Both the position numbers and the translations under genes were made by a program. DNA of 64,000 bases from Lama guanicoe. Taxonomy: Eukaryota. The notes beneath the pieces are model-generated. The model did no database searches, was not told the origin of the DNA, and saw only the letters and a list, made by a program, of their open reading frames with translations. This document shows, piece after piece, positions 1-64,000 of this stretch. Positions within the stretch are counted from its first letter, which is position 1. Every line of letters starts with the position of its first letter. The stretch is from the NCBI GenBank assembly GCA_013239625.1, contig MU053629.1, positions 4,491,567-4,555,566 on the forward strand, read 5' to 3'.

Positions 1-59
1 AGTCCTCAGGGTCAGACTATCCAAAACTGCATCTGCCCTCTCTCCTCCCCGTACTTCCT

Positions 60-400
60 CTTGGTGGATCAGGCCAGAGGCTGAGACACCCTACATCCCC
101 ACGTCCCGGCAGCAACCAGCTCATGTTGATGCCAGCTGCTAACACGCCTCAACTCTGACCCCTCCTCTCCTTTCCACAAAGATACTGCCTTCGCTTTGGC
201 CTTCATGGTCTCACTGTAGGATGATAATAGTTTCTCACTAAGATCCCCTGCCTCCTGTCAAGGTGGTCAAGGCAAAGAATCTGAGTATGTTGCTCCTCTG
301 CTTATGACTTTGAAATGACTCCTGTCATCTTCAGGAAAATCCTAACTCCCAGCTTGGTTAATGAGGTGCCCCTGATCCACCTCTTCCCATGGCCCCAGTT
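60..400 (+). mobile_element. Degenerate L2 (LINE2) fragment
   Basis: Pyrimidine-rich L2-like motifs (ccctgcctcc..., atgttgctcctctgctt, aaaatcctaactcc); boundaries approximate. Confidence 0.45.
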
Positions 401-1631
401 CCCCATCTCATCACTAGCCCATCTCTAGGGTGGCTGGAGGCAGCAGTCCTGGGGCTGGTTGAGGTTTACCAACCCCAGGACCCTGGGTAACAAAGGGTAA
501 ATCTCCATGGGGACGGTGAGCTAGGTTGCTCCTGGGGGAGGAGGGCAGAGGTCAAGAGGACCAGATGGCCCTTCCCGTAGGTGGGATATGAGAGTGGATT
601 GGGGCTCAGGCCACAGCTGCTCTGACAGTGCCAGAGGGTTTCTTCTGCTTCTCCCATAGCAGGGGGCTTCATGCCCTTTTTGCAAATGAAGCACTACTTG
701 AGATCCAAGTATGTCAAGCAGATAAAAGAAGGAATGCCGGTGGTTAAAAGCACCCCCATACCAGCACCCTAGAGACATGTTTTCAGAGCAGTAACTCCTG
801 CCTCTCTGTTGAGCATCTTCAGGTCCAAGAGATGCCTCTGGATTTAAAGAACCCTGTTTGACTCTGCCCAGGGTCCCCACACGTCACTTTCCTTGGCAGG
901 AACTCAGTGTACACTTCGAAGAGCAACCTGGAGAGGGTGCCAGATGGCTTGAGGGTTCAGGTGGCAGCCCCCTCCTCCTTCCCAATCCCCTTGTCCTGTG
1001 AAGTACTCTTCCTCGTGGGAATCCCTTAGATCTCTTTGCTTATTGAGGAGAGAAGCTGAGCTAAACTGGGGAGGAGACATAGATCTCTTTTAATTAGGCC
1101 CCAGGACCTTGCTAGAAATCTCCCAGGTTCAATCTCACCTGTGGCCTCTGTCCTCGCCAAAGGGACATACAGGACCCTAAATTCAGTGCCAGAGGGAGGG
1201 AAGGCAGTAAAACTCAACACCTTCCGGCTTAGCAAATCTAAATAACTCCATCCATTTCCAAAAGGAAGCTGGAAGCTGAGTTTGTATTCAACACAAGACT
1301 TTCAAAGGCAATTTGCTGCATTTAAGCACATTGTTTCAGAAGGCTGTAAGCAGAAGTTGTTCTTTGAGTTAGATACACTCTCCCATTTTTCCCATCTTGC
1401 CTATAGGCTTCAGTCTTAGCTACAGGCAACATACAGGGATTTTCCTGTGACCAAGAGTCTGAAACACTTATAGGAATTGCCCGCACGCAAGAGGAAGCAT
1501 TATGATCTCCAGTAATTCAAACGTCTCTGCAATCACTGAAGAAAAGCTATGCAGGTTTTCTGATGTAGTGATAAACTGAAAGTGCTTTGGGTTTTAGAAA
1601 GAAAAGTGGACATTCTCACCCTGGTGCCACT

Positions 1632-1650
1632 GTGTGTGTGTGTGTGTGTG
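1632..1650. repeat. (TG)n microsatellite
   Basis: Direct run of tg dinucleotides. Confidence 0.9.
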
Positions 1651-3256
1651 CACGAACTCCTATGTATATGTGCACGTGTGATGGGCGAGTTTGAAAAGAA
1701 GCACGCACACACGCACACATGGTACAATTTACAACCAAACTGAAGCTTCCTGAACAAGTGTGAATAGACTGTGATGCCGTCAGGTTTACAGTCAGTCAAT
1801 TGACAGCCCCCTTTGAAGACAAGAAAAAGGAAACGCACAGATAAAACCACAGTGATAATGAGGGCGCCTTCGGAACAAACGCCTATATAAGGTTTCCAGT
1901 TTGGGCCTATTCATTTAAATTATACGCTGTGCAGGGGAAAAGCAAAAACTTTTCTGAACTCTTAAGAAAAGTTTTTGTCCCCTTATCAGAAACAGGTGGC
2001 AAACAACTGTCATCTAGACCTGTTAGACCAGGTGCATGGGCTTCTGATCCAGTGTCCTCCACCAATAACCACTTGAAGGTGGAAACAAGATCGGATGAGT
2101 CCCAGACGTGCATGTGTTAGAAATAAGGAGTCACCTAATGGCTTTTAAACTTTTAATTAACATTCTGTCAGAATGGGCATAAATTGTTACCCTTTTCTAC
2201 CTGTTTTTACTTGTCCTCTCTCCTGGTGGACCCTCTGCACCACAGCTGGTGAGTGGCCAAGAGGGACCATCTCTGCAAACATCTTCAAACAACCCAAGTC
2301 ATTTATAAGCATTTTAACAGCACTTGATCAGTAATGAATGATTAAGTAAAACCTTTTGTGTTAAATTATGATGTTAATAATGATTCTGTCTCCTGTAATT
2401 TATTATGAATTCTCAAATGCTTTGGGTTTGATTTTGATAGAATGCAACAACAACGGAGTTTATGTGATGACTTTATTTTTAGAACTCCTTCTTTGAAGGC
2501 ACACATTTCCCCGCTACTGCTGCTACTGTAATTACGTACAAAACCAATCACTCATTAGAGTTAGGATACATTATCTTCTAGACAGATGAGGCTAAATAAG
2601 CAACACATTAATAATTCAGAGAGCAGTTCATTATGCATGTGGATGCCTGCTTCGTAACTGAAATAAGAACCCCATCAGCCTCTGCCAACCCTTAAACAAT
2701 AGTTCTGTGTTATTGCAACCACATTCAAGTTTACGCTTGTTAAACTGCTACTTGGATTATTTTATCAAACATTCATTTATTTGTGGTCCCTTACTGCCGG
2801 CAACAGATTTTGGAAGCTCCTTTTTTAAGTTAATGATTTGAGCAATGGGTGTTATTAATTCTCAGAATATTATAAACATGATTAATTTTCAGGCAGAGAT
2901 TTATTACATAAGGATTTCAGCTATGTCAACTGAAATGCATCACTGTCAAAACAAGTATCATGGTGAAAATAGAATTTGCTCCACACTTCAAGTGCTGGTG
3001 CTCAGAACTAAATCAATTTAAATTGTGGCTGAAGCAAAATTATATTCTCCAGTGAAAAGGAGTATTTCAAGCTTCCTTTATTTGGCTTGAAGCATTCTTG
3101 TTAGATTGTGATTTAGAAAGGTAGTTTAATAAAACTAGACTTCTACCAATAATATTTTGCTTTCTTTTTTTCCCCCCTTGTTTTACTAGAAAAGGCTAAT
3201 CTCTGAAAGTCCCACACATTCCAAATGTGGCCAGTGGGAATCTGGAGAGAATTTGA

Positions 3257-3290
3257 AAAAACAAAAACAAACAAACAAACAAACAAAAAC
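3257..3290. repeat. (AAAC)n microsatellite
   Basis: aaaacaaaaacaaacaaacaaacaaacaaaaac. Confidence 0.85.
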
Positions 3291-3864
3291 ACTGCTTTGG
3301 AAGCCAGGGGCCATGAATTCTCTCTCTGGCCTCAGTTTCCTCACTTGTAAAATAGGGGAGGCCTTAATGACCCCCAGGGCCTCTTGAGGGGTTTGATTTT
3401 ACGGGGCCTGTAGAATAAGCCTCTGTCTCAAGCCTGGCCCAAGCAGCCTTGGGACCAGTGGGCTGCTGGGGGTGGGGAATATGTCCCGCAAGGGGACACA
3501 GGAAGGGCCTGTCCCTCAGTACCACAGCCTTTCATGGAAAGGTCTTGTTCTTGCAGAATCTTTTACAAAGGAGTAACACTGTTGTGGCGGGTCACGTCCT
3601 AAGTCCTCATCAGCCATCACCTTAATTATCCCTTAATAGTTTCAGCCAGAATCAACTAGAAGTAAGTTTACCTGCTTTGTCAGGTACTCTACTAAGCGCA
3701 GAGGATATAAGGATGAGTGGCAAGGAGCTCCGAGGTTTCCAAAGGACACAGATAGGCCAGCAGATAACTGTAATGCATATAATAACACGACGACATCCAA
3801 AATGTATCGAGCCTCTACTCCAACCAGGTACTTCATCGAAGTTCTTTACATGCATGGTTCTGTA

Positions 3865-4040
3865 TATGCCCCAACATATTAGGCAGGTGCTGTTATTGCA
3901 CTTGTTTTCAGTTAAGAAGACTGAGGTTAAAAAATGCTAAGCAGCTTGTAGAAGGTCACTCAACAAGCAAGTGTGTAAGCCAGGATTTGAGCCCAGGCCT
4001 GTCAGACTTTGAAGCCTGTGTGTCTGACCATTGTGCTATC
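3865..4040 (-). mobile_element. MIR SINE
   Basis: Reverse MIR core: gactgaggtt...aaggtcac...gccaggatttgagcccagg...gtcagact. Confidence 0.7.
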
Positions 4041-4404
4041 TAACTCGCCTCGTGTTGGCTGAGAATCAGTGATCCAGCCCCAGAGCAGAGCTTCAGCACA
4101 CCCCTGGAGAAGCCTCTGGTTAAGGCCATGGAGAATGCTCTTCTTCCGGAGGCAGCATCATCTCCGTGTGATAAGATTATTTGCAGGCACGCTGCCATCA
4201 TCCACTGGCTCCTAATCTGCTCTGAGCCGGGCCGGAACTCGGTGAGCACTGAATGGACCAGATGGCCACGGAGGAGTCTTCTGATGCTATAAAATCCATT
4301 TCAGTTATGATTTCCTTGGCAAACCTAAATGGGCTTTACAGCATCAGAAGAAAGTCGATTACACAAGTCGGCCTTTTAAAAATGATGTTTCCTATTTGTA
4401 TGAT

Positions 4405-4590
4405 TACTTTGTGCTTTAAATAGACATGCACTTATTTGATCCCCGTGACAGCTCCAAGAAATAGCTACGACAGGGGTTATCATGCCCATTTTACAGGTTA
4501 GGAAAGTAAGGCTACTCAAAGTTGGGTGAGCTGCCCAAGGCCATAAAGTTAAGTAAGTAGCAAAGCCCAGGTCTTCTGATTCAAGTCTCT
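4405..4590 (-). mobile_element. MIR SINE
   Basis: cccattttacaggttaggaaagtaaggct...ctgcccaaggcca...cccaggtcttctgattc. Confidence 0.65.
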
Positions 4591-7089
4591 TTCTGGTGAA
4601 AAGATTTATTGGTCAGTTGATCGGTTTTTGTTTTCAAATAATTTATTTTATTTGTGAAATTATGTAGTTTAACAAATGCTTAACAGAAGCTAGCTTGTTT
4701 TTGAGCGTTACTCTGTGCCAGACACTGTTCCAAGGTCTTTATGAACTCACCCAGTCCTCAAGACAATACATCCGCTGTGCTGCGAGGCTGGATAAAAGAC
4801 AACCCTAGGTCGTCGACAGTTTTTTCCCATAGAAACTGCAGAGTTAGTCGTCTTCTTTTTAAAAAAGCAGACGTATCGTGTATGTTCGTCCTTATTAGCA
4901 TTATTATAACACATTCATTAAACATTTAGTATAAGCCAAGAAGTTCGGCAAGCATCAGGGATACAAAGATATTTGATAAAGTCCCTTTCCTTGAGGAGTT
5001 GAAAGTATAAAATAGCACATACACCAGGAGAAACCACAAAGTCTCAATTAAGTGCCATTTGAGTGACAGCCCCTTAATCTGCTGCTGGAGCTTTTAGGAG
5101 AAACTGCTGTGGACTGGCAGGGACAGAGGATGCTTTATTGAGAACATAATACTTGGCCTGGCCTTAAGGACTAAGGCAGTCACAAGTGGTAGGGAAAGGC
5201 AGACCTCACCCAGCAGGAAGGACAGAGGCCGAAGAGAGCCCACAGTCCTTTAGGAGGTGGTGATGAACCAGCCGGGCTGAGGCAGAGAATCTGGGAAGGG
5301 AAGTAGGAGAAGCGCTTGGAGCAGCCCACTGAGCAAGCTTTGGGGAGTCTGCCAGCTAAGCCAGGTGCCTGCGTTTCACCTTGAAGGCAAGGAAGAGATC
5401 CAAGGGTTCTGAGCATTGACCAACCTGAGTTTGGGAAACACTCAATCTGGTGGTGATGCTCAGAGTCCCAGGTACCAATGCGGAAGGAACAGCCTGGAAG
5501 GTAACATTTAGTGTAGGTCCAAATGCTCCAGGCTTCGCAGATGTGTCCAAAGACGCAGCAGCAGCAGTAGCAGACACCGCGCACCGGGTGCCAGGTGCTG
5601 TGCTAGGTGCTCACTTGATCAGCAGCGGTCAGGGAAGGTGAGTGGCATATTCAAGATCACACACACAGTACGTGGCCCTTCCGGCTTTGAGCTTCAGCCA
5701 TTCTGACTCTACAGAACCCTCCACTACAGACTGATGCTCACACTGCCACCTCCCTGGTAGAGGGGAGAAGCGGCTTTCTAGGCCATAATGGTCCTGACTG
5801 AGACAGTGATGGTCCTGGAAAAGAAGACACTGCTTGGAGACTTATACCAAATACCCTAGCTTTTCTTTCAGATTCTTTATGAATCACAAGCCCAGGTCTG
5901 AGAGGAGGGGGAACTTCAGTCTGTCTCTGTGGAGAGGAAGAAACCTCAGGACAGCCCGTCCTTACTTGCTGTCCAGTAATCCTGGGCAGTGAGCTCTTCT
6001 GCCTTGCTTTGGAGCCAAGAGACACAGCACTGAGCTGGACCTGCTAAGAGATGCCTGCCTGCCTCTCTCCCTTGCTGACTGGGGCCTGATCTTAGGTTTG
6101 CTGGCTTATATACTATGGCAGCATAAGACAAGTTTAGAAGACAAAAATAACCTTGGAATTATCTTGTGAATTCATGGTAATTACCATACAATTACATGCT
6201 CAGTAACCACAATGGAATTTCAGAGTATTTACAGTTCACTTCCATACACAAAAGCCCAGGCTTCTGGGCCTCCATTGTGAAGGCGGGAGCATGGCACAGC
6301 CTGGCATGGTGGGGCCAGCAGGCCTGGTGGTCACGCTCCTCCAGAAGGACTAAATACCCGAGCCAGAACCTCTCGTAGCCAATTCTTGTTCCCCACCAGT
6401 AATCCCTGCCAGATCCACTGGAACTACACTGTCCTCCAAAAGATGTCTTCTAGCAGCAAGGCCTGGGATGTCCTGAGCTGTCACTCTCTAGGGATGGTGT
6501 GACTGTCCTCTGAGCTTTGTGAATCAATGTCTGCTTCTACCTCAAAGCACTCAGTGACTGCAAGTCTCCTGAATTACATCCTTTGAAGAGTCTCTTAAGT
6601 CAGAGAGAAGTGCAGTCCACTTACTCTGTTTCATGTATCCATTCTTTCTTGCAGTCAATAAACACTGAATGCTAGCATCAAGCCCAGCCTGGGGACTCAG
6701 AAACCAAACCATGCCTGCCCTCAGAGAACTCCCAGTCCTGTAAGGGAGGCAGCCAGGGGAACAATTCATGATCGGTCAGGGTGACAGCAAGGTAGAGGCG
6801 AGGCATAGAGGCTCAAACAGATTTTCTTTTGTAAAAATAAAATTCCCAGTGGTTACAAGTGGGACAAGGCCAATGGAAGTGCACAACTTGACCCACTACC
6901 CTGTGGAGCTACCCTGTGGGAGCCTAACCATTTTGTCAATGTGGACCCTGCTTATGTGCGGGAAGAATGGGCTTAATTAATAGTACTGATAGATAACATG
7001 ACCATCAGATACAGTACTTCCTGTAAACGTTGAAGGAAAAGACACAATATGTGGAGGACATGTCAGAAAAGGTGAACATGAAATCTGAC

Positions 7090-7091
7090 TG

Positions 7092-7124
<33 letters not shown>
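7090..7124. repeat. (GT)n microsatellite
   Basis: Near-perfect gt run. Confidence 0.9.
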
Positions 7125-7125
<1 letters not shown>

Positions 7126-7699
7126 AGATGCAGGTGGGGAAAGGATGTTCATTCGCCACTGGGCACTCACTCAGCCATCCCCAGCTCCCCTGCCTTAATT
7201 CAGAGACAGAGAGAGAGCCTGGGGTTTCACAAAAGGTAATGCCAGGTTGTCAGGATCCTTGCAGCCAGCTGTGAGCCAACAGCAGCTCCTTTCCTTTCTC
7301 CTATTTCAAGTCACTGCATGAGATCAGGCACCTGGTTTCCCAGCACTTAAGGGTTCCCAAAGTTCAAAATCTGGGCCAGGCATCTCCATTTTCTATGCCC
7401 TAAGGTTGGCCATGACTTTATGTACAGTTCTCCAAACTTCCATTTATCCAAGGATAAATGTAGCTAATTGTCAAAGGCGAACATCTCACAGAAGACATTC
7501 TACAAAACTACCAGGATCCAACACTTCCTTTTGCACATATTAAATTTTAAATATTTTAGGAGACATTATAATTGAGATGCTTTGGGCCTACTGTAACCAG
7601 TCTCTTTGGGATAGCTCCCACTGATAGGTGACGAAGACAAAGAATTGCTACTTCCCAAAGAAAGAAAGTGGCTGGAATCAAAATTCTAACATCAGTTCC

Positions 7700-8310
7700 C
7701 TCAGGGAGGTGGAGTACGTGCGGTGATTCACCGCCAAAGAGTACAGTATGGAAAAGGGGAGAGGATCTTTAGAGCAAAAAAACCTGGCAAACCTCCCTTA
7801 GCCAGGTGACCAAGGCTGGCATCATCAGTGATGAGTCATGTTGACACATGTACCCTTGATACAAAGTGATTAAAGTGGCAGTTTACCTGCGCAGCCCCCC
7901 TCTCCCAAACCACAACCCCCATCTAATCACGAGAAACACGTCAGACAAACCCAAACTGACAAGCAGTCTACAAAACACTTGATCAGTACCTGTCAAAGCT
8001 GTCAAGATCATCAGAAACAAGGTGAGACTGAGAAACTATCACGGCCTAGAAGAACCTAAGGAGACATGACAACTAAATACTATGTGGTGTCCTGGAGGGG
8101 ATCTTGGAACAGAAAATGTGAATTAGAGAAAAACTGATGAAATTCAAACAAAGTATGGACTTAATTGTAATGTGCGATGTGGCTCCTGAGCTGTGACAAA
8201 TGTGCCACATCTGTGTGAGATGTTAACAGTAGGGGAACTGGGTATATAGGAACTCTCTGTATTATCTTTGCAACTTTTCCGTTAATCCACAATTCTAAAA
8301 TTTAAAGTTT
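7700..8310 (+). mobile_element. Old L1 (L1MC-type) 3' end
   Basis: Ends ...ggtatataggaactctctgtattatctttgcaacttttccgt...aaattta; same family as the reverse-oriented element at 51255-51840. Confidence 0.7.
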
Positions 8311-8359
8311 ATTTAAATATTTTGTAAAGATTCTGACATTCAGCTGTGATCTTTTCCAG

Positions 8360-8482
8360 TCGCTGGCAACCAGTCGCTATGCAGTGATGACCACCCAGCT
8401 GAAGCACAGCAATCTCTCGCTGGTTTTCCACTATGTTTTTCTCCAGATGTGTAAGGCCCATGGCATCGGCTACAACATCGAG
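8360..8482 (+). CDS. IQCH: IQCH internal coding exon (123 nt, phase 0/0): [41 protein letters not shown]
   Basis: cttttccag acceptor, GAG/gtatgg donor, open frame matching recalled human IQCH C-terminal region; splices in frame to 16552. Confidence 0.9.
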
Positions 8483-8838
8483 GTATGGAGGGTGACAGCT
8501 GGCCAGAGCTGGAGCAAACGCAGGCCTGCGGGTCATCTAGGCAGCTAATGATCTGGTGCCCATTCACACAGATGTGCTTTAAAGACTGGCTGGACCCATA
8601 TTTAGAGGAAGTCTGATGAGTGCTGCCTGGGGAAGGGCAGAAAGGCCACTGCACAAGAGGTAGAAGAACTCGGTCCTGGGAGGTTGAGCTCTGTCCCCGA
8701 ACTTGTACACCCACCTTAGGAAAGCAAAAGCCCTGTAGCTCACCAGAATTAGGAGTAATTCAGGGGACCATCTCTTCATCTTGAAGCATGTCCTGAGCTT
8801 TCTGACCCCACCCAAAGCTGCTCACTAAGGAACATTCT

Positions 8839-9205
8839 CTTAGTCTGCTTGGGCCGCTGTAACAAAACGCCATACAGTAGATGGTTTAAACGACTGAAAT
8901 TTATTTCTCACAGTTCTGGGGGCTGGGTAATCCAAGGTGAAGTTGCTGGTCAATTCAGTTCCTGATGAGGACTCTTCCTGACTTGCAGAATCACTTGGGT
9001 CTTAATATGGCAGAGAGAGAGAGAGCAAGCTCTGTCTCTAACCTCTTCTAGAAAGACACCAGTTCTATCTGAACAGGGCTCCACCCTTATCACCTCATTT
9101 AACCTTAACCATTTCCTTAACCAAGTCCCTGTTTCCTATGCATTCATATGGGAGATTAGGGCTTCAACGTATGAATTTTCAGGGGACATGAAATTCGGTC
9201 CATGG
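8839..9205 (-). mobile_element. MaLR solo LTR (MLT1/MST-type)
   Basis: tcttagtctgcttgggccgctgtaacaaaa...aaatttatttctcacagttctgg, the reverse complement of the MLT1 3' end. Confidence 0.75.
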
Positions 9206-9548
9206 CATTCTCCTACCTACATTTCTTTCTAGGAGGAGTTCTGATAAAAAAAAAAAGTTTCTTCCGTTTTGGTCTATTTCCAGTGATACTGAATAAGAAG
9301 CCCTGCCCATCTTTCTCATCCTTAATGGAGCTAGACGGAGGCGAGTGGGATGGGTACTACCTAAATTAGTACCTCTATTTCATGCCAAAAGACTCATATT
9401 ACTCTGAGAATTAGTTTCAGGATTTTGCCCTTCGATTCAGATCATCAAGCCTCTGACATTGAGGGCTATTCTAAGACTTGAGTGAACCCATGCACTCTTA
9501 CTTGTGGAAGACCCCTCCAGCATCACATCAAATATATTAAAATATATT

Positions 9549-10763
9549 AACCGCAGGCAACACATTCTGACATTAATCTTAGTAATGTTCTCCTAGGGCA
9601 GTCTACCCAGGGAATAGAAATAAGAGCAAAAATAAACAAATGAGACCTAATTAAACTTATAATCATTTGCACAGCAAAGGAAACCATAAGCAAAACAAAA
9701 CAACAACCTACGGGATGGGAGAAAGTATTTGCAAATGATGCGACTAACAAAGGCTTAATTTCCAGAATATATAAACAGCTCATACAACTTAATAACAAAG
9801 AAACAACCAACCAACTCAAAAATGGGCAGAAGACCTAAAGAAGCAATTCTCTAATGAAGACATACAAATGGCCAATGTCACATGAAAAATGCTCCATATC
9901 ATTAATTATCAGAGAAATGCAAATCAAAACTGCAATGAGGTATCACCTCACACCAGTCAGAATGCCCATCATTCAAAAGTCCATGAACAATAAATGCTGG
10001 AGAGGGTGTGAAGAAAAGGAAACCCCCCTACACTGCTGGTGAGAATGTAGTTTGGTGCAGCCATTATGGAAAACAGTATGGAGGTTCCTCAAAAAACTGA
10101 AAATTGACTTACCATATGATTCAGCAATCCCACTTCTGGGTATATATCTGGAGAGAACCCTAATTCAAAAAAAATCAGCACCCCAATGTTCATAGCAGCA
10201 CTGTATACAATAGTCAAGACATGGAAGCAACCTAAACGTCCATTGACAGATGACTGGATAAAGAAGTAGTGGTATATTTATACAATGGAATACTACTCAG
10301 CCATAAAAAAGAATAAAACAATGCCACTTGCAGCAACGTGGATGGACCTAGAAATCATTATTCTAAATGAAGTAAGCCAGAAAGAGAAAGAAAAATACCA
10401 TATGATATTATTCATATGTGGAATCTAAAAAAAAAGAAGAAAAGAGGACACTAGTGAACTCATCTACAAAACAGAAACAGACTTACAGACATAGTTAACA
10501 ATCTTATGGTTACCAGGGAAAGGGAGTGGGAAGGGATAAATTTGGTAGTTTGAGATTTGCAAATGTTAGCCACTATATATAAAAATAGATTTTAAAAAGT
10601 TTCTGCTGTATAGCACAGGGAACTATGTTCATTATCTTGTAATAATCTTTAATGAAAAAAATATGAAAATGAATATATGTATGTACATGCATGACTGGGA
10701 CATTGTACTGTACACCAGAAATTGGCACATTGTACTGATGGTACTTCAAATTTTTAAAAATAA
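9549..10763 (+). mobile_element. 5'-truncated lineage-specific L1 (ORF2 C-terminal remnant + 3' UTR) with TSD
   Basis: ORF2-like peptide [20 protein letters not shown]; artiodactyl-type 3' UTR (tttgagatttgc...ctgtatagcacagggaactat); flanking direct repeat taaaatatatt at 9538-9548 and 10764-10774. Confidence 0.9.
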
Positions 10764-11213
10764 TAAAATATATTCACCTGTCACATTAAGTGTAATTCAC
10801 AGATAATGACAAATAATTGGGCAATAAACAACTGATCAAATATTTTGTTTTGTACTTAGTTCTATATTCATTTTTATTTTTCATACTTGAGAACAAATAC
10901 AATTTTCAGGGTTTAGATCTTGTTATAGGCTCTTGAAAAGCATACGAACCTTAGGCACACGGCCAACACTGAATAGGATGGCCTGGCTGACACTTGGCAA
11001 TCCCCACTGCACTGCAGGGTGCTGTCAGGGTGCATAAAGCCTTTTGATTACACTAATTCATGCTGTTTGCAAACATATACGATGAAGCTCATATTCCCTC
11101 ACAAATTACATTAAAATTGATAAAATATAGAAGGACTGAAAAGGCCAGATTGAACTGATTTATCTGAAATTCATTGTTGCATCTGCTCAACACAGTCTCT
11201 TTGAAATTAAATA

Positions 11214-11425
11214 CAGCTGACCCTTGAACAATGACAAGGTTAGAGACTGCAACCCTCCAATCAAAAATCCAAGTATAACTTCATAGTTGGCCCTCTTATC
11301 AGCAGGTTAGCATCCAAGGATTCAACCAACCACAGATGTGTAGCAGTGCACTATTTACTGTTGGAAAAAATTCGCATATAAGTGGACCCACGCAGTTCAA
11401 ACCCATGTTGTTCAATGGTCAACTG
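11214..11425. mobile_element. Tigger-family MITE (MER8/Tigger2-like)
   Basis: Terminal inverted repeats cagctgacccttgaacaa ... ttgttcaatggtcaactg, preceded by TA. Confidence 0.8.
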
Positions 11426-12319
11426 TGGTTTTTAGCCCCAAATTGATTAGACTTCCATGTGCCCGAAGGTGGCTAAATCTAACTCTAGATTTACCTGAAT
11501 CAATTTATTTTATTTTCTTCTAAAATATCAAAGCAGGACAAGCTCTGTGAGTGGGCATATTTGGCAGGGGATGTGTCCTACTGAAAAGAAAACGTACGCC
11601 GTAACTTTCTATTGCCCAAAATTATTATCAGGGATTTGTTTCTTTGACTAAAGGCTTTGTACGTGATTGAAGTTCTAGCACTCCTGGGAAAAGGAAAGCA
11701 CCAAACTTTGTAGGTTATTTACAACTTTGTGGCTCAGAGTTGATCAGACTCATTCCTAAGAACAAATTTTAGTAAGGAAAACAGACCGCTGTGGCCCTAG
11801 GGAAACAGTGGATGGTGCAGAGGAAGGGGTTCTGAGGGTCAGAAGAACAAAGAAAGGGCGGAGAGGCGCCGAACACATACTGTAAATTCTGTAGACTCTG
11901 CCTCCAGGTCACCTGTGCTAAACAACAAATAAAAGATGAAAGTTGAAATGGGAGAGAAAGAGAAATATAGATTGGGGGTGATGGAGTGATGGAACAATGT
12001 GAAGGAGAAAAAGATAACAACAGAAAATAGGACAAAATCCAGAGAATGGAACAATCTACAAAAAAAAAGATAGGAGGGGATAAATAGAAACAAAAAGAGC
12101 AAATAATAAACAATAGTACAAGAAAAGAGAAATGGAGTCACAAAAATCTGAGGTAAGAAGAAGGAGTCATGTGACTACTTGGAAAATCTGGAAATTCTCT
12201 AACAATGCCCTTACTCTATTTTTCCAGAGATGGGTTCTCACCTTTTTAGACCCTGGAGTCCATCCCTGGTCAGAACTCTCCACTTGTTCTCTCCTCTGCC
12301 TTTTCTTGGAGAGGCAGGC

Positions 12320-12500
12320 AATGAACCAGCATTTACAGAGCACCTACTATGTGCTGGCACTGAGCTACGCACTATTACTTTATTATCTCTTTAGTCTTCA
12401 TATCTCTTCTGTAAAAAGTTATTATCTCTTCCACATCATGGTGAGGAATTTAGACTTAAAGAGTTTAAGCACTTTCCCAAGATCACACAGCCAGACATTT
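12320..12500 (-). mobile_element. MIR SINE
   Basis: catttacagagcacctactatgtgctggcactg...ttcccaagatcacacagc. Confidence 0.6.
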
Positions 12501-13362
12501 TATGGAAAGCCTGACACCATAACTGTCCATAAGTCAAACATGATTGACTCTTTCTCTTACACTAGGACATCTCCTATGCACCTTCTTCCCCTAAGGACTG
12601 TTTCAGACTGACTATATGTGTTTCTAAAATCTTACTGCCAATCCAATCCAAGAATTCTGGGATCCATTTCAAAAGAAATATTCCATCTAGGTACTTCTTA
12701 CATATTCTTTAGCTGAAGAAGCATGAACTTCTCTGTAACCCCCATGACCTATTACGCCTTAAAAAGAAAAAAAAATGTGTTTAACAATTAACCTCCCAAA
12801 ATTTTACTGCCTTCTTGAGTTATGCTGAGTTTAAAAAGAAGATCACTTACCCTAATTCCAATGTAACTTCTGCCACCTGCTCCCACTCTTGGTCGAATTT
12901 AATGTAGGTGCTCTTTCCAGAAAAAGCAGCAATATTAACAATATCTTATTGTCATTGCCACCAAAAAAAGAATCCTCAAAAGCCCTTATTCTCAACATTG
13001 TTTTTCTTGCCATTATCAGCACAGAATTTCACACGATGTTTCTTGTTGAAAATCTCAGGGGTGTAAAAGGGAAATGAGATCACCCTATGAGTTTATTTTT
13101 CCTTGCTGAATATTGGAAGGAAGCATTGCTGAGTTTGTAACCAACTCGGTGGGTCTCATTCCTGGTATTTCTGTAATGCTACAAAATACCCCCACTGATT
13201 TCCTAATGAAATGAACTTGTAATGAAAGCCATATGGAGAAAAGTGTCATGTTTACTGCCTGCGACAGTGTGGCAGGGCTGGTCTCACACGTACACAGGCA
13301 ATGTGCCACGGTCCTAAATAGCTCCACCACTGCCAGTTCTCACTTCCTCAGGCCAAGGAATT

Positions 13363-13755
13363 GCCGTGGTGGCAATCATGAGGGCTATTCAGAATGTTCA
13401 GATTCTTCTCCTTCCAGGCGCACAGCAGAATTGTACTTCCTCTGCCCTCTCCCTGAAGTCAGCATGGCCACGTAACTTGTTTTGGCCAGTGAAATATAAA
13501 CAGAAGTGCTGTATGTCCTTTCTATGCAGAAGCCTTTAAGAGCCACTCCATGAGTCACCATATCCTTTTTCCTGCTTCAGAAATCCTGGAAGCAGAGACG
13601 GAGCCTCCTTCAGCCCTGAGTGTGACCACAGTGACCAGAGACCCATGCTGACACACATGGGAAATGAAGTACGAGCATGAACCAACTTTTTTTGGTATAA
13701 AAACGAAGAATTGTTTTTTAATTACTGCAGCATAACCTAGCCTACATGATTGATT
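13363..13755 (+). mobile_element. Old MaLR LTR (MLT1H/J-like)
   Basis: ggccacgtaacttgttttggccagtgaaat...attactgcagcataacctagcct; boundaries approximate. Confidence 0.55.
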
Positions 13756-13789
13756 CAGAAAATAGTATCAAGAAAAGGATGTTTCCCAA

Positions 13790-13965
13790 ACAGAAAACAA
13801 ATATTATCATTTCAACTTGAAATAAGTATAATAATTATTGATGAGGTATTTTATGTTTTGTATTAAGTCTTTGAAAGCTACAGCGCATCTCAACTTCAAT
13901 GACTAATATTTCAAGTTCCCAGTAGCCCCATGTGGCCAGTGGCTACCATACTGGACAGCATAGTA
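13790..13965. mobile_element. hAT-Charlie MER3/MER33-like fragment
   Basis: tttcaagttcccagtagccccatgtggccagtggctaccatactggacagcatag terminus. Confidence 0.6.
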
Positions 13966-14759
13966 TAAAGGATGCAAGATACCTTATAGATCAACTAGTC
14001 AATAGTCCTCAACCCTGGCTGCCCATTAGAACGGCCTGAGTGAGGGCCTTTACAAAGTACAGATGGTCAGGAGGGGCTGTGATTAGGTTGAGGCAACTGA
14101 GTCCAATGTCTGTTCCAATGCCCAGGCTTCTTGATAAAATGGGGAGCCAATGAGCAGTCATAATCCTGGCATGTGGTATCTTCTACCAAATCCCCAAAAT
14201 GTAATTTTCTTTTTGGTACTTCCAGTGATGAGGAGGTCACAGCTTCACAGGACAGCCATTTCCCCTACCAGACAACTCTAGTGTTAAATAATTTTCAAAA
14301 AAGGATAAAATCACACCTCTCATACAAATACAAAACTAAACACGTGATAAAGATTTTATTCAAGAGAGAATTAGGCAAATGTTATAACCAATATAAAAAG
14401 AATCCAAAAATAGACATCTATAGATCATGAACATTGAAATGAATATGCAGAGGCAAAACTGGTTTTTCCATAAGGAGAGCAAGAGAGGAAAATCAACTGA
14501 ACCTCTATCAGACTGCACAGAATTTGCTCATCTCTCAGTCACCTACAACTTAACAGAGTTTAAAAATATCTTCCCCAGAATCAAGGCAATAGGGTGTCCT
14601 ATAGACAATATACAGTTTTCCTTTGAAGTACAAATTATCTTCCACACAATAAACTGCTACTTTATTTTCCTTATTTTTTTTACCCATTCCTCTTAGAACA
14701 GTGGTTTTCAAATTTTGATATGCATGAGGATCACCCAGGAAGTGAGCTAAAAGGCAGAT

Positions 14760-15858
14760 TCCCAAAGGAAACAATAGCAAAAAAAGAAAGAAAGAAGAAA
14801 GAACAAACGAACGAACGAACCTAATTAACTTAAAAGCTTTAGCACAGCAAAGGAAACCATGGACAAAACAAAAAGACAACCTACTGATTGGGAGAAAATA
14901 TTTGCCAATGATATCACCAATAATGGGTTAACATCCAAAATATGATAAACAGCTCATACAACCCAACCTCAAAAAATAGGCAGAAGGTATTTTTCTAAAG
15001 AACACATCCAGATGGCCAATAGGCACATGAAAAGATGGTCAACATCGTTAATCATCAGAGAAATGCCAATCAAAATCACAATGAGATATACCTCTCACCT
15101 ATCAAAAGAACCACAAATAACAAATGTCGGTGAGGTTGTGGAGAAAAGGGAACCCTTGAACACTACTGGTGGGAATGTAAATTGGTACAACCACTATGGA
15201 AAATAGTATGGAGGGTCCTCAAAAGCTAAAAATAGAACTACTATGTGATCCAGCAATTCTACTCCTGGGTATATATCTGAAAAAAAAAAACACTAATTCA
15301 AAAAGATACATGCACTCCAATGTTCATAGTTGCATTATTTGTAACAGCCAAGTTAGGGAAACAACCTAAGTGTCCATCAACAGATGAATGAATAAAGAAG
15401 ATATACTGCATATGTATATATAATGGAATACTACTCAGCCATTAAAAAGAATGAAAATTTGCCATTTGCAACAACATGGATGGACTTGGAGGGTATTATG
15501 CTTAGTGAAATAAGTCAGACAGAGAAAGACAAATACTGTTTGTTATCACTTACATGTGGAATCTAAAAAATAAAACAAACTAGTGAATATAACAAAAAAG
15601 AAACAGACTCATAGAGAGCAAACTAGTGGTTACCAGTGGGGAGAGGGAAAGGGGAGGGGCAAGATAGGTATAGGGGATTAAGAGGTACAACCTATCATGT
15701 ATAAAATCAATAAACAACAAGGATATAGTATATAGTACAGGGAATCAGTCAAATTTTATGGTAACTATAAATGGAGTATAACCTTTAAAAATTATGAATC
15801 ACTACATTGTACACCTATAACTTATGTAACATAGTACATCAACTATATCTCAATACAA
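14760..15858 (+). mobile_element. L1 3' portion (ORF2 remnant + 3' UTR)
   Basis: ORF2-like [26 protein letters not shown]; 3' UTR ending ...caactatatctcaat. Confidence 0.85.
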
Positions 15859-16372
15859 AGATGCGGTGTATATATATAGAATGGAATATCATTCACCCAT
15901 GAGAAAGAAGGAAATCCTGCCATTTCTAACAACATGGATAGAATCTGAATGCATTATGCTGGGGGAGATAAGCCAGACAAAAACAAACATTGTACAATGT
16001 AACTTATATGTGGAGCCTAAAAAAGTCAAACTCATAGAAACAGAGTGTAGAATGGGAGTTACCCAGGGTGGGGGTGAGGGTGGGAATTGGGAAGACGTTG
16101 GTTAAAGGGTACAGGGATCTAATGCACAGCAAGTGATTATACTCAGCATCGTTGTACTACATACTTCAAACCCACTATGAGACTAGATTTTAAATGTTCT
16201 CACCACAAAAAAGAGATAATAATTATATGATGAGATAGAGATTTTGGCTAAAGCTACAGTGGTCAATCATATTGCAATAAACAAATACATCAAATCAACA
16301 TGCTGTACATGGGAAACTTACACAATGTTATATGTAAATTATAATCTATTATCATCTCAATTAAAAAAAAAA
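15859..16372 (+). mobile_element. Second, older L1 3' end (L1MA9-like) with A tail
   Basis: atggaatatcattca...ttctcaccacaaaaaagag...catcaaatcaacatgctgtaca...aaaaaaaaaa. Confidence 0.75.
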
Positions 16373-16551
16373 CACTGTCCTAGGACATGTCTCCTCCACA
16401 TTCTGGAGACAGCCTTCCCAAGTACGCCTCTCACAGTGTTTGCAGAGCTCTAGATTTCAATTCAGATCAGTCCAAGTGGTCTTAGTGTGTTTTCTTTCCT
16501 TTCTTTCCAATATAACATGCAATTTCTTTTCTTCCCATTCAAATTTTATAG

Positions 16552-16613
16552 GACAGACAAGGAACTGTCTTTATATTTTATGAACACCTGAAGAGAGACA
16601 AGTTGGGAATGCT
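16552..16613 (+). CDS. IQCH: IQCH coding exon (62 nt, phase 0/2): DRQGTVFIFYEHLKRDKLGM(L)
   Basis: Long pyrimidine tract + tttatag acceptor, CT/gtgagt donor; CT+A joins the next exon as Leu. Confidence 0.9.
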
Positions 16614-17695
16614 GTGAGTATGAAGTGTGTCTATGAGATGTAATAAGCTAAGAAAACAGACCGTGACAACCAACAGGAATGCCGCTTCTCATGCATTTTA
16701 ATCAGCATGCTGATTTATTGGAAGTCTATCTTGTTTTGTTCAGATCTTCAAGTATTTCATAAATTGACTTTAGGTGTGGCAGTGGGGGTTCATAAGTAAG
16801 CTGATTAATTATCCAAAATTGATGGGTAAGGGGCTAGTTTGAACAACATAGTACACTTAAAAACAAACACCTACAAGGCACAGCAAGTCTGACTGGTGAG
16901 GAACCAGCTCAGATGCCCTGACTGCAGGCAGCTGTCATTCTGGCTTGCTTAGAAAAATGCTCTGGTGACTTGGCAAGATGCTCCCCAAAAAGGCCGGGTC
17001 TGGAGCCCCTCCTCACATCCCGTTCCAGCCCTGACACAGGCTCCTCTAGACACATTTACGTTGGGAAGAGTCCTGTTGCACCACTCAGGAGGCTTCTCTG
17101 TGCTTCCTTCCTGCAAACGTCTCTCCAGGGTGTTCTGGAGGGCTGGCAAAGTTGTCTCCCCATCTAGGACTCAGAACTTTGGAGCCACAACCTTGAATTG
17201 CATTTTATTCATATGTTGGAATGTAGTTATTTGGTACATTTAAGTCATCCTGACTTATCCTTTTAACATCTACAGCATATTGAAGAGAAAAGGTGAGCAA
17301 ATATAAACTTTTCTTGTGTTGCTTGATTTTCTCTGGGGGATTAAGGAGAGGCTCTTCATGAGATGGCTGGGCTTCGTTTGGCTTTATTGCAATCAGGCCA
17401 CGTCGGGTGAGGGCTCCAGGAAGGGATGACCTTACAGACCAGAATTGTGTGGCTCGGCTTTGCTGGGATAACTTCATACTGACTCCATTATATTGGGATA
17501 TTTCCGGAAACAGTGGAATTTGAGGAGAAATTTCAAGGAAGGGAAAATGAAGGAAAGTCTACAAATGAATTACTAATAGGGAAGGGGACTTAAGAGTCCA
17601 TCCAGTTTTTTTGGTTCCCAACCTGGGAACCATGGACCTGAGGAGGCTGAGGAGGGGTGGCGAGAGGGGCTTGAATACATGTGTGGACCCAGCAT

Positions 17696-17738
17696 CACAC
17701 ACACACACACACACACGCACGCACACACACACACACAC
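17696..17738. repeat. (CA)n microsatellite
   Basis: ca run with cg interruptions. Confidence 0.9.
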
Positions 17739-18937
17739 AATTTTTTTCAAAGCATGTGTCTCAATCTTTAGTATATGTAAGAATCACCTTAGGGGGGCTT
17801 GGTGAAACAACACATTCTAGAATCCCAAACCCAGAAATTCTGATTTTATTGATCCGGATGGGGCCCAGGAATTTTTTCAGAAGCACCCAGGGTCTAATAC
17901 ATACTGATCCTGTGGCAACAAAATACAAATCACTGTTAAAAATGAATGAGTCCAAAGGTGACTTTGGCTATTACTTTTTCTATTAAAGGAAGAGATACTA
18001 ATGTTCAGTAGCTATAAGGGGTAGGGATGGGGGTCTTTGGATTTTGTGACTATAACTCAAAAAGTTTGGAAGCACTTATCTAGTCCAACTCCTTCATTTC
18101 AGAGAAAAAGAAATGACGAGCCAGAGAGCTTAAGTAACTTCCCCAAAGTCACACAGTCAGTGGCAGGACACAGAATGCTGTCTCCTGTCTTTGGGCCTGG
18201 GACGCTGCCTCCTCCCACCCCGAACCAAGGGAACGCCCAGTCAGGCTGGAAGGCAGCCATTCCAAATGGGTCCAAGCCTTAGACTCTAAGGTGACTTATT
18301 TTATAGGTAACAACTGGGAAAGAAGTAATCCCAAAGTTCTCTGCAGCTGCCTTAAGGAGCAGCTAGCTCTTTAGGTTTACCCCCTCAGGGCAGAAAAATC
18401 TAAAAAAATTAATCCACTCACTTAATCTCTTTTTTCCCTTTGATAAAATCTGAAAAAATAGCTAGAGAAATACCCTAGCACTTTGTTTCCAAGTTAAAAC
18501 TTAGAATGATCTAGTTGTCTGGGAACGTTCACTGACCGCAGTTTAATTCTGCAGGATCGTTGGCAAGCTGTCTCTGAAATCCTTACGTGCGTGTTCAGCG
18601 TCACAAAGACAGCTCTCCACAAATGGGGCACATTCTCTTCTGCACATAGATGGGGCACACTCATAAGAAGCAGGAATCACTTGTATGCGTGATAGAAAAT
18701 AAATCCTAGATGAAAGTTCCCAGAATACTGAGGTGCAAATGCCTCTGTAGGCAGATGAATTGTTAGGCACGAATTACACGCAGCAACAATTCTCCTAAAC
18801 TAACTTAATTTTTAACATGAGCTAATACTAGTGTCCTGGCTCAGTGGTAGCCTTTTGCTAGGAATGACTGAACCTATTCCTACATTCTGCTAAGTTGATT
18901 AATAAAAAATATTTATTACACAAATCCTTTTTGTTGA

Positions 18938-19225
<288 letters not shown>

Positions 19226-20310
19226 TAATTAACTAACGATCCTGGTTAATTTCTATACAAGGGCTGAAAATACCTCATGCTGTATTGTAAACAAGTGCTA
19301 AACCATTTTTTTTTCATTGTAAGCAGTACATATTTTACAATGTGCAGGGTCAATATTGTAAGGTTCCCACTGAACCCGTTAGTTAAATTTAATAGTTTGA
19401 AACTTTTTCTTTGAAATATAGTAGACTTGTTTTAACTCGCTTCCATTTCCAAATCTAAGCTTACAAGACAACAGGGCTTTTCCGGTGTTGAAGGCGAAGC
19501 TGTACCATCACAATGGAGCCGAAACAGAGACTATCACAACCAAAAATCCTGAATATAATCTACCTATATTTCAGAAAATACAGCGTCTGGCTAAGGATTC
19601 CTGGGAAGCCCACGTTTCTAAAGTCAGAGAAGTTCCGAGACCCCAGGAAGGACAGTGTGTGTAGGGAGAAGCAGAAGAAAACCTCAGCGTATATGTGAGC
19701 CACCTGCTCCTCCCCATTTCGCCAAAGTGGGACAGGTGTTCCATCACTAACCTTTTGAAGCTCCCAAACGTCCTTTAAAGATGTTGGTTCAGGAAACCTA
19801 GTCATGTGTAATTGACTACAAGTCTGCAAACTCTAGAAAACAGGAGCAAGATCTGTCGGAAGGTTTTTAAAGTACCAGCTGAACAGAGACAAACACTTGG
19901 TATTGATCACCAGAGTGTGCACCTGGTTCCCAGTCTAAGCCTTCATCATGTTTGAATGGGTCGCGTAACTCAAGGGATTCAATCAGAAATCACATGTGAT
20001 TTTTCTCTTCAGTGGAAAACCCGACAAAAAGCTTGATAAAATAAACTTTTTGACTACATTTTTCTCCTTGAACTATGCCTGGTCCCTCTAGTAACAGTAA
20101 TAATGATAATAATGCTTTGTTCTTCAATGTGGTTTTATGTGTTGCATCAACTTTCACTGGTCCTAAAGGATCTATGCTCATCACTTATATTCTAAGTTCC
20201 TGCCTGCTAGCATCATTTCATCTGTTACTGTGATGTGCAAAATTCTGAGCCTGTGTGCACACGATCAGTTTAGTCTGTCCAAATACTAGCTAATAGTCAC
20301 AATCAGATGG

Positions 20311-20744
20311 TGGTGTGGACTGAAGTGTGTCCTCCCAAAATCCATGTGTTAAACTCTTCATCCTTGATGTGACGATTTACGAAGATGGGGACTTTGGGAA
20401 GTAACTACATTTAAATGAGGTCAGAATGGTGGGCTCCTCATGGTGGGAAGAGTGCCCTTGTAAGAGACCAGAGAGCTTGTGCTTGTGCACTCTCTCTCTC
20501 TCTCTCTCTCTCACTGTTAATCTCTCTCTCCCTCCCTGTCTCTCTCTTTCTCTCTTTCCACACCATCTGAAGATACAGCAAAAAGACTGCTGTCTGCAAA
20601 CTAGGAAGAGAGCTCTTCCCAGGAACTGAATCAGCTAACACCTTGACCTTGGACTTCCCAGCCTCCAGAAATGTGCAAAATAAATTGTTGTTAAGCCACC
20701 CTGTCTATGGTATTTTGTTCTAGCAGCCTGGGCAGACTAAGACA
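20311..20744 (+). mobile_element. MLT1A-like solo LTR with internal (CT)n
   Basis: tggtgtggactgaagtgtgtcctcccaaaatcc ... tattttgttctagcagcctgggcagactaagaca; 5-bp TSD-like gatgg/gatga. Confidence 0.85.
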
Positions 20745-21179
20745 GATGATTTATCCCCCAAACCACACAGAGTTAGTAGACTCCGAGCATGGACTTGAGG
20801 TTGGCAGAGCCAACTACTGTTGACAAAATAAAGGCTCTTTCTCTGCCCTTTGTCTGAAGGGCAAAATCAAGTCAAAATCATCAAAAGTCATATGCTCTTA
20901 AGTAGCTTTTAAATATCTCATGGTTTCTAGCCTTCTCATGTGAATCATTGTTATCTTGATTTTTTTTTACACTTGCTAGAAAGTCTAAAGGTAAGAAGTT
21001 TAAATCTCAACAAAATTGGAATAATTGTTTTAAACTTGAAAAGTAGATAAGATTTGTTTTTGGTCGTATTTGGTATTTGGTAGCATTTTCTATCTACAAA
21101 CCTAATGACAGTCTAATAAGGATTTTCAGCTTGTAAACAAGGATTTACTAGCAAAGTAAAGGCTGAATGAAAATGGTAG

Positions 21180-22805
21180 GTGATGCAGAAAAAGCGTTTA
21201 ACAAAATCTAACACCATTTCTTGATAAAAACACTCAAACAAACTAGGAATAAAAAGTAACTGCCTTAACCTGATAAGGGCACCTAGGAAAACCCCACAGC
21301 TAACGTTATAGTTAATGGTGCAAGACTGAAAGCTTTCCCTCCAAGATCAGGAGCAAGACAAGGATATCTGCTCTCACCGCTTCTATTCATCATTGTAGTG
21401 GAGGTTCCAGCCAGGGCAGTTGGGCAAGAAAAAGAAATAAAAGGCATCCAGATTGGAAAGAAGGAAGCAAAATTATCTCTGCTCACAGCAGGCATGATCT
21501 TATACATAGAAAATCCTAAGGAACCAAGAAACAATCTATTAAGAGTTTTTAAATAAATTCAGCAAGGTTGCAAGACTCAAGATCAATATACCAGATCAAT
21601 TATATCTCTATACAATAGCAATGAATAATCAAAAAGTAATTTTAAATCAATTTTTGAATAATCAAAAACTAATTTTAAATCAATTTTTTAAAAATCAAAA
21701 AGAAAAAAATATTTAGAAATAAGTTTAACAGAAAAAGTATAAGACCTATCCACTGAAAACTGTAAAACATCATAAAAGAAAGGAGACCTAAGTAAATGGA
21801 AAGATATTCTGTGTTCATGGAATGGAAGACTTAACATTGTTAAAAAGGCAGTACTCTCCAAATTGATCCACAGAGTCAATGCAAGTTCTATCAAAATCCC
21901 AGCTGGCTTTATTGCAGAAACTGACAAGGCAATCCTAAAATTCATGTGGAAATGCAAGAGACTCAGAATAGTCAAAATAACCTTGAAAAAGAAGAACCAA
22001 GTTAGAGGGCTTCTCAATATTAAAACTTACTACAAAGCTACAGTAATCAAGACTGTGTGATACTATCATAAGAACAGACATATAGATCAATGGAGTAGAA
22101 CTGAGAGTCCAAAAGACACTCCTTCATTTACAGGCAACTGGTTTTCAACAAGGGTGTCAAAACTATTTAATGGGAAAAGAACAGTCTTTTTGACAAATGA
22201 TGCTGGGACAAGTGGATATCCACATATAAATGAATGAAGTTATACCTCTCTATTCTATAGCACATACAAAAATTAAGTAAAAATGGATCAAAGACACAAG
22301 TGTAAGAGCTAAAGCTGTTAAACTCTTAGAAGAAAACACAGGTATAAATCTTCATCACCTTGTGGCTAGCGATGGCTTCTTAGGCATAATACCTAAAGTG
22401 CAACCAACCAAAGTGAAAATAGGTATAATATAATGAAATATTATTTAGCCATAAAGAGGAAATTAAGTTCTGATCCACGTTACAACATGGATGAACCTTG
22501 AAAACATTATGCTAAGACACAAGAGGCCACATATTGTATGACTGCATTTACATGAAATATCCAGGTAGGCAAATCATTAATGAGATAGAAAAGAGATTAG
22601 AGGTTGCCAGGAGCCAGGAGAGGGAGAAAATGGGGAATGGCAGCTAATGGGTATAAAGTTTATACTTGGGGTGATGAAAATGTCTTGGAATAACATACTA
22701 GTGGTGGTTGCTTATGAATATACTAAAACCACTGAATTATTCATTTTATAAGGGTGTATTTTATGGTATAGGAATTCTACCTCAATAAAAAATAACTAAA
22801 TAAAA
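21180..22805 (+). mobile_element. Degenerate L1 (ORF2 RT/C-terminal remnant joined near 22420 to an L1MB-like 3' end)
   Basis: gatgcagaaaaagcgtttaacaaaat; aagatcaggagcaagacaaggat; peptide KAILKFMWKCKRLRIVK...KTYYKATVIKTV. Confidence 0.85.
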
Positions 22806-22896
22806 TAAAATGGAAAGGTGCCATTTTTTCTCCCCAAAACCAGTGGAAATAAATACTCCCATCAGCCTACTAGCCTTCATTCCAGGCTGACTAGAC

Positions 22897-23195
22897 CAGT
22901 GGACCTCAAATTATACGTAGTGAAGGACCTGTTTGTTTTGTTTTTTTCCGACCTATAGTGAGTGGATCAATACTTTTGTAAAATACAACAAAATGAATTC
23001 CTAGAAAAATGAAATGAAAAAACTGAAGACACATGAAATAGGAGCATATTTTTTATTATTAGATTTAATAGACATAAAAATTTCTATAAAGGCTTCCAAA
23101 TTCTTACTCTCAATCTTTTTGCTTATTTCATTAAGACTGATAACCAACAATTTTAGAGGGGTGCTGGTTAGTGGAAAACACTTTGAGTAGAACTG
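22897..23195. mobile_element. hAT-Charlie-type DNA transposon relic
   Basis: Termini cagtggacctcaaa ... ctttgagtagaactg in a ctaga/tcta target context. Confidence 0.55.
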
Positions 23196-23303
23196 TTCTA
23201 CACCATACTTAACTCCAAAAAGGAGCAAAAGCTTGAGGGGCTGGGTGGAAGACTTGTAATAAGTTTTTAAGTAACAAGGATTATTTTTACTGTTCATTTA
23301 CAG

Positions 23304-23411
23304 ACCACCATTGATGACATTGAAGACATTCTAGGAGTAACAGAGGAAAACAAAATTAGATTTGAAGAAAAGCTAGAGTCCAAAGATGATAAAAAAAAAA
23401 AATCTCTCTAA
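23304..23411 (+). CDS. IQCH: IQCH terminal coding exon: TTIDDIEDILGVTEENKIRFEEKLESKDDKKKKSL* as written (with one fewer A: ...KKKNLSKPDK*, TGA 23422-23424)
   Basis: tttacag acceptor, phase 0 from 19216; matches recalled human TTIADIETILRVTKENKMRFEE... Confidence 0.88.
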   Translation, partial: TTIDDIEDILGVTEENKIRFEEKLESKDDKKKKSL

Positions 23412-23499
23412 ACCTGACAAATGAATGATCCTGGAATACATTACTGATTTTTCATTCCAACCTGGAGCCAAAAAAGGCAACATTTATTTTGCTATTAGG

Positions 23500-23505
23500 A
23501 ATAAA
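23500..23505 (+). promoter_or_regulatory. IQCH: Candidate IQCH polyadenylation signal AATAAA
   Basis: First AATAAA, about 90 nt after the stop; ATTAAA also at 23647-23652. Confidence 0.5.
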
Positions 23506-25714
23506 AGGTGGGGGAAGTCAGTTTGCTTTGTTTGCTAGGAGGTGTATTAGAACAGATTATAATGTAATTCTTTTTAGAAAAAATTTTATTAAGTGATATT
23601 ATTTTACTTATTAGACCAAAACCTATTTGCGTTTTCATTTGAAAGTATTAAACAATCTCTTCCTCTTCTCAAACTCAGGAAGAAATAATTTGTCAAAAAA
23701 GTTACAAGGCTTACTATTATCACTTCTGCCTCTACTGCTTTGTAAATTTCAGGATTACGGAGCTTTTTTTTTTTTTTAATGTTTTATAAAGTTGTTTCCC
23801 TCCTATTTCCAATAGTAATTTGTCTTCTGCATTTAAAAAATTGAATAAAGGCTTAATCATCGCTATTTGGCAAAACACAATGTCTTTTTTTCCAAGAAAA
23901 CTCCTTTTATATGGATTTTTAGAGTGACCCTTTATCAATTATTGTATTTTTATTGTACCAAGCCACTACTGTTTGTTGTTACCATTTTTCAAAAAGTAAG
24001 ATAAGCCAACATCTAGTTAACTAAAGCACAAGAATGTATCTAGGTGGCAGTATCTGCTCTTAGTTTGGGACAGAGTAACTCAGCTCTAGCTTGAATAAAC
24101 ATTTGTATTCTCTAGTTCTCCATTTAATACAGCAGTAGTGTTTTTACAAGCTCAATTCAACAGTACCTTTTAAAGGGTAAATTGTTAAAATTATGCAGTG
24201 TTGATACTAACTCTGAGCATTTGCTTGTAATTATAATTGTTCAAAATATTTCTACATCATCCAGCTTTACTGAAGGGTGAAATATGCAAGTCACAACACC
24301 AAAATCACAGAGCTGTTTTAAAGAATGGCCTTTTATATCTTTAAAAATATCTGAATGTGTTGAGGAAAAGAGGGGCGTTTATTACCTATGGAATTCCAAT
24401 AATGTGTTAACTATGCCTCAGCCATAGGTTGAGTTTCTGCAATAAAATTAACGTGTGTGTGTGTGTGTGAGCTCTTATTTTGCTATAGTTGGAAATACAT
24501 TAGCTAGCCAGGTTTCCTGCCTGGGCTAGGTACAACGATGACCTCTTTTTCTTGCCAGATCGCTCTAATCCATATGAGGGGCCCACTGTCCAGACACTTG
24601 ACGGATAGGAAGTACTACATGCCCATTAGAGTCTCGCCTCGATTGAAGCCAGAGCAACATAAGGTCCAAGAGACTCATTAGTTCACTGGCACAATCGTGT
24701 CCTGAGAGTAAATGAAACCCTCTGTCTCCTTATGGCTCTCATCTGCTCAGGACTTTAAAAGAAAACTGTCTCTGTTTTGTTCAGCACAGCAGTGGATCTT
24801 TCACATGGTGAGATTCCCTTTCTTAACAGCACAAAACTGCTAAATCAATCAGGGAAGTTTTATATGTGAATTTTGATTAGCACTCTTGAGCCTCAAGCTG
24901 CTGGCAGTAGTAAAATGAGTTCACTCTCTGGTACCTTTTTTGTTTGTTTGTTTGTTTTTTGGTTTTTTACCCACATGATCGGTTTCTCAAACAATGCATT
25001 CTCTTTCGCCTCTGTCATTAACATATACCACAGAATGCCTGTTTCCAAATTCAGGCCATACATTCAGATTTAGTTCTCACCAGAAAGTTGACTGGGAGTC
25101 AGGTCCTCTACCTAAAAAGCTACGGCTTCAAAAACCAGAGGAGAAAAATTGGTATAATAAAACAATCACTTCAAGTAATTAAGGGAAAGAAGCCAGAGGA
25201 CCAGATTAAATTAGTGAAATGTTTTAATTACAGAACATTTGAAAAGAAGACAGTCCATTATCTTTTAGCATATATGTATAGCAAAGATACTGTGCTATCA
25301 GTAAACTAAGGAAAGTTTGAAAAAAAAAGTGTATGTGTACGATGTATCCAAAACATAAATTAATCAAGACAAATTAATGAACTTTCACCATTCTAAATAG
25401 GAAACTGAAATCTTTGTCGATAAGAGGATTTTTTTTAAATGATGTGCCATTTTCCCAGATTTTGGGAGAAGCATACATTTGACAGTAGAGCTATCTTTGC
25501 ATGAGAAAGGATCCACTGTTTAATATGGAATGTTTGGGATGGGTTGAGAAGCAAATTTTACTAGTCATTTAGGAGCTCACTATTGGATGGTAAGTATCTC
25601 CCTTCACATACTACCTATTTTATACTGATTTTAAAGAAACCAGATTGATGATATTTAATGACAAATTGTGCTGCCTACTTCCCTACCTTCCACTATTTAC
25701 TTACATTTACCTTT

Positions 25715-25925
25715 TATTGAACACATTACTGGCTAGGTGGGTACTGTACTCGAAGCTTTATATACGTTCTTTTGTTGCATCTTTCCAACAACCCCGTTAG
25801 GAAAATACTACTCCTGCCCTCGTTTTACATGAGGGAACTGAGATGTAGTGAGGGTATCTCACTCCATGTTTCAGGCTAAATTAAAAAAAAATGGGATTTA
25901 AACTCTTTTACCACAAATCCTACCT
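25715..25925 (-). mobile_element. MIR SINE
   Basis: ttattgaacacattact...gttttacatgagggaactgaga...gggatttaaactc. Confidence 0.55.
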
Positions 25926-28243
25926 TTTTGTATAACGTAGAAAGTTCAATTTCCCTTGTCCCAGATCGTGCAAAGGACTTACAGTCTTTAATAACACATT
26001 CTAGTGTGTTGCTTAAAAGAAGTTTAATTTACATGTTTACTGCTAATAACATAAATGTGGACAACTCACAGCACTGTGAAGCATCACAACTATATGACTG
26101 GAGAAATCAGAAGAAATGGTGTCTGTGGAAACTCTTATGGTGTTGGATCTTTAAGACTTTGGTGGAAGACTGATGATGGGAAGGTACCGGAGAGTTTGAA
26201 AGCTGGGAAATCATGCCTTATAGTTTTACTCAAAAGATGGATACTAAGTCAAGGAACTGGGGGAAGGTTAAGAAAGGACTTGCAACAAGATGTAAAAGTA
26301 ACCTGGGAGGAGTTTGAGGAGCATTACTTTAGCTATATCATCTTAAATAGGATTGCAAGCATCCTATTTTCAAGTATGAAAATATGCATTTTGTCCTAAG
26401 TAATATATTAGTAACCATCTGATAGCTTTAACAATTAACAACCATTTGTATTTATCTGGCACCTTTCTTCTAAAGAGCTTAAAGCACTTTACATTTGTTA
26501 TCTCATTAATTCCCAACACTGTCCCTGTGGGGAAGGTAGTAAGTATTTTAACATTTAAATGTTTATCTTTCAGAATTTCACAAGCTTACATTAATTATAT
26601 TTCCAAAAATGTAAATGTTCATTAGTTTTATTATACTGTTCCTCTGGCTTTAATGTGCACAGCAAATTTGTTCAACTCTTTAAATGCACTAATCATAGTA
26701 AATCTTATTTGGAAAAATAGAAATTAAGTTGCCAGGATAATGTGAGGGCAGAGGTTGCTGGGAAGAAGGAAGCATCTGACTTTGCCTTTCTCACTGGAAG
26801 AAGTTTGGTCCCATCCATTCAAAGTGCTGATGAAATGAATGCACTGTGGGTCTTCTGTATCTTTTCTGTATCCCAGTCTTTCCAAAAGGTGTACCTCTGG
26901 AATATAAGGACTGTGTCTAAAAGCCTGAGGCAGATTGAGCTACTATTCACATCTTTGTTTTGTTGATGAGTTCATTGATGTGGAACAGAAAACTGAGGCA
27001 TTCTATTAGGAGTTACATCCCAAAGAGTCACAGAATAAAAAGGACCAGAACCTTGTCTCTCCAGTCCTCCGTCTCTCTGAGCTGGCCATCCCTTTCCCAA
27101 TTTTCTAACTAGAAAATGGCAGATAGTTTATACCTACCTGCTCCTTAGGGAAGCAGCAGAGATTGATTGGCCAATGTTGGGAAAGTCTCAAAGACGAAGC
27201 ATTCTGCATAAATGTTTAAGTATTATTATTACACTGCAACTTCCAATGGAAGTTCTAACTTTGAAATGTGATTATACACTTTCCAAAGAAATCCTTTCAT
27301 AACCACATATATAGGTTTATTTTTCACTCTAACAGTCTAACTCATGGTTATGAAACTTTATTGCACTTGATGGAGGGCCCTGGCTTTTATTAGTTTTGAA
27401 CTGCTGGTTTCTGGAGTATTTATGTAAATGAGGGAAAGATACCAAAACAGTAAATAATAAGCATGTCCCTGCTGTTTAAAAATCTGTTGGTAAAAACAAC
27501 TTTTGTTTTGTTATAAGAAGACCCTAAATGTAGCACAGAGGAATACAGCTTTGGCATCTCTGCGTGTGTGTTTTTGGTTTGGGGAGTTTGATGACGGTGG
27601 TTCCCCTCAGGCATTTCTTTACCTTTCTGTAAACATTTTGCTTCACTTCCTCATTTGTCACCATATATATCATGTATGTGTGTGTATGTATGTATGGAGA
27701 GAGAGGGAAGTGAGTAAAATGCTACATTTTAAGATTTTTTTTATTTAACAAAAATGTTAAAAAGTATACCAGATGGCTAATTATAGCTCCCAGAAACAAA
27801 AGGCCACACCTAAGTTTACTGCAGTTGCCTCATAAGTAATGTTGTGATGAAATCATGGTTCCATAAACTTGACAACAAAACGGCAGACCTTCCATTGGTT
27901 GCAAAATAAACTTCAACTTCAAATTCAAATTTTAAAGATTTATGCCACTTTCCTTCCCAGCAAAGAACACTAAATACTTGTTTTGCAATCATGGAAGAAC
28001 TCAAAATTATCTAACAACATACACGTTATCTCCAGATTCCCTTTACTATGCCTTTCTACTCATTAGCTTGGGTTTTTTTCCCCCAAATTGAAGATCTATA
28101 GCCACATTCCTAAGCCAAAAATGATAGATCATTTGCAACAATAATAAAAAATCAGAAAAGTCTAAATGTTCAAAAATAAAGAGTATTACTTAAAAATTAT
28201 AAATAGCTACATAAAGGACCTCTATATAGCCATTTAGAAAATC

Positions 28244-28800
28244 ATGTTACTACACTTAATATATAATCCAGCCAATCCACTCCTAGTCGTTTACCCAAGA
28301 GAAAAGAAAGCATATAAAGACTTGTACATAAATGTTCACAGCAGCTTTATGTGTAACAGCCCCAAACTGGAAACAACCCAAATGTCCAACAACAGGTGGA
28401 TGGATAAACAAATTGTGGGATATCCTTACAATGGAATACTACTTAGCAATAAAAAGGAGTGAACTGTTGATAAACTCAGAGACATGGATGAATCTCAATA
28501 TAATTATGCTGAATGAAAATTTTCAGATTAAAAAAAGTACATACCCATTTATATAGCATTTTAGAAAATGCAAACTATGGTGACAAAAATCAGATCAATA
28601 GTGCTTGGGGGTGGGAAGTGGGATGGTAGAGAAGGGGAGGAGCAGGAGGATTACAAAGGGGCAGAAAGAAAATTCTGGGGCTTCACTATGTTGATTTGTG
28701 AGAGTGGTTTCTTGGATGCATATGTATGTCAAAACTTATCAGACTGTACACCTTAAGTATGTGCAGTGTTTGAATATCAATTATACCTCAAAAAGCTGTT
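28244..28800 (+). mobile_element. Old L1 3' end (L1MC/L1MD-like)
   Basis: Peptide MFTAALCVTAPNWKQPKCPTTGGWINKLW; 3' UTR ending tcaattatacctcaa. Confidence 0.8.
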
Positions 28801-28997
28801 CATGAAAAAACAGGTATCGTTAGAAGAAAATGAAATGATATTTAATTATCATTAAGTAAAGAAGCATTTTTAAAACAGCATGAAATCTATGACTCCAAAT
28901 TATGACTTTTTAAAAATGTATACATATATGTATACACACACACACACACACAGAACTGTAAGGATAATCCCCAAAATGTTAACAGTGCTTACTTCTT

Positions 28998-29270
28998 TTT
29001 TTTTAATTGAAGTATAGTCAGTTTACAATGTTGTGTCAATTTCTAGTGTACAGCACAGCGCTTCAGTCATACATATACATACATATATTCATTTTTATAT
29101 CTTCTTCATTGTAGGTCACTATAAGATGCGAATATAGTTCCCTGTGCTGTACAGTATAAACTTGTTTACCTATTTTATATAGTTAGTATCTGCAAATCTC
29201 AAACTCCCAATTTATCCCTTCCTCCCCTCTTCCCCTGCTGGTAACCAAGTTTGTTTTCTATGTCTGTGAG
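28998..29270 (-). mobile_element. Short lineage-specific L1 3' fragment with TSD
   Basis: Poly-T, ttgaagtatagtcagtttacaatg...tctgcaaatctcaaactccc; TSD taac(a/t)gtgcttacttctt at 28980-28997 and 29271-29288. Confidence 0.88.
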
Positions 29271-32200
29271 TAACTGTGCTTACTTCTTAACGGTGGAGTT
29301 TTTTCTTTCTGTATTTTCTGTCTTAAAATGAACTTTTCCTTTTTTTAAATAATGAAGCAAGTAAAACAAAAATCTAATTTGGGGTAGGTTGGGAAAGAAA
29401 AATACTGATTTCTGCGTTATAAGTTCTGCTATCCAAAGTGATAATGAACTTAGGAACATAGCCTGGGAATATCATAACCACCTCCCTGCTCCAAGGTCCC
29501 AAAGCTGTCACCAGATAGCAATGGCATGTTCCCTAGCACCGTGAATTGAATGTTTTAGTCTAAGCTTAATATTCTTAGTCTGAATATTCTAGAATTCACA
29601 CCAGACCATGACTTTAGTGCCATATCTACTCATGCAAACAGAGCAGAAACTCAGAGAGATTAAATAATTTTCCCCAAATAATAAAACCAGCAATAGAGAG
29701 TTCTGATTCAAACTTAGGGAAGGGAGTAATGATGTGCCTAGAGTCACAAGGCTTCTTCAAGAAAGAATATAGATAGACTAGAACCCAGGGCTCCTGACTC
29801 CCTGTCTAAAGCTCTCTCAGCCACACTCTCTCTCAATGACACACTGGGTCAATAAATTGGAGGGGGGGCCTAACTTGCTGCATAGTTTAAACAGTGACCA
29901 ATACATGCTGCTAAACTTCTCTGAAGATTACACAGTATATTCACTTGGCGCTGTGAAGTGCCACCCCGACAACACTTGCAGTCCTGAGCTTATTTGATGT
30001 GGTTGGGAAGCAAATGAGATTCCAGTGCCCCTGTTGCGCATAGGTGCTCAATGAGCATTTCCTGCATGGTGGGAAAGTGCCCTATATTTACAGAATTTGA
30101 TCCAGTTTAACAGCAAGATCTAATGTTAAAATTAGCCTTGTAAAAGTTTTCACCCTAGTTCACACAAAAACAAGATTCTGAGGTTATGACTAGCAATTTT
30201 TCATGAGTTGATTTATCTGAATAAAACCTATAAGGTTTTGAACCATTAAACATTCGATTTAGGAAAAAAAACTTAGTGTACAGAAGAATAAACTGAGAAA
30301 TGGAACAGATTTGTTTCTTGTAATAATTATGAGCAATATCTCAAACTCAGCATCTTAGACCATTGAGCTGTGTAGGATGAATGTGCTAATTAATCAATTA
30401 CTACCCAACAATGTACCCTGTTTATTTACTGAAATGCACCAGAAACGTGTGCAGAACTGGTAATTATTAATCATCTTCAGTAACAAATATGACTCAAGTT
30501 CACCTTCATATAATTAATAGAGCATGCAGTTAGCTTTAACATCTTGCTATATCAGAAACAGCAACAAGGAATAAAAAGAAAGAGCTGAGCCACAGTCGTG
30601 GTTCCCTGAAGTGCCGGCTCGGGCTCAATGTGCCTACTACCCTGAGCAGCGGCATTACTCACACCCGTCCAAACTATGGCCAGATGCTCGCACCATTAAA
30701 ATCCAAGTTTTTAAAACTAAACTTTTTAATTTGAATTGAATTTTTAGACTTACAGAAAAGTGGTCAAAGTAGTCCAAAGAATTCCTATATACTCTTTATT
30801 CGGGTTCCCCAAATGAAATCCAAGTTTTAGAGCTTGAGAACTTGCTTGGAGTCGGAATCTTTGTTGGTGGTGCCCACAGTCCTTAGTGCATGCCTCTTAA
30901 TTTTAAAGATATTTTTAAAGTACGTTCAATGTACATAGAAGTAGCTGTTTAACAACAAATTTTGCAAGTGATTGTGGAAAAAAATTTTTTTTTCTTTGAG
31001 AGGCATCATGTAAGCCCCCAAATTTCCTTTGTGTCAGACAGATTTCTGGGCTAGATGAGCTGTACTTTTGATCTAGAATGCTATTTCCTGATTCCTTACT
31101 AATCGTGTAGCATTTAAAGGATGTTAAACTGTGCCAGCTCCTTTTATCTCTGGGTCTAGCATCAGATGACTCTTTTTCACTGTGGTCAAACAAGGGGCTT
31201 TGAGGCCTGCCAATCTGAACCAATGTAGGTTCGAATCCCAGCTCTACTACCTGCCTGCCCTGTGACTGCAGGTAGCTTATTTTAACTTCTAACTACTGAT
31301 ACTTGGCTTCCTCAGCTTGAAAATGAGGAAAATGAAACCCTGCTCTGGAGTGTCACCTCAGTGAAACAAAAGGTGGAAACTACCTGGCACGAAATAAACA
31401 CTCAGTAACAGGTCAATACTATTACATTGACACGATTGCCCTCTGTGGCCACTTTTAGCTTAGAAAACTGAACTGTGTGCATGCACGCATATACAAACAA
31501 AAACGTTACTTCGTACAATGGTAACAGCAATTGTAGATTCACATTTTTGACGTTTCCTCCTGAAGGGAAAAACTGGATGAAATGTAACGCTATTGTACAG
31601 TAAATTTAAAACCTGCCCCATTGGAAAATACCACTGGAATGCTACTTCAAAAACCTAAACAGACAAATAGTAAATCAGTGGCCGGACTACTGTATTTCTA
31701 TTATAAAATGATTCGAGGCCCCTTTAAATGGAGAGCCCCCTTAGGGCATCTCAGTATTTGTTTATAGATCATTAACTACTTGACAGTGAGAGTGGGGAGG
31801 GGGCAGAAAGACTCACAGCTAAAGTGCTGAGAGCCACTGTCAGCTGAAGATCGGCAATAAAGTCAAAACATCTTAGGAATTTGATTTGAAAATACGATTT
31901 CTGCTACAAAAATGTCTTGTGTTATTCATGAATGTATCGGTTAGTAAAACAAGGCTCACAGTACAAAGCTGAGACCATAACTATGACTCAAGTGACAAGG
32001 TAAATTTACTTGGCCATGTTTTCAAATGCTTCCCCGAACACTGACTACATACTATGAAGATTGTAACATTGAAAACATGCCCATAAAATGGACTGTATTA
32101 TCTACCAGCATAAATCATTATCTGGTTTCAAAAAGTCACAAATATGTCTCCTTGCTACCGGACACCAGCATCTGCAGCAGAATAGCATAGACATGCTTCC

Positions 32201-33689
32201 TAATGAAAAGCTCCCTGAAAGCTGGGAGGCCACAGTTTTGTTTCTTGATTCTGGTATGTGATCTTGGGTAAGTTTCTTTCCTATTCTGTAGTTTAATTTC
32301 TCCAACTACCAAAATTTAAGTTAAAGTTAAAATTAAAACTACTGACCCTACATATTATAATTTCCTTTCTCTAACATCCTTCAAACACACTAACTGTATT
32401 CACTTCACCCACTTTTTTTTCCCATTTATTCAACAAGTAGAGAATCTACCATATATGCCAAGTTACTAGGTGCTGAGATCACAAAGGTTAACAAAACAGA
32501 CATAAACCCCTGGCCCTAGAAAGTTTACATTCCAGCAAGGGGAGAACTTGAGAGTAGTTTAGACACAGGTTGCTTTTGGACGAGAGCTCTGTACCCATTA
32601 TGTTCACAGTAAAATGTTTTACCGAAGTAATTCTTCTCACCACTCTTTGTAACTGCAGCCCCAACTGCCAGCCGACTCCTTGGGGGCTTTCAGAACATCA
32701 ATCAGCTCCAAAGAAGGACTCAAAAAGAGCTTGATAAGAATCCAGCGGTTCCTTCCTTTCCTAATGACTCCTGCCATAGCTCAGTACTTTCATGAGGATA
32801 ATTTCGCATAAAACCAGTGTATATTGTCCTTGCCAGGGCAGACACAAGGATACAGGAATGGAGCAGCAAGTACTATTGGCCACGGGGAGAATGAATGAGC
32901 ATTCTTCCAGCTGTAGGGGTAACTCACGCCACTTCCTCTGGTGCAGAGCTTGGCTTAGAGGGCACTGAGCCATGAAGCAGATTTGGGTTCCTAGGAGACT
33001 CAGGTCTGTGGCTCTTCGGAGTATGTTTTTAAGTTCCAAAACATGCTGGAATATGAACTGGGGGAGCAGCAACTCCATGGTCTTTCTTTCCTTGAACCAA
33101 AATTCCTAAAGCTTCAAACTGGAAATTGTAAATGAAATCCTAATTGTAAACATTTCTATCCCCCCTCTTTTTTTTCTCTCAAGTTCCTTTATCTTTTATC
33201 AGTATGCTGACATATGCTCCCAGCATCTTGCCTATAATTCCCCTTTCGAGAATAGCAGTGAGTTAAAATCTACACACCTACTCTACTTTCTTTTAAGTCA
33301 CACTATTAGGAATATGTGAGTAAATCAGGATTTCACAGTAAGGTTGTAAAAACAACATGAGAATAAAGATTCTATATATGTACAGGTCATGTCTGGCTCA
33401 TGTCCACTATATATGTCCTTTGTACATATTTCTTAGTAAACACTAACAATGGGATGTTTAATATGCATACACTCATTTAACGAGAATCTAGGTCAAGAAA
33501 GAGAATACTCCACAGTTTCACCAACTATAACAAGTGTACCATGTTAATGGAGGAGGCTATGCATGTGTAGGGCAGGGATATATGAGAAACCTCTATCATT
33601 CTCTCAATTTTGCTGTGAGCCTAAAACTACTCTAAAACAAATTAAGCCTTAAATAAAGAGCTATAGAAACAAAAGAATTTTTTTAAAAG

Positions 33690-34965
33690 AGAGAGAATAA
33701 TCTCGGTCCCCCAGAAGTCACCTCATTCTCCTCCTAGCCACTAATTCTCTGCCCAGGAGTGATCACTATCTGGCCTCCTAACAACACAGACGAGTTTAGG
33801 CCAGGTTTATACTTTATATAATGAAATCGTCCAGTAAGTACTTTAGTATTTGGCTTCTTTCACTCTTCCTTATGTGTGTGAGATTCATGCATGTTGTGTG
33901 TGATTGTAGATCATTCTTTCTCATTGCTGTACATTATTCCATCACAGGAATATGCCACAATTTGTATATCTGCTCTGCTACTGATAGGCATTTGAGTAAT
34001 TTCCAGGTCAACTATTACAAATATGAATAGTGCTGCTATGAACATTCTGATACATGTCTTTGGAAGAACAAATGCATACAGTTTCTGTTGGGAATTGTTA
34101 CAGACTGAATGTTTGTGTCCCCTCAAAATATGCTGAATAGGCTGAAGCCCTAATATCCAGTGTGACTGGATTTGGAGATATGGCCTCATGTATGAAGAGG
34201 TGATAAAGGTTAAATGAGGTCATAAGGGTGGGATCCTTATAACAGGGCTGATGCCCTCATTAGAGAAGAAAGAGTCAGATGGAGTTAGCTCTCTCTGCTA
34301 TGGGAGGATACAGCAAGAAGGAAACACAAGCCAGGAAGAGAACTCTCACCAGGGACCCAATCAGCCAGCACCTCATCTCGGACTTCCCAGTCCCCAGAAC
34401 TGTGAGAAATAAATTTCTGCTGTTGGCTAAACCTGGTCTGTGGTATTTCGTTACAGCAGTCTGACCACACTAATATAAATATATACCTAGGAGTGGTATG
34501 GCTGAGTTGTAAGGTATGCATGTATTCAGCTTTAATTTAAACTGCCAAAAATTTTTCCAAAGTGGTTGCCAGCAGTGCATAAAAGTTCTAACTGCCACCA
34601 AGCCTCATCCACACTTAATACTTTCTGTCTTTTCTACTTTAGCCACTCTGATGGGTGTTTTCTGGTTTCAGTATTACATTGGGGTTTCAATTCCCATTTC
34701 TCAGATGATTTTGAAATTAAGCCCCTTTTCACATGTCTATTGGATATCTGGATGTTCTCCTTTCTGAGGAGTCCATTCAAATATTTTACACCTTTCTATT
34801 GGACTCTCTCTTTTTTTTTTAATGATTTGTTCTGAATACCAAATGTTTTGTCAGATATATGTATTACAAATACTTCTCCCATTCTTTAGATTACATTTTC
34901 ACTCTCTTTTAATAGTGCCTTTTAAAGAATAAAAATTCTTAATTTTAATATATTCCAATCTATCA
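33690..34965 (-). mobile_element. Old L1 fragment interrupted by an MLT1 LTR
   Basis: Reverse-strand L1 peptide KTCIRMFIAALF; L1 homology resumes after 34480. Confidence 0.7.
34096..34477 (+). mobile_element. MLT1A-like solo LTR nested in L1
   Basis: tgttacagactgaatgtttgtgtcccctcaaaat ... tggtatttcgttacagcagtctga. Confidence 0.85.
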
Positions 34966-37394
34966 ACGTTGTATAACTAATTTTTAACATGCTCTGAACA
35001 TCTACAATGTCCTGGGTGCCTTTAAAACAAAACGAAAACAAAAGCCCCCCTTTCTAGAAGCAGCAAGATATATCCATGCACACATTAAATGCCATGCACA
35101 GCAGCACTATTCAGTTACTTTAAAGGGTTTCCTTCTAAGGGATATGCCATTTCTCCATACTTTGTAGAAAACTAAGTATTCATGTATTTAATGCACTTGA
35201 TTCTTAATTATTGGACACAGAGTTTTGGAACAATGACTTAGGCTTGTGAATGCATGCCAACTTCTAAGCCCCTTTGTTTCATGGCCATCAAGAATGAGAA
35301 CTGAAAAGAAAATCAAGCATCTGATGACCTGAATTGTGGGTTTTTTGAGAAATTATCCTATTTCAGTTACAGAAGAGACATAGTATAATCTTAAAGTCAG
35401 CAGAAATATCTAGATGCCATATTCTCCAGCTCTGTATCCTTACATTAGGATAATATTTCATTCAGACACTCTTGAATATCTGGGTGTGGTCTACTACCTG
35501 TGAAAAATCTTCGGAAGAACTTCCTACTTGAAGAGAAAAGAGACAGAGTCAAAGAGCCTTGGATTAGAGAAGCCCTCATCACTGATGAGGTTTTTCCAAG
35601 AGGGTATCTTCCAACAGAAATCCTTTAGTTCCCTAGCCTTCATGAGACAATGCAGTGAAACCTATGTAAATATCTGGTTCCCTTTATCCGTAGTTTTTAC
35701 CTTAAATGGTACAGAATATAGGGTTTCTCAGACAGCCTTCAGAGGTTTCCCAAATGTTTGATTCAAACTTCACTTATTTAAAAATAGATTTTTAAATAGA
35801 TATGTCAAATTTTAACATATTGCAAACTGCCAGAAATTAACTTGAGGTTAAGTCATTTCAGTGTAGAGCTCAGAATTAATCTCCTTCTGCCATTTCTGTA
35901 ACTGAAGCACATGCTGAAGATTTCAAACCACTCTTTTAAAAACCATTCTGATTTGTACCTACTTCTCCCGAGGGATCAGGATTTTCTTGATAATAGAAAC
36001 CAAAACAGAGGAATAAGAAATAAAACAGTTCTGGGGTTGCTTTAACTGCAACTGTTGTCCACAGACCCTTACTTCAAAATTTTTTTAGGATTAAATAGCA
36101 GGGTTAAGACACCAGTGGCAGTGGGGCCAGCCATGGCATTCTAACCATACTTTTTCCTGTTGGGTCTTACCTGTGTCTTTGCAGGCTGGGCTCCTCTGAT
36201 TCCTCCCCATTCCTAAGCTTGGTTCTGCAGACTTCCTATTTATTATTGTAGCTATCCAATTTCCTTTCAATAAATTCCTTTTCTGCTAAAAACAATATAA
36301 AACAAAATAAAAACCCAAGCCAACAGCAAACTAGCCTCATTTTTAAAATTCACCTTTAAAGTTAATGTTAAAATTCTGCACTTACAAATGTTTAGTAATA
36401 AAATACAAGTTTTCATCTCCTTTATATGTTGGGGTTCTGTGACAGATTTTGTTTGAAAAAGGATTCCAGTGCTTTTTAAAATTTAATTTAAAATTAAAGT
36501 ACTGAACCACCTCCCTGACTCGTCTTAACCTCTCTGCAGCCATTTCCGTACAAATCTAACTACATCATACCTCCACCTTAAAATCTTTAAAAAGCTTTTA
36601 TCTAATAGGGAATCTATAAAGTTCAAATTATTTGCATGACTACAAGGTCCCTGAAAAGACTGAACTTACAAGATCCTGCACACGTTAGTGGGTGCTCAAG
36701 GAACGTTGAATGAATCAATAAAAACTAGAGAATGTAAGAGGTAGCCACACTATCCTACATTCCCATTGAGCATGAACAACAGTAACAGTAATTGTTGTAT
36801 TTTTGTCTATTCATAATTACCTCATTTATATACAGTATTTTCCAGACACGTATTATTTATATATGGTTTCTCCAAACATAAGGCGTTTAGAACATATAAG
36901 AGGAAATGCTTCTTTCGAAAGCAGGTGTGTCTGTACTTCAAGAGGCTGCAAAATTTGAGAAAAATATTTTCCCAGAGTAATAGATTTGCTAATGGGTGAC
37001 TGGGGGTTATTAAGGTTTCTAAGTAAGTCTCCTCGCCTCGTGCGCACCAGGCTCTTAGGGGGGACATGGCGATGCACACTGCACAAAGAGAAGGGGGACT
37101 ATTTTAAAGATTAACTTTTTATGCTGAAATACCTGGGACTTCTTTTAAACTACACGACAGCGGGGGACCTAAATACGCGAAAGTGCCCCCTGACGTGACC
37201 AGCCAATGCTAATCTGGGGCCTTGGCTTTGAACTCACCTCCCTGAGGACACCTTCCTGCTTCCTCAACAACCTGAACTAAGTATTTCACTTCAGCCCAGG
37301 GCTTGGAAGAGAGATACGGGTTCGAGTTCTGCCACTCAGCGGGGTGGTTAAGTTCTTCCTTTTTAACCTTAATTTTCCTCATACCTAAACTGAT

Positions 37395-38260
<866 letters not shown>

Positions 38261-41200
38261 CTCCAGGACTGGCCGTGGTCCTGGTCTTCTGTATCCCCCG
38301 CCCAGTGGATGCTTGTCAGGGCTAAGTTGTTGCTCCTGAATGGTTCCGAGAAAGTGGGGCTTAGCCGCAGGCCTGTACCCCCACCCCCACCCCCCTGCCG
38401 CATCATCCCTGGGGAGGGGGCAATCCATCCTCACTTCCTGCGGCTCTGAACTAGGAGGACCCGTACATTGGGCAGTAAGAAGGAGGATGTAAGCCGCTGG
38501 AAAGAGGCTCTGAAGTTTAAAAAAAAAAAAAAAGCCTTATTGCATGACAGACGTACTTCCCGTGAACATCACTTTGTGGGTGCGTTCATTTTATAAAAAC
38601 TGGAACTACAGTTAAAGTTTCTTTGTTTTATTTATATGAAATCCCAGCAAGTTCGTTTTACTAAAAGCACTAAAGATTTTCAGCAGTGATGTTATCCTCT
38701 TCGGATGCTAGGCCTAAAAGATATTTAAAAGACTGTCTTTTTAATCTTGGTATATTTTCATAGGCATATCCTAACTCACAGTATTTACTCTAGCGGGATG
38801 TTTATTTTCTTTTGGTTGATGACCTGAAGAAGAGGCGTGAACATTGACATGAATGTATCTTTTATAGGTCAGTGAAAAATAGGCCTCAAGATGTTTTGAA
38901 CCTGTTAATAGCTCATATCAAATTAATCCAGATTTCAGTAATTCAGAATGTAGACGTGCGAACTGACCCATGTTACCCAACCAGTTTTTTGTACCAGAAT
39001 TAAAGCTAAATCCCTGTTCAGCTGCAATATTACTATATAGTCTGAGAGGTCCTTAAATTTAAATATGGTATATGTATTTTTGCTTATAATAATTCATGGG
39101 GTTCTGGAACCATTGCTCCACTGGGACTGTTCTGGGTTCAGTCCATTAAGGAGAAGATTATTTACCACTGTGTAACCCTGTAAAAATATGTTTTATTATT
39201 TGACTGATGATAGAGCATGCCCATTAATTTTGAGGTTGATATGAGGTTGAAGATTGTGGTGACTTAGAAAATTCAGTTCCAAGTTATTTGGAAAGACTGG
39301 AGTGATGACGAGATTCAAGAAGAATAAGTTTATTTTAGCGTTTCCAGAATCAGAAAAAATCATTCTTCCCAAATGTAGAGTAATAGGTTAGGAAAAGCAT
39401 TAACAGGCGGGTTATAGGTAAACCGGGAGCCTAATGCCTTTTTAAAAAAAGTTTTCACCATTTAAAAGCTAACACGTTTAGAACACCTTAGTGGTTAGGG
39501 GCTTCTCTTTTAGGTGTAAAGAAATCCAAAGAAAAATAGGATGCCCAGAACATTCTCATATAGAAAAGTAGTAAAACCTTTTGAAGAAAGAAACAACAGC
39601 TGTAGTTTTTCTGACGTGGAAGAGAAAGCCGAATAGTGATTTAATGGTCTTTGTGGTCTTCTGAAAATTCTAAAATTCCTACGTAAAAGAAAACAAGAGT
39701 TTTAAGTTAAACAAAAGAAAACTTTCTGCTCAAGCATGCTTTAATACAAATTGGCTTATACTAATAAAGGGTTTTTATTTTTTTTGCTGGACTTTTTAAA
39801 AGAAAGTCCATTTAAAGAGTATTCACCAATTTGGTAATGTTTATTTTGTATTTTTGTCTCAAGATAGGGAATTACATAATAGGATTCTTTCCTGTTCTTG
39901 TTGTGCAGTTGCCCCTCTGGATCATCAAGTACAAGTTCTGTTAAAAAATCTTTTTGAATTTAATCCTTTTCTTCCCTTCCAACTTAGTAATTATCAAAGT
40001 AATTCACTTTTCCATTTTGTAAATATTAAAGATTTCCCTTTTACATATTTGTTCCCTTTCTTCTGCCTTCATTTTCAATGGAAGCTGACATTTTACTGAT
40101 GGTTTACCAGCCTGGGTATCATGCTGCGAAGTAGATTGAGATTTAAGAAAAGCAACTTACCATTGGAATGAATGGGTAATCAGAGACTTGCCACAAAGTT
40201 CTAATTTTTTTTAAGTGCTTAATTTGACAGTGGTTTACCTACTGTTCAGCTGACTCAGAATGAATCATTATGCAAAGAACTGACTTTCACATTTATTTTG
40301 ATGTTATGTGTTTCAGACAGTGTGGAAAAAATTTAATTTTTCATGGAATCTTACAGACTTTAAAGCATATGTGCTATAGATAAAGAAAATTGGGGTTTTT
40401 TTAATTTGTCAATTATACAAGTGATTAATCTTCCCATTTTGTATACTAGCCTGACTGCATTAAATTAAGTGGACTGCAGGAAAAAAAAGAAATAAAGAGT
40501 TTCTGATTCCCATATCACTTCTCCATCCCCTGTCAAACAGCCTTAATGATAATGGTTCCTACTTGCTTCTTAATAAGATAAAATGTAGTTATTATTAGAC
40601 TAGTAGTCTTTGATCAGTCCTACATCTTAGCTGAAAAAATATTGACCATTTGTGTGATTTTTTTTAAGTGTCAATATTTTAACTGAAAACTGTGATAAAT
40701 ACTATAAAACAGCAATTTCAGGGTCACCAGCCACTCCTTAAATTTATGTCCTTAGCTTTGGTTTACAAGTCATATTTTGTGTATTTTATTCTCACTGTAT
40801 TTGGAAAATTAATCATTATTTCTAGAGCCTGTTTTTTCTTTCTCACTCCATTGATTTTCAGCTTTTGAAGTTGTGATACCGTGTTTTAAATTTATTTATT
40901 TCAACTGTTTCCTCCACTCTTGACTCTCTTCTGCCTGTCTTCTTGCTCTCTTCCTCACTCCCCCACTCCCCGCCAACACTTGCCTTTTTTTTTTCCATTC
41001 CAGTTAAATGATTTATAAATAGCTTTACGATGCTAGTTTTTGTGGATTTTTTTGTGACATTCCCTGAGGCATTTAGAGATTGGGGGGAGGTATTATCAAG
41101 GCGAAGAAGGCAGCATACTGTAAAAGGTTTCATAGGAGTTCCAGGGAGCCCTGTGATAGTGACAAGCTGTGACCTAGTATATTCCTAAAAATAGAGGGGT

Positions 41201-42370
41201 GCCAGTCTGAATGGGCATTTTTGCCTCTTCTCAGTGCCAACTAGTGATGCTTCTCCTGATTAATCTTTGGCATCACAGTGGTTGGAGTGCAGCTTCAGGG
41301 AATAAGCACAAAATAGGCCAGCATACTTAAACACTCAAAAAGAGCATAATACAGCAAATATACTCTTGCAGGAAAAATAAGAAAAAGATCAGGAATATGA
41401 TTAGTCCTGCGCATATGTCCATTTCCCTATTGACTAGGAAGAAAGTCATTTTCCAAACGTACAGCTCTTTAAATTGTCGTTTTCTGTCCAACTCCTACAT
41501 AGGAACAGTAAAATTAATACTCGTATAGAGCATCCAATATTTGTTATTGATTTAAGTGCCTGTGGTTTTATACATGTTTTTTAATATGTTAAAAGTCGTT
41601 GGTTTTAAATAAGTGCCTTAAAAAATAAGAATTGTGGAAGTTAGTTTTGTGTCCAACTTAGTGTCATACGCATATGAGTGCTTAAATCCATATCTCTGGG
41701 TAGTGTATGTTTAGTTTCGTGTATCACAAATGGTAACTAATCACAAATGGAAATATTCCAAAGAAAAAGCATGTTGTCTGGGTCTGCTGTGTACCTATTT
41801 CAAATAGGTTGAAATGAGATTTTCAGATCAGTTGTAAAAATACTGACGGGATTATTTCTTTCTCGTGTTTGTCATCATGCTGAGATCTTCCTTAGAGTTG
41901 GTTTCCGCCTTTGGTTTTGAAGGCAGCTATTTGACCCAGTTTCTTTAAAGTTGTACAAAAAATTATTTTAGCCATCAATATTACCGTCCAACTTAAAGCG
42001 CAGTAAAGATGACCTAGTAATTTAAGCTCAAGGCCAATAATTGGGAAACATCAGCTAAATTAATGAATATTCTGTTTGCTTATTTGTGAAAAGAATATAG
42101 AACTACTTCCTAAGTACTCGGAGATAATGAATTAATGCTTGTAAAGTGCTTTGAATTAGAGTTTACAGCAGTCTTATTTATAGTTTTAAAAAATCTCTGG
42201 GCTCACACAGTTGTTACGTTGTTACCATGTTCCACAAATGTAGATGAAATTGAGCTCTTAGGTAGAGTCAGTATTTACTAATATTTTAATATTTTTGTAG
42301 CTTTATGATCTGTTGATGTTGCTCAAGAGTGCTGTGTGATTTGTACCAGGACAAATATACGAGTACATGA

Positions 42371-42544
<174 letters not shown>

Positions 42545-42619
42545 AAGTGTGCTTTGGAGGACATAAATATCGGTAGATTTTCTCATGTGTATATGCATTA
42601 TTTATTTTTGATCCTTTAA

Positions 42620-42625
42620 AATAAA
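42620..42625 (+). promoter_or_regulatory. C15orf61: Candidate C15orf61 polyadenylation signal AATAAA
   Basis: AATAAA 75 nt after the stop, with upstream TGTA and downstream T/GT-rich sequence. Confidence 0.6.
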
Positions 42626-45600
42626 ACTTTTGCAAACACCTTTTCCTTTCTACGGTGTCTGGTTCTTTAAGATGAATCATTGCCCTCAAGGGGCAAAGCT
42701 TTTCATACACTGTTACATATTGCATACTCCATCTAGCCAATGGGAACTACAAACACATAATGCTTATGCCAGTTTTTTTTCCTATAACTAGGTTAAACTA
42801 CAGCTAAAGAATGGTTGTAACTTTTAGGTCTTACAGTTATGTATTAACAATTTAAATCAACTCTTTGAAAATGCAGATACCACACAAAGAAGGAAAGGGA
42901 GAAATCTTTAACATTGGAAAAAGAAGTAGAGGATTTTAGGATAGACGGTGGAAACAGTATAATATCATTGGCAAATCCAAATTGATGAGAATTCTAATTG
43001 CAATCTGAAATTTAAACCATTCAGCTGCCAGGATTTTGAATAGGAATGTGTTAAAGCCCTTGTGCCATTTACCTGTGTGAGAGGTGTGAGTGTCATGTTG
43101 AAATGTCTTACTACCTGAAGAATCCAATACCATACTACTTTTTTTTTTAATGTAGTAACAACTCTGGTTAATATAAATGCAGCAAGATGAATGAAATTAA
43201 GGCTTATTAAAAGTTAAAATGGCATGCTGATAAAGCTGTAAGAACAATTAAGATCTAGAAAGACCCAGAAAAATAAATATGTTGACTGTTTAAAAAAGCA
43301 ATTAGCTGAAATGGTATGTATCCATAGACTTATTGGCAATGGGAAGTGGGCTGAAATTTTAAAGACCTGATGGCAGTTTTGCGTTAGAATTTTATTAAGT
43401 TAATTGCATTTTTGAAAGCAAAGTCATTAAAAAAAATTTATCCTTGGGGGTAGTTACAAAATACCCAGACGAATGGTAAATTTCAGAAATTTGGAGTAAT
43501 TTAGGGAGAACTAAGTAGAACTATTTAATCTCTAAACCAATGGGTGTTTAAGATTTATGATCTCTCCCATAATTACAAACATGCATTATATATCATTTTA
43601 TGTTAATGTGTTGCTGATAATCTGCAACGTTTACACATTGTTGTAGCAAAATATTTTATAAAATTCAGTCTAACCAACATTTGGGTGCTTACTTCTGGCA
43701 AATCAGTAGGGAAAGTGAGTGGAAGTGATGGAGGTGAGAGCAACAGGATAATGAAGTATTACAAACCGGCTTCGTTAAAGGTAGTCATTTTAAATGAGTT
43801 CCAGAGAGTGAACTGTTCTTCAAATATATGTAGTGTTCACTTGTCTAAAAGCCATTCTAAATAACACTTTAATCAAAGAAGTACTTATGCCAATATATTT
43901 AGTCCAGAAGAATATACTTGACACTGGTTAAACGAATGGCTCGCACAAAGGAGATAGTGTGACGTTAAGCTTCATTAATAATAAAACCGACTATTTGCAT
44001 TTTGCAAGGAAGGCTAGAACTGATTCCTCTGTAATGGGCAAAGTTAAATAACTCTAGCTCATAAGTTTTAAGTCAAATACTGCTCATTCATTGCCGCTGG
44101 TCTTGTCAATACTGGCTGTAAAGGTTTGGTCCCAACACAAGGCTGATAAAATGGTTTTTAATTACCAGACTATAAATACAGCTTTTCAGTAGAGTTGCAC
44201 TTCTTTTCACACTGGCCTGTTTGATTTCTGATAATTTGTACTGCTGACTCTGCTTACCTGTTTTTCAATAGCTACAGCCAGAGTGACTTCTTGTCTATAT
44301 AGTGATAGGTAAGTCTCCTTGGAGAACATCTTTGACAAACTACCCTATTGATCTCCGTAATTCTCTGCTGCTTGCAGCATTAAATAGAGCCTTGATTTCT
44401 TGTCTGATGTGCTCACTGTGTAACAATTAAGCAAATGTAATATTTTCTTGTATTACATGAAAATCAATAGACCTCTTGCTCTCATGGAGTTGATCATGGT
44501 GAAGGATGAACTCAACGATGGCCAAGGGCATGGCTCAAATATTTTAAATTTCATTCCTTGGATTTATTAAGTCTTGTAGTGAACCGTTTCGTCTGAAAAA
44601 TGCTCCTCATTGAACAGTAATGGTTTAAGTTTTTTCTTTAAAGTTAGATATTGCATCAGAGTATCATGGCCTAAAACGGATAAAATATAAACGCGGGAAG
44701 TCAGGAGACTGATTCCATTTTCAGTAAGAGTGCTGTCTTACTTCTTGACCTCAGGCTAATAACTACTCCTTTGTGTCTTAGTTTTTTCCACCAGTAATCT
44801 GAGGAGGACAGAACAAGAAGCCTTCACCTTAAAATGTCTCATGAATCTGCTTGTGAGCAAATGTCAGTTTTCTATTTCAGAAAAGCTGGTTTTGTAATCC
44901 TCATTCTTGTGTTCCATATATATTTATGTTTAAGAGGCTTCATTAGTAAAAAGGATTTTTAAAACACGGTGGGAGGAAGAGAGGAGGAGACACTGTGATA
45001 GCAGTTCGTGGAAGTGTGTCTGGGCACATGCTGGTTATGCCGCAGGGTTGCAGGTGGGTCCTGCTTTTTTGGATATCAGGAGTTTCCTAAATTGGTGAAA
45101 CAAAGATAGCTTTTCTGCCTATATTTCCTGAGTGGGATTTTTTTTCTTTAAAATAATCCAGGCAAAACTATTTTCTAATGAAGATGTCTTTTTAGTATAA
45201 AATCTTGCATCTCTTCTGTTGTAATTTCTATACAAGTCAATTATCAAGTGTTGGAAGAAATTTCTAGTCAGAATTCTTAGTTAATGTGTAAGTTGTGAAC
45301 CACCATAAAGAAGTAGTAACAGAACTGGGAGCATGAACGAGGTTGCTAATTTAAAAAAAAAGCCCTGGTTTCTCAGTGCTGATGCCTTAATGTGCCAAAT
45401 TGTACAAAGAGTTTTAATATCTTTCATCACATGTATCTGGTCACTAGTATTTTGCAAATTGTTGACTTCAGTAAAAATGGAAACATTTTTAATCATTAAA
45501 AGCCATATGTATTTCTTTTAAAATGTACATTTTATTTTGTGTCATTTATAGTCACTCAAAACTATAATCACAGAACATCTGTAATTCTTCATGAAATATC

Positions 45601-46529
45601 TCTTAACTCTATTAAAGAATGAATGATGTTTGAATGAGTGGAGTTTCATTTCATTTAAAAGCTAGTGCAGATAACAGAAACCTTATCCTAAAGCTGGTGG
45701 ATCGGGTATCTGCTTTTTTTTCAGCACTTACCATTCAGACAGTAATGACGTTTGGGGGCATCTTAATCTAAACAGGTACTTAGCATTACATCTCACCTGG
45801 GTCAACAGTCTAGGGTATCAGAGTTAAACTGTGTTACTGTAAATTAATGGAAAATGTAACTGCACTTTGCTGAAAGATCAATGTCCAATAAAGGCTGCAC
45901 AATCAAATCTTGTTGCAATGATTGAGGTCTTTAATTGCCTTTCAAAGATAAGGTGGTAATCAACACAGCTGTAACTGATCTTTTTTACTAGTTCAATTAC
46001 ATGCTAATGACTAGTGCCAAGTCAGAATCTTTAACTACTTATACTTATTAAATCTTATGTTGGTAATGAAAAATTACTTGAGCTACACAATCAATTGGAC
46101 ACAAATCCTAATTACTGTATTTCACTTTTATACCATTTTATGTGCTTTACAAATGTTTCACACGAGCTTTCCCAACAATAAGAAGTGTTAGTAGTAGTGA
46201 CCACAGTCCACAGAGTATTTTTCTAATATAAATTGGGGATAAGATGTTGAGGAAAAAATGTTTTTCTTTAAATGATTATGTGGATAAAATAGTTTCCACT
46301 GACACAAATCTTGGCCATCCAGCAACTTCTCAGAACTCTATTCTGCTAATTGAGAGTATATTTAATACAACTGGAATGAAATAAATCTAGATTGTCTTTA
46401 GTAAGTATATTTCTGAAAGTTCAGTTAGCTTTCTAGTAAAGAAGCTGCTTTTATATACAGCCTACTATAAAAATCCCTTATTTGGGGAAAGGATAAAAGA
46501 AAAGGCAAATGACCCTGCAAAAAGAAATC

Positions 46530-47710
46530 ATTTAAATTATCATCAGTAAAATTAAAAATTTTTGTGTTTCAAAGGACACTGTCAAGAAAATGAAAAGATA
46601 ACTGACAGAATAAGAGAAAGTATTTGCAAATCATATATCTGAAAAGGAACATGTAGCCAGACTATATAAAGAACTCTTATAACTCAATAATCCAATTGAA
46701 AAACAGATTTGGACAGACATTTCTCCAAAGAACTTACACAAATAGCCACTGAGAACATGTAAGATGTGTAACACTATCACAGAAGTGCAAATCAAAACCA
46801 CAGTGAGATAATACTTCATACCCACTAGGATGGCAATCATCAAAAGGACAGATAATAACAAGTGTTGACAAGAAATACGGAGAAATTGGGACCCTCAGGC
46901 ATTGCTAGTGGGGCAATGTTAAATAGTGCCACCACTCGGAAAAGTTTGGTGGTTCCTCAAAATATTAAATAAGGAATTACCACATGACCCAGCAATTCTA
47001 TTCCTAGGTATATACCCTAGAGAACTGAAAATATGTTCACACAAAAACTTGTATACAAATATCCATAATATTACTTGTTCTAGCCAAAAATTGGAAATAA
47101 CTTTTATATCAATTGATAATAAAAATAAAATGGGCATATTCACACAAGAGAATATTATTCAGCCCAAAAAGGAAAGAAGTACTGGTCCATGCTACAGCAT
47201 TGATGAAGCTTGAAAACATTATGCCAAGTGAAAGAAGCCCATCATAAAAGACCACATATTCTATGATTCCATTTATATGAATGTCCAGAATAGGCAAATC
47301 TATAGAGATAGAAAGTGGATTAGTGATTGCCTAGGGCTAGGGAGGTTGGGAGGAAATGAGAAATGACTGTTACTGGGCATGGGGTTTCTTTTTGGGGTGA
47401 TGAAATGGTTCTAAAATCGATTGCAGTGATGATTGCACAACTCTGACTATACTCAAAACAGAAGAACTGTATGATATGTAAATTATCTTTTAATAAAGCT
47501 GCTAAAAAATTAGTAAAGGGGGAGGGGAAATGGGCAGCTAGTATCTAATAGGTATAGAGTTTCAATTTTGCAAGATACAAAGAATTCTGGAGATGGATGG
47601 TATTGATAGTTACACAGTAATGTGAATTACTTAACATGAACTGTACACTTAAAAATGGTTAACATGGTAAATTGTATGTGATGTGTATTTTACCGTATAT
47701 AAAAATAATT
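46530..47710 (+). mobile_element. Old L1 3' portion (L1MB/L1MC-like) followed by a second short L1 3' end (~47515-47710)
   Basis: Peptide WFLKILNKELPHDPAILFLGIYPRELK; two successive 3' UTR termini. Confidence 0.8.
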
Positions 47711-50084
47711 TATAAAAATTAGTGAAGGATTCAATATTACTATGATAAAACACAACTGATTGCATGATTTCTATAGAAAATAACTAAGTTTAGAAAAACG
47801 CTAGAAATTAAAAGAGGTGAAATGTTAATTTAACACTTTGTATGTTGTATTCTTGGAATTTTAAACATTTTAATATGAATCCTAGTTTTAATCAAGGAGA
47901 TGAAATCTCATTTGGGATCATTTTTGGTAGCACTAAGTAAAGGATATACTTGGTTTGAGATTATTTAAGATAAGACCAAAGGAAAGTACGTAAAATGTTA
48001 GGAAATGAAAATATCCTTTTTTAGATCCTAGTTGCTGGATACAGAGTATCAGCTACTACTAGAATGAGATTGTATATAGTATTGCTTATAGCTATTTTCT
48101 TTGCACTTATATCATTTTAAATACAGTTTATGAACATTGTACCACTCCATTATATTATTAATTTATCTTCAGTGATATTTATAGTATCAATTTAAAAGCT
48201 GTAAAACTTCATGAAAAGTAGCTTAAACAAGGATTTTGATAAACAAAAGCTTTCAGTTTTTAAAAGCAAATCATGTACTTCCTAAAGACAACCTGAAGTT
48301 TTTTTACATTGTTGCTGCTGATGATAGAATTACGAACCTTATAAACGCAGTATTTTTTAGTTAACCTAAATACATAAATCTATTTGAGTTCATCTTATGA
48401 AAAGAGATATGTCATTAGATATATGATCATTATATGCTTTAGTGATTCATGGACCTTGTTACATACATGCTTTGTAATGTATGAATTATTTAGTAAGAAA
48501 AATCACAATAATTTTGTTGTTACTCAAAAATTTATGGGTTGGCAGAAACAATTATGCAGCCCCTGAAGCTGGTATGTTAAGGTAACATTAACACTATGTA
48601 GTATGATTTTTTTTTTTTAGTAGTTATTTGACATAACCTTTACTGCTTCTGCTAGAATGTATCAGTGATTTTATAACAATCTTTTCTAACAAACAGAACA
48701 TTGAATTTATTAACCACAAGTGATTCATTTTACTCTATTTTCATATAAATGCATAATTTAAAATCAGATCTAAAAAGTTGTCTACCTAAACTCTAAAGGA
48801 AGAATTAAAATATACAAAATAAAAATCAATACTATAATAAATAGATACAAATTTAAAATTCCATTTAACAAAATGGATATTTTTATTTCAAAAAATGTAT
48901 ACGTTTATGAATTGGATGAAAAGAATTCAAAAAGGTAGATTATCTTGCAATATTTCTTTACACATGGTGTTAAGGCTCTGACTATGAGATAAAGCCAAAA
49001 TTTTAGTTTCTTATGCTTTCAAACCTCTGAATTTTATAAAATGAAGGAACCACGAATTTCCAAGTGTGAATAAAAATCTAAACAGTAGGACTTACTTTTA
49101 ATTTAAAAATCAACATTCATTCAATCCTACAAATCTTTTTGCATTGACCATGCTGAAGACAAATTTTAGTAATTTTACCTGTCAACAAAATCTAGTAATT
49201 CTGAACCTACATACAGGGTCCCTTCAAGCCATATTGAAAAATACCACTTCTGTACACAGCAGAATGAGAACCGCGTGTTACTGATTTTTGTGTTTCTGGT
49301 ATTCGTCATACAATGAAGGCTCTATGTCAAATGAACATGTGATAATTCAAAATTAAAAAGGAAACTTGCCTTCATCTTAAAGAGCTTTAAGAAAAGGATA
49401 CTTTAATTGGAAATCATATGGATTCCTTATAAAACAGCAACAAGTGTGGAAATATTATCTCAGATGTAATAAACGCATTTACACTGTTCTATGCATTCTG
49501 CAAAATAAAAGATTAGAATTTTGTTACATTAGCCTTTTAAGGCATTTCAAAAGGTGCCAACTCTTATCTCACGCAGGAATTTGCTATTTTAAAGTCAAAT
49601 AGAACGATGTGTAGAAGTACATGAAGTGAAATATTAAACACAAAATACTAGGATCAATTGGACATGCTCTCTTTAAACAGAACTAGAAATAGTACATTAG
49701 TAACAAGGAGACAAGAAAAATGTTTTAATTGAATTGGCAAAGAATGGGATGGCTTATCTCTTGAGGCAGTGAGTCCTGTTACTGGAGATGTCCAGAGGCT
49801 GAATGACAATTCCTCAGGTAAATGTGGAGAGAATGCTTGAATTGGGCAGAGGATTAGGTTGGTGATTTTGTAAGTTTCCTTTAACTCTGAAATTTTATTA
49901 CCATTCTTGCATACCTATGTGCGATTTAGTTCGGAGTTTACTGCTGTTCCATTATGTATGTGATACAAAGAACCTTGTTTTGAAGATGAAAAATACGGTT
50001 TAAGTTCTTGCTGTACCAATACTGATTGAATGAGAAAAATTAGAGCTTTCTTAGCGTCTCGTATACAATAAGGAGTTTATCTAA

Positions 50085-50310
50085 CACTTGCAAAGTGTAC
50101 CTTGTGCCAGGTCCTAGACTAAGCACTTTACACATTCTAACTTACTTAATCCTCTCATAACAACTCTGTGAGTTAGGCACTGTTTTTCTTCCCATTTTTT
50201 GGCTGTGGAAACCAAGAAGTCTTGCCCAGGGTCATGCATGGTGAGTGTTATTCCAGTCCCTGCAGTCTGTCTCCAGAGTCCATGTTCTGAATCATTACTC
50301 TGTCCTTTGC
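50085..50310 (-). mobile_element. MIR SINE
   Basis: gtgccagg...ctaagcactttaca...ttaatcctctcataacaactctgtgag...cttgcccagggtca. Confidence 0.7.
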
Positions 50311-50836
50311 TATGATGCACAGGATAACGTAGGGAGAAGTGTTTTGCGAGCTGTAAAGTGCCACAAAAACGTGGGATATATATTTTGTTAGTTATTATAA
50401 AGAAAATAATATAGATACGTTTGCACAATGAAAAGAGGGAAATAAGCTTAAGTAATCTGTAGGAACTCTACCTAAAGGAAAATGTGTTAGGTAGAAATCA
50501 AACCTAGTGCCCTTAGAAATTAATGCATTAATTCATTTCAGAGCATCTAAAGTCCATAGTACCTGGTACACAGTACGTGCTCCATGAGTATCTGTTGAAC
50601 TGTTGTTTCTGCTGCTGCCTGGGTGCTGGACCTGCTCCCACTGTCCTTTTCCATTCCCACCACAACAGAAAAGAGCAGAGTTCCCTGTCACACTTTCAAG
50701 GGTTTGTCCCTGATCACTTCTGTCCATGCTTCTTCACCGTCTCCTTTTTTAAACTAATGGATATTAAGCAACATGAGGAAAATGCTTAAGTTTATTGTTT
50801 AGTCATTATTGCTACTGGAAATTATATCTTTTTAGA

Positions 50837-51213
50837 ATTCCTGGTCCCCGTCCCTAGCTTACTTTTCTCCTGGCACTCATCACCATATGCTGTGCCACAC
50901 GTCTCACTTATGTGTTTATCTCCCCACTAAACTATAACTTCATGACGGGAGGGAACTGTATGTGTTTTATTCATCGCCACATCCCTCATACCTAAAATAG
51001 TACCTGGCACACAGTAGGCACTTTAGTAATGTTGATTGAATGAGTGGATTCTGAAGGCAAAGTGCATTGAGTAATGGGAATGCAATTACCATGAGCATTT
51101 CCTGTCCTGAGTCTCAATTGCACCTTTGCCTTTCCTCCACCACCACCACCAACACCATCACCACCGTGCAGACTGAGACAACAACCATTATAGACTTCCA
51201 CTGAACCGCAGAC
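50837..51213 (+). repeat. Left arm of long inverted repeat (L2 3' end + unique flank)
   Basis: Reverse complement of 51961-52336 (e.g. attcctggtccccgtccctagcttacttttctcctggcactcatcac). Confidence 0.95.
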
Positions 51214-51254
51214 ATTATTGTAAACGTGTCGAAATGCAAGGCAGTTTTAAAAAG

Positions 51255-51840
51255 CTTTTAATTTTGCAATAATTTTAGTTTTACAGAAAAGTTGCAGTAC
51301 AGTACAGAGAGTTCCCAAGTACCCTCACCCAGATTCCCCTAACATTAGCATCTTACATAATCAGTGTACACATATCGAAACTAGGAAGTCAACACTGGTA
51401 CCTTATTACTAATAAAACTCCAGACTTTATTTGGATTTCACCAGTTTTTCATCACTGTCCTTTTTCTGTTTCAGGATTTCATTGGCGATCCATTACATTT
51501 AATCATCAGGTCTCTTGTGTCTTTTGTAGTCTCCTCAGGTCTGTGACAGTTTCTTTTTTTTTTTTAATGATCTTGACAGTTTTGAAGAGTACTTGTGAGG
51601 TATCTTGGAGAATATCCCTCAATTTGGGTTTGTCTGACATTTTCTCCTAATTAGTTTGGGGTTATGAGTTTTGGGAAGAAGACCAGAGGTTAAGTGCCAT
51701 TCCTACTGCATCATATCAGAGAGCACGCAACAACAAATTGACTTATCACTGGTGATGTTAACCTTCATCACTTGGTTAGGATGGTGTCTGCCAGGCGTCT
51801 CCATTAGAAAGTTACTGTTTTCTTCCTCTATTCTCATCAT
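51255..51840 (-). mobile_element. Old L1 (L1MC-type) 3' end in the inverted-repeat spacer
   Basis: tacagaaaagttgcagtacagtacagagagttccc...tttgggtttgtctgac; reverse homolog of 7700-8310. Confidence 0.75.
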
Positions 51841-51960
51841 ATTCTTTTAAATCAAAATTAACCAACAAGTATTTGAATGTTAGATGTGAAGACTCACAAA
51901 GGCACTGAAAGAGACAAGTGGAATTCTTGAACATACGAGGCAATCAATATTTGTTACAAA

Positions 51961-52336
51961 GTTTGCAGTTCAGTAAGAGTCTATAATGGATATTGTCTCA
52001 GTTTGGATGGTGGTGATGGTGGTGGTGGAGGAAAGGCAAAGGTACAAATGAGACTCAGGACAGGCAGGAGATGCTCATGGTAATTGCATTTCCATTACTC
52101 AATGCACTTTGCCTTCAAAATCCACTCATTCATTCAATCAACATTACTAAAGTGCCTACTGTGTCCCAGGTACTATTTTAGGTATGAGGGATGTGGCGAT
52201 GAATAAAACACATACAGTTCCCTCCCATCATGAAGTTACAGTTCAGTGGGGAGACAAACACATGAGTGACACGTGTGGCACAACATATAGTGATGAGTGC
52301 CAGGAGAAAAGTAAGCTAGGGACGGGGACCAGGAAT
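51961..52336 (-). repeat. Right arm of long inverted repeat
   Basis: Ends ...gtgccaggagaaaagtaagctagggacggggaccaggaat. Confidence 0.95.
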
Positions 52337-52870
52337 CGTGCACACCTGCGTGCTTGCACCTGTGGGCAGGGTGGCTTTGGGGATGCTTCTCAGTAGTGTG
52401 CTAAGGGAAGGCCTCAACAAGAAGGTGATTTTTAAGTCAATATCTGCAGAATGTGAGGGAATGAGCCGTGTGGATAGCAAGGGTAAGAGGATTCCAGGCA
52501 ATGGAAATGGCAAATGCAAAGGCTCTGAGGTGGGATGCTGAAATGTTCAAGGAACAGTAAGAAGGAGGCTGGTGTGAATGAGGTTTGAGAGATCATAAGG
52601 CCAGATGGCAAGGAGGGCAGAATGTATGGAGTTTTGTAGGTCAAGGAAAAGACTTTAGTTTTTATCCTGCACAAGTTAGGAAGCCATCAGCAGGGTTTTA
52701 ACCACAGGAGTGACTTAATCTAACGCTGGCAGTTGGGTTGACTGTTGGTAGCAGGGGCAAGAATGGAAACAGAAGTCTGAGAGAGAAATATAAATATAAT
52801 GATAGTTTGGACTGGGATCGTTACCTGTGAAGTGGTGGGAAGGGATCACATTCTGGGTTAAGGACTCAAG
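52125..52870 (-). mobile_element. L2 element (3' end inside the right arm, body continuing beyond it)
   Basis: cattcattcaatcaacatt...gtgcctactgtgtcccagg; ggcaaatgcaaaggctctgaggtggga; ggaagccatcagcagggtttt. Confidence 0.8.
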
Positions 52871-52964
52871 GTTGGGAGTAAGGTAAAACGAGATGAATTC
52901 TCTGAAGGTGTAACACTAAAATGTTAATTTGTCTCATTAAAAAAATCACTTTACAACAAAAAAG

Positions 52965-53325
52965 ATATATCACCCAACTAAAAATGGGCAAAGGACTTGA
53001 ACAGACAATTCTTCAAAGAAGATAAACAAATGGCCAACAGACATAGGAAAAGATGGTGAACATCACTGATCACTAGGGAAATGCAAATCAAAACCACAAT
53101 CAGGTATCACCTCACTCCCACTAGGATGGCTTCTAACAAAAATACAGAGAATAACAATTGTTGGTGAAGATGTGGAGAAACTGGAATCCTTGGGCTATTG
53201 GTGGGAATGCAAAATAGTGTGGCCATCGTGGAAAATGGCAGCTCCTCAAACAGGTGAAAAACAGAATTATTATATGATTCAGCAATTCTACTTGTGGGTA
53301 TATGTCCAAAAGAATTGAAAGTACA
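52965..53325 (+). mobile_element. L1 ORF2 C-terminal fragment
   Basis: aaaaatgggcaaaggacttgaacagaca...gaaatgcaaatcaaaaccaca. Confidence 0.8.
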
Positions 53326-54479
53326 AATTGAGTTGGTTTTCCCCATAGTACTATGAATAAAAAAGCCATTTTAACAAATCAGGCTTCATGGAAAATCTCT
53401 AGTTTTGTGGTCTATTTTCTCAAATAATAGGAAATGAACTTGCAATAAAAAGTGCACGGGGACCTTGAGCAGATGGTTTATTTTTCACAGGACTGAAGTG
53501 CAGGTGGAAAGGGGCAATTCCTACACTATGTGGAGTATCTGACTAAATGAATTCCTACCTAAGCCATTAATTTATAATAACTGAAAAGAGATAATTTGTC
53601 TTCTACAATGGACTTTCAAATTAAATATAAAACGAAAGCAGGCAGAAACAATATGCAGAAAAAAATTGGTATTATACCCAAACTGACCAATATTTAAATT
53701 ATTTTTTCTCATATTAATCAACTATTTGACTATCAGAGAGAAAAATGACATTCATCCCGCAGCGAATTTATACAAAATTCAGTCCCCCGAAGTAAAGCGG
53801 TGTGTGCAATTTTCTTAGAAAGAGATAAAGGACGAACCCACGCGTTGCAATTTGTAAACAAACTTCTACATCATAGATCAACAAAATTATGCATTTAAAA
53901 ATCTGAGGTTAACAAGTCACTTAAAAATAACCAAGGGTTATTGCTACTGCCTGTGACATCACTGATTAGGTAAAATGGCTATCTAGTTGACAACTTACGG
54001 ACTAGAGCGGATATTTTTTGCAACGGTTTAATAAGAAAAGACGATGCCACTACTGCAGCTGTCCCCAGGCAGTTAAACTCCACTGGACTTATGTACTGTT
54101 GCTTTTAAATAGGGGGCTGTTTACTATTTTAGGGCAACGGTGGGATGAAGGACCTTACTGAAAAAAATCCACACTCGCTTTGCTCGTTGGGGAGAAAGAT
54201 GATGATCTCTGGATCTGTGACTTGGAATAAGGAAAAGAAAAAGGCACCCGCGCTCTTGATGATTTGATGCACAAACCCCCACGAACATTTAGGTGCAGGG
54301 CCAGACTAGCAGGGATAAAGGAGAGCTGCCGTTCCATCCTCTCAGCCTTCTGTAAAGGCAAACCTTACGCATCTGAAGCCACCAATCGGCTTTTGGAGGA
54401 TCCCTGCCCTCGTTCCGTTTCCTCCTTCGTTTGTCAGATGTTTCCACCTCGCTGACTTTAATGAGGGTCGGGAAAGGAA

Positions 54480-55300
54480 AGGGTCGTCACTCGGTGGCCG
54501 CGGGCGGTCACTTGGCGACGGCGGTCTCGGGAACGAGCAGCCCGGCCGGTCCCCTCCCTCAGGCTCCGGCGCGGCGCCCTCGCGCTGCGGGCCCCGCCCT
54601 CCCAGGGGCGGGGCGGGGGCGGACATGGCCGGGCGCTGCCCTCTTCCAACATGGCGCCGCGGGAGGCGGGTCCCCTCGCCGGCTCCCGGGGTTCCGGCGC
54701 TGCGCGTTTTGGTTCCGGAGTAACAGTGTCCGCGCCGTCGCCTTCCCCCTCCTGCCGCCGCCGCCGCCGCCGGGACGCACGGCCTCGGGTGCCCACGGCT
54801 GAACCGCGCGCGCCGCGCACTCTGGCTCAGGGTTGAGGCCAAGGACCCCCTCCCGACCCTCCTGCTGAGGGCGCCCCTCGGCTTTCCCGCGGCCCCAGGG
54901 CTCCTGCCGAACAGCCCCAGACTCAGTCCCCTCAAGTCGGGGACCCCCCCGCTCCTTCTAAGGAGGAGTGGACACCTGCCGCTGTCTCCCCCAAACGGGG
55001 AGTCTTCTCTGTGCCATCTCCTCACGCCCACACAGACGGCGGATTGCTGCACGATCCGGTTTGCCCTGTTCCTAACTCCAGAACCTTCTGACCTCTGCTA
55101 GTTCCTACTGGCTCCTGCCCCTCGCCCCGTCCACGCTCCCGGGGAGACATCCCTCCGCCCCACACAGCCTGGGCCTGGCTGGGGGCCTGCGGGCCGCTTC
55201 CGGACCACCTCCTCTCTTCGCTGCCCCTCCCTCTCTGTCTTCGGACCCTCGGTCCCCTTGTCACCTCTTGGAGCCCCCGCCTAACCAGGGGCCAGTGGGT
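54480..55300. promoter_or_regulatory. MAP2K5: CpG island / MAP2K5 promoter and 5' UTR
   Basis: High CpG density; CCAAT ~54382; tandem GC boxes 54605-54622; YY1-like CAACATGGCG ~54647-54656; (GCC)n ~54754-54771. Confidence 0.9.
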
Positions 55301-55335
55301 ACCCCCTACCAGGATGTGAGCCCCTTTAACCTGTA

Positions 55336-55470
55336 ATGCTGTGGCTGGTCCTTGGTCCCTTCCATGCCATGGAGAACCAGGTGCTGGTGATTCGCATCAA
55401 GATTCCAAATAGTGGAGCGGTGGACTGGACAGTGCACTCCGGGCCGCAGCTACTCTTCAGGGACGTGCTG
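55336..55470 (+). CDS. MAP2K5: MAP2K5 (MEK5) coding exon 1, start of PB1 domain: MLWLVLGPFHAMENQVLVIRIKIPNSGAVDWTVHSGPQLLFRDVL
   Basis: Recognisable MEK5 N-terminus; 135 nt; CTG/gtgagt donor. Confidence 0.96.
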
Positions 55471-56719
55471 GTGAGTGCTAATCTCAGTGTGCCAGTCCCA
55501 GCGAGGGGGGCGCAGGGATTTGTGGGGTAGTCAGCACCTTGATCATTGAATCTTACCTTGGTGGCCTGAGCTAGTGGCCATGCTGGCCTCATGTTGGGGC
55601 AGTTTTATTGCTTCAGCCACAAACATCGATTATTTGCATGGACAGAAGTCTGATAAATGTGCAGGTCCCTGGGGGAGTAGAGGTGAATCGGGTTGAACCC
55701 CTGCCCTCAAAGAGCTCACAGACTGGACTGGGACATAACACATAGAAGCAACTAATTGGGATACAAAATGCTGAATCTAGAAGAGAGTTTTTCTCAAGTG
55801 TTTAGTGGAATGCCCCTGGCCAGAATCCAGCCATGTTTCTACTGAGTTCCCTGAACTTGGTGACTAGTGGGAAAGGGAAACAGGGCAACTCTAATCAATC
55901 ATATTTCAGCAAACCTAAGATGTCATAGGTTTTAAGATATTGTATATACCACTAAGAAAGATTATCTGTGACATGCCACACATTGTACAAAACCCAGTTT
56001 CAGGGATGTTAAAATAGAAGGGGAAATGTGCATCTTAAGAGTCAAAAATATAGTCTGACTTTCATAATAAATATTCAGAATGTATTTCAGAGAAAATCAT
56101 GGTGTGTTACAGTTGAGTATAACCTTGGAGGTGGCCTTTTGAGCCCTCTGATCTTTTTTTTGTTTGCAGATGGTTACGGAGAAGCAGAGAGGTGAAATGG
56201 CTTTTCCAAAGCCATGTTGCTTTTGAGTGGAAGAGTCAGTACCAGAACTCAGATTTCCTTACTTCGTGTTTATCCCCACACACTGCCGCGCCATGTCTTA
56301 TCTTTTAGCGTTTACTTGAGACAGAGTGCATTGTGCCCATTTTTTGTACTGAATCACTGAGCTGTCAAAGGCAGAGCTGATGTGCCAAGGATTGCGTTGC
56401 AAGTACCAGAACTAGAGTGGTGCTTCCCTGCAGGATAAGGTGGACGTTTTGGGGAAGAGGAGGATCTGTGATGTGGTTGTTGATTGTGATAGGTTACTCA
56501 ATCAAAATTTGATCCTTGTACCTTCAATTTGAGTTCTGGATGTTACTGAGCAACCAGACCACACGCATTTTTGGGTGTCTGGGCCAGGAGTGCAGAGGCT
56601 GGAGTAAACCAGCAGCCTCCAATCTTGTACACATATGCCATCCTTCTCTTTGTATCCAGAGCTCTCCACACACTCACACGCACGAGGATCTCGCTTCATG
56701 GTGAGGCCGGAACTCCTTG

Positions 56720-57090
56720 GCATGGTCCTCTAGGCACATCTGGATTGGCTGGTGCCTGTCTGGCACCAGTTTCATCTCTCACTACACCCCCTTGAGCATC
56801 CTGTGCTCCAGGTACGTAGAATTAACCTTGAGTTCTCTCAGGTGCCCAGGCCATCTCCAATTGGCCTCTTTCTTCAGTTGGACAACTCCTATCTGTCCTT
56901 CAAAGCCCAGCTTCACTTTTCCTCTGGGTTGGTTTGGTTACACGCCCCTCTTCTCTGTTCCTGCAGCCAAGTACATGGGTTCTGTGCTAATTTTGTCTGC
57001 CTCGTCCACTAGATTGTTAACTTCTGGAGGAGGTGCACACCTCTGTTTCCTCTCTGTTTCTGATGCTTCATGGGACCCTAAAATATTTGT
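56720..57090 (+). mobile_element. Degenerate L2 fragment
   Basis: aactcctatctgtccttcaaagcccagctt...ccactagattgttaacttctggagg. Confidence 0.55.
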
Positions 57091-57129
57091 GTAAGGGGAG
57101 CTTTAAAGAGGTTATATGCCGTTACGGTT

Positions 57130-57610
57130 TTGTGGACAGCATGACAGGTTTTGAATCAAGAAAGCTGAGTTTTAATTGCAAGCCATCCCACTAAATAGGC
57201 AAATCGTTCTACCTCTCCGAGTCTCAGTTTCCTTACTTGTAAATTAGGGATAATGAGACCTGCATCAAAGACTTGTAAGGAGTAAGTGAGATTGTGTCCC
57301 TGATGAGAAGAGACATGAGCTTTCTTGCACTTTACTCATTTGAGGCAACAAAAGGCAGTATTTTAAGTGGAATGGTACAGTGATGAAAAACACAAACTCT
57401 GGAGCCAGGCGGACTGGGTTTAGATTGCAAGCCTTACCAGGCTCATCTGGGCAAGTGTCTTCTGTATTTCAGTTTCTTCATCTGTTAGAAGGAAAAAAAA
57501 GGGTTTAGGGAATAAAAATAGTGCCTACCTCATTGAGTTCTGGGAACTCCTGGAGTTGATACTCATAAAGCACTCGCAGCAGCCTCACGTGGTAAGTGCT
57601 CTGTTGTTAC
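57130..57610 (+). mobile_element. Two MIR SINE fragments
   Basis: ctctccgagtctcagtttccttacttgtaaattagggataat; actctggagccaggcggactgggttt...tcagtttcttcatctgt. Confidence 0.65.
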
Positions 57611-59227
57611 GCAGCAGAAGGGCCACGGCCTGGCCTTCTGCTTCTCGTGCAAGCTCTCTTGTACCTTGGCTCACGGATGACTGGCCTAAAAGTAAACTTT
57701 GCACAAGTGGTCGCACCGTCTAGAGCATTCGCACGTGCTTGCTCAGGTAAACCCAGGTGGGGCTTGCTATGTCTGGCAGGCCTGATGAAGGGCTCTTGAC
57801 AGCAGGTGCCATGCTGTCTGTCAAGTTCTTTGAACCATGAGCTCAAATCCTGGAAGACTCCTGCCGTCTCTTCTCCAGGTTTACCTGATCTTGTCATCAA
57901 GAAATTGGCAAAAAACCAACAGGTGCATCTCAGCATCTTTGGCTTGGAACCTTAAAATTTAAAGCCAGGTGAAACCCGGAATGTTCCCCTGCATCTGAGA
58001 TCACTCTCCTCACTCCAGTTTTCAAGTGAGGAAGCTTGAACCCCGGACGGGGAAAATGCCGAAGCCACACAGCTAGTTTGTGGTGGAACCAGACGCAGAA
58101 GCCAGAAGCAGTCTGTAGTCCCCGAGTTAACTGTAGCTGAGGTGTTGTGGACTTGGAGTCAGCAGTTGAGGGCTCAGATCACAGCTCCATCAAGTGGCTC
58201 GGACTCCCTGGGGCAGGGCCCTGGGTTTCTCCAGCCCTGTGTCCTTCATCTGAATGATGAGGGACTGGCTGTGGTGTGAAGGAGGCCTCGCTGGTCTTCA
58301 CGGGCAGAGGCGTTTGGGTTTTGCGTTTTTCAGCTTTCTGTGTTTCTCTTCTTCCTTGGTGACACAGCCCCCAGTCTGGGGAAGATTGTGCAGGAGATCT
58401 TGCTGCTTGAATCCTCTCTCCCAGCTCCCAGCCCAGATTTCCCCTCATCTGTGAAGTTTCTGTCTAAACCAGGACTGTGCTTTTGCTGCCTCCTGAGTTA
58501 CAAACTACTGTTCGCTCATTTATGTCTTTTGTCTGGCCCTTTTCTCATACTGTAAGTGCTCTGAATAGTTAGTCTTTTAGGTTTGTCTTTACCCTTGTTA
58601 CAGATTATAATCTTCCTAAAGTCAAGAATTTATGATCTTTATTCTCCTGGCACGTTGTAGCTGCTCATTTATGTTTTTGGCTTGCCATTTCTTTGATTTA
58701 CTGCAAGGAAGGAGAAGAAAAGGATCAAGAAAAGATCATCATCAAGAGACATAAACTCCCATTTTCTTTTGAAACCTTCTTTAGGGTAACGCAAAATGTT
58801 GAGAATAAGACAGGGTCGTTTTGAAATAAATCATCACTTAAAATACAGCTAGCAAATACACATAAAATTAAATGTGCCTGCTTAGAAAAGACCAGTAGAG
58901 AGTGGTTTTCAAACTTTTTAGCCCTTTGTCGTTATGATAGCCCCACTTTATTTGCTTTAACAGAACAAGATGGTCGGTAGTGTTCATGTGATTCTCATGA
59001 TTCTCTCAATCAGATTTACTTTTTCTTTCTCTTTTCCCTGACACTAGCTGTAAAGTAGGTGTGCCTCCTTGTTTATGTTGATGGGCAAAGGATGCTGTTG
59101 CAGCCCGGCAGGGTTTTCAGCTAGTTACTAGACATTTGCTGTTCGATGGGGTCTGCTATCCACAAGTAGGAAGGATCCTAAGTTAGTTGGCTAATACTGT
59201 AGGGTTCACATCTCAAGATTGGTTGTC

Positions 59228-59320
59228 TGGGACAACCAGCTCAGTGGTAGAGTGTGTGCTTAGCATGCATGTGGTCCTGGTTCAAGTCCCAGTACCCCCT
59301 TCAAAAAAAAAAATAAATAA
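59228..59320 (+). mobile_element. Short tRNA(Ala)-derived SINE or tRNA retrocopy (camelid Vic-1-like) with A tail and 13-bp TSD
   Basis: agctcagtggtagag (A box), tgcttagcatgca anticodon-arm-like, ggttcaagtcc (B box); TSD aagattggttgtc at 59215-59227 and 59321-59333. Confidence 0.85.
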
Positions 59321-59400
59321 AAGATTGGTTGTCGGAAAGTAAGCAGTGATAACTTAGACTTGGAGGATTGGGGAAGTAGAGGGTGCTCCCCCCCTTTTTT

Positions 59401-59505
59401 AAAAAAAATGGAACACTTCATGAATTTGCATGTTATCCTTGTGCAGGGGCCATGCTAATCTCTGTATCATTCCAATTTTAGTATATGTGCTGCTGAAGTG
59501 AGCAC
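59401..59505 (-). pseudogene. RNU6: U6 snRNA processed pseudogene (near full length)
   Basis: Reverse complement GTGCTCACTTCAGCAGCACATATACTAAAATTGGAATGATACAGAGATTAGCATGGCCCCTGCACAAGGATAACATGCAAATTCATGAAGTGTTCCATTTT; CpGs decayed, 3-nt deletion by ACAGAGA, TSD-like cccc(c/a)cctttttt flanks. Confidence 0.93.
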
Positions 59506-59669
59506 ACCCCACCTTTTTTTTAAACCAATACTGGCTAGTCCTCAGTACATGCTTTGGAATGATGAAGTAAGTGAACCAGAGACCATCCTTTACTCATTGT
59601 CAGGCGCTGAAACGTGTGAGTTTCATTGTGCAGTAAGATTTGTAATGTTCCAGTCATCAGTGACTAGTT

Positions 59670-59895
59670 TTATTTATTTAATAGACGTTAATACTTACCA
59701 TGCGTTAGACACTCTTGTAAACACTTTGCAAATATTAACTCCTTAGTCCTACAAGGTAGGAACAGTTATGATCTCATGTTACACAGAAGGAAACTGAGGC
59801 ACAGAGAGATTCAGCCACCCAGTGACTGAGTGGCAGAGCCACGGTCTAACGCCAGCATTCTGGCTCCTGTCCACACTCTTAGGCCTTACACTGGC
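59670..59895 (-). mobile_element. MIR SINE
   Basis: acagaaggaaactgaggcacagagagatt...gagtggcagagcc. Confidence 0.7.
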
Positions 59896-60744
59896 TGCCT
59901 ATGTTTTCCGTGCTCGCTCTGCAGTTTTCATTTACCTGTCATTCACACTTTTTGCCTACAAGTAGGTAGAAAGAATTTTTTTCAGCACTAAAATCTTTTA
60001 CAAACATTTCCTTAAAAGGTTGATGTTTCATTTGCTAATCCTAGAGCCAGAAGGAAAAAAAAAATCTCTTTTGGCTCTAATGAGTAAAGGTTGCCTAAGA
60101 TAGTTCCCTTTGATCAATTCTATATACACAGATTTATGTAAAAAAATAAAAAAGCACTGTAGAGACAAGGCTGTTATGCAAATTGCCACTGCAGCAAAAG
60201 CTTCTAAAAGGCCGCCTTTAGAAGGAAATTGCAGCCGCCACTCCTCTAAGTGCCCTGGTAAGGAGGGCTCTGGGCTCCCTGCTGAGAAATACTGCAGGCA
60301 GCTTTGTCCCCAGGCTGCCTGGCGACAGTTCTGGCGCAGCCCAGGAGGGACATAGTGGCAGAGCTCCGCCAGAGCATTGAGGCTTGCAGGCCACTTGGGT
60401 TGGACCGGACATTGGGGAGGGTCACTTTCTCCAGAACTATTTGTCAGCAGTGCTCTGTGCCTCTTTAATTAAGCTGTCCCTGCAGACTGTTTTTCAAGTG
60501 TTTTCAACTTTATAGGTTCATTTAAACATTGATACCAGATTGTATATGCACATAAACTCTTTTCTTGTAGGCTAGCTTAACTTTATTTCGGTGTCAGTAA
60601 ATATGTTTTTCAGTTGCTCAAAAGTAAAGGTTGATAAGAATTGTTTATATTAAATGTAATATTATTGATTTATATCCATGGAAAGTTGTCTTTTTGAAGT
60701 CTTCCCACTGTGAGTGCAAGGCCAGGTGTTGGTAGTTACGTATC

Positions 60745-60970
60745 AAGAAATTGGGAGTTCGAGATTTGCAGATACTGACTGGTATGTATAAAATAGATAA
60801 ACAAGATTATACTGTATAGCACAGGGAGCTATATTTGATATCTTATAGTAGCTTATGGTGAAAAAGAATATGAAAATGAATATATGTATATTCACGTATG
60901 ACTGAAGCAATGTGTTATACACCGGAAATTGACACATTGTAAACTAACTATTCTTCAATGAAAAAAAAGA
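60745..60970 (+). mobile_element. Short lineage-specific L1 3' end
   Basis: tgggagttcgagatttgcagatact...ctgtatagcacagggag...ttcttcaatgaaaaaaaa; same family as 9549-10763 and 28998-29270. Confidence 0.85.
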
Positions 60971-61541
60971 AGTAAGTTTGTTGAATGTTGCCAGTGTAGC
61001 TCATGTTTATTACATTACTTAATATTTTTTACATTACCTCTGTAAGCATTACTAGACCTGTACTGGAGGATAATCAATATGAGGCTCAGAGAGGTTGAGT
61101 AATTTGTTTCCAGTCACACAGTGTAGAGCTGAAATTTAAACCCAGGCCAGCTCCCCAGACCTCCTTTTCTACTAACAGTACCTTCTTCCTACAGCCTCCC
61201 ATAGAAGAAACCTATTTTTTTTTTGTAAATACACAACAGTGTATTTGTCTACACTGTTGAATCGAGAGTAAAACATTATGTTACTAATACAAAGTAGAAG
61301 GATTTTTTAAAGACCCCCCCCTCCCCGCTCCCGCCCCAAATAGAGATTTAAACTCCAGAATAGAGATTTAAACTCTGGACTTAGATTGCTGGGCTAAGTG
61401 TGATTATGAGCTAATGTTTTTATAGTTTATGCCAGCATTTCAAAAAATCTCTCCCAGGTTCTCATATTTCCTCTAGGATTTGCCACATGTTAGCAATAAA
61501 GAAGATGGCTAATTGTGTTTCTTTATTCTTTCTTTGTTTAG

Positions 61542-61590
61542 GATGTGATAGGCCAGGTTCTGCCTGAAGCAACAACCACAGCATTTGAAT
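61542..61590 (+). CDS. MAP2K5: MAP2K5 coding exon 2 (49 nt): DVIGQVLPEATTTAFE(Y)
   Basis: Strong pyrimidine tract + tttag acceptor, T/gtaagt donor; in frame with exon 1; gene continues beyond the window. Confidence 0.95.
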
Positions 61591-63029
61591 GTAAGTCTGG
61601 CTCGTACACTTTCTTGACTGTTTCTTTCTGCAGTAATTTTTCAAAGGGTTTATGGGTTGCACTACTTTAGAAACTGACAAAAACAGATTATTTATGGTCA
61701 TCATATGGTACATTTAAATATTCATAAATTTATGCAAGTTTAATGATGATACTGAACCGAGTAATATTTTCTTATTTAATCATATCTTGGGTGTGCGTAT
61801 TTCTATAATATAGCTTTAATTACCAACATGACCTTTATCTGCTCTTGCTCCTCGCTGTAATAATATTGTTGGGCAAAATGAAGCGTGTAAACTACCTGTA
61901 GGCCAATGATTATTGATTAAAAGATTTTAATCCTTTGCTGCTTTAAAACAGCAACAGAGTAGAGCTTTTAAGTGAACGTTGCCTGGAATAATTCTGTTTT
62001 AGTGGGACTTGGCACGGCTTTTCAATGATGACGGAAACACTTCAGGTCTTGAGCCTTCCCCACACCCCACCAGACCAACTGGCTTGGGGACTGGGGTAAG
62101 GACAGCGTGTACTAGAAAACCAGTCCAGGTTGGTCAGGGGCTCAGTGATGTTAAGTCAGTCAGTAGCACAGGGGTCTGGTGTTAAGGATAAAGTAAGTAT
62201 TTGTAACTGTGGTCCCCGTTTTTTTGTTTTTTTTTTCATGTGGGCCACTTTTCTATGAAGCAGAATGTACCATTTCTCCATATGATTGTATATTTTTTGT
62301 TCTAGTTTTTTAAGCAAATGGTTAAAGACAGAGTACAGAATCCTCTCTTTTATTTATGTTCTCTTAGAGGACAGTTTGGCAATCCTTAACAAAATATAAA
62401 ATGTTCAAAACCTTTGAGCACATCCACTTTTAGGAAACTGTCCAACAGAAATACTACTTACGCATGTGTTGAATGCCCCTCAGCCAAAGTTGTTCATTGG
62501 TGGAAGTATTTTTGATAGCAAAAATCAAGAGGTAAGCTAAATGCCTACGGTAGTGGGTTAATTATTTATCCATAGTCTGAAGCATTAAGCAGTGGCTAAA
62601 AAGAAAGAGGATTTTAAACATTGACATGGAAATACATTCATGATACATTACTGAATTAAACAAACTATATGTGGTACGATCCCATTTTGTAAAACGTTTA
62701 ATCCCGCCTCCTCCTTCCAGCTTCGTGTGTGTACTGAGAGACAGGGATCTGAAAAGTGCGCCCAGCAGTGCTTTCTGCTGGTTTCCCATGGAAAGTGACT
62801 TGGGGCTGGAATGGGGGAAAAGCTGGCTCAATGAGCACACTTGTTACTTTATGTATTTCTCTATTGCTGTTTCCCTATTTGCTGTTGAATATTCTTCAAC
62901 AATCATCTCCTGGTTTTAAAAGCTACTTGAGTAGAATTCTTACCATAATTAGTATTTTATTAGCCACACTGGACTCCATATACTATTGAAAAATAGGCTG
63001 TATATCTGGAATACAAGTGTTGCAAGCTT

Positions 63030-63715
63030 CTCAGACCCCTTGCGGTAACTCCTTGGGGGTGCCAGGGATTTCATGGACAGTCTGAGAGTTAACATTTGGA
63101 GCGCTTCCTGTTGGCAGATGCGGGGTTGAGAGAGTTCCGTGGGTGATCTTGTTTAATTTAACCTTCACAAGGCCCCCAGGAAGTCCTTGGAAGGACGGTT
63201 GCTAGCTCCGAGGAGAGGACATCTCTGCTAAGCCACTCGCTCGAGCCTCACGGCTAGTAAGGGGTAAAGAGGAAGTTCTCACGTGTAGGTTCTCAGCCGC
63301 AGTTGAGACTTGGTCTGAGAGTTGTCATAATTCTTGAAATTGTGTATTCTGATTGTTTTTAAGCATGGCCAAAAAAAAAAAAAAGAAAACAACTTGTACT
63401 TTGTACTTCCTGCTTTCTGGGTCCCTCACAGTGGCTCGATATGCCTGTGCTGTACTGGCTTCCAGAGCTGGGGTTCATGGGAATGATACCGATCATTTTA
63501 GCTATCATCTGTTGATGGCCAGGCGAGGTACTAGATGATTTAGGTGGACTGTTGCTAATCTTGGCAGCAACTCTGCGAGGTAGGGCAGGTATACCTGTGA
63601 AGAAACTGAAGCTCAGAAGATTGCTGAAGGTGGTCAGGTAGGAAGCATTGGAGCCCGTATCTAAACACAGCTCTGTCTGATGTCAAACTTGCACTCTCTA
63701 AAACCTAGCGTGTTG
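63030..63715 (-). mobile_element. Two degenerate MIR SINEs
   Basis: tttaatttaaccttcacaag...; gaagaaactgaagctcagaag...ctgtctgatgtcaaac. Confidence 0.5.
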
Positions 63716-64000
63716 AAAGCCTGTGACGTGTGTCAAGTGTAGTTTGCGGCTTACAGTTTATGGGTATGATGGAACAACTCTTGAATAAATAAAACTTTGT
63801 TTAAAGAAATATTTGTGGTAACTAACACTGAAAAGTATACTTGAACCTAACAGAAAAAATGTTTAAACTCCTAGGTTTAACTTCCTAGATCACTTTCCTT
63901 TTTTTCCCTTAGCAAGTGCTATACCATCTGCATCCAGACCAGTTTTAGGTGGAAAATTAAGATAAAAAATACAGAGAGACAAAATAATGATAGCTGTTTG

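What the first reader, a model, noticed from the sequence alone, without database searches (positions are those of the whole stretch)
50837..52336. Long, highly identical inverted repeat upstream of MAP2K5 made from ancient DNA
50837-51213 is the reverse complement of 51961-52336 (arms ~375 bp, spacer ~750 bp). By manual alignment the outer ~315 bp differ at about 14 positions plus two 4-nt indels (~95% identity), and several CpGs survive in both arms. The inner ~60 bp are clearly more diverged. The arms contain an L2 3' end plus non-repeat flank, so they are not two independent TE copies; independent L2 copies are far more diverged. The right arm continues into the L2 body while the left stops abruptly at 50837, implying a local inverted duplication. 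High outer identity with an inward decline fits ongoing arm-to-arm gene conversion (inference). The structure could form a hairpin or cruciform, or a long dsRNA if transcribed by MAP2K5 upstream-antisense or C15orf61 read-through RNA.
Basis: partly seen in the sequence, partly recalled or inferred. Interest (0 to 1): 0.75.

Follow-up and report, generated by a model that had tools for sequence, protein, structure and literature searches.

The report
Inverted duplication scar upstream of MAP2K5
A 380-base piece of old junk DNA was copied backwards next to itself upstream of the MAP2K5 gene in a camelid-like mammal, apparently in two separate copying episodes; it is real but looks like an ordinary repair or replication scar, not a maintained device.

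Summary
The inverted repeat is real and at the stated coordinates (50837-51216 / 51958-52336, spacer 741 bp). The outer 320 aligned columns differ at 14 positions (95.6%), the inner 54 at 11 (80%); change-point p=0.0045. The decline is a step at a CCA tract with a 9-nt indel, not a gradient. The outer part is homogeneous (p=0.16-0.63) and matches perfectly up to its outer edge. CpG content is at background. Five runs under four organism labels hold 0.94-0.96 of sampled words, against about 0.86-0.87 expected if an arm were missing or fully homogenised. That argues against misassembly and against recent whole-arm conversion. Best reading: an old small inverted duplication, then one later templated copy (fold-back template switch or conversion tract) that wrote the outer 320 bp roughly 2-16 Myr ago. 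Outgroup orthologs, spacer orientation and expression remain untested. A 741-bp spacer disfavours a cruciform, and poly(A) hexamers disfavour full-length dsRNA. The scan noted similar local inverted duplications elsewhere in this genome and in other genomes. New member of a known kind; low interest.

The parts
50837..51216 (+). Left arm (likely derived copy): L2-like 3' end, then about 170 bp of flank with a CCA tract
   Evidence: L2 label recalled, not tested against a library
50837..51165 (+). Outer, younger part of the left arm: 14 mismatches in 320 columns, K2P 0.045 (0.022-0.072); outermost 47 columns identical
51137..51165 (+). (CCA)n tract carrying a 9-nt arm-to-arm indel; coincides with the identity step
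51166..51216 (+). Inner, older part of the left arm: 10 mismatches in 48 columns, K2P 0.257 (0.114-0.483)
51217..51957 (.). Spacer, 741 bp; 51246-51795 is an old dispersed repeat (L1-like 3' end, label recalled) with a paralog at 7783-8317 (66% identity)
51958..52336 (-). Right arm (likely source locus)
52337..52900 (-). Purine-rich right flank read as the continuing L2 body; no counterpart left of 50837
   Evidence: sequence, GC skew, no flank homology; L2 identity recalled
37691..42544 (+). Upstream two-exon gene with DUF4528 (C15orf61; name recalled); stop 8.3 kb before the left arm
55336..55470 (+).

Best explanation
A neutral scar built in two templated-copying episodes. Episode 1 (inferred; tens of Myr ago): a local inverted duplication placed a reverse-complement copy of at least about 50 bp of flank some 740 bp from its source. 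Episode 2 (inferred; roughly 2-16 Myr ago): during replication or break repair, a single strand folded back on this old imperfect pair and copied the outer 320 bp of the right arm into the left position, starting at the CCA tract and rejoining abruptly at 50837. Since then both arms have drifted at the normal rate. Within this umbrella I favour extension by a homeology-primed template switch (about 0.35) over a conversion tract across arms that were already full length (about 0.28). Shown: the repeat, the step, the uniform outer part, the sharp edge, and presence in several genomes. Inferred: order, direction, mechanism, dates and neutrality.
For: Step in identity: change-point p=0.0045; p=0.029 without CpG columns; AIC favours a step over a gradient; unchanged under 4 of 4 alignment settings. 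Outer part uniform: interval test p=0.16, Sawyer-type p=0.61, KS p=0.40. No aged fringe at the outer edge: 47 identical columns, P about 1e-5 if that fringe were as diverged as the inner part. Inner differences are mostly transitions (8 of 10), like ordinary ageing. Inner K2P 0.257 lies within the 0.15-0.32 range of 4 dispersed-repeat pairs in the window. Both arms, with most arm-specific words, are present in runs of four organism labels. Mechanistic precedent, from passages read: 94%- and 86%-identical and kb-spaced repeats fold back in single-stranded DNA in yeast (PMC10164571); template switching homogenises and expands arms (PMC8604942, PMC13100816); a first switch in inverted homology and a second at microhomology (PMC4352052).
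Against: No outgroup ortholog was obtained, so neither the ancestral state nor the age of the outer junction is tested. The inner segment is only 48-54 columns; with strong local rate variation (gamma shape 1-2), 10 or more differences in 48 arise with P=0.03-0.06. The interval test over the whole arm gives only p=0.042. The template-switch arm expansions in the yeast papers are far shorter (arms up to 48 bp in the passages seen, spacers up to 70 bp) than 320 bp across a 741-bp loop. Columns 48-110 hold 8 of the 14 outer differences; this is not significant (p=0.16) but would fit several conversion tracts instead of one event.
Confidence: 0.63

Rival explanations
1. One duplication about 2-16 Myr ago; the inner ~50 bp diverged more because of local hypermutability or error-prone synthesis next to the junction.
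For: Simplest history; the outer part is uniform; the inner block is short, and P=0.03-0.06 under strong rate heterogeneity; replicative junctions show raised point-mutation frequency (PMC4352052, passages).
Against: P=0.0008 under a uniform rate and permutation p=0.0045; the step survives removal of CpG columns; a roughly five-fold excess made mostly of transitions looks like age, not a junction error cluster (inference).
Confidence: 0.21
2. [quoted passage not shown]
For: The step shows that arm-to-arm copying happened after the first duplication. The upper bound of the inner age (up to about 110 Myr at a recalled 2.2e-9 per year) does not exclude a pre-artiodactyl origin. 8 of 10 outer transitions are G-U compatible on the minus strand, and its longest helix is 98 bp against 61 bp on plus.
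Against: No gradient or significant mosaic in the outer part. The arms differ by 4.4% plus indels, whereas actively converted primate X palindromes differ by under 0.2% (PMC8327919, passages). Word shares of 0.94-0.96 in all four organism labels exceed the 0.87 expected after full homogenisation. The G-U bias is not significant (p=0.11 outer, 0.24 overall), and transcription-linked A>G asymmetry would give the same pattern (inference). No Rfam match. The longest perfect run is 61 bp, and the arms are shorter than the 654-bp minimum among 24 human NAHR inversions (PMC6748972, passages).
Confidence: 0.11
3. RNA-mediated origin: a 5'-truncated L2 with 3' transduced flank, or a retrocopy of an antisense transcript, inserted next to its source.
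For: The left arm has the layout truncated L2 3' end + tail + downstream flank (sequence; L2 label recalled).
Against: No poly(A) or tail at the inner end of the left arm and no target-site duplication seen by eye. The 4.4% divergence is far too young for L2 activity (established knowledge), so later overwriting would still be needed.
Confidence: 0.03
4. Assembly artefact (fold-back chimera or mis-joined haplotypes).
For: Inverted duplications are a known class of long-read and assembly artefact (established knowledge); no long read was examined.
Against: The arms differ at 24-25 positions and by 3 indels. Of 24 listed runs, 14 in 6 studies hold 0.88-0.96 of the words, and 5 runs in 3 studies hold 0.94 or more, against 0.859 +/- 0.021 expected without one arm (P about 6e-5 each, binomial approximation). 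Leaving out the best holder as a possible source leaves 4 such runs in 2 studies.
Confidence: 0.02

Closest known systems
Localized non-tandem opposite-strand duplications and conversions in human DNA (Frith and Khan, PMC5829575; passages read)
   Same: [quoted passage not shown]
   Different: Here the duplication is shared across related organisms and has two age strata.
Template-switch inverted repeats: four-point model (PMC5453318) and arm homogenisation or expansion in yeast (PMC8604942, PMC13100816); passages read
   Same: Reverse-complement copying that creates or extends arms from an imperfect inverted pair; abrupt ends.
   Different: The described events are tens of bases with short spacers; here 320 bp across 741 bp. 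The ancestral state was not observed.
DUP-TRP/INV-DUP two-junction mechanism at PLP1 and MECP2 (PMC4352052; passages read)
   Same: First switch inside inverted (possibly homeologous) sequence, second at a non-homologous point.
   Different: Those events span hundreds of kb, change gene dosage and cause disease; this one is sub-kb and intergenic, and junction microhomology cannot be read without the ancestral allele.
Gene-converted palindromes of primate sex chromosomes (PMC8327919; passages read)
   Same: Inverted arms with evidence of arm-to-arm copying; the inner region is the least conserved.
   Different: Arms of 8-140 kb at over 99% identity that carry genes and are conserved between species; here 0.38 kb, 93-96%, no gene, conservation beyond close relatives untested.
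Recurrent human inversions between inverted repeats (PMC6748972, PMC3961182; passages read)
   Same: A spacer flanked by arms over 90% identical could flip.
   Different: The repeats there are 654 bp to 24.2 kb; no inverted allele was seen or testable here.

Membership tests
Local inverted (opposite-strand) duplication | Reverse-complement copy nearby that includes non-repeat flank, with sharp ends | tested here: met
   the inner flank has no other match in the window (genome-wide copy number not testable)
Local inverted (opposite-strand) duplication | Present in independent genomes, not an assembly error | tested here: met
   word shares, (indirect; no reads examined)
Local inverted (opposite-strand) duplication | Single-copy ancestral state in an outgroup | not testable with these tools
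   no ortholog obtained
Concertedly evolving palindrome / inverted repeat | Arm-to-arm identity of about 99% or more | tested here: not met
   95.6% outer, 80% inner; the 99% criterion is from PMC8327919
Concertedly evolving palindrome / inverted repeat | Arms within a species closer than orthologous arms between species | tested here: inconclusive
   among four close organism labels the arm-specific words are largely shared, which points against; distant relatives untested
Concertedly evolving palindrome / inverted repeat | Mosaic conversion tracts or GC-biased arms | tested here: inconclusive
   one significant step, no mosaic within the outer part; arm GC 0.44-0.46 equals the adjacent L2-like flank at 0.46
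Template-switch arm expansion | Pre-existing shorter imperfect inverted repeat in the ancestor, extended in the derived allele | not testable with these tools
   the older inner pair is consistent, but no ancestral allele was seen
NAHR-mediated recurrent inversion | Both spacer orientations exist | tested here: inconclusive
   word shares cannot separate orientations (expected 0.978 if inverted)
Cruciform-forming palindrome | Spacer of at most tens of bases | tested here: not met
   741 bp; strong spacer dependence in double-stranded DNA (PMC10164571)
Endogenous long dsRNA / hairpin RNA locus | One transcript spanning both arms, with editing or small RNAs | not testable with these tools
   folding is favourable on both strands; expression not tested; poly(A) hexamers intervene

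The most novel reading that the evidence does not exclude
A sub-kilobase, gene-free autosomal inverted repeat that predates the camel lineage, has been re-homogenised independently in several mammalian lineages, and is transcribed from the MAP2K5 promoter in antisense into a roughly 350-bp dsRNA stem whose mismatches are biased to G-U pairs on the transcribed strand, i.e. a maintained hairpin RNA or flippable element at a kinase promoter.
Probability: 0.07. Interest if true: 0.6.

Novelty: new member of a known kind. Interest (0 to 1): 0.22.

Why it matters
As it stands it is a tidy example of how short inverted duplications arise and get overwritten. If camel orthologs show only the inner pair, it would be a clear mammalian case of template-switch arm expansion over about 320 bp and a 741-bp loop, larger than the yeast and human cases read here, which is of modest interest for mutation mechanisms. 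Only cross-mammal conservation with dsRNA production would make it important for MAP2K5 regulation, and nothing here shows that.

Tried and rejected
No whole genome is held for this window, so genome-wide copy number is untested. A scan of metagenome contigs for the MAP2K5 first exon, to reach other mammals' upstream DNA, gave 572 pattern matches and 0 confirmed. Earlier findings by sequence and by relatives: nothing; the gene names were in no finding. Sequencing runs: no RNA holder listed, which is no evidence either way; 6 of 24 runs had small shares (0.05-0.17) and 4 of 24 had none, and these were not used. Laying contigs of 4 of the 24 runs on the locus gave no result, so relatives' arm sequences, spacer orientation and expression stay open. 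Rfam, 49000-55500: 0 matches. Residual homology outside the arms or between flank and spacer: none in 5 of 5 comparisons (p 0.19-0.95). CpG preservation: rejected. Gradient model: rejected in favour of a step. Mosaic conversion within the outer arm: not significant. G-U strand bias: not significant. Literature: 'MAP2K5' with 'inverted repeat' gave 4 papers, none on this locus by title and abstract start; 'MAP2K5-DT', 'MAP2K5 divergent' and 'MAP2K5 antisense' had 0 occurrences in the 25 listed of 34 papers; searches listed no paper on this repeat. Only open-licence papers were searched, and no supplements (e.g. genome-wide repeat or inversion tables) were opened; these could list the human ortholog.

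Full report
Observation. Self-comparison of the 64-kb window gives one long high-identity inverted match, 50837-51216 against 52336-51958. Perfect complementarity ends exactly at 50837/52336. A global alignment has 25 mismatches in 374 columns: 14 in the outer 320 (10 transitions, 4 transversions) and 11 in the inner 54. There are two 4-nt indels in the outer part and a 9-nt indel in the CCA tract at 51137-51165. With slightly tighter ends the counts are 14 of 320 and 10 of 48. The inner match is real: 39 of 49 in register, against at most 26 of 49 elsewhere in the window. The 9-nt indel was missed, and CpG retention (6 and 3 per arm, 3 shared, about 5 expected) is ordinary.

Context. The repeat lies 8.3 kb after the stop codon (42544) of a two-exon DUF4528 gene (the name C15orf61 is recalled). 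Earlier notes on this genome call it alpaca-like or camelid (not checked by me). The L2 label for the outer arm and right flank and the L1 label for the spacer are recalled and were not tested against a library. The spacer does match a dispersed repeat at 7783-8317 (66%), and a 43-bp stretch at 50556-50598 resembles the arms' repeat tail (77%). Nothing beyond the outer edge is homologous, so the left arm starts abruptly while the right arm runs on into the L2-like body. This makes the left arm the likely copy (inference).

Is it an assembly error? No whole genome is held. The run index listed 24 runs: 14 in 6 studies under four organism labels hold 0.88-0.96 of 267 sampled words, 6 hold 0.05-0.17, and 4 hold none. 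If either arm were absent, the expected share is 0.859 +/- 0.021; if the left arm were a perfect copy of the right, 0.871. Five runs in 3 studies, covering all four labels, reach 0.94 or more (binomial P about 6e-5 and 4e-4, approximate). The other nine full holders (0.88-0.93) include values that do not exclude those alternatives on their own. The best holder may be the source of the assembly; four runs in two other studies remain. So both arms, with most of their distinguishing positions, exist in several related animals. Spacer inversion cannot be told this way (expected share 0.978). An attempt to lay contigs on the locus gave no result, and no ortholog came from metagenomes or earlier findings.

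Shape of the divergence. A single change-point at column 320 is significant (p=0.0045, 2000 permutations). It persists without CpG columns (13 of 311 vs 8 of 45, p=0.029) and under 4 of 4 scoring schemes. A step fits better than a logistic gradient (AIC 170.1 vs 176.7; constant 179.4), and the outer part has no slope (p=0.63). The outer part is homogeneous by interval, Sawyer-type and KS tests (p=0.16, 0.61, 0.40), although 8 of its 14 differences lie in columns 48-110. Against this reading: the whole-arm interval test gives only p=0.042, and strong local rate variation could produce the inner excess with P=0.03-0.06. K2P distances are 0.045 (0.022-0.072) outer and 0.257 (0.114-0.483) inner. 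At 5e-9 per year (2.5e-8 per generation, 5 years; PMC8605555, passage) these give 4.5 and 26 Myr. At a recalled 2.2e-9 they give 10 and 58 Myr. Camels split from other even-toed ungulates 55-60 Myr ago (PMC3514880, abstract and passages), so both episodes could be camelid-specific. Four dispersed-repeat pairs in the window have K2P 0.15-0.32.

Mechanism. Two strata need two copying episodes, not continuous conversion. The younger stratum begins at the CCA tract with its 9-nt indel and runs with no aged fringe to the outer edge (47 identical columns; P about 1e-5 if as old as the inner part, 0.12 at the outer rate). The simplest account is that an old short inverted pair let a single strand fold back over the 741-nt loop, and synthesis then copied the outer right arm into the left position and rejoined at 50837. 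In yeast, 94%- and 86%-identical and kb-spaced Alu repeats form fold-backs in single-stranded DNA, while in double-stranded DNA longer spacers cut instability 20- to 47-fold (PMC10164571, passages). Template switching homogenises and expands short arms (PMC8604942, PMC13100816, PMC5453318; passages), and a homology-then-microhomology pair of switches is proposed at PLP1 (PMC4352052, passages). A conversion tract across arms that were already full length is nearly as good and predicts an old outer junction. Only orthologs can separate the two.

Function. Both strands fold into a stem of about 355 pairs (-787 and -808 kcal/mol; -806.8). On the minus strand 8 of 10 outer transitions and 12 of 18 overall form G-U pairs (p=0.11 and 0.24); this is not significant, and mutational strand asymmetry would mimic it. 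An antisense RNA from the MAP2K5 promoter meets poly(A) hexamers at 54462, 54032 and 53482 and four more in the spacer. A plus-strand read-through meets five in 49000-50836 alone (only 49000-54800 was scanned). Hexamers are not proof of termination. Rfam finds nothing. A cruciform is unlikely with this spacer. The arms are shorter than the 654-bp minimum among 24 human repeat-mediated inversions (PMC6748972, passages; PMC3961182, passages), and far from the over-99% identity of converted X palindromes (PMC8327919, passages).

Comparison and verdict. Nearby opposite-strand duplications are common (21 of 166 supported rearrangements in one human line; PMC5829575, passages). The scan has noted comparable repeats in this genome and a camel-lineage genome (PLXDC1, ARHGAP20-like, SCGB3A2, URB1; unchecked). 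Searches found no paper on this repeat (listings only, supplements unopened). It works like a template-switch or conversion scar and is a member of the local inverted duplication class. It does not meet the identity criterion for an actively converted palindrome. Odds: two-episode scar 0.63, single duplication with local excess 0.21, ancient ongoing conversion or functional dsRNA 0.11, RNA-mediated origin 0.03, artefact 0.02. Interest 0.22.

Noticed in passing
window 50556-50598: A 43-bp stretch 77% like the repeat tail inside both arms; probably another old L2-type tail (label recalled).
   Followed up: partly
window 9616-10535 and 14789-15658: Longest direct repeat pair in the window, 73% identity with gaps, K2P 0.23; L1-like, with further pieces near 46570-47033 and 52948-53323.
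   Followed up: partly
window 28988-29271, 60748-60976, 10481-10763: Three copies of a younger dispersed repeat 3' end (76-82% identity), resembling a camelid L1 end (recalled).
   Followed up: partly
window 7081-7134 and 17689-17742: TG and CA microsatellites in inverted orientation, 10.5 kb apart; ordinary simple repeats.
   Followed up: no
window 54647-54658: ATG-containing motif in the GC-rich MAP2K5 promoter region resembling a YY1 site (motif recalled); about 690 bp upstream of the coding ATG, so possibly also an upstream start codon.
   Followed up: no
window 47700-49700: Very AT-rich stretch (26% GC at 48001-49000) between the two genes.
   Followed up: no
window 50884-50946: 8 of the 14 outer arm differences cluster in 63 columns, 7 of them transitions; not significant (p=0.16) but could be an older unconverted patch.
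   Followed up: yes
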